From NCBI GenBank assembly GCA_028826165.1, contig JAPDFW010000058.1, positions 62,001 through 126,000 of the forward strand: a DNA stretch of 64,000 nucleotides, given 5' to 3'. Below are positions 1-64,000 of this stretch, piece after piece. Below the pieces are notes generated by a model. It had not been told where the DNA came from. It searched no databases and worked only from the letters and a program-made list of their open reading frames with translations. Position 1 is the stretch's first letter; each line of letters starts with the position of its first letter. This DNA comes from Anaeramoeba ignava BMAN (lineage: Eukaryota; Protista; Anaeramoebae). A program made the position numbers and the translations under genes.

Positions 1-2058
1 TGATAATTGGAATAATAATCAAAATCAAATTGAAAATCAATCAAAATTTCAAAGAAATGATAATTGGAATAATAACCAAAATCAAATTGAAAATGAATCA
101 AAATTTCAAAGAAATGATAATTGGAATAATAATCAAAATCAAATTGAAAATCAATCAAAATTTCAAAGAAATGATAATTGGAATAATAATCAAAATCAAA
201 TCGAAAATCAATCAAAATTTAAAAGAAATGATAACAGAAAAAATGAACATAATCAAAATATCCTCCCACTTGAACAAATGGTTCAACAACCAAAGGAAGA
301 TTTCATGCAGAACAAAAACCAAAACCAAAATTATATGGATCAAAATATTCCATACAGTTCAATAAAACCTCAAAGAAAAGCAATTCATATAGAAGAAGAA
401 AAACAATCACATTTTTCACCAAATTTTCAAGCAAAAAATCAAAATCAAAATCAAAATCAAAATCAAAATCAAAATCAAAATGATTCAAAATCAGTAAATT
501 GATTTTTCTTTTAAACAAAATTCAATATAAATATAAATACAATTTTTTTTTTGATATTAGTCAAATCTTCTATTTAATACTTATTTTCACCACGACGAAA
601 AAGAAATTGAACGTTTATTAAAAGAAGGTGCATTATCTCATGATTTTGAAGTAAATTAATTTTTTTGAAATAAATACTTTCCCTTTTATTTATCACAAAA
701 ACAAACATATTTTTTTTTATTTCAAAAATTAGAATGTAAACTTTTTTTTACAATTTTGATTAAATTTTGATTAAAATTAAAATTAAAAAAAAAAGAATAC
801 ACCTCTTCACGCAGCAATCCAAAGTCATTGTTCTCATAATATTATTCGTCTTTTATTAAATCATGGAGCAAAAGTTAATATGCGAAATGTATTAAAATGA
901 AAATGAACATTTTGATTTACATTTTCTAAAAATATCCTTTTTTTTTAGAGCGTAATTCTTGAATTGTTTCATTTTCTTATTAGATTTTGATTTTGATTTT
1001 TATTTTTTGAATTTAGTTTGTAAATTTTTTTTTCCTTTTAAATTAAAAAATTAAAAATAAAATATTTGATTTTTGGATTGAAATATTATTAGGATCTTCC
1101 TCCATTATATTATGCATGCAAATCTGGATATCCAGTTACAAAATTACTTTTAGATTTTGGAGCAAATCCAAATTTACTTTTTGTATTAATTATTTACGAT
1201 TAAAACAAAAATTTTTTTTTTGATTTAGAAAATTAATTATTTGATAAAATAGCCAGTAAATAATTTTTGGATTTATTTAAAAAATAATTCTAAAATGATC
1301 TTTTTTTCTTTTTAGATTGTAATAAAAAAAAAATAAATTAAAAATTCGAAAATTAAAAATTCGAAAATTAAAATAAATAGGAAGAACAATTTTGTCAAGA
1401 TCAAAAAACAGAAGATCTAATAATAAGATACAATTCGTTAGTTGAAGATATGCAAAATTTACTGAATAATCAATTCACGAGTGATCTATCAATTAGAACA
1501 AAAGATGGAAGAATTCTTGTTCACAAAAATATAGTTTCAATCCGGATTGGATCGATAACAGTTCTTCAAGATATTTTTTCAAAATATTCAACAAATGTAG
1601 CGAATGATATAGCAGAATGGATTTATGGGAAAAATGAAACGGAAGTTCAATTTTTATCGAATATTCATTTCTTTATGGAACAATTAGGAATTAAAAATTG
1701 GGAAAAACTTTCAGGAAGAAACGGTTTACTTCAAGATCTTTCGAGACTTTTTAGAGATGAAAAATCAATGGATTGTGAAATTGTTATTAATAATCAAAGT
1801 TTCAAAGTTCATCGCTCAGTTTTAATGGCAAGAAGCAATTTTTTCCTTGAAGTTTTTAAAGGAAACTTAAGTATTCATCGTGAAAAAAAATCTTTTTTAA
1901 CTCAAACTATTCAAGAATTGATTCATTTCTTTTATTTTGATGAGATTTCTTCTGGTTTACCAAAATCTGTTTTGAATGAACTTAAAGAAGCAGTTTCATA
2001 TTATGAATTGAATCCAAATACTTATTTGATTCATCTTTTGAATTTTTATGCGAATTAA
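1..2058 (+). CDS. Ankyrin-repeat + tandem BTB/POZ protein, 5' partial, multi-exon
   Basis: Frame is open from nt 2 through a DNWNNNQNQIENQSKFQRN repeat. GT-AG joined exons at about 561-650, 796-888 (NTPLHAAIQSHCSHNIIRLLLNHGAKVN, ankyrin), 1093-1182 (DLPPLYYACKSGYPVTKLLLDFGANPN, ankyrin) and 1381-2058, which holds two BTB motifs (SDLSIRTKDGRILVHKNIVSIR; DCEIVINNQSFKVHRSVLMARSNFF). Confidence 0.8.
2..232 (+). repeat. 57-bp coding tandem repeat (about 4 copies, 19 aa unit)
   Basis: gataattggaataataatcaaaatcaaattgaaaatcaatcaaaatttcaaagaaat recurs at a 57-nt period. Confidence 0.85.
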
Positions 2059-2221
2059 GATCAAAAAGAAAAAAAGCAATTTTTCTTTTTCAAATTTTTT
2101 TTTCCGTTTTTTTTTTTAATAAAAAGAAAAAAACAAACAATTTTATTTTTCCTTTTTTTTTTAATTCATTTTTTCTTTTTTTCTTTTCTAAAATAAAATA
2201 AAAAAACAAATTTAATAATTA

Positions 2222-4242
2222 ATGACAAACAAATATCCTAAAAATAAATCAAGATTTATTTTTGAAAAACTTGAACAAATTCAACAATCATTCAAATTAA
2301 AAAATAGGAATGAAGAATATAAATTGGAATATGAACTTTTTTTAACAAGTGAGGGAAATGTATTAAAAGAAAGAGAAAAAGAAAATGAATTCCCTTTTAA
2401 TCAAGTTTGAATTATTTTTTGGAATTGGTTTTATTTATTAATTATAATTATTTTTTTTAAAATTAAAACAATTTAAAGAAAAAACCGAAAATGAGATTAA
2501 TTACTTTTAAAAATACTGAGGATTCTTTTTTAGTCATTACATCTGGTTTAAGTATTTATATTATTAATTCTGATTGGGACAAAAATGTAAAAAAGCAAAT
2601 TTGTTTTTCAATTATTTTTCAATTATTTTTATCAAACTTTTTTATATAAAAAAGAAAACAATTAAAACAGAAAATTTTGCATCTTTTCCCTTTACTTTTG
2701 ATTGTAAACAAACTGATAACAAAGAAATGGATATAATAATTGGGTTTTCTTCTAATGATTTCATTTTGGGAAATTTAAGCGCTGAGAATCGATTAAAATT
2801 TTATCCTAAAGTGAAAATTAATTAAAATGAAAATTATCCAAAAAAAATAAATAATTAATAAATAAATAATAAATATTTAGAGATCAATATTAACAGATCC
2901 CATAACATGTATTCGTTGGATTCCTAATACAGAAAAATGTATTATGACTTCTGATTTAAGAGGCAATTTTATTATTTACAATCTTGATTTAGTAGAGTTT
3001 AATAAACCAAATATAACAGAATTAAGAAAGAAAAAGTAAACAAATCAAATATTAATAATAATATTATTATTGAAACAAAATTTATGATTTATATATTTTT
3101 TTTGATTTAAAAGAACTGATATTTGGGTCAATCCTCGTAAATTCCAAAACCCAACGCATATCATTCACGCAAGTGATTCAGCAATTAAACAATTTGAATT
3201 TTCACCAAAAGACGGGAAATATGTTGCTTTAGTTGATAAAAATGGATATTTGAGGATATATAACTCTGAAGGCGATAAATGGGAGAGAATTTGTAATTTT
3301 AAGAGTTATTTTGGAGGATTAAATTGTATGTCATGGAGTTCAAATCAAAAATATATTTTAACTGGTGGAGAAGATGATTTAGTTTCACTTTGGGATTTTG
3401 AGCAAAAAAAGCTTCTAAAAAGATTTGAATCTCATCATTCTTGGATTACATCAGTTGCTTTTGATGTTTCTAATCAAAATGCAAATTATATATCTAAAGA
3501 AAATGAAAATACAATCAATATCAATAGTAATAGTAGTTTGAGTGATGATGATATAATATTGGATGGTGGTCCTAATATTGATAAATCTAAAGAAGTTAAA
3601 GAAGAGAAAGAAATATTACGTTTTGGATCTGTTAGTGAGGATTCTCATTTGTGTATTTGGGAATATCGAAATTTAAATGAAAATGAAAATGAAAATGAAA
3701 ATGAAAATCAAAATGAAAATTTAAATGAAAATGAAAATCAAAATCAAAATCAAAATGAAAATCAAAATCAAAATCAAAATGAAAATGAAAATGAAAATGA
3801 AAATCAAAATCAAAATCAAAATCAAAATCAAAATCAAAATGAAAATGAAAATGAAAATGAAAATGAAAATCAAAATGAAAATCAAAATCAAAATCAAAAT
3901 CAAAATCAAAATGAAAATGAAAATGAAAATCAAAATGAAAATCAAAATCAAAATCAAAATCAAAATCAAAATCAAAATCAAAATCAAAATCAAAATCAAA
4001 ATCAAAATCAAAATCAAAATCAAAATCAAAATCAAAATCAAAATGACTTTTCTCAACAAAAAAAATTATCCAAAAATTCATTAGAATATGTTAAAGTTCA
4101 TCATTCTCCTTTAACTGATTTACTTTTTAATGAAAAATATATCTTCACTTTATGCACAAAAGGTCTAGTTAAGTTTTGGAAAAAATCACAAAATCAAAAT
4201 TCAAGATCCACAATTTTAGATCAAATTATTCAATATAAATAA
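2222..4242 (+). CDS. WD40 protein, WDR20/DMWD/CreC-like, with a long NE/NQ insertion; about 5 exons
   Basis: [41 protein letters not shown] and [15 protein letters not shown] match WDR20/CreC motifs. Introns at about 2405-2478, 2587-2654, 2811-2880 and 3036-3113 keep the frame. Confidence 0.75.
3675..4045 (+). repeat. Coding hexamer microsatellite (AATGAA/AATCAA)n = poly-NE/NQ
   Basis: Seen directly; in frame within the WD40 ORF. Confidence 0.95.
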
Positions 4243-4420
4243 TTAAATCCAAAAATTTATTTTAATTTTAATTTTAATTTCCCAATTAATTTTCTAATTT
4301 TTTTTAAAATAAAAAAAGAGAAAAAAAATTTTTAAAAAGAAAAACAAAAAAAAAAGTTTTCATTTTTTTCCTCATTTCAATTTAAAAAAAAAATCCAAAA
4401 AAAAAAAACCATCAAAAACA

Positions 4421-7400
4421 ATGTAAAAAATAATTAAAATTAAAATTAAAATTAAAATTAAAATTAAAATTTTTTGAATTAAAATTAAAAATTTTTTTAT
4501 TGAAAAGGCAAGAAAATTCAAAACCAAAAACAAAAACGCCACAAGAAGAACTTTCACTTGTTGTTGAAGCTGAAAAAGAAACAGAACAATTAATAGTTGG
4601 AGAGACTTGGTATTTACTTGATTATAAATGGTGGATCAAATGGCAAAAATATGTCAAATATCATACAGATGAAACTGATGATAATCCTCAACCTGATGCT
4701 ATTGATAACTCTTCTTTACTTACTGAAGACCTTCAAGAGTTAAAACCAGAACTTGTTGAAAATCAAGATTATACTTTAGTTTCTGAAAAAGTTTGGGAAG
4801 TTCTTGTTTCAATGTAAAATAATTTTATCATTTTTGCCACTTGAAAAAATTAAAATTACAATTAAAATTAAAATTAAAATTAAAAATAAAATTATAATTC
4901 AAATTAAAATTAAAATTAAAATTAAAATCAAAATTAAAAATAAAATTCAAATTAAAATTAAAATTAAAATTAAAATTAAAATTATAATTAAAATTAAAAT
5001 TAAAATTAAAATTAAAATTAAAATTAAAATTAAAATTAAAATTAAAATTAAAATTAAAATTAAAATTAAAATTAAAATTAAAATTAAAATTAAAATTAAA
5101 ATTAAAATTATAATTAAAATTAAAATTAAAATTAAAATTAAAATAATTAAAATTAAAATTAAAATTAAAATTAATATTATAAATAAAAATCAAAATTAAA
5201 ATTAAAATTAAAATTAAAATTAAATTTAAAATTAAAAATTAAAATTAAAATTAAAATTAAAATTAAAATAAAATTAAAATTAAAATTTCGAAAAATTAAA
5301 ATTAATATTAAAATAAAAATTAAAATTAAATTAAAATTAAAATTATAATTAAAATTAATATTAATATTATTGTTCAAAATCAAAATTAAAATTTTAAAAT
5401 TTAAATTAAAATTAAAAATAAAATTAAAATTAAAATTAAAATTAAAATTAATATTAAAATTAAAAATTTAAAATTAAAATTAAAATTTAAAATTAAAAAG
5501 AATTAAAATTAAAATTAAAATTAAAATTAAAATTAAAATTGAAATTAAAATTAAAATTAAAATTAAAATTAAAATTAAAATTAAAATTAAAATTATAATT
5601 AAAATTAAAATTAAAATTAAAATTAAATTTAAAATTAAAACAATTATAATTAAAATTAATATTAAAAATTAAAATTAAAATTAAAATTATAATTAAAATT
5701 AAAATTAAAATTAAAAATAAAAATTAAAATTAAAATTATTAAAATTAAAATTAAAATTATAATTAAAATTAAAATTAAAATTAAAATCAAAATTAAAAAT
5801 AAAAATTAAAATTAAAATTAAAATTAAAATTAAAATTAAAATTAAAATTAAAATTAAAATTAAAATTAAAATTAAAATTAAAATTAAAATTAAAATTAAA
5901 ATTAAAATTAAAATAAAAATTAAAATTAAAATTAAAATTAAAATCAAAATTAAAATTAAAAATAAAAATAAAAATAAAAATTAAAAATTAAAATCATTAT
6001 AAAAAATAAGTTATTCTGGTGGACCAGCAATTCCTCGAAAAGTTATTGAAATTAGTCTTAGTAAAACAACAAAAGTGGAAGTTTATCCAATGAGATTATC
6101 ATTCATTTTGAATAGTGAAACAAAAATTTTTGAATTTAGTTGCATTTCCAAAATTTCTGATGTAGCAGATCAAGTTTCTAAAGAATTTAAACTTCCAAAA
6201 GAAAATTGTAAATTAAAAAAAAAAGATTTAAAAGATTTAAAATGGAAAATTAATTGAAAAATTTAAAATAACAAAAAAAAAAGATATTCTTTGCATTATT
6301 ACTGCAGATTATTTCAAAATTCTCAAACCTGAAAAAACTATTGAAACATCTAAATTAACACAAGGAGATAAAATTTATATTTTTTTAAAAGATAAATTTG
6401 ATTCTTTAAATCAAAACAAGTATTTTAAAATTAAAATTAAAATAAAATTAAAATTAAAATCAAAATCAAAATTAAAATTAAAATTTAAATTTAAATTAAA
6501 ATTAAAATCAAAATTAAAATTAAAATTTAAATTTAAATTAAAATTAAAATCAAAATTAAAATTCATTTTAAAATTAAAAATTAAAATTAAAAATAAAAAT
6601 AAAATTAAAATTAATATTATAATTCAAAATTAAAATTAAAATTAAAATTAAAATTAAAATAAAATCATTTCCAAAAAAAAGACAAAATCTCAAAATTAAT
6701 ATTCAAGATGGAGGACTTGTTGGTTTGAGTAATCTTGGAAACACTTGCTTCATGAATAGTGGTTTACAGTGCCTTTTTCATTCAATGCCACTTGTTCATT
6801 ATTTCTTAACAGATGAATATAAAAATCATATTAATAAAACTAATCCTATTGGAATGAAAGGAAAATTAGCAAAACAATTTGGAGCACTTGCAAAAGCAGT
6901 ATGGATAATTTTAATTAAAAATTTAAAATTCATTTTGGAATTAAAATTAAAAATAAAATTAAAATTAAAATTCATTTTGAAATCAAAATTAAAATTATAA
7001 TTAAAATTAAAATTAAAATAAAATTAAAATTAAAATTAAAATTAAAATTAAAATTAAAATTAAAATTAAAATTATATTTAAAATTAAAATTCATTTTGAA
7101 ATCAAAATTATAATTAAAATTAAAATCGGATAAAAAATTATAATTAAAATTAAAATTAAAATTAAAATTAAAATTAAAATTATAATTTAAAATTTAATTT
7201 AAAATTCATTTTGAAAATAAAAATAAAATTCATTTTGAAAATTAAGATTTGGTCAAGTTCTCCATTTGGATCACTCTCACCAAGAAACCTTAAATTTGTT
7301 ATCGGACAATTTGCATCACAATTTATGGGATACGGACAACAAGATAGTCAAGAATTAATAGGATTTTTATTAGACGGATTGCACGAAGATCTTAACAAAA

Positions 7401-8830
7401 TAATAAAAAAACCATTACCACAAGAAGTCAAGACAGAAAACAAAAGCGACGAGGAGCTTTCACGAGATTTTTGGAGCGCACATGTTGCACGTAATGATTC
7501 AGTGATTGTAGATATCTTTCAAGGACAAGTCAAAAGTCGACTACACTGTCCAAAATGCAGCAAAATTTCAATCACTTTTGATCCTGTAATGTACTACTCA
7601 CTTCCACTCCCACAAATAAACGAGCTGCGGATCCCAGTGACTGTTGTTCCGCTCGAGAATCCACCAACAACATATCTGATCCACGCTGAAAGCCCTGCGC
7701 ATGTCAATAATGTTCTTGAAGGAATATCGAAGTGCACGAAGATTCCAACAGATAATTTGGTGCTGTCAGAAATTTTCCAAAAAAAAATATACAAAAATTT
7801 CTCTCCCAGTGAAAAATTCAATCCTTCTCCGCGCGATGTGTTTTTCTCATACGAGGTGTCTCCGGTAAATCAAGAGACGGAGAACAAAAGAAAAAGGAGT
7901 CTGGTGTCTGTATTGCAGTACCAATTTGTTCAATCCAAAAACCAGCAAAAAATGTCACTTTCAAGAATAGGAAATCCGTTGATAATTGATTTCGGCGGAC
8001 CAGAAATCACACTTGAGAAATTGCGTGAGAAAATTGCGCAACGGTTCACTCACATTACATCCAAATTGCCCGATTGGGAAACCATTAAACAGAACGCGAA
8101 AGAAAACAAATTCGAAAATATTTATTCTAATTGGGAATTCAAAAACGATCCAAAAAATCATTTTTTCTGCGTTTTCCAAATTGGATACACAAGCGATCTG
8201 GAAAAAAAGTTCGCAGGCAACGAGACAATCCCTTTCCCGCAACGATCCACAATTGGAATTGTGTGGGATCCTATGCTGACAAGCCAGGAATTAATCAACG
8301 ATGAAATTTTATTGCAAACAATTAAACATGAAAGTTTTGTTCAATACACGAAAAAGAAAAAAGCCGATGCAACACTTTTTGAGTGTGTTGAGCAGTACAT
8401 AACCGAGGAGCAGTTGAGTTCAACAGACAAATGGTATTGCCCGCATTGCAAGGAGTTTGTTCAGGCGTACAAGAAAATGGATTTTTGGAAAATGCCAAAT
8501 ATTTTGATAATTCAGCTTAAAAGATTTTCTTATACTCGATATTATCGCTCCAAAATTGACAAGTTCATTGAATTTCCTGAGATTTTGGATCTTTCTCCGT
8601 ACATCTCTGTTCAGCAAGAAACTCCCCCTGTTTATAGGCTTATTGCTGTCTCAAATCACTATGGTGGTTATGGTGGTGGTCATTATACTGCTTATTGTTT
8701 TCATGAACCTTCAAAGAAATGGTATAGTTTTAATGATAGTTCAGTCTCGAAAATTTCTAGTTTTGAAGAAACTCTTTCTTCTGCTGCTTATGTTCTGTTT
8801 TATCAGAAGATTTCTCCAAAACAAAAATAA
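4421..8830 (+). CDS. Ubiquitin C-terminal hydrolase, USP4/11/15 family (DUSP-UBL-USP), 6 exons
   Basis: DUSP motif WYLLDYKWWIKWQKYV...IDNSSLL; Cys box GLSNLGNTCFMNSGLQCL; QQDSQELIGFLLDGLHEDLN; His box VSNHYGGYGGGHYTAY...WYSFNDS. Exons 4421-4422, 4508-4813, 6011-6207, 6284-6419, 6682-6898, 7247-8830. Confidence 0.92.
4845..5995. repeat. (AAAATT)n microsatellite filling USP intron 2 (4814-6010)
   Basis: About 1.15 kb of degenerate AAAATT hexamers between a GT donor and an AG acceptor. Shorter copies fill introns 6420-6681 and 6899-7246. Confidence 0.95.
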
Positions 8831-8831
8831 T

Positions 8832-9242
8832 TCAATTAAATCAAATCAAATCAAAACAAAACAAATCAAAACAAAACAAATCAAAACTAAAATAAAATCA
8901 AATTAAATTAAATTGAATTAAATTGAATCAAATTAAATTATTAAATAAAACAAATTAAATCAAAATAAAACAAATTAAATTAAATTAAATTGAATCAAAT
9001 TAAATTAAATAAAAATCAAAACAAATCAAATTAAATAAATAAATCAAACAAATTGAATCAAATTAAATTAAATTAAATTAAATTAAATCAAATTAAATTA
9101 AATCAAATTAAATTAAATTAAATCAAATTAAATTAAACCAAATTAAATTAAATCAAATTAAATTAAATTAAATTAAAATTAAATTAAATTAAATCAAATT
9201 AAATTAAATTAAATTAAATTAAATCAAATTAAATTAAATCAA
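8832..9242. repeat. Pentamer microsatellite (AAATT/AAATC/AAAAC)n between convergent genes
   Basis: 5-nt periodicity, e.g. aaattaaattaaattaaatcaaatt. Confidence 0.9.
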
Positions 9243-9456
9243 TAATTTTCTTTTCTTCAACATTTTCAAGAAAGTTTTTAAAAAAAAGCAATTTAAATTT
9301 TAATTAAAAATCCCAAAAATAAAAAATAAAAAATAAAAACTAAAATTTTCAAACTAAATTCCATTTTTAATTCCATTTTAATTTTAATTTTATAAATGAA
9401 TTTTAATTTGAATTTAAATTTAAATTTTATTGGAAAATTCTTCAATAATTCTTATA

Positions 9457-9804
9457 TTATTTCTTTTTTTGACATTCCCAAAGAATTTCAAGTAAATTTT
9501 TGCATTTTTCTGGTTTTTTCTTTTGAAGACAAATCATATATTTTTCAAGTTGTTCAAAACATTTAGAATTGAGTTTAAAAACAGTATCAACACTTTTAAA
9601 AAATAATTTAAAATTTAATTTTAAAATTTAAAATTTTAAAATTTGAATTTATAATAAAAAAACATACTAATTATCTCTACATTTTTCAAGAGATTTAATT
9701 TCTTTTAAACATTTTGATTGGTCTTTATTTTTATCCATACAAGAAACAAGTTTAGTAAATTCAAAAATACAAACTTTTTCAATATCTTTTTCTCTAATTT
9801 CCAT
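9457..9804 (-). CDS. Small 90-aa protein with four CX9C motifs (CHCH type; Mix14/CHCHD5/NDUFA8-like architecture), 2 exons
   Basis: Exons 9804-9668 and 9592-9457 joined across a GTATG...AAAG intron give MEIREKDIEKVCIFEFTKLVSCMDKNKDQSKCLKEIKSLEKCRDNYVDTVFKLNSKCFEQLEKYMICLQKKKPEKCKNLLEILWECQKKK*. All 8 Cys fall in exact CX9C pairs. Confidence 0.85.
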
Positions 9805-10032
9805 TTTATTAATTAAAAAAAAAAAAATGAAAAAAAAATGAAAAAAAAATAAAAAAAAATGAAAATTAAATTAAAAAACACCCCTTTTTAAAAATAAAAA
9901 AAAAAACAATTTTTGTTTATTTTCGTTTTCATTTTTTTCTTTTTCTCATCAATTTCTTTCTTTTTTTTTTCATCTAAAATCATTTCTCAATTAAAAAATT
10001 TACATCAAAATTTAAATTAATAAAAAAAAATA

Positions 10033-12023
10033 ATGGGAAATATTGCTCATACAAAAACAACAATTAAGAAAAGTCAGAAAAAAAAATATTTTAGATTAAT
10101 TTCCAGATCAAAAGAACCTGTTTTACTTGTTGATACACAAAATAAATACGTTAAAGGAAATCAAGCAGCAGTTCAATTATTTGAAGGAAAGAATTTCGAA
10201 GAATTACAAAGTGCTGGTGTTGAAAAATTAACACCAAAAGTTCAACCTCATTTAAAAATGGATAGTCAAAGTGCTGTTGTTGCTTTTATTAATAATGCTG
10301 TTGAGTAATTTTCGAATTTAAAAATTAAAATTCATTTATAAAATTGAAATTCATTTTATTAAAATTAAAATAATTCATTTATAAAATTAAAATTAAATTT
10401 AAAATTCATTTATAAAATAAAAAATTAAAAATTTATAAAAAAATTTAAATCAAAATTAAAATTCATTTATAAAATTAAAATTAAAATTCATTTATAAAAT
10501 TAAAATTAAAATTAAAATTAAAATCAAATTAAAATTAAAATTCATTTATAAAATTATAATAAAATTAAATTTAAAATTAAAATTCATATTAAAATTAAAA
10601 TTAAAATTCATTTTGAAATTAAAATTCATTTATAAAATTAAAATTAAAATTAAAATTAAAATTAAAATTCATTTATAAAATTAAAATTAAAATTAAAATT
10701 AAAATTAAAATTCATTTATAAAATTAAAATTAAAATTAATTTTAAAATTAAAATTCATTTATAAAATTAAAATTAAAATTAAAATTAATTAAAATTAAAA
10801 TTCATTTATAAAATTAAAATTAAAAATTAATATAAAATTAAAATTAAAATTCATTTATAAAATTAAAATTAAAAATTAAAATTAAAAATTAAAATTAAAT
10901 TAAAATTAAAATTAAAATTAAAAATTTATAAAATTAAAATTAAAATTAAAATTAAAATTTAAAATTCATTTATAAAATTAAAATTAAAATTAAAATTAAA
11001 ATTTAAAATTAAAATTCATTTATAAAATTAAAATTAAAATTATAATAAAATTAAAATTAAAATTAAAATTAAAATTGAAATTAAAATCAAAATTAAAAAT
11101 TTAGAAAAAATCAAGGATATCAAGACTTCGACTTCCAACATATTACAGTAACAGGAAAACCATTCTGGGTTCACATTTGGATTACACCAATCAACTTAGG
11201 AGGAGAATTAATAGTTCAAAAAGTACTAAGAAAAATTGATGCACCAAAAAATGAAAAATCATTTGAATTTTCAAGTTTACCAGATCTCAAAATCATATCA
11301 CCAGATCTCCAAATATCAAAAACAACACAATTCCCAATATCAAGCAACTCGGAAGTGAATGTATCCAAAAATTTTACTGATTTAGTTGCGCCTCAATTGT
11401 CATCAGATTCATCACAAGCACAAACACCAACAACACCAACACAATCACAATCAAAAATTCAAAACTTAACAAGTGGAAATGAATCAGATCCTGATGAATT
11501 CATGCAAAATTACGGTCATGAAAATGAAAAAAGACATCATCGAAGTTTGTCAACTACACTTTCTTCTCATAAACCAACGGAAGAACTAGAGAAATTACTT
11601 CAAGAGATCAAAAAGCAAATTCAATCGTTAAGCAATAAAGAAATTGAGGATCCTATTCTTAAAAATTTGGATGAGATCTCAGAATGTTTTAAAGGATCAA
11701 TCCAAAAAAGAGATGAACAAATTGAAAAATTTTTTGATAAACTTTCCACTGAAAGAAAAGAACATGACAAGAAATATGAAAAACTTGAAGCACATTTTCA
11801 AAGAAGACTTAGTGGTTTGGAAACTGAAAAACAAGACAAGAAAACTTTTTTGGAAGAAGGTTTTCGAATGAAAAAAGCTTTTAATTTAATCTCAAAATAT
11901 TCTCAAGAACAAGACAAAATTATCGATAAACTTGGTCGTGCAATTTTGAGTTTGAAAGAAAATAATATTATTAAAATTGATAATTTCGATGAATTTTCTT
12001 CTTTTTCTGATGATGAATTTTAA
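10033..12023 (+). CDS. PAS-domain protein with C-terminal coiled coil, 2 exons
   Basis: Exon 1 (10033-10304) has PVLLVDTQNKYVKGNQAAVQLF. After intron 10305-11104 the frame reads GYQDFDFQHITVTGKPFWVHIWITPI (PAS/PAC strands) and continues into ORF 11355-12023. N-terminus is MGN. Confidence 0.8.
10320..11100. repeat. Intronic (AAAATT)n array with interspersed CATTTAT units
   Basis: Seen directly inside the PAS gene intron. Confidence 0.9.
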
Positions 12024-12289
12024 AATTTAAAATCCAAATCAAAATTAAAAATTTAAAATTCAAAATTAAAATAAATCAAAATCAAATCAAAATCAAAATC
12101 AAATCAAAATCAAATCCAAATTTAAAAATCAAAATCAAATCCAAATTTAAAATTTAAATCAAAATTCATTTTTAATTTTTTAATTTTTTAAATCTTTTTT
12201 CTTTGTTTTTTTTTTTCAAATTAAAAATAAAAATTAAAATTAAAAAAAAAAAACAAATCATTTTTTTCTCATTTGTTTTAAAAAAAAAA

Positions 12290-13333
12290 ATGTCTTTATC
12301 AGTTTCAAATAATGAAAAACAAACAGAAATTCAAATGAAAGAAATGCAAATTAAAAATGATTCACTTTCTGAAATGAAATCTCAAATGAAGAAATTATTG
12401 ATAAAAAAAAACGAAAGAGAACAATCAATTCGTGATTGGTTTTATGGAAATATCCAAAATTTAAAGAATATTTATGAAGCAGAAGTAATTGTTGCTTATG
12501 AAAAATATAACTCAAGTGTTGATCATGCAAAATCAAAATTTTCCAATTTTTTTGATCAACAAAACAAACACTCAATTCAAAAATCAAAAAAAAAACAACG
12601 TATTTTATAAAAATATTTGTTTCTTATTAATTATAAATTTATTTATAATTGAATTTTAAAAAAAAATTTTTTTTTTTGTTTCTTTTAGAAAATTTAGAGA
12701 AATTGAAAAAACAAGTGGAAAATACAAAAGAAATCCAATTCCCTTCTGTTATTGATTCAAGTATTTAATTTAAATTTTAATTTAATTTTAATTTAATTTA
12801 ATTTAATTTTAATTTTGAAAAAAAAAAAGATACAAAAGAAAAACCTTTTCTTTCTCAAGAAGAAATTGCGAAAGACCTAAAAATGATACAAGGACAATAT
12901 CACAAATCCAAAATACAAACTAATCCAATTTCGCATCAATCTACAAATTATTCAGATTTTATAACTCAAAAAAACCCAAAATTAAATCCACAAAATCAAA
13001 AAGAAGAAAAAAAAGTTTGGATTGAAAATAATTCTTTAATGTATCATGGAACGAAATTTTCATGTGATTTAGCAGTTTATATTCAACGCAGTAATGATGA
13101 ATTAAAGTGGTATGGTGTAATTAAAAAGATTACTAATGATAAAGTAATTATTTCCTTTCAAATGAAAGAAAAAAAAAAGTTATTTTTGATTTCATTTCAA
13201 TTTCATGTTTTTAAATTATTTCTTTTTTAAATTATTGAATTAGATTATGGTTCTTTTAATGAATAAAACTCTTCGTGAATTTTCTGTTGAAGATTTCCAA
13301 AAAAATGACTTTTTAATTACTATGGCTGGATAA
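12290..13333 (+). CDS. Sds3/BRMS1-like Sin3-HDAC complex subunit, 4 exons
   Basis: N-terminal coiled coil (YEAEVIVAYEKY), FLSQEEIAKDLKMI, and C-terminal VWIENNSLMYHGTKFSCDLAVYI...GVIKKITNDK resembling the SUDS3 C-terminal domain. Introns 12600-12688, 12761-12829 and 13144-13243 keep the frame. Confidence 0.6.
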
Positions 13334-13486
13334 ACAAAAAGAAAGAAGTTTAATTCAATTTAAGAAGATTGAATTTGTTATGTTTTAAAGAGAATTTGTT
13401 TTCCTCTTCAAAATAAAATTTTAATCTAAATTTTAATTTTAATTTTAAATTTTTTTATAAAAAAAATAATGGAAATATTAAAAATA

Positions 13487-14359
13487 TTAAAAATTTCTTG
13501 ATGGATTATTTGGATTAATCATTGGTTGTTGAAAAGAAGGATTAAGAGGAGGAAATTGATTAATTGGTTGATTATGGATTCTTTGATTAATTGGTTGAAT
13601 ATTTGGTTGAATATTTGGTTGAATATTTGGTTGAATATTTGGTAAAGATCTTCCAAACATATTCATTTCTAACATTTTTCGATTTGCACTTTTTGCTGCT
13701 AAATATCTTTCTTCCAAAGTTCCATGTCTTTCTCCTCTTCCATCTTTTTTATAAGCATAAGAAACGGAAATGACTTTATTATATAAATACTGTCCATTCA
13801 TTGCCTCAATAGCAGCATCACTTGCTTCAAAACTATCATAAGAAACAAAACCATAACCTTTTGAAATACTAGTTTCAGGGTCTCGAACAATATTAGGTGA
13901 AGAAATCATTTGTCCGAAAATAGAAAATGCATCATAAAGCATTTTTTCATCAACATCAGGATCAAGTCCTCCAATAAAAATATTTGAACCAACATCAAAA
14001 GTCTTTTTGTCTTGTGAAGATCTTGCTATTTTCATTGGTTTCCCATATAATTTAATCATGTTCATTATAAGTTGTGCATAAATTGCATCAAATTCTGAAC
14101 GAAATTCTACAAATCCATATCCTTGATTTTCATTTGTGACTCTATCTTTAGGAATATAAACTGAAACTATATTTATTTTTAATTTATTTTTTTATATTTT
14201 TTTTATATTTATTTTTAATTTATATTTTTTTTATATTTATTTACCAACAGGTCCTGCTTGTATAAATAATTCCCATAATAATTCTTCATCTACTTGCTTA
14301 TCAAGATCTCCAATATAAAGAGTTGCTTCTTGATTTCTTTCTTTAATAACAGCACTCAT
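13487..14359 (-). CDS. SF3B4: Splicing factor 3B subunit 4 (SAP49), two RRMs, 2 exons
   Basis: [14 protein letters not shown]...[11 protein letters not shown]|[11 protein letters not shown]...[10 protein letters not shown]...[13 protein letters not shown]. Intron 14167-14244. Confidence 0.96.
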
Positions 14360-14846
14360 AATAAAAAAATGAAAAAATGAAAAATGAAAAATGAAAAAAT
14401 AAAAAAATGAAAAAATGAAAAAATGTTTTTTATTTAATTTCAAAATTGTTTTTTTTCTTTTTTTCTTTTTCTTAAAAAAAAAATCCCAAATTCTAAATTC
14501 CACTTTTTTTTCTTTCTATTTAAATTCTTTCTTTTATCATTTCCTTAAATAATTTTATTCAAAAATAATCAAAAATAATTAAATAAAATTTCAAAAAAAA
14601 AAGAAAATAAATTTTTCAATTTAAAAAAAAAGAATAAAAATTTTAATAATTATGATTTATTCTTTTAAAAAGAGAAAATTAATCTTTTTTTTTTGGATTT
14701 TTTCTTTTGAAAATTTTATTTTTGATTTAAGAATTCTAAATGAAAGAAAAATAGATAAAAAAAAAGAATTTTTGAAGGAAATCTATTTATTTCTTTAAAA
14801 AAGAAAAAGAAAAAGAAAATTTGTTTTGTTTTGTTTTGTTTTTAAT

Positions 14847-17071
14847 TTAAAAGACTTGATTTCTTCCTTTTTTCTTTTTTCCATATCTCCTTTTAGCAAT
14901 ATTTGGATTTTTTTTAGGAGTTCCAATTTCGACTTTTTGATTTAGATTAATTTTATGTGATTGAAAAAATTCGTGATCTGGATCAAAAAAGTTTGTTTTG
15001 TTGAATTTTTTGTTTTTGTGTTTTCCAAAAGAAGGCATTGTATCTTCAACAAGAATAATTTTTTTTTCGTATCTTCCTCCTTTTGGTTTCGGTAAGGGAT
15101 ATTTTTTGCCTTTTTTAGAAAGAGCTTTTGAGGAAATTTGATGGAAATGCTTTTCTCCATTTTTATCTATATGGAAAGATATTTTTTCCATTGTGTGATT
15201 TCCACAAAAATCGCAGAAAACACGATTCATATCGTTTGATATTCTTTGGCAAGCTGTGCATATCATAGCCCATCTTTTGGTTCTTCTCATTTGGATTCCA
15301 CCAACTGTTAGTAATTTTAAACCCATTTGGAGAAGAACATTTTGCATTGCGAAATCTGTTGTAATGCAAGCAGCTTGTCTTGTGAATTTTGAAGGTGATA
15401 TTTTTTTAGCTTGAATTTGTTTGATATTAGATGGAGTTATCCAATCACCATTAAAGTCATTGAATTTGGGAGTATCTTTTTCTAAATCTTTTTCTAATTC
15501 TTTTTCTAATTCTTTTTCTAAATCTTTTTCTAAATCTTTTTTTGAATCTTTTTTTGAATCTTTTTTTGAATCTTTTTCTAATTCTTTTTCTAATTCTTTT
15601 TTTGAATCTTTTTCTAAATCTTTTTTTGAATCTTTTTTTGAATCTTTTTCTAATTCTTTTTCTAATTCTTTTTTTGAATCTTTTTCTAAATCTTTTTTTG
15701 AATCTTTTTTTGAATCTTTTTCTAAATCTTTTTCTAAATGTTTTTTTGAATCTTTTTCTAAATCTTTTTTTGAATCTTTTTCTAAATCTTTTTCTAAATC
15801 TTTTTCTGAATCTTTTTTTGAATCTTTTTTTGTATCTTTTTCTAAATCTTTTTTTGAATCTTTTTTTGAATCTTTTTTTGAATCTTTTTTTGAATCTTTT
15901 TCTAAATCTTTTTTTGAATCTTTTTCTAAATCTTTTTCTAAATCTTTTTCTAATTCTTTTTCTGAATCTTTTTCTAATTCTTTTTCTAATTCTTTTTCTG
16001 ATTCTTTTTTTGATTCTTTTTCTGAATCTTTTTCTAAATCTTTTTCTGAATCTTTTTCTAAATCTTTTTTTGAATCTTTTTCTAAATCTTTTTCTAAATC
16101 TTTTTCTAAATCTTTTTCTAATTCTTTTTCTAATTCTTTTTTTGAATCTTTTTCTAAATCTTTTTCTGAATCTTTTTTTGAATCTTTTTCTGAATCTTTT
16201 TTTGAATCTTTTTCTGAATCTTTTTTTGAATCTTTTTCTGAATCTTTTTGATTTAATTCTTTTTGATTTAATTCTTTTTGGTTTAATTCTTTTTGATTTA
16301 ATTCTTTTTGATTTGATTCTTTTTGATTTAATTCTTTTTGGTTTGATTCTTTTGGATTTAATTCTTTTTGATTTGATTCTTTTTGATTTAATTCTTTTTG
16401 ATTTGATTCTTTTTGGGTTGATTCTTTTTGATTTGATTCTTTTTGATTTGATTCTAAATTATCAACAAAATCACCATATTCTTTAGGTTCAGTTCTTAAA
16501 TGATTTTTTCCATTTAATTCAATTTCTAATTGCAAAGTTAAAGCTAACACCTTAATATCTGTAGTAGATAAACCAGCAAAATCACCAGTAGATTTAGCAA
16601 AATTAACAACTAAAATCCAAATTAAAATTAAAATTAAAATTAAAATTAAAATTAAAAATTAAAATTAAAATTAAAATTAAAATTAAAATTAAAATTAAAA
16701 TTAAAATTAAAATTAAAATTAAAATTAAAAATTAAAATTAAAATTAAAATTAAAATTAAAATTAAAATTAAAATTAAAATTAAAATTAAAATTAAAATTA
16801 AAATTAAAATTAAAATTAAAATTAAAATTGAAATTAAAATTAAAATTAAAATAAATTAACTTGTTTTAATTGAATCAGGATGAGGTTCTTTAATTTGAAG
16901 AGGAAAAGCTAAAGATTGTAATAAACGTCTTGCTTTTGTATCTTTTATTTCATCTAAAACTTCTTGAACAGTAAAAAGTTGAGATGAAATATTTTCAAGT
17001 TTTACTCCTTGAATAAAAGCACCTGTATCAATAACAACATAATCATCTTTTTCAGGATCTCTTATACTCAT
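14847..17071 (-). CDS. NOB1: 20S pre-rRNA D-site endonuclease NOB1 (PIN + Zn ribbon), 2 exons, large repeat insertion
   Basis: VVIDTGAFI...EVLDEIKD; FAKSTGDFAGLSTTDIKVLALT; GDWITPSNI; ACITTDFAMQNVLLQMGL; CTAC...FCDFCGN; KYPLPKPKGG. Intron 16610-16860. Confidence 0.95.
15475..16455 (-). repeat. Coding 12-nt (EKDS/KKDS/EKDL/EKEL) and 15-nt (NQKES/NQKEL) tandem repeats in NOB1
   Basis: 12-nt period over about 15475-16248 and 15-nt period over about 16248-16455, both in frame. Confidence 0.95.
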
Positions 17072-17160
17072 TTTTTTAAAAAAAAAAAGAAAAATGAAAA
17101 ATTAATTTTTTTTTGATATTTTTTTTTCATTTTTTTTTCTTTTTTTTTTTTAAAATAAAA

Positions 17161-18547
17161 ATGATTTCTCCAAAATTATTTCCTTTAAAATCTTCTTGTT
17201 TAAACCTTCAAACACTTTATCGTTCAATTAATTATAAAGTTCTTGGAGTTGAAAATCAAGTTATTGAAGTGACATTAGAACCTGGTGAAAAAATTCAAGC
17301 AAAGTTCTTATTTTAAAATTAAAATTAAAATTTAAATTAAAATTGAAATTAAAATTAAAATTAAAATCAAATTTAAAATTCATTTATAAAATTATATTTA
17401 AAATTTAAATCAAAATTAAAATTAAAATTAAAATTAAAATTAAAATTAAAATCAAAATTAAAATTAAAATTAAAATCAAAATCAAAATTAATATTATAAT
17501 TAAAATTAAAATTAAAATTAAAATTAAAATTAAAATTAAAAATTAAAATTAAAATTAAAATTAAAATTAAAATTAAAATTAAAATTAAAATTAAAATTAA
17601 AATTAAAATTAAAATTAAAATTAAAATTAAAATCAAAATTAAAATTCATTTTTGAAATTAAAATTAAAATCAAAATTAAAATTAAAATTAAAATTAAAAT
17701 TAAAATTAAAATTAAAATTAAAATTAAAATTAAAATTAAAATCAAAATTAAAATTAAAAATTAAAATTGAAATTAAAATTGAAATTAAAATTAAAATTAA
17801 AATTAAAATTAAAATTAATATTTGAAATTAAAATTCATTTTTGAAATTAAAATTAAAATTAAATTTATAAAATTAAAATTAAAAAGTCCAACATCGATTA
17901 TGTATCAAGATCAAGGAATCGAAGTTTCAACAAAAGCAAAAGGAGGATTTCGAAAATCAATTTCACGAATGTTTATAGGAGAATCATTTCTATTAATGAA
18001 TGCAAAAAACACAACAAACGAAACAAAGAAGTTAATTTTAACAAAAAAATATCCAGGAGAAATATTTCCACTTGAATTAGATGAAAAATCATGGGTGATC
18101 GATCGAGGAACATTTCTTGGGTCAACAACCGACATCGATTTCCAAAGCAAATGGCTCGGATTCAAAATAGGGTTATTCACACGAAAAACACTATCAATTG
18201 AAAAACTAATCAAAACAGATCCACAAAAGAAAAATTCAATTGCTTTTTGCAGTTGTGGTGGATCATCAATAAAACGTCAATTAAAACCTGATGAAAAAAT
18301 CCTCGTTTCTTCTTCCCATCTTGTTGCATTCAACGAATCCGTTAAAATACAAGCAAAATGGATTAAGGGTTTTTGGAATAAATTAGTCGGTTATCGATCT
18401 CTTTTTGAAATATCTTTAACTGGTCCTGGTGACGTTATTTTGCAAACAAATCCTTTTAATGATTTTATGAACTTGATTCAATCAAAAATCGTTACTTATT
18501 CAAATAATTATTATGATTTCGATAAACGCGATGATGATGATTATTAA
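17161..18547 (+). CDS. AIM24-family protein with possible N-terminal organellar presequence, 2 exons
   Basis: YKVLGVENQVIEVTLEPGEKIQA|NPTSIMY...RMFIGESF...YPGEIFPLEL...GGSSIKRQLKPDEKILVSSSHLVAF...LTGPGDVILQT fits the AIM24/TIGR00266 pattern. Intron 17304-17886 is AAAATT-filled. Confidence 0.85.
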
Positions 18548-18630
18548 ATTTTGCTTCTCTTTTCTTTTTTAAAAAAATCCCAAAAATTATTTTCAATTTT
18601 TCATTTTTCATTTTTTTTTTCTTTTCAAAA

Positions 18631-20502
18631 ATGAATGAAATTTTATTTTGTGGTTCAAATCAATATCCAAGACTTATCAAAAATAAACCAGATAAATTAT
18701 CAAAACGAACTCATTTCAAATTTGAAAATCAAAATCAAAATAGAAGCCAAATTAAACAAATTTCATCAAATTTTTTTTCAACAATTTTCCTTTTTGAAAA
18801 TGGAAAAGCAATCGAGCATTTGCAAAATACACATCAAAATCCTCATAAAATCCCAATTGAAAATATTCAAAAAGTATCTGTTGGTTTTCGAAATAAAGCT
18901 ATTTTAACTGCAGATGGAATTGTATTTGCTAAAGGAAAACATTTCAATCCAAATGAATTTATCAATATTTCATCATTAATTGAAGATCCAAATGATAGAA
19001 TAATTGAAGATATTATTTGTTCTTTTAGTTCAATTTACTTATTAACTTCAAATCAAAATGCTTATGGAATTGGTTCAAATCAATATGGCCAACTTGGAAT
19101 TAGTCCTAAAACACTTAGAAAAACACAAAAACCAATTTTAATGATGAAAAATGTTTCTAAAATATTTTCAGGAAATAATTCATATCATGTTTTTCTTTTA
19201 AATTTAAATCAAGAACTATTTGGATGTGGAGATAATGATCATGGCCAACTTGGATTAGGAGAATCAACAAAAGAAGAAGATAAAATCCAAAAATTAACCA
19301 AAATCCAAAATATTCCAAAAGGTAAAATAATTGATATTCAATGTGGTGCGGCTCATTCAATAATGTTAATTGAAAATCAAAATGAAAATCCAAAAAGAAA
19401 ACTTTATTCATGTGGAAATTGTAGATTCAATGGACTTGGCAAAGATGAAGAAGATACTTATGAATTTACTGAAATCAAATCATCTTTATTTGAAAATGAT
19501 GATGATATTATTCTTGGTTTTTCTTGTGGATATGATTTTACTTCAATTTTAACTTCAAATTCAAAAATTATAGCATTTGGAGGTAATGAATTTGGTCAAT
19601 TCGGAATTAAAGATACAAAAAAATATCAATTAGCTCCAATTCAAATTGAACTTCCTAAATTAAGATTTAATCAAAATATTTTCAATTATCATATTTCTTG
19701 TGGATATCAGAATTCATTTGTTTATTATTCTCCTTTTTCTCCTTTTTCCAATCTTGAAGAAGATTTGATAAAATTATTCCAAAGAAAAGAATTTTGTGAT
19801 ATTTCATTTAAAACCAAAAATGAAGAAATAATTGAAGCTCATAAATTAATATTGAAATATAGATTAAAAAATCAAAATCAAATTTCAAAACTTAAAGAAA
19901 TTATTTCAAATAAATCAATTAAAGAATCAAATCAAATATTTGAAATGATTTATTCAAACAAAAAAATAAATCCAAAATTATATTCCGAAATTAAAGAAAT
20001 TATAAATTTAAATGAAAAAATTGAAGAAACAATTAAAAGAATTTATTTAAATGAAAATGAAAATGATTTTATAATTGAAAGAAAAGAAAAACAATATAAA
20101 TTTCCTAAATTAATATTAGCAATGAGAAGTGAATTATATCGAGGAATGTTTTTATCTGTAACAGAAGATACTTCAAATAAAGTTACAGATTATAGTGAAT
20201 TAAGTAATAAATCATTCCAAATATTTGAATATTGGATTTATTCAAATCAAATTAAAAATGAAATTGAAATTACACAAGAAATGATTGATGAAATTCAAAT
20301 TGGAATTGATTATTTTCAATTAAATCAAACAAATCCAAATTTATTTGATTTATTAATTAAGAAATTTAATTATCAAGAAAACAAAAAGGAAATACAAAAA
20401 TTAAAATCAAAAATTTTGTTAAAACAACTTAAGAAAAATAATCCAAAATTCTTAAATTTATTACTTAATCAATTTATTAATCAAAATAAAAATCAAAATT
20501 AA
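18631..20502 (+). CDS. RCC1-like propeller + tandem BTB protein, array copy 1 (intact, 623 aa)
   Basis: RCC1 repeats (GSNQYGQLG, GDNDHGQLGLG, CGAAHS, CGYDFT) and BTB motifs (FCDISF...AHKLILKYRL; FPKLILAMRSELYRGMF). No introns. Confidence 0.9.
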   Translation: MNEILFCGSNQYPRLIKNKPDKLSKRTHFKFENQNQNRSQIKQISSNFFSTIFLFENGKAIEHLQNTHQNPHKIPIENIQKVSVGFRNKAILTADGIVFAKGKHFNPNEFINISSLIEDPNDRIIEDIICSFSSIYLLTSNQNAYGIGSNQYGQLGISPKTLRKTQKPILMMKNVSKIFSGNNSYHVFLLNLNQELFGCGDNDHGQLGLGESTKEEDKIQKLTKIQNIPKGKIIDIQCGAAHSIMLIENQNENPKRKLYSCGNCRFNGLGKDEEDTYEFTEIKSSLFENDDDIILGFSCGYDFTSILTSNSKIIAFGGNEFGQFGIKDTKKYQLAPIQIELPKLRFNQNIFNYHISCGYQNSFVYYSPFSPFSNLEEDLIKLFQRKEFCDISFKTKNEEIIEAHKLILKYRLKNQNQISKLKEIISNKSIKESNQIFEMIYSNKKINPKLYSEIKEIINLNEKIEETIKRIYLNENENDFIIERKEKQYKFPKLILAMRSELYRGMFLSVTEDTSNKVTDYSELSNKSFQIFEYWIYSNQIKNEIEITQEMIDEIQIGIDYFQLNQTNPNLFDLLIKKFNYQENKKEIQKLKSKILLKQLKKNNPKFLNLLLNQFINQNKNQN

Positions 20503-21160
20503 AAATTAAAATCAAAATCAAAAATTAAAATTAAAATTAAAATTAAAATTAAAATTAAAATTAAAATTAAAATTAAAATTAAAATTAAAATTAAAATTAA
20601 AATTAAAATTAAAATTAAAATTAAAATTAAAATTAAAATTAAAATTAAAATTAAAATTCATTTATAAAATTAAAATTAAAATTAAAATTAAAATTAAAAT
20701 TCATTTATATAATTAAAATTAAAATTAAAATTAAAATCAAAATCAAAATCAAAATTAAAATCAAAATTAAAATCAAAATTAAAATTAAAATTAAAATTAA
20801 AATTAAAATTAAAATTAAAATTAAAATTAAAATCAAAATCAAAAATTAAAATTAAAATTAAAATTAAAATTAAAATTAAAATTAAAATTAAAATCAAAAT
20901 CAAAAATTAAAATTAAAATTAAAATTAAAATTAAAATTAAAATTAAATTTAAAATTAAAATCCAAATAAAAATAAAAATTAAAATTAAAATTAAAATTAA
21001 AATTAAAATCAAAATTTAAATTAAAATTAAAATTAAAATTAAAATTAAAAATTAAAATTAAAATTAAAATCAAAATTAAAATCAAAATTAAAATTAAAAT
21101 TAAAATTAAAAATCAAAATTAAAATCAAAATTAAAATTAAAATTAAATTTAAAATTAAAA
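20503..21160. repeat. (AAAATT)n intergenic spacer between array copies 1 and 2
   Basis: Seen directly. Confidence 0.95.
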
Positions 21161-21169
21161 AAATTTTTT

Positions 21170-21207
21170 TTTTCATTTTTTCATTTTTCATTTTTTTCAT
21201 TTCAAAA
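21170..21207 (+). promoter_or_regulatory. Tandem TCATTTT initiator-like elements just upstream of the ATG (example of a window-wide motif)
   Basis: tttcattttttcatttttcatttttttcatttcaaaaATG. The same motif sits in sense orientation before most genes. Confidence 0.55.
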
Positions 21208-24098
21208 ATGAATGAAATTTTATTTTGTGGTTCAAATCATTATCCAAAACTTATCAAAAATAAACCAGATAGATTATCAAAACGAACTCATTTCAAATTT
21301 GAAAATCAAAATCAAAATAGAAGCCAAATTAAACAAATTTCATCAAATTTTTTTTCAACAATTTTCCTTTTTGAAAATGGAAAAGCAATAGAACATTTGC
21401 AAAATTCACATCAAAATCCTCATAAAATCCCAATTGAAAATATTCAAAAAGTATCTGTTAGTTTTCGTAATAAAGCTATTTTAACTGCAGATGGAATTGT
21501 ATTTGCTAAAGGAAAACATTTCAATCCAAATGAATTTATCAATATTTCATCATTAATTGAAGATAAAAATGATAGAGTAATTGAAGATATTATTTGTACT
21601 TTTAAATCAATTTACTTATTAACTTCAAATCAAAATGCTTATGGAACTGGTGCAAATAAAGATGCTCAACTTGGAATTAGTCCTAAAACACTTAGAAAAA
21701 CACAAAAACCAATTTTAATGATGAAAAATGTTTCTAAAATATTTTCAGGAAATAATTCATATCATGTTTTTCTTTTAAATTTAAATCAAGAACTATTTGG
21801 ATGTGGAGATAATGATCATGGCCAACTTGGATTAGGAAAATCAACAAAAGAAAAATGGAAAATCAAAAAATTAACCAAAATCCAAAAAATTCCAAAAGGT
21901 AAAATAATTGATATTCAATGTGGTGGTTCTAATTCACTAATGTTGGTTGAAAATCAAAATCAAAATCCAAAAAGAAAACTTTATTCATGTGGAGTTTATG
22001 AACATAATGGACTTGGCAAAAGATATAAACATACTTATAAATTTACTGAAATCAAATCATCTTTATTTGAAAATGATGATGATATTCTTGATTTTGCTTG
22101 TGGATACTCTTATACTTTGATATTAACAAGAAAAGGGAAACTAATAGGATTTGGGGCTAATGATTTTGGTCAATTAGGAATTAAAGATACAACAAAAACA
22201 CAATCAATTCCTATTCAAATTGAACTTCCTAAATTAAGATTTAATGAAAATATTTCAATTATCATATTCATTCCGGATATACTAAATCATTTCTTTATTA
22301 TTCTCCTTTTTCTCCTTTTTCTAATCTTGAAGAAGATTTGATAAAACTATTTAGAAGAAAAGAATTTTGTGATATTTCATTTAAAACCAAAAATGAAGAA
22401 ATAATTGAAGCTCATAAATTAATATTGAAATATAGATTAAAAGATCAAAATCAAAATCAAATTTCAAAACTTCAAGAAATTATTTCAAAAAAATCAATTA
22501 AAGAATCAAATCAAATATTTGAAATGATTTATTCAAACAAAAAAATAAATCCAAAATTATATTCTGAAATTAAAGAAATTATAAATTCAAATGAAAAAAT
22601 TGAAGAAACAATTAAAAGAATTTATTTAAATGAAAATGAAAAAGATTTTATTATTGAAAGAAAAGAAAAACAATATAAATTTCCAAAATTAATATTAATA
22701 ATGAGAAGTGAATTATATCGAGGAATGTTTTTATCTGTAACAAATGATAAATCTAATAAAGTTACAGATTATAGTGAATTAAGTAATAAATCATTTCAAA
22801 TATTTGAATATTGGATTTATTCAAATCAAATCAAAGAAGAAATTAAAATTACACAAGAAATGATTGATGAAATTAAAATTGGAATTGATTATTTTCAATT
22901 AAATCAAACAAATCCAAATTTATTTGATTTATTAATTAAGAAATTTAATTATCAAGAAAACAAAAAGAAAGAAGAAAATCAAAAATCAAAAATTTTGTTA
23001 AATCAACTCAAGAAAAATAATCCAAATTTCTTAAATTTATTACTTAATCAATTTAATAATAAAAATCAAAATCAAAATCAAAATCAAAATCAAAATATAA
23101 ATCAAAATCAAAATCAAAATCAAAATCAAAATCAAAATCAAAATCAAAATCAAAATCAAAATCAAAATCAAAATCAAATTCAAAATAAAAATCAAAATCA
23201 AAATCAAAATCAAAATCAAAATCCAAATACAAATAAATCACCTTTATTTGGAAATTCAAATCAAAATCCTAATACAAACAAATCACCTTTATTTGGAAAT
23301 TCAAATCAAAATCAAAATACAAATAAATCACCTTTATTTGGAAATTCAAATCAAAATCAAAATGCAAATAAATCACCTTTATTTGGAAATTCAAATCAAA
23401 ATCCAAATACAAATAAATCATCTTTATTTGGAAATCCAAATCAAAATCCTAATATAAGCAAATCATCTTTATTTGGAAATTCAAATCAAAATCCAAATAC
23501 AAATAAATCATCTTTATTTGGAAATTCAAATCAAAATCCAAATACAAACAAATCACCTTTATTTGGAAATTCAAATCAAAATCAAAATACAAATAAATCA
23601 CCTTTATTTGGAAATTCAAATCAAAATCCTAATACAAACAAATCATCTTTATTTGGAAATTCAAATCAAAATCTAAATACAAATAAATCATCTTTATTTG
23701 GAAATACAAATCAAAATCCTAATATAAGCAAATCATCTTTATTTGGAAATTCAAATCAAAATCCAAATACAAACAAATCATCTTTATTTGGAAATTCAAA
23801 TCAAAATCCAAATACAAATAAATCACCTTTATTTGGAAATTCAAATCAAAATCCAAACCAAAATACAAACAAATCATCTTTATTTGAAAATTCAAATCAA
23901 AATCCTAATATAAGCAAATCATCTTTATTTGGAAATTCAAATCAAAATTCAAATACAAATAAATCATCTTTATTTAGAAATTCAAATCAAAATCCTAATA
24001 CAAACAAATCATCTTTATTTGGAAATTCAAATCAAAATTCAAATCTAAGTCAAAATCAAGATCAAAATACAAACAGAACATCTTTATTTGTAAATTAA
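21208..24098 (+). CDS. RCC1-BTB array copy 2 with C-terminal SLFG/PLFG repeat tail; one 1-nt deletion near 22254
   Basis: ORFs 21208-22341 and 22338-24098 together align with copy 1. The break is aatatttcaattat versus aatattttcaattat in copy 1. Confidence 0.85.
23220..24035 (+). repeat. 45-bp coding tandem repeat, 18 copies (NPNTNKS[S/P]LFGNSNQ)
   Basis: Seen directly; 16 units carry FG, one FE and one FR. Confidence 0.95.
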
Positions 24099-24282
24099 AA
24101 TTAAAATTAAAATTAAAATTAAAATTAAAATTAAAATCAAAATTAAAATTAAAATTAAAATTAAAATTAAAATTAAAATTAAAATTAAAATTAAAATTAA
24201 AATTAAAATCAAAATTCCAAAAAAATTTCATTCATTTTCTCATTTTTTTCTTTTCAAAAAAATTTAAAAAAAAAAAAAGAGA

Positions 24283-26403
24283 ATGAACGAAATTTTATTT
24301 TGTGGTCAAAATCAATATCCAAAACTTATCAAAAATAAACCAGATAAATTATCAAAACGAACTCAATTTAAATTTGAAAATCAAAATCAAAACAGAAATC
24401 AAATTAAACAAATTTCATCTGGTTTATTTTCAACAATTTTCCTTTTTGAAAATGGAAAAGCAATTGAACATTTGCAAAATACACATCAAAATCCTCATAA
24501 AATCCCAATTGAAAATATTCAAAAAGTATCTGTTGGTTATCATAATAAAGCTATTTTAACATTAGAAGGAAATGTATTTGCTAAAGGAAAACATTTCAAT
24601 CCAAATGAATTTATCAATATTTCATCATTAATTGAAGATAAAAATGATAGAGTAATTGAAGATATTATTTGTACTTTTAAATCAATTTATTTATTAACCT
24701 CAAATCAAAATGCTTATGGAACTGGTGCAAATAAAGATGCTCAACTTGGAATTAGTCCTAAAACACTTAGAAAAACACAAAAACCAATTTTAATGATGAA
24801 AAATGTTTCTAAAATATTTTCAGGAAATAATTCATATCATGTTTTTCTTTTAAATTTAAATCAAGAACTATTTGGATGTGGAGATAATGATAATAGTCAA
24901 GTTGGATTAGGAGAATCAACAAAAGAAAAATGGAAAATCAAAAAATTAACCAAAATCCAAAATATTCCAAAAGGCAAAATAATTGATATTCAATGTGGAG
25001 CTTCTCATTCAATAATGTTGATTGAAAATCAAAATGAAAATCCAAAAAGAAAACTTTATTCATGTGGAGATTATAGATTCAATGGACTTGGCAAAGATGA
25101 AGAAGATACTTATGAATTTACTGAAATCAAATCATCTTTATTTGAAAATGATGATGATAATATTCTTGGTTTTTCTTGTGGATATGATTTTACTTCAATT
25201 TTAACTTCACATTCAAAAATTATAGCATTTGGAGGTAATGAATTTGGTCAATTCGGAATTAAAGATACAAAAAAATATCAATTAACTCCAATTCAAATTG
25301 AACTTCCCAAATTAAGATTTAATGAAAATATTTTTAATTATCATATTTCTTGTGGATATCAGAATTCATTTGTTTATTATTCTCCTTTTTCTCCTTTTTC
25401 TAATCTTGAAGAAGATTTGATAAAACTATTTAGAAGAAAAGAATTTTGTGATATTTCATTTAAAACCAAAAATGAAGAAATAATTGAAGCTCATAAATTA
25501 ATATTAAAATATAGATTAAATCAAAATGAAAATGAAAATCAAAATCAAATTGAAAAACTTCAAAAAATTATTTCAAAAAAATCAACTAAAGAATCAAATC
25601 AAATATTTGAAATGATTTATTCAAACAAAAAAATAAATCCAAAATTATATTCTGAAATTAAAGAAATTATAAATTTAAATGAAAAAATTGAAGAAACAAT
25701 TAAAAGAATTTATTTAAATGAAAATGAAAATGAAAAAGATTTTATAATTGAAAGAAAAGAAAAACAATATAAATTTCCAAAATTAATATTAGCAATGAGA
25801 AGTGAATTATATCGAGGAATGTTTTTATCTGTAACAGAAGATACTTCTAATAAAGTTACAGATTATAGTGAATTAAGTAATAAATCATTCCAAATATTTG
25901 AATATTGGATTTATTCAAATCAAATTAAAGAAGAAATTGAAATTACACAAGAAATGATTGATGAAATTAAAACTGGAATTGATTATTTTCAATTAAATCA
26001 AACAAATCCAAATTTATTTGATTTATTAATTAATAAATTTAATTATCAAAATCAAGATTTACATGAAATTTCTGATGAAAGTGAAGATTCATTTCAAAAT
26101 GATAATTATAGTGACAATGATAATGATAATGATAGTGATAGTGATAGTGATAGTGATAGTGATCTAGAATACGAATCAATGATTTTTAATTTATTTCTTA
26201 AAGAACTTGAAAATCAATATCGAAATTTCAATCTAATGTCATTTCAAAATTCAAAACCAAAACCAAAACCAAAATCAAAACCAAAATCAAAACCAAAACC
26301 AAAATCAAATCAAAAACCAAAACCAAAACCAAAACCAAAACCAAAACAAAATCCACAACCAAAACCAAAACGAAAACCAAAAAAAAGACCAAGAAAAAAA
26401 TAA
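24283..26403 (+). CDS. RCC1-BTB array copy 3 (intact, 706 aa) with acidic + KP-rich/NLS-like tail
   Basis: Same architecture as copy 1; tail DSDSDSD...KPKPKPK...KRKPKKRPRKK. Confidence 0.9.
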   Translation: MNEILFCGQNQYPKLIKNKPDKLSKRTQFKFENQNQNRNQIKQISSGLFSTIFLFENGKAIEHLQNTHQNPHKIPIENIQKVSVGYHNKAILTLEGNVFAKGKHFNPNEFINISSLIEDKNDRVIEDIICTFKSIYLLTSNQNAYGTGANKDAQLGISPKTLRKTQKPILMMKNVSKIFSGNNSYHVFLLNLNQELFGCGDNDNSQVGLGESTKEKWKIKKLTKIQNIPKGKIIDIQCGASHSIMLIENQNENPKRKLYSCGDYRFNGLGKDEEDTYEFTEIKSSLFENDDDNILGFSCGYDFTSILTSHSKIIAFGGNEFGQFGIKDTKKYQLTPIQIELPKLRFNENIFNYHISCGYQNSFVYYSPFSPFSNLEEDLIKLFRRKEFCDISFKTKNEEIIEAHKLILKYRLNQNENENQNQIEKLQKIISKKSTKESNQIFEMIYSNKKINPKLYSEIKEIINLNEKIEETIKRIYLNENENEKDFIIERKEKQYKFPKLILAMRSELYRGMFLSVTEDTSNKVTDYSELSNKSFQIFEYWIYSNQIKEEIEITQEMIDEIKTGIDYFQLNQTNPNLFDLLINKFNYQNQDLHEISDESEDSFQNDNYSDNDNDNDSDSDSDSDSDLEYESMIFNLFLKELENQYRNFNLMSFQNSKPKPKPKSKPKSKPKPKSNQKPKPKPKPKPKQNPQPKPKRKPKKRPRKK

Positions 26404-26538
26404 TGGAAATTCAAGTACAAATTCAAATTCACAATCAAATCAAAATTCAAAAACAAAACCAAAATTTTTTCTTTTCAGTTTTTTTTTTCATTTTTTTCTT
26501 TTTCAAAAAATTAATAAAAGAAAAATAAAAAAAAGAGA

Positions 26539-28317
26539 ATGAATGATTGTTTATTTTTTGGTTCGAATCAATTCCCAAAACTTTTCAAAAATAAACCAGA
26601 AAAAATAACAAAACCAATTCAATTTAAATTTGAAAATGAAAATGAAAATGAAAATGAAAAACAAATTAAACAAATTTCATCAGGTTTATTTTCAACAATT
26701 TTCCTTTTTGAAAATGGAAAAGCAATAGAATATTTAAATGAAAATGATTCAAATCAAAATCCTCAAAAAATCCCAATTGAAAATATTCAAAAAGTATCTG
26801 TTGGTTATGATAATGAAGCTATTTTAACAAAAGAAGGAAATGTATTTGCAAAAGGAAAAAATATTAATTCAAAAAATCCAAAAGAATTTATCAATATTTC
26901 ATCATTAATTGAAGATACAAATGATAGAATAATTCAAGATGTTGTTTCTGGAAATCGCTCAATTTACTTATTAACTTCAAATCACAATGCTTATGGAATT
27001 GGTTCAAATGATTATTGTCAACTTGGTTTCGATTCTGAAACACTTAAAGAAACAGAAAAACCAATTTTAATGATGAAAAATGTTTCTATAATATTTTCAG
27101 GAAACAATTCATATCATGTTTTTATTTTAAATTTAAATCAAGAATTATTTGGATGTGGTGATAATCAATTTGTTCAACTTGGATTAGGAAAATCAAGAAA
27201 AGAAGCAAAAATCTATAAATTAACTCAAAATCCAAAATATTCCAAAAGGTGAAATAATTGATATTCAATTTGGACGTGCTTTTTCAATAATGTTGATTGA
27301 AGATGAAGCTGAAAATCCAAATCCAAAAAGAAAACTTTATTCATGTGGTGATTATCGATTAAATGGACTTGGCAAGAATCAAAGAATTTGTGAATTTACT
27401 GAAATCAAATCACCTTTATTTGAAAATGATGATTATATTCTTGATTTTTCTGTTGGAAATGCGCATACTTTGATTTTAACTTCTAATTCAAAATTAATTG
27501 GATTTGGTTTTAATTTCTTTAGTCAATTAGGAACTGGAGATACAAATTATCGATCAATTCCAATTCAAATTGAACTTCCTAAATTAAGATTTAATGAAGA
27601 TATTTCTAATTATCATATTCTTTGTGGAAATAACAAATCGTTTCTTTATTATTCTCCTCTTTCTTCCAATCTTGAAGAAGATTTGATAAAATTATTTAGA
27701 AGAAAAGAATTTTGTGATATTTCATTTAAAACCAAAAATGGAGAAATAATTGAAGCTCATAAATTAATATTGAAATATAGATTAAATCAAAATCAAAATC
27801 AAATTGAAAACTTAAAGAAATTATTTCAAATAAATCAATTAAAGAATCAAATCAAATATTTGAAATGATTTATTCAAACAATTCCAAAATAAATCCAAAA
27901 TTATATTCAGAAATCAAAGAAATTATAAATTCAAATGAAAGAATAGAAGAAACAATGAAAAGAATTTATTTAAATGAAAATGAAAATGAAAATGAAAAAG
28001 ATTTTATAATTGAAAGAAAAGAAAAACAATATAAATTTCCAAAATTAATATTAATAATGAGAAGTGAATTATATCGAGGAATGTTTTTATCTGTAACAGA
28101 AGATAAATCTAATAAAGTTACAGATTATAGTGAATTAAGTAATAAATCATTTCAAATATTTGAATATTGGATTTATTCAAATCAAATTAAAGATGAAATT
28201 CAAATTACACAAGAAATAATTGAAGAATTAGAAACTGGAATTGATTATTTTCAATTAAATCAAACAAATCCAAATTTATTTGATTTATTAATTAACAAAT
28301 TTAATAATCAAAATTAA
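26539..28317 (+). CDS. RCC1-BTB array copy 4; two frameshifts (about 27227 and 27808), either assembly error or pseudogene
   Basis: Three ORF pieces are colinear with the intact copies; both indels are in A runs. Confidence 0.8.
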
Positions 28318-28451
28318 AATTCATTTATAAAATTGAAATTAAAATTAAAATTAAAATTAAAATTAAAATTAAAATTAAAATTAAAATCAAAATTAAAATT
28401 AAAAAGCAAAAATAATTTTTTTCATTTTTTTCATTTTTTTTCTTTTCAAAA

Positions 28452-30210
28452 ATGAATGATTGTTTATTTTTTGGTTCAAATCAAAAACCAAATGAACTCA
28501 TCAAAAATGACGAAGATAGAATAACAAAACCAATTCAATTTAAATTTAAATTTAAATTTGAAAATGAAAATGAAAAACAAATTAAACAAATTTCATCATC
28601 AAATTTTTCAACAATTTTCCTTTTTAAAAATGGAAAAGCAATAGAATATTTACTGGAATATTTCAGAGTTTCAAAAAAAAATCCTGTAGAAATCCCAATT
28701 GAAAATATTCAAAAAGTAGTTGCTGGTGGTCTAAATGAAGCTATTTTAACTGCAGAAGGAAATTTATTTGGCAAAGGAAAAGATATGAATCCAAAAAATC
28801 CAAAAGAATTTATCAATATTTCATCATTAATTGAAGATCCAAATGATAAAATAATTGAAGATATTGCTCCTGGATGGGATTCTTTTTATTTATTAACTTC
28901 AAATCAAATGTTTATGGAATTGGTACAAATCAATATTGTCAACTTGGCTTAGATTTTAAAACATTTAAAAAAACACAAAAACCAATTTTAATGATGAAAA
29001 ATGTTTCTAAAATATTTTCAGGAACTGATTCAAGACATGTTTTTCTTTTAAATTCAAATCAAGAATTATTTGGATGTGGAGATAATTCACGTGGTCAACT
29101 TGGATTAGGAAAATCAAGAAAAGAAACAAAAATCCAAAAATTAACCAAAATCCAAAATATTCCAAAAGACAAAATAATTGATATTCAATGTGGAAATGAA
29201 CATTCAATAATGTTGATTGAAGATGAAAATGAAACAAGAAAGCTTTATTCATGTGGAGACCATCGTCATAATGGACTTGGCAAGAATCAAAGAACTTGTG
29301 AATTTACTGAAATCAAATCATCTTTATTTGAAAATGATTATATTCTTGATTTTTCTGTTGGATTTAATCATACTTTGATATTAACAAGAAAAGGGAAATT
29401 AATTGGATTTGGTTTAAATTTTTGGTGTCAATTAGGAACTGGAACTATAACTGATGAAAAAATTCCAATTCAAATTGAACTTCCTAAATTAAGATTTAAA
29501 GAAGATATTTCCAATTATCATGTTCTTTGTAGAAGTGATAAATCATTTCTTTATTATTCTCCTCCTTCTTTTTCCAATCTTGAAGAAGATTTGATAAAAT
29601 TATTCCAAAGAAAAGAATTTTGTAATATTTCATTTAAAACCAAAAATGGAGAAATAATTGAAGCTCATAAATTAATATTGAAATATAGATTAAAAGATGA
29701 AAATCAAATTAAAAAACTTCGAAAAATTATTTCAAAAAAATCAATTAAAGAATCAAATCAAATATTTGAAATGATTTATTCAAATAATTCCAAAGTAAAT
29801 CCAAAATTATATTCTGAAATTAAAGAAATTATAAATTCAAATGAAAAAATTGAAGAAACAATGAAAAGAATTTATTTAAATGAAAATGAAAATGATTTTA
29901 TAATTGAAAGAAAAGAAAAAAAATATAAATTTCCAAAATTAATATTAATAATGAGAAGTGAATTATATCGAGGAATGTTTTTATCTGTAACAAATGATAC
30001 TTCTAATAAAGTCAAAGATTATAGTGAATTAAGTAATAAATCATTCAAATATTTGAATATTGGATTTATTCAAATCAAATTAAAGAAGATATTGAAATTA
30101 CAAAAGAAATGATTGATGAAATTAAAATTGGAATTGATTATTTTCAATTAAATCAAACAAATCCAAATTTATTTGATTTATTAATTAAGAAATTTAATAA
30201 TCAAAATTAA
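28452..30210 (+). CDS. RCC1-BTB array copy 5; two frameshifts (about 28905 and 30045)
   Basis: Colinear with the paralogues; ends LLIKKFNNQN* in the restored frame. Confidence 0.8.
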
Positions 30211-31472
30211 AATTAAAATTAAAATTAAAATTAAAATCAAAATTAAAATCAAAATTAAAAAAATTAAAATTTAAAAATTAAAATCAAAATTAAAATTAAA
30301 ATCAAAATTAAAATTAAAATTAAAATTAAAATTAAAATTAAAATTAAAATTAAAATTAAAATCTAAAATTAAAATTAAAATTAAAATTAAAATTAAAATT
30401 AAAATCAAAATTAAAATTAAAATTAAAATTAAAATCAAAATTAAAAATCAAAATTAAAATTAAATCAAAAAAATTAAAATTAAAATTAAAATTAAAATTA
30501 AAATTAAAATTAAAATTAAAATTAAAATTAAAATTAAAATTAAAATTAAAATTAAAAATTAAAATCAAAATTAAAATTAAAATTAAAATCAAAATTAAAA
30601 TCAAAAATTAAAATTAAAATTAAAATTAAAATTAAAATTAAAATTAAAATTAAAATTAAAATTAAAATTAAAATTAAAATCAAAATTAAAATTAAAATTA
30701 AAAATCAAAATTAAAATTAAAATTAAAATTAAAATTAAAATTAAAATTAAAATTAAAATTAAAATTAAAATTAAAATTAAAATTAAAATTAAAATTAAAA
30801 TTAAAATTAAAATTAAAATTAAAATTAAAATTAAAATTAAAATTAAAATTAAAATTAAAATTAAAATTAAAATCAAAATTAAAATTAAAATCAAAAATTA
30901 AAATTAAAATCAAAAATTAAAATTAAAATCAAAATTAAAATTAAAATTAAAAATTAAAATTAAAATTAAAATTAAAAATTAAAATTAAAATTAAAATTAA
31001 AATTAAAATTAAAATTAAAATTAAAATTAAAATTAAAAATTAAAATTAAAATTAAAATTAAAATTAAAATTAAAATTAAAAATTAAAATTAAAATTAAAA
31101 TTAAAATTAAAATCAAAATTAAAATTAAAATTAAAATTAAAATTAAAATTAAAATTAAAATTAAAATTAAAATTAAAATTAAAATTAAAATTAAAATTAA
31201 AATTAAAATTAAAATTAAAATTAAAATTAAAATTAAAATTAAAATTAAAATTAAAATTAAAAATTAAAATCAAAATTAAAATTAAAATTAAAATTAAAAT
31301 TAAAATTAAAATTAAAATTAAAATTAAAATTAAAATTAAAATTAAAATTAAAATTAAAATTAAAATTAAAATTAAAATTAAAATTCAAAATTAAAATTAA
31401 AATTAAAATCAAAAATTAAAATTAAAATCAAAATTAAAATTAAAATCAAAATTAAAATCAAAATAAAAATTA
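30211..31472. repeat. (AAAATT)n intergenic spacer between array copies 5 and 6
   Basis: About 1.26 kb of near-pure hexamer. Confidence 0.95.
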
Positions 31473-31504
31473 AAAATATTTTTTTCATTTTTTCTTTTTC
31501 AAAA

Positions 31505-33371
31505 ATGAATGAAATTTTATTTTGTGGTTCAAATAAATATCCAAAACTTATCAAAAATAAACCAGAGAGATTATCAAAACGAACTCGATTTAAATTTGAA
31601 AATGAAAATGAAAACAGAAGCCAAATTAAACAAATTTCATCAGGAGGTTATGTTTCAACAATTTTCCTTTTTGAAAACGGAAAAGCAATAGAATATTCAC
31701 AAGATTCATATCAAAATCCTCAAAAAATCCCAATTGAAAATATTCAAAAAGTATCTGTTGGCTATCGTGACAAAGCTATTTTAACTGCAGATGGGATTGT
31801 ATTTGCTAAAGGAAAACATTCCGATCCAAAAGAATTTATAAATATTTCATCATTAATTGAAGATAAAAATGATAGAGTAATTGAAGATATTATTTGTTCT
31901 TTTAGTTCAATTTACTTATTAACTTCAAATCAAAATGCTTATGGAATTGGTTCAAATAGAGATGGTCAACTTGGTTTTGATTCTGAAAAACTTAGAAAAA
32001 CACAAAAACCAATTTTAATGATGAAAAATGTTTCTAAAATATTTTCAGGAAATTCTTCTTATTATGTTTTTCTTTTAAATTCAAATCAAGAATTATTTGT
32101 ATGCGGATATAATGATTCTGGTCAAGTTGGATTAGGAAAATCAACAAAAGAAACAAAAATCCAAAAATTAACCCAAATCCAAAATATTCCAAAAGGCAAA
32201 ATAATTGATATTAAATGTGGAGCTTCTCATTCACTAATGTTGGTTCGAAAATCAAAATGAAAATCCAAAAAGAAAACTTTATTCATGTGGTCATTATTTA
32301 TTTACTGGACATGGCAAAGAAGATGAAGATACTTATGAATTTACTGAAATCAAATCATCTTTATTTGAAAATGATAATATTCTTGATTTTTCTTGTGGAT
32401 ATGATTTTACTTCAATTTTAACTTCCAAACCAAAAATTATAGCATTTGGAGGTAATGAGCATGGTCAATTCGGAGTTAGAAATACAACAAGATATCAATT
32501 AACTCCAATTCAAATTGAACTTCCTAAATTAAGATTTAATCGAAATATTTCCAATTATCATCTTTCTTGTGGATATCAGAATTCATTTGTTTATTATTCT
32601 CCTTTTTCTCCTTTTTCCAATCTTGAAGAAGATTTGATAAAACTATTTAGAAGAAAAGAATTTTGTGATATTTCATTTAAAACCAAAAATGAAGAAATAA
32701 TTGAAGCTCATAAATTAATATTGAAATATAGATTAAAAGATCAAAATCAAATTGAAAAACTTAAAGAAATTATTTCAAAAAAATCAATTAAAGAATCAAA
32801 TCAAATATTTGAAATGATTTATTCAAACAAACAAATAAATCCAAAATTATATTCCGAAATTAAAGAAATTATAAATTCAAATGAAAAAATTGAAGAAACA
32901 ATTAAAAGAATTTATTTAAATGAAAATGAAAATGAAAATGATTTTATAATTGAAAGAAAAGAAAAACAATATAAATTTCCAAAATTAATATTAATAATGA
33001 GAAGTGAATTATATCGAGGAATGTTTTTATCTGTAACAAATGATACTTCTAATAAAGTTACAGATTATAGTGAATTAAGTAATAAATCATTTCAAATATT
33101 TGAATATTGGATTTATTCAAATCAAATTAAAAATGAAATTGAAATTACACAAGAAATTATTGATGAAATTCAAATTGGAATTGATTATTTTCAATTAAAT
33201 CAAACAAATCCAAATTTATTTGATTTATTAATTAAGAAATTTAATTATCAAGAAAACAAAAAGGAAATACAAAAATTAAAATCAAAAATTTTGTTAAAAC
33301 AACTTAAGAAAAATAATCCAAATTTCTTAAATTTATTACTTAATCAATTTATTAATCAAAATCAAAATTAA
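31505..33371 (+). CDS. RCC1-BTB array copy 6; one 1-nt insertion (C at about 32246)
   Basis: ttggttCgaaaatcaa versus ttggttgaaaatcaa in copy 2. The rest is colinear, and the tail is nearly identical to copy 1. Confidence 0.8.
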
Positions 33372-33677
33372 AATTAAAATAATTAAAATTAAAATTAAAA
33401 TTAAAATTAAAATTAAAATTAAATTAGAAATCAGAAAATAAAATTAAAATTAAAATTAAAATCAAAATTAAAATAAAAATTAAAATTAAAATCAAAATCA
33501 AAAATTAAAATTAAAATTAAAATTAAAATTCAAAATTAAAATCAAAATTAAAATCAAAATTAAAATCAAATTAAAATCAAAATTAAAATTAAAATCAAAA
33601 TTAAAATTAAAATTAAAATTAAAATTAAAATCAAAATTTAGATTTTTTTCATTTTTTTCATTTTTTTCTTTTCAAAA

Positions 33678-35477
33678 ATGAATGATTGTTTATTTTGGGG
33701 TGAAAATGAATATCCAAAACTTATCAAAAAACAACCATTTCTAATAACAAAACCAATTCAATTTAAATTTGAAAATGAAAATGAAAATGAAAATGAAAAA
33801 CAAATTAAACAAATTTCAACAGGAGATAATTCAACAATTTTCCTTTTTAAAAATGGAAAAGCAATAGAATACTTAAATGAAAATGATTCAAATCAAAATC
33901 CTTCAAAAATCCAAATTGAAAATATTCAAAAAGTAACTGTTGGTTTTCGAAATGAAGCTATTTTAACAATAGAAGGAAATGTATTTGCCAAAGGAAGAGA
34001 TATTAATTCAAATAACCCAAATGAATTTATCAATATTTCATCATTAATTGAAGATACAAATGATAGAATAATTCAAGATATTGTTTCTGGAAATCGCTCA
34101 ATTTACTTATTAACTTCAAATCAAAATGCTTATGGAATTGGTTCAAATCAATTTTGTCAAGTTGGTTTTGATTCTAAAATACTTCCAAAAACAGAAAAAC
34201 CAATTTTAATGATGAAAAATGTTTCTAAAATATTTTCAGGAATTTCTTCACTTCATGTTTTTATTTTAAATTCAAATCAAGAATTATTTGTATGTGGAAA
34301 TAATGAATATGATCAACTTGGATTAGGAGAATCAAGAAAATATGAACAAATCAAAAATTAACCAAAATCCAAAATATTCCAAAAGGCAAAATAATTGATA
34401 TTAAATGCGGAAGCATTCATTCAATAATGTTGATTGAAGATCAAAATGAATATGAAAACGAATATGAAGATGAAAATCCAAAAAGAAAACTTTATTCATG
34501 TGGAGATTATGAAACTAATGGACTTGGAAAATATGGAAATACTTATGAATTTACTGAAATCAAATCATCTTTATTTGAAAATGATGATAATATTATTGAT
34601 TTTTCTGTTGGATATAAACATACTTTGATTTTAACTTCCAAAGGGAAATTGATAGTATTTGGAAGAAATCATTTTGGTCAATTAGGAACTGGAGATACAA
34701 AAGATCATAGAGTGCCAATTCAAATTGAACTTCCTAAATTAAGATTTAATGAAGATATTTCTAATTATCATATTTCTTGTGGAAATTATAGTTCATTTCT
34801 TTATTATTCTCCTTGTTCTTTTTCTAATCTTGAAGAAGATTTGATAAAATTATTTGAAAGAAAAGAATTTTGTGATATTTCATTTAAAACCAAAAATGAA
34901 GAAATAATTGAAGCTCATAAATTAATATTAAAATATAGATTAAATCAAAATGAAAATCAAATTAATCAACTTGAAGAAATTCTTTTACAAAAATCAATTA
35001 AAGAATCAAATCAAATATTTGAAATGATTTATTCAAATAATTCCAAAGTAAATCCAAAATTATATTCTGAAATTAAAGAAATTATAAACTCAAATGAAAA
35101 AATTGAAGAAACAATGAAAAGAATTTATTTAAATGAAAATGAAAATGAAAATGAAAAAGATTTTATAATTGAAAGAAAAGAAAAACAATATAAATTTCCT
35201 AAATCAATATTGATAATGAGAAGTGAATTATATCGAGGAATGTTTTTATCTGTAACAGAAGATAAATCTAATAAAGTTACAGATTATAGTGAACTAAGTA
35301 ATAAATCATTTCAAATATTTGAATATTGGATTTATTCAAATCAAATTAAAAGATGAAATTCAAATTACACAAGAAATTATTAATGAAATTGAAATTGGAA
35401 TTGATTATTTTCAATTAAATCAAACAAATCCAAATTTATTTGATTTATTAATTAACAAATTTAATAATCAAAATTAA
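33678..35477 (+). CDS. RCC1-BTB array copy 7; two frameshifts (about 34353 and 35350)
   Basis: Colinear with the paralogues; ends LLINKFNNQN*. Confidence 0.8.
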
Positions 35478-35766
35478 AATTAAAATCTAAAAAAATAATT
35501 GATTGAAAAATTGGGGAATTTAGTTAAAAAAAAATCCCCAATTAAAATAAAATAATTAAAATAAAATTAAAATTATAATAAATAAGTTTTTTTTATTGAT
35601 TTTGCTTTTTTTGAATTTTTTTTTAAATAAACAAGAAAAAAAAAATTTTAATTTAAATTTTTAATTGATCTTTTTTATTTTTCATTTTTTTCCTTTTCCT
35701 TTTTTCTTTATAAACCCTTAATTAATTAATTAATTAATAAATTAATAAAAGAAATTCTAATTTAAA

Positions 35767-38700
35767 ATGGGTGAACGTTGTGCAGTTTGTGGTAAAGCAA
35801 TTTATATCGTTGATAGACTTGTCGTTGAAAAAATGGTTCTTCATAAAGGTTGTTTAAGGTAATTAATTAATACAAAAAAATAATATCCCTTTTTTTTTTC
35901 CCAATCTTCTTTTTCTTTCCCAATTTAATATTTTAATTTCAATTTAATATTTTATTTCAATTTAATATTTTATTTTAATTTAATATTTTATTTCAATTTA
36001 ATATTTTATTTCAATTTAATATTTTATTTTAATTTAATATTTTATTTTAATTTAATATTTTATTTCAATTTAATATTTTATTTTAATTTAATATTTTAAT
36101 TTAATTTAATATTTTATTTCAATTTAATATTTTATTTCAATTTAATATTTTATTTTAATTTTAATATTTTATTTCAAATTAATATTTTTATTTTAATTTA
36201 ATATTTTATTTTAATTTAATATTTTATTTTAATTTAATATTTTATTTTAATTTAATATTTAATTTTAATTTAATATTTTATTTCAATTTATTATTTAATT
36301 TTAATTTAATATTTTATTTCAATTTAATATTTTTATTTTCAATTTAATATTTTATTTTAATTTAATATTTTATTTCAATTTAATATTTTATTTCAATTTA
36401 ATATTTTATTTTTAATTTAATATTTTAATTTAATTTAATATTTTAATTTAATTTAATATTTTTAATTTAATTTAATATTTTATTTTAATTTAATATTTTA
36501 TTTTAATTTTAATATTTTATTTCAATTTAATATTTTTATATCAATTTAATATTTTATTTTTAATTTAATATTTTATTTCAATTTAATATTTTATTTTAAT
36601 TTAATATTTTATTTTAATTTAATATTTAATTTCAATTTAATATTTTATTTTAATTTAATATTTAATTTAATTTAATATTTAATTTTAATTTAATATTTTA
36701 TTTCAATTTAATATTTTATTTTTAATTTAATATTTTATTTCAATTTAATATTTTATTTTAATTTAATATTTTATTTTAATTTAATATTTTATTTCAATTT
36801 AATATTTTATTTTTAATTTAATATTTTATTTTTAATTTAATATTTTATTTTAATTTAATATTTTATTTTAATTTTAATATTTTATTTTTAATTTAATATT
36901 TTTATTTTAATTTAATATTTTATTTCAATTTAATATTTTATTTTTAATTTAATATTTTAATTTCAATTTAATATTTAATTTCAATTTCAATTTAATATTT
37001 TAATTTAATTTTATTTTTTATTTTAATTTAATATTTTATTTCAATTTAATATTTTATTTTTAATTTAATATTTTATTTCAATTTAATATTTTATTTTAAT
37101 TTTAATATTTTATTTCAATTTAATATTTTATTTTTAATTTAATATTTTATTTTAATTTAATATTTTAATTTAATTTAATATTTTAATTTAATTTAATATT
37201 TTTAATTTAATTTTAATATTTTATTTTTTAATTTAATATTTTTATTTTAATTTAATATTTTATTTCAATTTTAATATTTTATATCAATTTAATATTTTAT
37301 TTTAATTTAATATTTTATTTTTAATTTTAATATTTTATTTTAATTTAATATTTTTATTTCAATTTAATATTTAATTTCAATTTAATATTTAATTTTAATT
37401 TAATATTTTATTTCAATTTAATATTTTTATTTTAATTTAATATTTTATTTTAATTTTAATATTTTTATTTCAATTTAATATTTTTATTTTAATTTAATAT
37501 TTTATTTCAATTTAATATTTTTATTTTAATTTTTAATATTTTATTTTAATTTAATATTTTATTTTATTTTTAATATTTTATTTTAATTTAATATTTTATT
37601 TCAATTTAATATTTTTATTTTAATTTTAATATTTAATTTTAATTTTAATATTTTATTTTAATTTAATATTTTAATTTCAATTTTAATATTTTATTTCAAT
37701 TTAATATTTTTATTTTAAATTAATATTTTTATTTTAATTTAATATTTTATTTCAATTTAATATTTTTATTTTTTTAATTTAATATTTTATTTTAATTTAA
37801 TATTTTATTTTTAATTTAATATTTTATTTTTAATTTAATATTTTATTTCAATTTAATATTTTTATTTTAATTTAATATTTTATTTCAATTTAATATTTTA
37901 TTTTTAATTTAATATTTTATTTCAATTTAATATTTTATTTCAATTTTAATATTTTATTTTAATTTAATATTTTATTTTAATTTAATATTTTTATTTTAAT
38001 TTAATATTTAATTTTTAATTTAATATTTTAATTTAATTTAATATTTTATTTTAATTTAATATTTTATTTCAATTTAATATTTTATTTCAATTTAATATTT
38101 TATTTTAATTTAATATTTTATTTTAATTTAATATTTTAATTTAATATTTTTATTTTAATTTAATATTTTAATTTAATTTAATATTTTATTTCAATTTAAT
38201 ATTTTATTTTAATTTAATATTTTATTTTAATTTAATATTTTATTTCAATTTAATATTTTATTTCAATTTAATATTTTTATTTCAATTTAATATTTTATTT
38301 TAATTTGATATTTTAATTTATTTTAGATGCCAAGTTTGTAATACAAGACTTAATTCTGGAAATTATAGATCCATTGATCAACAAATTTTTTGCCAAGCAC
38401 ATTACAAACAAACTTTCCTTGCTAAAGGTAATTTGAAATTAAAAATTAAAATCAAAATTATAATTAAAATTAAAATTAAATTTGAAATTATAATTAAAAT
38501 TAAAATTAAAATTAAAATTAAAATTAAAATCAAAATTATAATTAAAATTAAAATCAAAATTAAAATTAAATATTTTTCATATATTTATTATTAGGAAGTT
38601 TTTCTGCTTTCCGAGATACAAAATCAACACCAACTGTTACTTATACGAAAAACGAATCAACTCTTGTTGGAAGAACAACCTCCACATCAAAATCACCAAC

Positions 38701-39460
38701 ACGAACATTTTCTACGTCTCAAAAAAAAACCAATTTATCAGATCGTATGAAGTTTTTTGAAGGTTTATCCGAAACAAAGGATGAACCAACTTTTGAAAAA
38801 AAACCAATAAAAAAACGAATTAAAAAACCAATTGAAAAACCAGTTGAAAAACCAGTTGAAAAACCAATTGAAAAACCAATTGAAAAACCAATTCAAAAAA
38901 CCGTTCAAAAAACCGTTCAAAAACCAATTCCAAAACAAAATCAAGTTGATACATCCAAATTAGAAGAAAAAGAAAAAGAAATTAACACACTTAAATCCAA
39001 GGAGAAAAGTTATTTGAAACAAATTGAAGATTTAAAGAAGAAATGCAATAATTTTGAAAAGGAAATTGAAGATTATAAAGAAGAAAATAACAATTTAAAA
39101 AAAGATGTTGAAGAACTTGAAAAGGAAGTAGAACAACTTCGAATGACACAAAACGTTAGAAGTCAAAGTCGAAGTAGAAGTCCAAGTCCAATTAGAAGTA
39201 GAAGTCAAAGTCCAGTTAGAAGTAGAAGTCAAAGTAGAAGCCAAAGTCCAATTAGAAGTAGAAGTCAAAGCCGAAGTCGAAGTCAAAGTCCAGTTAGAAG
39301 TCAAAGTCCAGTTAGAAGCCAAAGTCAAAGTAGAAGCAGAAGTTATAGTAGAAGTCCAGTTAGAAGTGGAAGTCCAGTTAGAAGTGGAAGTAGAAGCAGA
39401 AGTTATAGTAGAAGTAGAAGTCAAAGTCCAGACAATATTTCACATTCAAATAGTGATTAA
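35767..39460 (+). CDS. LIM-domain protein with coiled coil and RS/SP-rich tail, 3 exons
   Basis: Exons 35767-35858, 38327-38427 and 38595-39460 give [31 protein letters not shown]|[26 protein letters not shown], a complete LIM double zinc finger, in frame with ORF 38747-39460. Confidence 0.88.
35920..38310. repeat. About 17-nt AT-rich minisatellite (ATTTAATATTTTATTT[C/T]A)n, 2.4 kb, filling LIM intron 1
   Basis: Seen directly between the donor at 35859 and the acceptor at 38326. Confidence 0.92.
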
Positions 39461-39743
39461 TTTCATTTCATTTCATTTCATTTTTAATTTCTTTTTTAAT
39501 TCACTTCATTTACATTCAATTTGTTCCACTTTTTTTCTTTTCAAAATAATTTGGAACAACAACAAAAAAAAAGCAAAAAAAAAGTTTTTTCTTCTTTTCA
39601 AAATAATTTGGAACAACAAAGAAAAATAAAAAAAAAAGGAAAGTTTTTAATTTAAATTTTAATTTTAATTTTAATTTTAATTTTAATTTTTAATTTTAAT
39701 TTTTTAATAACAAGCATGATTTGAAATTCTTCTTTGTTTTTAT

Positions 39744-40769
39744 TTAAAAATCAGTTAATAATTTTTGATCCAAAAAATCTCTCAAATCACAAATAATTTC
39801 TTGTTCAAAACCAAAATCCCAAATTTCATCGTAAGTAAGAGTATTTTCATATTGACCACCAAAAAGAAAGAAATGAGAACGAGAATAAGCACAACCAACA
39901 CTTCCGAAACGAGCAGAAGGAAAAAGAGAAGGATTTTGAGGGAAATCATATAAAAACCATTCTTTTTTTTTCAAGTCAAAATAACGCAATTTATTAGAAT
40001 ATCTGTCTCGCCAAGAAAAACCGCCAAAACAAACAACATATTGATTTTCATAGATGACAGAAACATGACCCCCAAATGCCGGCAAATCAAAAATAGGGTG
40101 AATTTTGCTCCATTCAAAAGTGTTTAAGTTGAATAAATAAATTTCACAATTTTCAATTTTGGATTCATCAAGACCCCCAACTATCATTAGATTATCTTCG
40201 TAAATATGGCAAGTGTGAGAAGATCTTGCTTTTGGAATTTCGCCAATTGATGGGATTTCTTCCCATTTTTTTTGCAGAGTGTTGAATCTCCAGAGATCGT
40301 TTTTGCGCGATCCTTCATTAGAAAATCCTCCAAAAAGATAAATAAATCCATTGTGATAAATTGCGGAATGCGAATATCTTCCGCTTGGTTTCTTTTCATG
40401 ACCCGCAAATTCAATTTTAGTCCATTGATTTAAATTTGTATCAAATTCCCACAAATCATCATAATATTCATTTTCCATATTTCCTCCAAAAATCCATATT
40501 TTATTCTTGAACCCTGTCATTGAGTGTGCAGAACGAATACTGGGTTGTTTATTTTGATCCGGTTTGATTTGTTCCCATTTGTTATTTTGGAGATCAAATG
40601 AGAACAACTGGTTTGATTCTTGTGTTGGATTTAATTTATTTCCTCCAAAAATATAAATTTTATGTTGATCTGAATCGAAAAATATTCCCGATTTTGCAAC
40701 TTCCATTGGTTTTTCTTCTGTAATTGAATTAACTGTTTCCATCCAATAAATTTTTATTTGATTTTTCAT
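39744..40769 (-). CDS. Kelch-repeat beta-propeller protein; ends at what looks like the start of a BTB domain
   Basis: Repeated RSAHS/RYSHS/RSSHT...(I/L)FGG...DLW.F...W Kelch motifs; C-terminus DLRDFLDQKLLTDF*. Confidence 0.85.
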   Translation of the reverse strand: MKNQIKIYWMETVNSITEEKPMEVAKSGIFFDSDQHKIYIFGGNKLNPTQESNQLFSFDLQNNKWEQIKPDQNKQPSIRSAHSMTGFKNKIWIFGGNMENEYYDDLWEFDTNLNQWTKIEFAGHEKKPSGRYSHSAIYHNGFIYLFGGFSNEGSRKNDLWRFNTLQKKWEEIPSIGEIPKARSSHTCHIYEDNLMIVGGLDESKIENCEIYLFNLNTFEWSKIHPIFDLPAFGGHVSVIYENQYVVCFGGFSWRDRYSNKLRYFDLKKKEWFLYDFPQNPSLFPSARFGSVGCAYSRSHFFLFGGQYENTLTYDEIWDFGFEQEIICDLRDFLDQKLLTDF

Positions 40770-40882
40770 TTAAAAATAAAAAAAAGAAAAAAATTAAAAA
40801 TAATTTTTTTTTCCTTTTTTTTTCATTTTTTCATTTTTTCATTTTAAACAAAAACAAAAAACAAAAAAAACAAAAAGGAAAA

Positions 40883-42978
40883 ATGGACAATAATAATAAT
40901 AACAATAATAATAATAAAAATCAAAATCAAAATCAAAATCAAAATCAAAATCAAAAAAATCAAATTCAAAAATTTTATTGAAAAATACCAAAAAGCTATA
41001 AAATTCCATTCTTCTTTCCAATATCAATCTTCCCTTTTATTATTATTTCAAGAAATTCTTCAAGAAAATATTTTAGAAAATGAATTACTATTTGAAATTA
41101 TGATCAAATTATTAGAATCAAATCTGAAACTCAATAATTTAGGAAATTCAAGAAATTTAATTAAACAAATTCAAGAAAAATTTCCAGAATCAAAAATTCA
41201 AGAGTTTTATCAAAATACACTTTGAAAAAAGAGAATTTTGAAAAATTAAAATCATTTTAAATTCATTAGAAGTTAAATTTGCAATTTTATGCTGTCAATT
41301 TTATCTCCAAATTTCCGATTTTACACAATTTGAAAATCATATGAAAATTTTACAAAGAAATGAAAATGAAAATCAAAATAATGAAAATCAAAATAATGAA
41401 AATCAAAATCAAAATCAAAATTTGAATGAAAATCAAAATGAAAATTTGGATGAAAAACAATTTTCAATTAAATTAACAAAAGAACAACAAATCCAAGTTC
41501 AACTTCTCCAAATTAAGTTTGAAATTTATCAAGAAAACTTTGAAAATGCAATCAAGATTCTAACAGACATTTTGGAAACAAACAAAAAATCAAAGACAAC
41601 AAACCAATATATTTCAGTTATTTGTGAAAATAATCTTGGATTAATTTATTTACAACTTAAAAAACCAGCAAATTCACTTGTTCATTTGAAGCGAGCCTTT
41701 TTGGAAAATCAAACAATGATTAAGAAAATCAAATCACAGACTCAATCACATTCAAAAAAGAACGAAAAGGTTGTGAAATTGAGTCCCCAACAACAAGTAA
41801 ATTTGGAGAAATACCAAGAAATTAACTATCAAATATCTTATAATATCGGACTTGCTTTATTGATCCAAAACTCGCCCACTAAAGCCTTTGAGGCTTTCCA
41901 TCTCTCGTTGAAACACTTCTATAACAACCCGAGAATTTGGATTCGTTTGACAGAATCTATTATTTATGTTCTATTGGGTTTGAAAAGCAAAGATCGAATC
42001 AACTCATCAAACAGCAACATTGAGAAAATTATTGGAAAAGGAAGAAACAGAAGAATCATCATGAAAACAAAGGATTCTTTGCTCAATCAGAACAGATATA
42101 ATGCCAAACTCCTCAAAAATTCAATTGTTCCAGATTCTCAAAAGAAGAAGAAAAGAAAATCAAAAAAATCAGCGGAACAAAATCAAGACGAATCTTTAAA
42201 GCAAATTTCTCTTTTTTCCGCAAATCAATTCTGCAAAAATGCATTGATATTAATCTCAAAAAATCTTGAGAAATGGAACCAATTATTCCTTCAATTTCCT
42301 CCACAAACAAATCCAAAAACAAACAGTCTTGATCAAGAAAACAATCCAAAAGAAAACGAATCAAAAGAAGACGAAAACTTCCTCATTTTCATTAAAAAAA
42401 CCATGTATTCATTTTTAACCGAAAGAACATCAACAAATTTGCTTCTCAGTTTTATCTGCCTTTGTCAAGAAGATACAATTATTTCTTTGCAAATTTGCGA
42501 TGATCTTTTAAAAAGAGAAAGCGAACTTTCTTCAATTCAATATTTCCTTGCATATCTTTATTACACAGAATCATTTTGTCTGCTTGGATTTCCTGATGAA
42601 GCTGAATGCAAGTGGTCAAGTGAAATTTATGAAAAATTCCAAACCAAAATCAAAGAAAATCTTGATAAAGTTCATCTTGAAATGGATTATCCTGAATTCA
42701 TTGAAAATATCCCAAACAATAACAACACTCTTAAAACAGTTCAATTCATTTTTCTTCTTAATTTATCCACTATTTTGTTAATGAAGGGAAATGTTCGTGA
42801 AGCTGAAAATTCTATTAAACAATGTCTTGAAATTTCTCCCAAAGATTCAAAAGTTTTCCTTACTCTTGCTTACATTCAAATCAAAAAGAAAAATTTCAAA
42901 TTTGCTTCTCATATTTTAATTACAAACTCTTTACATCCTGATCAAATTGAAAATCCTGAAACAGAAAAAGAAATTTAA
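40883..42978 (+). CDS. CNOT10: CCR4-NOT subunit 10-like TPR protein; 5' part (40883-41340) has apparent frameshifts
   Basis: NNLGLIYLQLKKP, YNIGLALLIQNSPTKAFEAF...FYNNPRIWIRLTESII, IIGKGRNRRIIM and LAYLYYTESFCLLG match CNOT10 motifs. The upstream ATG at 40883 is joined only through shifted frames. Confidence 0.75.
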
Positions 42979-43081
42979 CTGAAAGAGAAAATTAATTGGA
43001 AGAAGAAGAAGAAGAAAAAAACGAAAATTTATTTAATTTGATTAATTTTCTTTTCTTTTCCAAATAAAAAGCAAAAAAGAA

Positions 43082-43118
<37 letters not shown>

Positions 43119-43122
43119 TTTC

Positions 43123-45642
43123 CTATTTTTCAATTGATTTTTTAATCCATTCAAATCCTTCTTTTATTCCTTCTCCTTTAATTGCGCTACAAGGTTTGAC
43201 AATCCAATGATGAGATGTTAATGTTCTTAAAGATAGTTTCTCAACAATTTCTTTTGGTTTACAAGCTGTTGGAAGTTCTTGTTTATTAGCAAAAATTAAA
43301 ACTGGAAGATTTTTAGATTCTTCATGTGAAAGCAATCCTAATAATTTTGTTTTAACTTCATCAAATCTAAATTGGTCTGTGGAATCAATAACAAAAATAA
43401 TAGCATCAGCTCCAGGTAAATAATGATTCCATATATAATAAATCATTGAACCTTTTTAAACAATCAAGAAAGAAAGGAAAAAAAAAATTATTTTTATTTG
43501 ATTAATTTGAATTGATTAAAAAAAAAAAGCAAAAAATTGATTTGCCTGCATTAATTCAAAATTATTCAAATTATTTTATTTAATTCAAATTATTTTATTC
43601 AAATTATTTTATTTAATTCAAATTTATTCAAATTATTTAATTCAAATTAAATTACCTCCTCCAATATCCCAAATTTCAAATTTTTGATTGGAAATTGTAA
43701 CTGTTTCAACATTAAATCCAACTGTTGGAATTGTTGTTAAAACTGAATCAGGTAAAGCTAATCGATAAAGAATTGATGTTTTTCCACTTGCATCTAATCC
43801 AAAAATAATTGTTTTAATTAATTTTTTCTTTTTCATCTTCTTTTTATTCTTCTTTTTCTTCAGTTTTGGATCAACATTATCATTCTCATTAAATTGAACA
43901 GGAAATCCTTCTAAAAACCCATTTTCTTCAAAATACTTTTTTCTATAAACCTTTTTCCAGCCATTTTGATTTGATTTTACACTTTGAATAATTTTCATTT
44001 CCTTTAAACTTGGTTTTCTAAGATGATCTTGCTCATAAATTGGAGCCCAAACCCAATCATGACTTGCCATATAATTCATCTCCTTTGAACTACAAGCAAC
44101 TTTGCAAAGATCTTTTTTTGATAAAAACGAAAAAATAATCGCCATAACTTCAAAAGGAATTTCTGAGAAATTTCCTGATGATTGGTCGAAATCCATTTCT
44201 TCACTTTTCAGTTTCTGGATATCATCACCAAAATTAAAATTGAGACTTCCTTTTTTCCTTGTTAAAATACAAGAATGTAACCTAGAATTAAAATTTGAAT
44301 TAAAATTTGAATTAAAATTAAAATTAGAAAAAAAAATGGAATAACACGTGTAAAAGGTGAAAAAAAAAATTTTTTTTTTCTTTTTCTTTCTTTTTCTTCT
44401 AATTTACCATCCACAAGAAATTCCAATAGCAAATTCATCTTCAGATAAGTGAACCCTTGCGGGAACAAGTTGGACTTCTTTGTTTGTATTTATGCCAAGT
44501 TGTCCATATTTGTTTCCTCCAGCAGAAAAAACCTCACCTTGCGATGTGCTCATCATAATAAAACTTTGGCCGTAACCACCACCAGCAGCAATATTGACAA
44601 AATCCAGATCTGGAGGAAGACAACACTCAACAAAAACTAATTGGTCGTCGGTTGATGTGACTCCAACAGCACTTCCTTTTCCACAAACATATATTTTTTG
44701 GTATTCCGAGATGATGATTGTGTGTTCATCACCGCATGAAATCTCTCTAATTTTGCCAATAAATGGCGGGAAATAGGGTTGGGTCAGCTCTTTTCTGTGG
44801 ATTTTATCATTGAGACCAAGTTGTCCATGCGTGTTCTTTCCACAACAATATATTTCGTTGTTTTTTGTAATTATAAATAAATGGTGTCCACCAGCTGAAA
44901 TGGTTTCAATATTTTCAATTTTTGTGTGAACCAATTCAGGTTTTTCTCTGTCATTTAAATCACCATGAGCTAATTGACCATATGAGTTATTTCCCCATGT
45001 CACTAAATGATTTCTTTGAATAAATTTTTTTTTTTCCAATTAAAATTCCAAAATTCCAAAATTTAAAAATTAAAAATTAAACTACTCTTCATCAATAGCA
45101 ACAAAAAAATTAGAACCACAACATATTTTACTAATTTTCCATTTGGTTGCTGAACTGAAATCAATTTTTTGAGTTTGAATCTTCTTTTTAATCCAAACAG
45201 GAAGTGATAAATCAACCAAAAAAACCTCTCCATTGATTAAAATTATAAACGAAAAAGCTCCACTTGAAATTTGGGAAATTATTCTTCCTGAAAAATCTGA
45301 AATGACAACAAAAAGTTTTCTTCTTTCCTTCAAAATTTTCTGTTGCTGTTTTTTTGGCAACGAATCTATTTTTCCGTTTTGATTTGTTTGATTCTTTTTT
45401 TCCTTCTCAATTATAAAGGATTTTTGAGTTTGAGTTGAAATTCCCCATAAAATTATTTTTCCTGTTGATGTTGATAAAACTGTATGAGTTGATCCACTTG
45501 ATATGAATTGGATTTGTTCTTCTCTAATAAATGGCATCAATGTTTCTTTTAAAGAAATTGGATCTCTTACAATTAAACTTGGATTTTCTTTAATTGCTAA
45601 TTGATATGTTTGATTACTTCCTGAAACAAAAAGGTTTGTCAT
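43123..45642 (-). CDS. RCC1-repeat + F-box + ARF-family GTPase fusion protein (705 aa), 4 exons
   Basis: Exons 45642-45086, 45013-44408, 44281-43656 and 43451-43123, all GT-AG and in frame (2118 nt). RCC1 repeats ([37 protein letters not shown]|LHS); F-box ([31 protein letters not shown]); ARF motifs ([40 protein letters not shown]). Confidence 0.85.
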
Positions 45643-45935
45643 TTAAAAAAAAATGAAATGAAAAAAATGAAAAAAATGAATTTATTTTGAAAATTAAAAT
45701 CAAAATCAAAATTAAAATTAAAATTAAAATTAAAATTGAAATTAAAATTAAAATTAAAATTGAAATTAAAATTAAAATGAAAATTGAAATTAAAATCAAA
45801 ATTAAAATTAAAATTGAAATTAAAATCAAAATCTAAATTAAAATTCATTTAAAAATCAAAATCAAAAAAATACTTTTTGTTTAAAAAATCTATCTTGTTT
45901 TATTGTTTTAAAAAAAAAAAAAGAATTTATTTGGA

Positions 45936-48900
45936 TTATAAAAAAGATGAAGAAATCATTTCCATCCATTGCCGAAGAGCATCTGCAAGAATTTCAGGAA
46001 TAGATTTAATCTCTCTCAAAATAATATAATAAGGAAAGGGAAAATTATCAAGATAAGGAGAACAAGTTAATTTCCCGTTTGGATAAGAAATAGTTTGCAA
46101 TTGTAAAATAGAATTAGAATTTTTGGGATGGTCGATAATAAGAAAAACAAATAATTGCTGTTGAGAATAAGCTTCAATAATAAATTTTCGGATTTCTTCT
46201 CTATTACTAAATCTTCCATCTGAAATAACAAAAACAATCTGGAGATTCTCAGAAAAATTGATTGATTGATTTCGTGAATGCGATAGCATTTGAACAACAA
46301 AAGAAACCATTCCTGAAACATCAGTTTGCTTGTCTTTAAATGCTAATTGGGATAAAATCGAGCCTCCAATATTGTCAGAAAAGGGCTTATCTAAAGGATG
46401 AAGCAATTCTGTTTTTTCTCCAAAACTAACAACTGAAATTTCTCCAACTTCAAGAAGTGACAATGCTTTTGTGATTAAACATAATGCTTCGCATGCCAAT
46501 TCGCCTGAATTGTTATCGATCATACTTTCAGAATTATCAATTGCAAAAACAACTTGATATTGTCTTTTACTTGGTTTTGTTCTTCTCATCCAAATTTTAT
46601 CCTTTTTGAAATTACTTGCAATGTATGGAATCACTTTTTTCATGTTGATTCGCTTTCCTGTTCTATAATCTCCTTTAAGACGTGTTGCCAAACTGGGTTC
46701 CAAAATCAATCTTAATTGCTCGCTTAATTCCTGAGAGAATTCATGTGTTTTGGCTTCTAATTTTTGCCATTTTTGTTCATATTCATTTATCATCGCTTGA
46801 TTCTCACTTATTTTTCTATAATTCATCTCTTGGTTTTCTCGAATGTTTATTAAATCTTCTTCTGTCATTTCTTTCTGTTCTTCTTTTTCTTCTTTTATTT
46901 GTTGTTCCTCCTTCATTTTATTTCCTGAATTAAACCATTTTCTTTCTGTAACAACTAAGTTTTCTTTTTCTTTTTCTTTTTCTTCATTATTATCTTTATT
47001 ATCATCTTCATTGTTTTCTTTTTCTTGATCTTTTTCTTGATCTTTTTGATCTTCTCTATTTCTCTCGTTATTTTGATCAAATCTAAGTTTTTGTATTTTT
47101 TTTTGAAATTCAATTATTTTTTCATCTTCATTATTTAATTCGTTTTCATTTTCATTTTCATTTTCATTTTCATCTTGATTTTCATTTTCATTTTCATTTT
47201 CATTTTCATTTTCATTTTCATTTTGATTTTGATTTTCATTTTGATTTTGATTTTCATTTGTAGGTTTTGGAATAGTTTCCATTTGATTTTCTAATGCATT
47301 TCCTAATGTTTGTGCATCTTCATCTTCGTTTTCATCTTGAATATATTGAAATTCTTCTGATTGATTTTTTTGTTCATTTTCATTTTCATTTTCATTTTCT
47401 TGTTCATTTTCATTTTCTTTTTGGAAATCATGAACATTTAATCTTTCATACCAATGTTTAAGTACATCTCCAATATCTCGATAAGGATTTGGATTTGATT
47501 TTTCCCAATCATTTTGATTTTCAAATTCATTTTCTAATTGGTTTTCATTTTCCATTTTCATCATTTGATCTTTTTCATTTATTGATTGTTGCATTTTTTC
47601 ATTTTTATCAAATTGATCTTGATTAATTGATTCTTCATTTTGTTTTTGCATTTCTTTCTCTTTTTCTTCATCCTTTTCAATTGATCCATCTTGAAATCTC
47701 CCTTTCCATCTTTTTGTTCCAAATGGTTTTTCTTCTTTATTTTCTTTTTTTGTTCCTTCATTTTTCCTCTCTTGCTTTATAATTTTCATCTAAATCAGCA
47801 ACAAGTGGATCTTCTTGTTGTTTTCTTTCATCTTCATCTTCATTTTCATCCTCTTTTTCATCATTTTCCAAATCGGATATTTTTTCGATTTTTTCATCAT
47901 TTTCATCAAAAGATTCAGGATAATCATCACTTAATGATTCATCTGATTGATGTTGATCAAGTGGATCATCTTCTAATTTGTTTTCTTCTTCTATTGAATT
48001 TTCATCTTCTGCATTTTGACCTTTTTCGTCTTTGTCAAGTTCCATATCTTCAGGAAGTTCGATATCTGAAATTTCTGGTTCTGCTTCAATTCCATAATTT
48101 GGATCGTATTGTTCTCTATTAATATTTTCTTCATTTTCCATTTCATTTTCATCTTCTTTTTCATTTTCATTTTCATTTTCATTTTCATTTGCATTTTCAT
48201 TTTCATTGTTTTTGTTTTTGTTTTTGTTTTTATCTTTTGGTTCTTGTTCTTCTTCTTTTTTTGCTGCAATTTCAATATCTTCATTTGGAGGATTTTGAAT
48301 TCCTGAATTATCTTCAATATTTTCTTGTTTTTCTTCATCTTCTTTTTCTTTTTCATCATCAGAATCCCAATATTTTTCATCAATAACATCATCAGGATTT
48401 GTTTCTCCCATTTGTTCATCCATTTCTTTTTCATTGTCTTCATCTTCATCTTCATCATCTTCATCATTTTCATTTTCATTTTTCTTTTGATCATCTTTAA
48501 GATCATCAATTTCTCCTTGGAAATCATTTTCCATTTCATAAGGTTTTGCTTGATCATCTTCTTGATTTTCTTCTTCTTTGGTTTTTTCTTCTTGTTTTTG
48601 CTCTTCTTGATATTTTTCAAGTTGATCATCATTCTCAATTTTTTCTGATCCATCATGAACACCTTGACCATCACTCATTCCAAATCCATTATTATTATCA
48701 AACGTAGTTTCTTCGGATTCGTTTCCAATTCCATCTCCTGCTTCTTTGCTTTTTTCTTCACAAAATCCTCTTTCGTATAAAGAGTTGAAAAGATTTGATA
48801 ATATATTTTCAAGTTTGGATACTTTATGATGAAATGAAATGTACTGTTCCAAAATTTGTTTGTATGTTTGCTTGAATATTCTTAAAATGGATTCAAATTC

Positions 48901-51900
48901 TGTTATTAAATAAAATATAATTTTTTCCATTTGTTGTTTCAAGTTGTTTTCTTGTGATTCAATATATGAAATTTCTGCAAATTCTTGAATAAATTGGAAG
49001 AATTTTTTAGTTGAGTAAATGACTTGATCAACAAGAAAGCTTTTGATTAATTTGGAAAATAAATTTTGAGATTTTGTAATTTTAAAGTTTGGGTTCAAAT
49101 ATTCTTCAATTTCAATTTCACTTTCATTCAAATTTTCATTCTCTTCTTTTTTAAATTCGTCTATTAAACCAAAAACATTTTGAATTGAAACCATCATTTT
49201 AACTACTGAAATTTCATAAAATTGAACTAATTTATTTCCAATTTCAAATAAATCTTCTGTTGATTTCTTTGGTTCATTTTCATTTTCAATTGTTTCAATA
49301 ACAGCCTTATTTTCTGTGTATTTATCTATAAAAGAGAGAAGAGGAATCTTAAATAGAAACCAAGTTGTTTCTTTTTGAGAAAGAATATCAACAATTTTCT
49401 TTTGAATTTCATCTAAAATAGCCCAATTTTGTTTTGCAAATTCAAAATGCTCATTGAGAAATAAACCATCAATATTAATTTCCTTTTCTTTTCGAAGTTG
49501 ATTTTCATTTTGTTCTAAAAGTAAATCAACAAATTCAGTTGTTTTATCAAGCGAATTTCCTCTTTCAATCTGTTTGACTTTTGATGAGAATATTTTCATT
49601 TCAAAAAGTATTCGATGCAATTCATTAAACAATTTGTTTTGGGTTAAAAGTGATTCTTTTGTAATTTTCTGGGATGGGAATAAATGAATAGGGAATTGAT
49701 CTTTTGAATTTTGAGAAGAAATAATTGACGAAGAAAATTGCAATAAATCATTCATTTCAGATTGTTTGTCTAATGCCTTCCCAATCTCTTTTCTTTGTGA
49801 AGTCATTATATGGAGTAAATGCTCAATGAATCCTCGAGATTTGATAATTTCTGCATTGCTTAAATCTCTACTTTTTCTTGATTCTGATTTAACCCTTGAT
49901 ATTATAACTTTCAAAACACACTTGAAAAAATATTGATTTAATTTTTCTGGGAATATTTCTCCTGAAGAAACAGGTTTTTCAATGAAAAAATAATTGGATG
50001 ATTCTTGAAATGCAAAAATTTTGGGGTTTGTTTTCAAATCAATTTGTTGGAGATATTTCATCAAATCAGAAAATGCTCTTCTTTTGACTTGTTTGATCTC
50101 GCTTCTATTTCTTAATTCTGTTGTTGTATCAATAATTGTTGTTGAAAGTGTATCCAATGTTGTAATTGCAATTTCAATCATTTTATGTACATCTTTGAGG
50201 ATTTCTTTGCAATGAGATTTCATTTTTTGATCAATTTTAGAAAGACGTGAGTTTATTGAACGTGGTTCTGAAAGTTTAAATATATCCATAATTTTTTGTT
50301 CAATTCCTTCTTTTTTAGCAATATCTTCTCGAAGAATAACTACAATTGGTTTAATTTCTTTTTCAATTTCAATTTCAATTTCAATTTCAATTTCAATTTC
50401 TTTTTCTTTTTCTTTTTCTTTTTCTTTTGGTTTTTCTTCACTTTCAGGATAAACAATTTTAGCTTCAATTTGTTTCAAAATATTAAGAACAGGCGATTTC
50501 AAAATATTTTCAAATTGAATTGACAAACGATTCAATTTTTTATGTATTTGAAGTACTTTATGATGTAATTGAATATATCTTGTTTCTTCCCATTTAGCAA
50601 TTGTACCTAAATCGTTAAGTTGCTTTTGTATAGGTTGTTTTGATTTTTCTATATATTCTTCAACGTCTGGTAAGAATTGTAAATAATACCAATATAAATT
50701 GAGAAGTAAATTTGCTGTTTTCTGTCTTGTTTTTTGGATATAATTTGTTGGGTTGTAATCCAATTTGCATTCTGTTTGTATTTGGTTATGTATTGATAAG
50801 ATGATTTCCAATCTTGTTTTGAATTCACCAACATTTGAAGTTTGGATGAATTTTTCTAATTCAAGGAAAACATTTTGTAAAAATTGTTCATCATCTTGAA
50901 ATTCATCATTTTCATCATTTTCATCATTTTCATCATTTTCATCATTTTCATCATTTTTATCATTTTCATCATTTTCATCATTTTTATCATTTTTATCATT
51001 TTTATCATTTTTATCATTTTTATCATTTTTATCATTTTTATCATTTTCATTTTCAATCCGTTTTGGATTCATTAACCTGAAAAGTGTCAAAAACCATTTC
51101 TGTGCTGAAAACTCAAATTCTTTCCTTTTCTTCCAAAAAACAGATGACCATGTTTCTAACTCTAATTTTCTCCATCTTGAAATTAATCTGATAATATCAG
51201 AAATATGTTCTGAAAGAGAAACATCATTTGATGAATATAATTCCCATTCTTCAACAGATTTCATTAATACCTCAAGACCTGTCAAAAATCTCATTAAAGG
51301 ACTTGAAATGGGAAAATCCAAAATCTTTTCACAAATTTCTTTCATACGAAGTAAAGTTGAATGACCTGACCATTTCTCTAATAATTCTTGGATTTTACTC
51401 TTGAATTTCTCAAGTGGTTCTTGTATTAAAAGTGTTTCTAATATATTTGGCTCTGTGTAAATATCCAAAATCTTATTTGAAGTTCCAAAACTATTTCTGT
51501 TTTGTTGTTGTACATTTTTAATTGAATCAGGTATAAGTGTCAATTCATCAGAAACTAAACTCATCATCAATAAATTTGCTGAAATGCTTCTTTCATTTAA
51601 ATGATAACTATATACTCCGTTTCTTAACATGACTTCTGAGAAAAATTGATATAAGTTTTGGAATGACTCAATATATTCTTGTTCTGTTATTGCGCTCCCG
51701 TTTCTTTCATCGCAAATTCCAACAGAAAAAAGTTGATGAAATATTCTCCATAACTTTGGAACAATTTTCATTTTCAGCTCTTCTTCATCAACATCATCTA
51801 CTTTTTTTTCCAAATCATTTTTGGGTGAATTAATTGAATTTTGTTCTTTAATCCCCAAGTTCTGAATTTCATTTATAATTTTTTCTCTTTCTGTCAAAAT

Positions 51901-54900
51901 GAAATCTGAAAAATCTTCTTGATAATTCGGGAAAAGTTTCAGTAATTGTTTGGCTTCAATTTCCTCATCAGTCTCAAATTTATGCTCAACAGCCTTAAAT
52001 TTATAAAGACTTTGTTCTTCCATTTTTTTCTTTCTTTCTTCCTCTTGAATTGAATGCATTTTTTGAGCAAAAATTACAAAGATTTCATGAAGAATTTTAA
52101 TATGATTGTTGCTGTTATTCTTATAAATATTGAGCAATTTGATACTGTTTTGTTTTTTCAATTCAAGAAACACTGAATAGAGACTAAATATTAATTTGCG
52201 TGTTTTGCTCGATTTCAGATTGAAAATTTGGCTGTAGAAATTCTCATCACGGAATTCTTGAGGATATGTGATCAAAGTAGAAACTATTTTGTTTTGATTA
52301 TCATCAATAAAATCCTCATCAAAATGCTGAGAAAGAAGAATCAACCCATATTTTAATTGTAGCAATGAAACAATAATAGGAACAGTTATGTCATTATAAT
52401 CTGAAAATTCATCTTGCATTTTTTGCACAAAGGCATCAATCATTGAATAGATCATTTGTGTTTGCTGAATTGCATCATTGATTTGATCCAATGTTAATTT
52501 TTCTTTTGGGTTTTCTAAAATTGAAACCAAAGTCATAATTTTCTCAAAATCACAAACAGAGATTGAAAAACTTTTAATTTCCTCAAATAATTGCAAAAAA
52601 GTTGTATTTGATTGTGAATGTTGATTTCTACTCACAATTTTCTTGCCAGTTTTTTCTTTTGATAATCTTAATGGATTTAATAAGATATTTTCAATTTGTG
52701 AAATTTGGAAGCTTGTTGTTTTCCCTGTGGTCATTCTTTCAATTTTCTTTCGAACAAAAATTTCAAATTCCAAATCTTCAATTTCTAGTTTTGCTTGTTC
52801 AAGATAAACATTATGTTTGACAACAGGATCAAATGGAAATTGAGGAACAAGAAAAATAAATTTAGCAAGCGAAACAAGTATCCATCCTTTGCCTCTAAGA
52901 ATTATATTTTGCAGACTATCTTGTTTTTCTTTGAGGTGTTTCAAAACAACATTTATGAAGTAGGGATTAAGAATCTTCTCTGTAATTTGGTTCATTAACA
53001 AATCTCCTTGGCTATCAATAAGAATTGATAATAAATGGAGAATTTTGGATGAAATATCTTCTTGAGATATTTGATGATTTTGAATCGCATCCATAATTTC
53101 TTCAACTTGCTCAAATTTATCATTTGCATAAAGACCTTTAAAACAGGAAATCATCATCATTGAAACCCGGAAAAGCATATTCCAATCAAATTCCCAAAGA
53201 TCTTGACTGAAGGGAAGTTTTTTGAGTAAAATAAATTGGATAATTTTGCGAAGCTGCTCAATTTTGTTTTGTCTTTCAAAAATTGATGTTGTTTCCCATT
53301 GATAAATTTGCTTAACAATCCATTTTGTTAATTCAGATGTAAGTAAATAATCCTTTCCTTTTTGATGACAGAATAAATTTGACATTACTGAGAATGTGAA
53401 TTCTTGCAAAACATTTTGTTGGTTATTAGATTGCTTTTCATTTGTCATTTCCCAGAAGATTTGGTGGAAAGAAACAAAGTTGAAGATTGGAATGTTTGTG
53501 TTCTGTAAATTGAAGAATATCATTTCCAATAATTTCTTCGGATTTGTTATTTGCAAATTTTTGCTTGTAATTTCTGCAAGTAACGAATATTGCTCAGAAA
53601 CTGACCATCCATAGTATAAATTTTGAATTGAATAATCTGAATTTTTCTCATCTTGTTTCTCAACATCCATTCCTTGTGATTCATTCTTTTTGGAAACGAG
53701 AATAGTAGTTTGTTTTTTTTGGTTTTCAAGAAATTCTAATTTTCTTTTTAATAAATCTGGTATTTGCCTGAGGGAATCTAGTAATTTAACATTATAACCA
53801 GAATCCAAACCTTGAGAGTTGATCCATTTAAGTGTTGCGATACTTTGGATAATAACCTGCTTTGTTTCAAAATCAATTCCAGAATCCTCGGAATTCAATA
53901 CATCGTTTGTGAGAATTTCTTCCATTTTATTTTTTTTTGATTTCGAATCCAATTTGAAATTTGATAAATTTGTTTTGTTAATTCAATAATCTCATCTGCT
54001 ATTGACATGATTTCTTGATACCGATATAATTGTGGCTTACCAAAATGTTTATACATTAGCTTGTTTGTAGATGATTGAGAAAATCCAAAAAAATTGATTT
54101 GGTCTTTGGAAAGTTCTTGTGTTATTTTCGAAATTTGTAGTAATAAACCAGAAATGGATTCGCTGTTTGAATTATTCCCAATAATTTTATCATATTTTTT
54201 TTGGTCTTCAATAATTTTGGAATTGAGAAACAACAGGTTAAAATAACGAACAAATTTCCACCATTTAATATGGAAAACTTGATTGTTCACTTTTGAGGAT
54301 TTGAGACTACGAGCTAAATCAATTCTGAATTGGATTAAACGAGTGATTTTTTGGAACATACTTGAGTTTTCGAAAAAAGAAATTCTATTCAGAAATATTT
54401 CTTGAATAACAAGATCAAAAGCTTGGAAAAAGGCAAATAAATGGCAAATATACTGGTGACTGAATTGACTTGAGCCAATTTTTTTCAAATAGTATTGATG
54501 GGAAATTTGGAAGATGTTTTGTTCTTTCCATGAAATATTATTGGCTTGATTGAGCATTTTTTGTTCATCAAATTGAATTAAAAATAATCTCATTAAAATA
54601 CCAAATTTATCACAAAATTCTTGGTATTCATCAATATTAGAAACTTGTTTGAGGGAATTTAATAATTGGTTGTTATTTCTAATATCAAAAGAATGATAAG
54701 AGTAATCTTCATTAACAGTCATATTGCATTCCTCAAGAGCACGATTTCTTGATAAATAAACTTTTTCTATTAAAGCATGATTTTTGAGTGATTCCACTAA
54801 TTTTGAAGCAAATTGAAATTTTTCATCTTGAGATAACCATTTGCAAAATAAATTTATTGTTGCTGGAGATAATGTGTTTTCAACAAAATGCATTGCTAAA

Positions 54901-57900
54901 ATGTTCGCAATTTTTTGTTCTTCTTCATTTGCAATTGGTGAATTTTGTCTAAATATATGATTATGAAAAGTTGACCAAACAGAATCAAAAAGATATGATT
55001 CCAATGGAATGATTCTTCTGTAAAATTGAGAAAGTGATTTGTCTTCAGAATCAGTTTGGGATAATCGGTTGTTTTTCTCTGCATTTTGGAAATGAGTTTT
55101 GGCAATTTCTATTATAGATTGGCGTTCTTGGAAATTTCTTGAACGTAAAACATAAACTTGATAAATCTCTTCAAGAAGAAATGGTGATAATTCAACACCT
55201 CTTTGGATTTTTTCTTTAACCAAATTTGTAAAATGAATCAAATTCCAAGTTGTTGGTGATTCTACTAAACTTAATTCAAGAATTTTTTGATGGAAAAGAC
55301 TAATTTCTTTGGCTATTTGATTGAGAATTTGTTCCTGAACTTCTGTATTAGAATCAAAATGAGAAATTTTGATTGGAATCTGGTCAAGTTGGTTTTGATC
55401 AGAAAAAGCCAATCCAGATAAACCACAAAAGGATATTCTGTGGAAATCTTCTGAAGTTATTGCAGAACGCAAGAAACACACCTCAATTCCTCTATTTCTC
55501 ATTGCTCTTGATAACTCTCCATTTTTGGGATCCATTGTCATAAAAACCCTGAAATTGGGATGTGGTTTTATCACTTTCATTTCTCCATCAACTAATCCAC
55601 GTTCATTGATAATAAGAGATCCATTTGGTTCAAAAAGAGAATTGAGACGATCAAGAACTGTTGGATTGCAGAAATTTGCATTATCAATTAAAAACCAATG
55701 ACCTCTTTCCAAAGCTTCGATTAATAATCCATCAACCCATTCAAAACATCCTGATGTTGATTGAGATTCAAGAGATTGAACAAGATTAATTTGAGATATA
55801 ATTTCTTGAGGAGAATAAATTCCTTGGAAAAGTTTTGAATTTTGTTGAATTCCTAATTGTGAAATTTGAGAAATTATTTTTGAGACAAGATCACGTTGAT
55901 TCGATGTAAAGGCTTTGTTTTGTCTCTGAGAAAGATCTGTATGATTCAAATCAAAATTAGATTTTGTTGTTTTTTCAAATTCGTTCCATGTTTGGTTTAA
56001 ATTAGTTGCTGATTGAATATTATGCATAATCTGTTCATTTTGGCTTGTGATATTTTCATCAAAATGAGAAGTAAGAAGAAACTCAATAACTCGATTAATA
56101 AGTTGATGAATTGAAGAGACAATTTTTGATTTGTGACGATTTAAATCAATTTGCTCAAATCCTCCCAAAAGATCCATTGTATCAACAGAACTATTCATTG
56201 AAAAAACATGAAGAGGATTTCCTGTAATTTTGGCAAGCATTCTTATAATTGCTGATTTTCCTGTTCCTGTATCTCCACAAAGAATACAAAGCCAATTCAT
56301 TTGAACACATTGTATAATTGTTTCAAGAGGTTTTGAGTGACTTTGAAGAAAACAAGAAACTGAATTGTCTTGAACAAAATCATGTAATTCACTTGATGTA
56401 GTTTTTCTTGGAAGAGAATATTTACCAACTGTAATTTTATCTGGAGAAATGATAATTTGAGGATATTCATCATAACAATAAGATTGTGTGAAAATATTTT
56501 GATAAATTTGAACTGTTTGATTTCGATCTGATTCTGTTCTTAATCGATGTAGATATAAAGTGGATAAAAAATCCATTGGATTTGAAGTTGAATTTTGATT
56601 TTGATTTTCATTTAAATTTTGATTTTCATTTAAATTTTGATTTTGATTTTGATTTTGATTTTGATTTTGATTTTGATTTAGATTTTGATTTTGATTTAAA
56701 TTTTGATTTTGATTTTGATTTTGATTTAAATTTTGATTTAAATTTTGATTTTGATTTAGATTTAGATTTTGATTTAGATTTAGATTTTGATTTAGATTTT
56801 GATTTTGATTTTCATTTTGATTTAGATTTTGATTTTGATTTAGATTTTGATTTTGATTTTGATTTTGATTTTGATTTAAATTTTGAAAATTTTCAATCAG
56901 TTGACACCATCGAATTAAATCACGAAGATTGAATTCCCAAGGTCCACCTTTTCTTCCAAACAATGCTCTCTTATTGATTTGTTCATCCATTGAAGTGTTG
57001 AATTGAATCATCTTTTCAAGCCATCCATCTTTATTTTTTAATTGAGGGAAAAGAAACTCGCAAATATAAATAAAATCAAATGAATTTAAATGATCAATAA
57101 AAACACGAGTGAAACGATCTAAAAATGATTTTGGTAATCCTTTTCTTCCTCCTCCTTGTTGAAGAGGATTTTGACAAGCAAAAATTTGGAATGAATCAGG
57201 ACAATGAAAAGTTTTACCAAGTTCTGGAATGAAAATTTCTGAACGGTGATCTAGAACAGAATTAAGACCTTCAAGAACTGATTGAGAAGCAAGATTTAAT
57301 TCATCAAGAAGAACCCAATCTCCATTTTTTAATGCTTGAATAAAAACTCCATCTCTCCATTCAAGTTCACCAGCTCTTCCTTCTATTGGAAGATCTGCTC
57401 CAACAAGATCCATCATATCTGTTTGTTCTGAAAGGTTAATCCGAACACATTTGTGATTTGATGATTGAGCTAAGGCCATAACAAGATGTGTTTTACCAAC
57501 TCCTGGAGATCCTTCAAGAAGAATAGGCTTTTTGATTTGAAGTGCTCTTAGTATTCTTAATACATTTAATGAGACTGTTGGTGAAGTTAATGTGAAGTTT
57601 TGATTTTTGATTTGGTTTTCATTATTATTTTCAATTTCAATTTCAATTTCCATATTATTTTCAATATTATTTTCATTTTCATTTTCATTTTCATTTTCAT
57701 TTTGATAATTTCCCTTTTGAAATCAAAAAAGGTTCGATTCCAAAAGTAGATTCTTTTTCAAAAAGTTTTCTTTGTACTGATTCAGGTAAAATAAATTCTT
57801 TTGTTAAATTTTCAACTTTCTCAGTTTCTAATTGATTGATTAGGAAATTCAAACTTTCTCTTCTTAATTTTTTATTTTCTTCTTCTGAAGAAAAACTTGA

Positions 57901-60900
57901 AAAACCGAATCCAATCCCATCAATTAAACTCATAGAAGCTCCATGCAAAAAACATTGCTCAGAAGAAATACGTTTTGAACGATAAAGATTATTCATGAAA
58001 GAAACCCATGATAATGTTTCCCTTAAACTGAAAACATTTTTTTTCTGTTGGTGGTTTTTCTGTGCAAACCAAGACAAGAAATTCAATATAGATTGACTAT
58101 AAATTTTTAATTCATCAAAATCAAAACGCTGGTTTATGATTTGCAGAATATCTTGAGGATCATCAATTTGCGGCACCCAAATTTCAGTAAATCTATTTCG
58201 CAAAGCTGGAGAAAGTTCTTTTTTACCGAAATCACCACCAGGATTCATTGTGGCTAAAATTCGGAAATTTTTGGAAGCGTTTATACTGTTTATTGAATCA
58301 TCTTCTGAAATTTTTTCTGCAAGAACAATAATTCGACTAGGATCAAGAACACTATTGATTCTTTCGAGAATTGAGTCTTCAGCAAGAGAAATTTCATCAA
58401 AAAGGAAAAGATCTCCTTTTTTCATTGCCTTTACAAGTGGTCCGTCATACCATTTGAATAAGGAATGATAATCCTTGATTTTGTCGTTGATTTTTTTGAT
58501 TGAATCTGAAATGCTCTTGAATATGGCGATTTCTTTTTGTTTTGATTTGAATGATTGGACTGCTTTTCTTTTTTTGGTTTCTGGAGAAGCGTTATATGTG
58601 CCAATACTTGTTTGTTTTGATTTTTCCTTGACAATTTTGACTATATGGTAAAATCTTTCAATAAGAAGATTAATTTTCTGTGATTTGGCATCAATAGTTT
58701 CTCCATTCTCAATAAAAAAATAAGGATTTTCTTTGGAAACAGAAGTGAGATTGTAGTATTCTTCATAATCATAAAAAATAGACTTAACATCTTCAAAAAT
58801 GAATTTCAAAACCATTTGTCGAAGTTGCTGTAAAACAGAATCCTTGGCTCGAATAGGTCTCATTCCTCCGATAAAATCAGATGTTTCTGTGTTTTGATGA
58901 CAATTCACAATCCTCAATTTTTGGTTTAAAAGAAGACTAAATAGTTGGAAAATAGTTGTTTTTCCCGAACCTGTTTCCCCAACAAGAAGAACAGGCTCAT
59001 CATGGATAATGCATTTGCTAACAATTGTGAATAATCTTTTCATGCTTTTTGTCCAAACAATGTTGTTGAAACTGTGATTTTGTTGGTGTTGAGTTGAAAT
59101 TACTTCAACCATTTTCTTGAATTGAGGATCATTTTCACAGCTATAAATTTGATCAGGATCAATTTTCACACGCATTGATTTTTCAAGAATTTCCTTAACA
59201 ATCAATTTTTCGCTTGGTTTTCTAAGTCTTTCTGCAAGAAGAATATAGCCTTCCTCTGCTAATTCTTGATAGGTGCCTGGTTTTCTTTCTGCCCATTTGA
59301 ACAAATCACGTGGAGTTATGAATCCATGTTTTCCTGCGAAAATTCTGCTTGTTTGACGGATTCTTCTCAGACTTGACATTGTATTAACAAGTTTTTTTGC
59401 AAATGATTCTGGGAGTTGGCATCTTTTCTGGAGAATAACAATAAGTTCTGAATCTGGAATATCATCAATATGTAATTCAATAAAACGATTGCGAAATGCT
59501 CGAGAAAGAACTTTTCTTCCTCCATAAATTCCTGGTGGATTTTGCGTTGCGAAAAGCATAAAATGAGGATGTGGTTTGATGACTTGCTGTGTTTCTGGGA
59601 TAAATAATTCACGATTATCATCAAGAAGTCTGTTCAATGCTTCGAGAACTTCTGTGGGAGCGAGATTCAGCTCATCAAGTACGATCCAATATCCATTTCT
59701 AACAGCCTCAACTAATATTCCTTCTTTAAAAACAAGTTTTCCTTGTGAATTCGGGACATGTGTTCCTAAATACTCAGAAATATCGGTATGTTCGTGATTG
59801 TTGATTCTTACAAATTTGTGGCCTGTTTTGGCTGCAAGATATTCTATCATGCTTGTTTTTCCTGAGGATGTTGGACCTTGCAACAAAATGGGGTATTTTT
59901 TAGTCAATATAACTCTTGCTAAGTTTTTCAAATTACTCATAATTGAGGGTGTTGAAATATAGTGTGGTAAAGAAATTGGAGGTAAATTTCCTCTTTCAAT
60001 CCAGAAATGTTCAAATAGCTCATAATTTTCGCCTGGTTTTGATGGCGGAGCCAAGAAAAAATGTGATAATTTTTGTTCATTTGATAAAGATAAAGAATCA
60101 GTTTGTTTTGGTTTGGAGATTGAAGAAAGTGAAATTGGATCAACAACATATTTCACAATTAGATTTTCCATTGTTTCCATTGAATCTTTTGATAATTGTG
60201 TTAAAAAGGTCATGCAAATACCCTCAAAAAGAGATCTTTGGAATCCATAAGTGGGAAGAGCAATTCTAACAAATTCAAGCGCTCTTACCAGAGTTCTCAA
60301 ACTATAAACAACTTTTTGTCCTGAACAATCAACAAGAGTTGTAGTTGAAGATAACGCAAGTGCCTTGAGATAAAACTGGACAATTGGTTGAACTGGTGGA
60401 TCCAAAATAAGATTTCGAATATATTCATTCACAATAATTTCCAAATCAACGTTGGATGTAATATCCTCAACATAAAACTCAGAAAATCTGCTTCGAATGT
60501 TTTCTGGTAAGTCCTTCTTTCCAATATCTGTTGGAGGATTCATGCATGCAATTAAACGGAAATTTGGGTGTCTTTTCACTGGTTCAAATTCTCCTTTTTC
60601 TGTTAAACATATTGAACCCTTCTCGGATTCGAGTATTGTGCTTAAGGTTTCAAGAGTTTCGATTGTTGCCAAATTGATTTCATCCAAAAGAATCCAGTAT
60701 CCTTCTCTTATTGCTTTAACAAGACTTCCTTCAACAAATGTGAATGTGAAATTTGATTTTATTTGTTCTTGTTGAATTTGGAAATGAGACACTTGAGCTG
60801 AAAATTTATTCCATTTCTGTTTCAGATCCTCTGTAAGTGTTCTTTGGAATTTGGATTGTTTTTGAGATTCCTTAAACGAATCACTGGATTGTTTGCTTAT

Positions 60901-63096
60901 TAAAGTATTCACCATTTTGATTGATTTTTGGAATAATAGAACCAAATTTGTCCAGTCTCTTGAAACGAATTTTTCATTCACAAAAGATAAAAATTGCGCG
61001 TTTTTTCTTCTTGAAAAGGTTTGAGTAAAAATCGAATCAAATGTTTCTTTCAAAGGAGTGCAAAGTAATCTCATGTCAACAGGTTTAAATCCTCCCAAAA
61101 GATCAGCAGAATCGCTCTGTTGATTCAAATTATAGATCATCAATTTGACTCCAACATGGTGTGCGATATATTGAACAACTGATGTTTTTCCTGTTCCTGT
61201 TTCTCCAACAAGAAGAATAGGTTCGTTGAAATGCAAACTTGAGCAAATTTTCTCCATTAATTTCAAGGCATGCGGAGTGTGCGCAAAAACACGTGAATAA
61301 TCCATTTTGGGAATTGATTTGAAGTTGGTGTTTCTGAAAGATTGTTTTGACAATTGAACTCTTCCAACAAAAAGAATTTCTGAATTGATTTCAAAATTTG
61401 GTTTGTAATCTTGAAGATAGAAGTTTGTGAACTCATCATCAATTTGCCATAACAATGCAATTTTTTTGATTGCCTGTTTTTTGTGTTCCTTTTTAGAAAT
61501 CATTGAGCATAAGCAATCGATTGATTCAAAAAAGATTATTTTACGTTCTTCTTGATTTAAACTTGTCACAATATTTGTATTTGTATTTGAATTTGAATTT
61601 CCACTAAAATGATTATTGATTCTTTTACATAATTTCATTAAATCTCTTGTAGATAAAATGCGTGAAGAAAAGGAAATTTGACTTTTCATTTTTTTGATTT
61701 CGTAATATGTTTCGATTATTTTCTCTGCAAGTTTTGCAATTAGCGGGAATTTTTCTTGAATAATCTCTAAAATTTCATTTTGAGGAAGTAAATCAATAAT
61801 AAATCTAACCCACAAATTATTAAAAAAACTTGAGTTATGTGTTCTTCTATGCAAAAGAGAATGATCTGATTTGGAATATTGCTGATCGAAATTGATATTT
61901 TTTGATTCCAAATTTTGTTTTGAGTTGTGATAAAGTTGTTGTGTTCCTTCGATCAAAGAAATTTTACCAAAAATTTGGAAACCATCTTTTGCAGTAATAA
62001 TTTCACCTCTTGAAGGGATAAACAATTTTCTAGATTCCAACAAAGGTATCAAAACAGAAAGGATATCAGCGGGAGAAATATCGATATCCTCAATAACAAC
62101 CCATCGACCTTCTTGTGCAGCTTTTGCAAGAGGGCCTGATTGCCATTTGAATTCACCTGGCTTGTCTGTGCATATATAACTTCCCAAAAGATCTTTGCTG
62201 TCTGTTTGGTCTCCAATTATGATTTTTATCATTGAAGATCTATTTCCTGTTAGATCTGCAAGCCCATCAATAAGTGTTGTTTTTCCAGAGCCAGGAATTC
62301 CTTCTAAGAGAATTGGGCGTCCTTGACTAATAGCAAGAGAGACTGAACTTAGATTTTTCAATGTTGTTTGTGTGAGAACAATTTCTGAATTTTTTTGAGT
62401 GAATTTTTCATTAATATTTGAAGGAATTTGTTGTGAATGCAATTTTTTTGTTAAAATAACTTGACCAAATTGAACCAATTGATTTTCTAAATTAATATTT
62501 TCTAAATCAATATTTTCTAATTTAATATTTTCTAATTGATTTTCCTCATTCAAAAAATTTATATCATTTGTAAATTGTTGTGAATATATTTTTCGATTTC
62601 TAACATCTTTGGAACAATATCTTTCAAGCATTTCTCTTCTTTTTAAATCACTTATATTAAATAACTTGCTAATTATAAGAGTTGCATAAAATCTAATTTC
62701 AATTTGTTGATGAAAAAGTAAATTGAACAAAAAAGAATAATCCAAAATTGATTGAAATTTTTCAGTTGAAAATGAAAAAAAATTAAACAATGTTTTTGTT
62801 ATTAAAAGTGTTTCTCTATCATTTTGTTTTTCTGCTGAAATTGTTTCTAAAATATGTTTTTTGGTTGAAATAAATTGAAGAATAAAAGGAAGTGATTGTG
62901 GAATTATTGGAAGTAAAAGACTTAAAATATATAAAATTTTTTGAAGTTTTTTAATTGAAAAATTTGTTTTCGAATTTTTTTGAATAAAACCAACTAAAAG
63001 TTTAAAAAGTTGTTTTTTATCTTTTTTAAGTAAATAATTTGAAAGTTTTAAATTTGAAAATAAACTTTCAAAATTAAAATTTTGTTTTTTTGACAT
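45936..63096 (-). CDS. MDN1: Midasin/Rea1 (six AAA modules, linker, D/E-rich tail, MIDAS); about 5700 aa across 4 ORFs separated by 1-nt frameshifts
   Basis: Walker A motifs GIPGSGKT, GETGTGKT, GPTSSGKT, GETGSGKT, GSPGVGKT, GDTGTGKS; MNPGGDFGKKELSPALRNRF; GDYRTGKRINMKKVIPYIASNFKKDKIWMRR; MIDAS DNSESM. Breaks near 57710, 53935 and 47765. Confidence 0.96.
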
Positions 63097-63119
63097 TTTT
63101 ATTTATTTTTAAAATTGAA

Positions 63120-63160
63120 GAAAAAAAAAATGAAAAAAATGAAAAAAATGAAAAAAAATT
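63120..63160 (-). promoter_or_regulatory. Tandem TCATTTT initiator-like elements upstream of MDN1
   Basis: aaaaaaatgaaaaaaatgaaaaaaatgaaaa on the + strand is (TCATTTTT)3 on the coding strand, 25-60 nt before the ATG at 63096. Confidence 0.55.
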
Positions 63161-63272
63161 TTTTTTTAATTTAAAAAAATAAAAAGGAGAAAAAAGAAAA
63201 GAAAAGAAAAGAAGAAAAAACAAAAATTTCATTTTTTTTCTTTTTTAAATTAAATTTTTTAATAATTAAATA

Positions 63273-64000
63273 ATGTTAACTGGTAAAAATATAATTTATA
63301 AAATTAAAAATTAAAATTATAAAAAAATTAAATTAAAAAATAAATAAAAGATAAAGAAATTGAAAATGGATGGATAAAAATAATAAAAAATAATCCACCA
63401 ATTTCTCGTTATGGACAATGTTCAGGTTGTTATATGAATCAACATTTTAGTTTTGGAGGTGATGGAATTTCTGGTTATTTATCAGATTTAATTTGTTTTG
63501 ATTTTATTACTCATGAATGGAAAGAAATTGAATTAACTGGTGATATTCCTGAAAAGAGAACTGGTCATTCTGGTGTTATTGACCATCAAAATGGAATTTT
63601 TTATATTTTTGGAGGGTTTTTATCAATTTCCATATAAATATTTTTAATATTGATTTTAAATATAAATATAATTATAAATATAAATATAAATATAAATATA
63701 AATATAAATATAAATATAAATATAAATATAAATATAAATATAAATATAAATATAAATATAAATATAAATATAAATATAAATATAAATATAAATATAAATA
63801 TAAATATAAATATAAAATATAAATATAAATATAAATATAAATATAAATATAAAATAAACATAAATATAAATATAAATCTAAATATAAATCTAAATATAAA
63901 TATAAATCTAAATATAAATATAAATATAAATATAAATATAAATATAAATATAAATATAAATATATAAATATAAATATAAAATAAATATAAATATAAAAAT
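63273..64000 (+). CDS. Kelch-repeat protein, 3' partial
   Basis: ATG at 63273, intron about 63283-63350, then PPISRYGQCS...FSFGG...HEWKEIELTGDIPEKRTGHSGV...FYIFGG. The next intron starts at about 63616 and runs off the window. Confidence 0.75.
63658..64000. repeat. (ATAAAT)n intronic microsatellite
   Basis: Seen directly. Confidence 0.95.

Follow-up and report, generated by a model that had tools for sequence, protein, structure and literature searches.

The region 18631-35477 of the 64-kb stretch of Anaeramoeba ignava DNA analyzed here (the window) carries seven collinear copies, all on the + strand, of a gene encoding an RCC1-like propeller followed by two BTB domains, as determined by tblastn with copy 1 as the query. 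The array is probably one cluster of an A. ignava-specific family of approximately 1,200 RCC1-like-propeller/BTB/BTB proteins that forms a germline repertoire of binding specificities, with ligand binding and ubiquitination as its predicted roles. A near-invariant seven-bladed scaffold displays about 40 loop residues on one face, varying in almost all copies, and according to this proposal the face would bind a wide range of proteins as ligands. The constant BTB tail would couple all these specificities to one shared effector, most likely a Cullin-3 RING ligase, and bound ligands would be ubiquitinated, by likeness to RCBTB1 and IBTK. Both foreign proteins, from symbionts, prey or viruses, and endogenous ones are candidate ligands. 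Tandem duplication, together with recombination or gene conversion between neighbors, expands and reshuffles the family.

A preliminary description of the window had reported seven paralogous genes at this location. All seven are present, but only copies 1 and 3 are uninterrupted open reading frames (ORFs); the description had read through the frameshifts in the others without comment. Copy 1 (18631-20502, + strand) encodes 623 aa, comprising the RCC1-like propeller (residues 1-366; 18631-19728), BTB1 (residues ~376-470; 19756-20040) and BTB2 (residues ~478-567; 20062-20331), after which C-terminal helices follow. Copy 3 (24283-26403, + strand) encodes 706 aa; its BTB part is followed by an acidic Ser/Asp stretch and a tail of Lys-Pro repeats that are particular to this copy. 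The remaining copies, 2, 4, 5, 6 and 7, contain 1, 2, 2, 1 and 2 single-base indels, respectively, in short homopolymers. Copy 2 (21208-24098, + strand) is split into ORFs 21208-22341 and 22338-24098, by a single-base deletion at 22255 (T4 to T3), and its C-terminal tail is lengthened by about 18 units of a 45-nt repeat (23213-24044) encoding NQNPNTNKSSLFGNS. In copy 4 (26539-28317, + strand) there is an insertion near 27229 and a deletion at 27805, in copy 5 (28452-30210, + strand) there are deletions at 28905 (A4 to A3) and 30043, copy 6 (31505-33371, + strand) has one insertion near 32248, and copy 7 (33678-35477, + strand) combines a deletion at 34351 with an insertion near 35343. Removing just these indels from copies 4 to 7 gives full-length frames of 592 (C-terminal end NKFNNQN), 586, 621 and 599 aa without a single in-frame stop. 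Copy 5 is the most divergent member of the array, with 74-80% identity to the other copies. The public model P0007 (586 aa) has the same two termini as copy 6 but is 35 aa shorter, and presumably bypasses the shift by an artificial intron. An (AATTAA)n microsatellite spacer separates copies 1 and 2 (20479-21160), and similar ones at 30190-31475 and 33354-33638 are, like the first, likely substrates for unequal crossing-over. Immediately 5′ of the ATG of copy 1 lies a conserved T-rich leader of about 35 nt (18596-18630, + strand; TTTTTCATTTTTTCATTTTTTTCTTTTCAAAA), which is found 5′ of copies 1, 2, 5, 6 and 7; in copies 3 and 4 the sequence preceding the ATG ends in AAAAAAGAGA instead.

The assembly was made from Nanopore R9.4 reads of a genome with approximately 20% GC. 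The frameshifts in the array are probably Nanopore homopolymer errors, since the frame of the single-copy midasin gene in the same window is likewise broken at A-runs. This bears on the alternative that most of the family is dead or selfish amplified DNA, i.e., a recent burst of tandem repeats that is mostly pseudogenized and untranscribed. An intact ORF is missing in five of the seven array copies and in 22 of 53 full-length copies sampled from the genome, at least two of the latter having real stop codons (the 53 copies were compared by tblastn chaining; nucleotide MAFFT misplaces gaps in low complexity of the GAAAAT type). Moreover, none of the 214 family matches listed is a transcriptome-derived (EukProt) protein; transcript entries do exist for four more divergent RCC1-BTB singletons of A. 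ignava. Nevertheless, 31 of the 53 copies retain ORFs of at least 560 aa despite the low GC content, the scaffold and BTB domains evolve at an omega of 0.26-0.44, and the broken copies of the window carry homopolymer single-base indels alone and no nonsense codon, while the break in midasin points to assembly error. A family of mostly dead copies is thus very unlikely.

The domain assignments are supported by profile as well as structure comparisons. Copy 1 matches the RCC1-like domain families PF25390 (227.9 bits; cut-off 150), PF00415 (75.8 bits) and PF13540 (70.7 bits). For copy 3, PF00415 and PF13540 score above their cut-offs and PF25390, with 132 bits, below the cut-off of 150. PF00651 (BTB) is found twice per protein (37.2 and 42.5 bits; cut-off 20.5). 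In an AlphaFold2 (AF2) model with a pLDDT of 88, 28 strands can be assigned to blades 1-7, the N-terminal strand 4-9 closing the propeller as strand D7, which results in seven four-stranded blades. Foldseek matches include the RCC1-like domains of HERC2, RCC1 and RPGR (4l1m, 1a12 and 4jhn; TMt 0.72-0.82), and matches to the UVR8, RCC1, HERC2 and RPGR folds (8gqe, 1a12, 4l1m and 4jhn) reach E ~1e-23 at 17-20% identity.

Variation within this fold is concentrated at a small set of positions. The preliminary description gave seven variable motifs for each of the seven copies, and all 7 x 7 = 49 strings were reproduced exactly after frame correction. The variable positions that it placed in each RCC1 repeat are real, but the patches number about 13 rather than seven, as the entropy peaks occur two per blade, at G-x-x-[H/N]-[S/T] and G-x-N-x-x-G-Q. 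Forty residues are hypervariable (copy 1 numbering): 9, 11, 12, 21, 22, 48, 65, 72, 86, 87, 103, 132, 133, 151, 152, 163, 183, 185, 201, 203, 204, 217, 218, 240, 241, 263, 265, 266, 272, 273, 301, 302, 318, 320, 321, 330, 331, 334, 359 and 360. Over 112 paralogues, identity is 21% at these positions versus 91-93% in the scaffold and BTB domains, and the hypervariable signature is distinct in every one of the 112. Among the seven copies of the array, pairwise amino acid identity rises from 0.295 at the 40 positions to 0.795 in the remainder of the propeller and to 0.907 in the BTB part, and at least three different residues occur in 37 of the 40 hypervariable columns compared to 56 of the 545 others (Fisher p=1.5e-29). 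The suggested architecture of a variable and a constant region is therefore borne out. The hypervariable sites are rich in Tyr, Trp, Arg and Asp and poor in Ile and Leu, with Tyr accounting for 18.7% of residues versus 2.9% in the scaffold, a composition that resembles that of protein-binding paratopes.

The preliminary description made its reading dependent on the variable sites lying on one face of the propeller. Based on the AF2 secondary structure, 33 of the 40 sites fall in B-C or D-A loops (top) and none in A-B or C-D loops (bottom; Fisher p=1.5e-10), the other seven being adjoining strand ends. Together, the B-C and D-A loops are predicted to form a single face carrying all 40 sites, a placement that follows from loop parity in the modeled secondary structure. 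In the alignment with UVR8, the hypervariable B-C loop pairs 240/241, 301/302 and 359/360 fall on the W-R of its GWRHT motifs. In UVR8, these motifs form the face of the dimer interface.

The seven-gene array is one cluster among many. A conserved 30-mer that is identical in 35 of 35 copies has 1,257 matches in the A. ignava assembly when up to two mismatches are allowed, and a second conserved 30-mer has 1,154; reversed controls have none. The matches lie on many contigs at a spacing of about 2 kb. The family thus counts approximately 1,150-1,260 copies and takes up about 5% of the 42.8-Mb assembly, a scale that the preliminary description, which proposed a genome-wide count, had understated. 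Reckoned from locus tags running to about 14,800, it represents some 8% of gene models, many of them fragmented by frameshifts. In practical terms, these models belong to one family that goes unnamed in the main text of the A. ignava genome paper, where RCC1, BTB and ubiquitin are never mentioned. All relatives looked up, close and distant, are from A. ignava, and the nearest protein of another species among those looked up, from A. flamelloides, has only ~31-35% identity. The divergent RCC1-BTB singletons of A. ignava itself are 28-48% identical to the family. The radiation of the family is young and star-like, and copy 2 is a recombinant mosaic in which some tracts resemble copy 1 and others copy 3 (max-chi2 p=0.002). 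In a PHI-like four-gamete test, 32% of site pairs are incompatible irrespective of distance, which is what recurrent hits would produce on a star-shaped phylogeny. The arrays neighbor the housekeeping genes UCH, NOB1, AIM24 and midasin and have a host-like composition; a viral or transposon origin was dropped in view of this setting.

Codon-level tests of the kind that the preliminary description had called for, with dN/dS above 1 as the outcome on which its reading depended, indicate diversifying selection at the hypervariable sites and purifying selection on the scaffold and both BTB domains. Omega (IQ-TREE, MG+F3X4) is 1.94 for the hypervariable sites, where omega=1 is rejected (LRT 16.9), versus 0.29 for the scaffold and 0.26 for the BTB domains. 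In a comparison of 28 independent nearest pairs, the hypervariable codons have a dN/dS of 2.13 (CI 1.78-2.56). Counting only single-base differences within these codons yields 284 nonsynonymous and 14 synonymous changes, while 21% synonymous changes are expected under neutrality (p=9e-16; implied omega ~5.4). Two other tests weigh against this. A per-site test with both rates free detects 7 sites at p<0.05 and no more, because one saturated codon barely constrains its own synonymous rate. When the hypervariable sites are pooled, a codon grid with fixed branch lengths gives a beta/alpha of 0.5; as this value conflicts with the pathway-free count of single-base changes, it is ascribed to saturation. 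Hypermutation of the kind known from diversity-generating retroelements (DGR-like) or targeted to adenines was dropped as a source of the variation, as every residue type occurs and the hypervariable codons show no excess of synonymous single-base changes.

Alternatively, there may be no adaptive diversification, with exposed loops drifting neutrally in an AT-biased genome, gene conversion homogenizing the scaffold, and the contrast between them a side effect of concerted evolution. The conversion mosaic of copy 2, the uniformity of the 30-mer and the weak per-site test fit such a scenario, as does an approximately 2-fold higher synonymous codon diversity within two codons of the hypervariable sites. 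Neutral drift is nonetheless highly improbable given the rejection of omega=1 and the 284:14 ratio. In addition, the A-B and C-D loops on the opposite face are equally loop-located, yet have a mean entropy of 0.30 bits and no hypervariable site, and drift driven by AT content would favor Ile, Leu, Lys, Asn, Phe and Tyr alike, in contrast to the Tyr-rich and Ile/Leu-poor composition observed.

With respect to the effector, the predicted partner of the constant BTB tail would most likely be a Cullin-3 RING ligase, judging by analogy with known adaptors. BTB2 aligns weakly to the CUL3 adaptor KBTBD4 (E 8e-4). The phi-x-E motif in the alpha3-beta4 loop of BTB domains is a Cullin-3 contact; at this position of BTB2, V-T-E is found in 71 of 112 paralogues (63%), V-T-N in 32 (29%) and V-T-D in 3, and the replacement of Glu by Asn in 29% speaks against the proposal. 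The A. ignava genome has about 8 cullin loci, and RCBTB1 has been linked to CUL3 (PMC4974088).

Another function has been considered for the propeller, i.e., a non-degradative role in membrane traffic. Here, the RCC1-like face would serve as exchange factor or scaffold for the expanded Rab, Arf and Rho GTPases, the BTB domains would do no more than oligomerize, and the diversity would follow endogenous paralogues at the symbiosome or phagosome rather than foreign targets. Small GTPases are the classical partners of RCC1-like domains at this face, and the RCC1-Ran complex (1i2m) is among the top fold matches. A polybasic tail with a CaaX box, as in small GTPases, is present in 19 of 113 family members (17%), and the annotated model P0037 joins a family member to a Ras/Rho domain. 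Furthermore, Rab and TBC families are strongly expanded in Anaeramoeba (PMC11550330). However, A. flamelloides has larger trafficking expansions (PMC11550330) and lacks the family among the proteins looked up. A family of about 1,200 copies, with 112 distinct signatures in 112 paralogues, also far exceeds a plausible number of endogenous GTPases. An omega of ~2-5 on the binding face, in a radiation that is young and star-like, is the usual mark of antagonistic or non-self recognition and not of co-evolution with conserved partners. The family propeller is 17-18% identical to that of RCC1 proper, and its hypervariable positions occupy exactly the corresponding face, which argues against a single conserved GTPase partner. 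A trafficking role is therefore considered unlikely. In the preferred reading, that of a repertoire of binding specificities, the CaaX tail would anchor the subset carrying it to membranes.

A more far-reaching version of the repertoire proposal holds that some 5% of the genome is given over to an 'antibody-like' germline library. Its approximately 1,200 intracellular receptors, with unique Tyr-rich paratopes on a constant ubiquitin-ligase-docking stalk, would carry out cell-autonomous surveillance of proteins from sulfate-reducing symbionts, prey bacteria or viruses, as a protist immune repertoire of RCC1 fold that is renewed by short-tract gene conversion between arrays. This version is put forward tentatively, as a possibility that is on balance doubtful. 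The combination of copy-specific binding faces with an identical scaffold is suited to pull-downs, display libraries and structural work. If expressed and coupled to a cullin, the family would rank with the largest and cleanest variable-face/constant-stalk receptor families known to us in unicellular eukaryotes, and would open to testing how a free-living, symbiont-bearing protist distinguishes proteins within its own cytoplasm. In the literature searched, no diversified repertoire built on an RCC1-like propeller was found.

Thomas reportedly proposed in 2006 (Genome Res 16:1017) that expansions of MATH-BTB and F-box adaptors serve the intracellular surveillance of foreign proteins. Like the array described here, the nematode and plant MATH-BTB and F-box genes form large lineage-specific tandem families with a variable domain under site-specific positive selection, and combine a constant cullin-docking domain with a substrate-binding domain, cullin docking being a prediction in the case of the array. 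The variable module differs, being MATH, FTH or FBA in those families and an RCC1-like propeller in A. ignava. The A. ignava paralogues are also far more uniform, with ~91-93% identity outside the 40 sites, and occupy ~5% of the genome. Thomas 2006 is cited in PMC8120010 and PMC3030570.

A counterpart in terms of pattern is found in the HNWD genes of Podospora anserina, including het-d and het-e, where a few hypervariable, positively selected residues per blade lie on the interaction face (PMC1805685, PMC2873952). As in A. ignava, the remainder of the beta-propeller is near-identical and sequences are exchanged between loci. This resemblance to fungal NLRs would fit an allorecognition or kin-discrimination repertoire that senses polymorphic proteins of conspecific cells, since a conserved scaffold, inter-locus exchange and few selected surface positions per blade make up the HNWD signature (PMC1805685). 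Known allorecognition systems, however, consist of few, highly allelic loci instead of ~1,200 paralogues, neither cell fusion nor sex is on record for A. ignava, and the family is known from one strain; such a function is accordingly regarded as quite improbable. The HNWD genes number about 10, combine a WD40 propeller with a NACHT effector part and differ from repeat to repeat and from allele to allele, whereas the diversity of the A. ignava family resides between ~1,200 whole-gene paralogues with a BTB-BTB tail and an RCC1-like propeller.

In domain order, the family corresponds to RCBTB1, RCBTB2 and IBTK, which have an RCC1-like propeller followed by one or more BTB domains, an order that is mirrored in names given automatically by NCBI to members of the family, such as 'btk-binding protein-related' and 'RCC1 and BTB domain-containing protein'. 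Unlike the family, the animal genes are single-copy and conserved without hypervariability, and on sequence grounds the divergent RCC1-BTB singletons of A. ignava are more plausible counterparts of RCBTB1, RCBTB2 and IBTK than the array family is. UVR8, RCC1, HERC2 and RPGR share the seven-bladed fold with the family, but do not have its BTB tail.

The array at positions 18631–35477 consists of seven collinear copies of one gene on the plus strand (copy 1, 18631–20502; copy 2, 21208–24098; copy 3, 24283–26403; copy 4, 26539–28317; copy 5, 28452–30210; copy 6, 31505–33371; copy 7, 33678–35477), as found by tblastn with the first ORF as query. The genes lack introns and encode RCC1-like domains (PF25390, PF00415, PF13540) and two BTB stretches (PF00651), as assigned with Pfam. 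Spacers between the copies are (AATTAA)n microsatellites, and a conserved T-rich leader of approximately 35 nt lies 5′ of most copies. G+C content is about 20% across the window. The array is flanked by ordinary genes, i.e., those for a UCH deubiquitinase (7211–8830, plus strand), NOB1 (14847–16550, minus strand), AIM24 (17822–18547, plus strand) and a Kelch-propeller protein (39744–40769, minus strand), and is therefore located in normal host chromatin and not in a mobile island. A different RCC1-repeat gene is present at 44407–44994 on the minus strand; across 218 aa, its product and copy 1 are 33% identical. Two copies carry additional C-terminal sequence. The frame of copy 2 continues into about 18 tandem 45-nt units (23213–24044, plus strand) encoding NQNPNTNKSSLFGNS, an FG-nucleoporin-like repeat that is absent from the other copies. 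Copy 3 has an extension (26050–26403, plus strand) in which an acidic Asp/Ser/Asn stretch is followed by Lys-Pro repeats (KPKPKSKPK...) and the end KRPRKK; by its sequence, this tail resembles a nuclear-localisation or polybasic tail.

The seven-gene array reported in the preliminary description is real, but the scale of the family reaches far beyond it. All of the best 120 database matches come from Anaeramoeba ignava and have a length of about 590 aa, with 73–83% identity. A whole-genome search yielded 2,738 first-look candidates, and all 71 that were scored had E < 1e-268. A 30-mer from BTB2 that covers the SELYRGMFLSV codons and shows no variation in a set of 35 copies is present 1,257 times with at most two mismatches in the 42.8 Mb assembly, and a 30-mer from the propeller 1,154 times with at most three; the control for each, reversed in the case of the BTB2 30-mer, gave no occurrence. 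Taking about 1.8 kb per copy, the family occupies approximately 5% of the genome, in tandem arrays on many contigs with a copy spacing of about 2 kb. When 1.84 billion cluster representatives were searched and 30 relatives with identities as low as 28% were looked up, 29 of these belonged to A. ignava, the sole other being an A. flamelloides protein with about 31–35% identity; the expansion is therefore confined to the A. ignava lineage. At the fringe of the family, A. ignava also possesses divergent RCC1-BTB singletons, and some of these bear an armadillo-type extension at the N-terminus. Between 7 and 14% of the 31-mers sampled from copies 4 and 5 (26500–30180) are present in metagenome runs from hydrothermal vents, microbial mats and marine sediments, which may reflect environmental Anaeramoeba relatives or merely shared AT-rich words. 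The main text of the genome paper makes no mention of RCC1, BTB or ubiquitin, and a part of its supplement lists just a small BTB family and cullins (PMC11550330).

To determine where the family varies, copy 1 was aligned with 111 paralogues. Mean column entropy in these 112 proteins is 0.70 bits in the propeller vs. 0.22 in the BTB part, with spikes of 2–3.6 bits at about 13 patches, two per blade. The spikes fall on the x-x of G-x-x-[H/N]-[S/T], on the x positions of G-x-N-x-x-G-Q and on a small number of residues where the loop of the latter motif ends. The 40 propeller positions with an entropy of at least 2 bits were defined as hypervariable. Pairwise identity is 0.207 at hypervariable positions, 0.912 in the scaffold and 0.925 in the BTB part, and the 40-residue signature differs in all 112 proteins. 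The same holds within the array, for which a near-constant scaffold and BTB part with variable loops had been described: all 49 motif strings quoted were reproduced exactly, identities are 0.295 at the hypervariable positions, 0.795 in the remainder of the propeller and 0.907 in the BTB part, and multi-residue columns among the seven copies are enriched at the hypervariable positions of the family (p=1.5e-29). Tyr makes up 18.7% of the residues at hypervariable sites, 6.4 times its share in the scaffold; there is also an excess of Trp, Arg, His and Asp and a deficit of Ile, Leu, Gly, Pro and Met. Under AT-driven drift, Ile, Leu and Lys would be as strongly favoured as Tyr. In composition, the hypervariable sites resemble a protein-binding paratope.

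The AlphaFold2 model (pLDDT 88) has a fold matching the RCC1-like domains of HERC2, RCC1 and RPGR. Its 28 strands were assigned to blades, successive loops of an antiparallel sheet alternating between the propeller faces. Of the 40 hypervariable sites, 33 fall within B-C or D-A loops, the A-B and C-D loops contain none (Fisher p=1.5e-10), and the remaining seven adjoin the same loops, as the last D-strand residue or among the first A-strand residues. The model thereby places the variable sites on one propeller face and not scattered, by a topological argument made from predicted strands rather than coordinates. In a HMMER alignment, sites 240/241, 301/302 and 359/360 align with the Trp-Arg of the three UVR8 GWRHT motifs, residues that make up the dimer-interface face in UVR8 structures.

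Selection was assessed by several methods. Nei–Gojobori estimates for 35 copies are pS 0.295 and pN 0.502 for hypervariable codons, pS 0.100 and pN 0.049 for the propeller scaffold, and pS 0.083 and pN 0.038 for BTB. By three routes, dN/dS at the variable sites exceeds 1. Firstly, omega (IQ-TREE MG+F3X4, fixed tree) is 1.94 for the hypervariable, 1.97 for the intermediate, 0.29 for the scaffold and 0.26 for the BTB partition, with tree lengths of 53 vs. about 3 substitutions per codon, and constraining the hypervariable omega to 1 lowers the log-likelihood by 8.4 units (LRT 16.9). Secondly, hypervariable codons have a dN/dS of 2.13 (bootstrap CI 1.78–2.56) in 28 phylogenetically independent nearest pairs drawn from 57 intact copies; hypervariable dN against scaffold dS gives 7.0 (CI 5.7–8.5). 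Thirdly, the cleanest test considers only codon pairs differing by one base: hypervariable codons show 284 nonsynonymous and 14 synonymous differences, with 21% synonymous expected (p=9e-16, implied omega about 5.4), and scaffold codons 588 and 456 (omega about 0.44). A home-made site test identified 21 sites, all in the propeller and none in BTB, with a nonsynonymous rate 3–64 times the gene-wide synonymous rate (p<0.001); with the per-site synonymous rate left free, a version with little power, seven sites reach p<0.05. The beta/alpha of 0.5 that a fixed-branch-length codon grid gave for the saturated hypervariable partition is regarded as a saturation artefact. The family has a variable face on a constant stalk and is under diversifying selection.

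The tree of non-hypervariable sites is star-like, and its supported groups contain physical neighbours only, in the window copies 1, 2, 3 and 6 on the one hand and copies 4 and 5 on the other, with copy 7 apart. Copy 2 is a mosaic whose tracts resemble either copy 1 or copy 3 (max-chi2 p=0.002). In codons up to two positions away from hypervariable sites, synonymous codon diversity is 0.110, about double the 0.058 expected for matched amino acids, which could result from old variants sheltered from homogenisation, from conversion over short tracts or from mutations of several bases. The pattern is jointly accounted for by duplication in tandem, in which the microsatellite spacers serve for unequal exchange, by conversion between neighbouring copies and by diversifying selection acting on the propeller face.

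Of the seven genes described, copies 1 and 3 are indeed uninterrupted ORFs, but copies 2, 4, 5, 6 and 7 are frameshifted by altogether eight single-base indels, each in a short homopolymer, that had been read through. They are located at 22255 in copy 2, near 27229 and at 27805 in copy 4, at 28905 and 30043 in copy 5, near 32248 in copy 6, and at 34351 and near 35343 in copy 7. Deleting only those indels restores frames of 586–621 aa in copies 4–7 that end in the canonical ...NKFNNQN and hold no in-frame stop, although 13–25% of their residues differ from copy 1 and stop codons are one mutation away in this genome. The single-copy and presumably essential midasin gene (MDN1, about 5,700 aa; 45936–63096, minus strand) is likewise cut into four long ORFs. 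Its frame switches lack intron signals, coincide with an A9 near 53929–53937, A5/A7 near 47750–47790 and, near 57697, a GAAAAT repeat, and are probably homopolymer indel errors of a Nanopore-based assembly. Nanopore R9.4 reads were assembled with ABruijn, and Pilon is cited (PMC11550330). Because of the stop-free repaired frames, the Nanopore assembly and the similarly broken midasin gene, we consider it fairly likely that most frameshifts in the array are assembly errors. In a sample of 53 full-length copies, taken from the present array and 17 further array stretches by marker matches blind to intactness, an ORF of 560 aa or more is preserved in 31 and the others mostly have one or two frame switches. 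At least two have genuine stop codons, so some real pseudogenes exist. For the whole family, the number of intact copies would be roughly 700 or more.

The domain order of the family is that of RCBTB1/2 and IBTK. BTB2 aligned weakly (E 8e-4) to the BTB of the CUL3 adaptor KBTBD4. RCBTB1 has been tied to CUL3 (PMC4974088), and the genome contains about eight cullin loci, with matches at C64:573176–574954, C71:407769–409535, C71:672181–674421 and C74:55148–56887 and on C58, C109 and C57. Judged by this family resemblance, coupling to Cul3, as first proposed, has about an even chance. The BTB2 position of phi-x-E, the motif for Cul3 contact (aa 510–512 of copy 1, 20158–20166, plus strand, and the equivalent site of every other copy), is V-T-E for 63% of the copies and V-T-N for 29%, including copies 2, 5 and 6 of the window; this dimorphism could mark two functional classes. 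A polybasic stretch with CLIF, CSIF or CFIF at the C-terminus is found in 19 of 113 full-length paralogues (e.g., the database proteins P0010, P0011, P0013, P0025 and P0026) and in none of the seven window copies. Such a CaaX box predicts a prenylated, membrane-anchored subset. Among the 120 full-length and 94 fragment matches listed, there are no transcriptome-derived A. ignava EukProt entries; four more divergent A. ignava RCC1-BTB singletons do have them. This absence is weak evidence, and may reflect low expression in culture or failed assembly of transcripts from 1,200 genes that are nearly identical. That the family is expressed, linked to a ubiquitin ligase or active in immunity is what we infer. 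In kind, the family is similar to the cullin-adaptor expansions of nematodes and plants and to the HNWD propellers of fungi (PMC1805685), from which it differs by its RCC1-like fold, the extreme uniformity of its scaffold and its scale.
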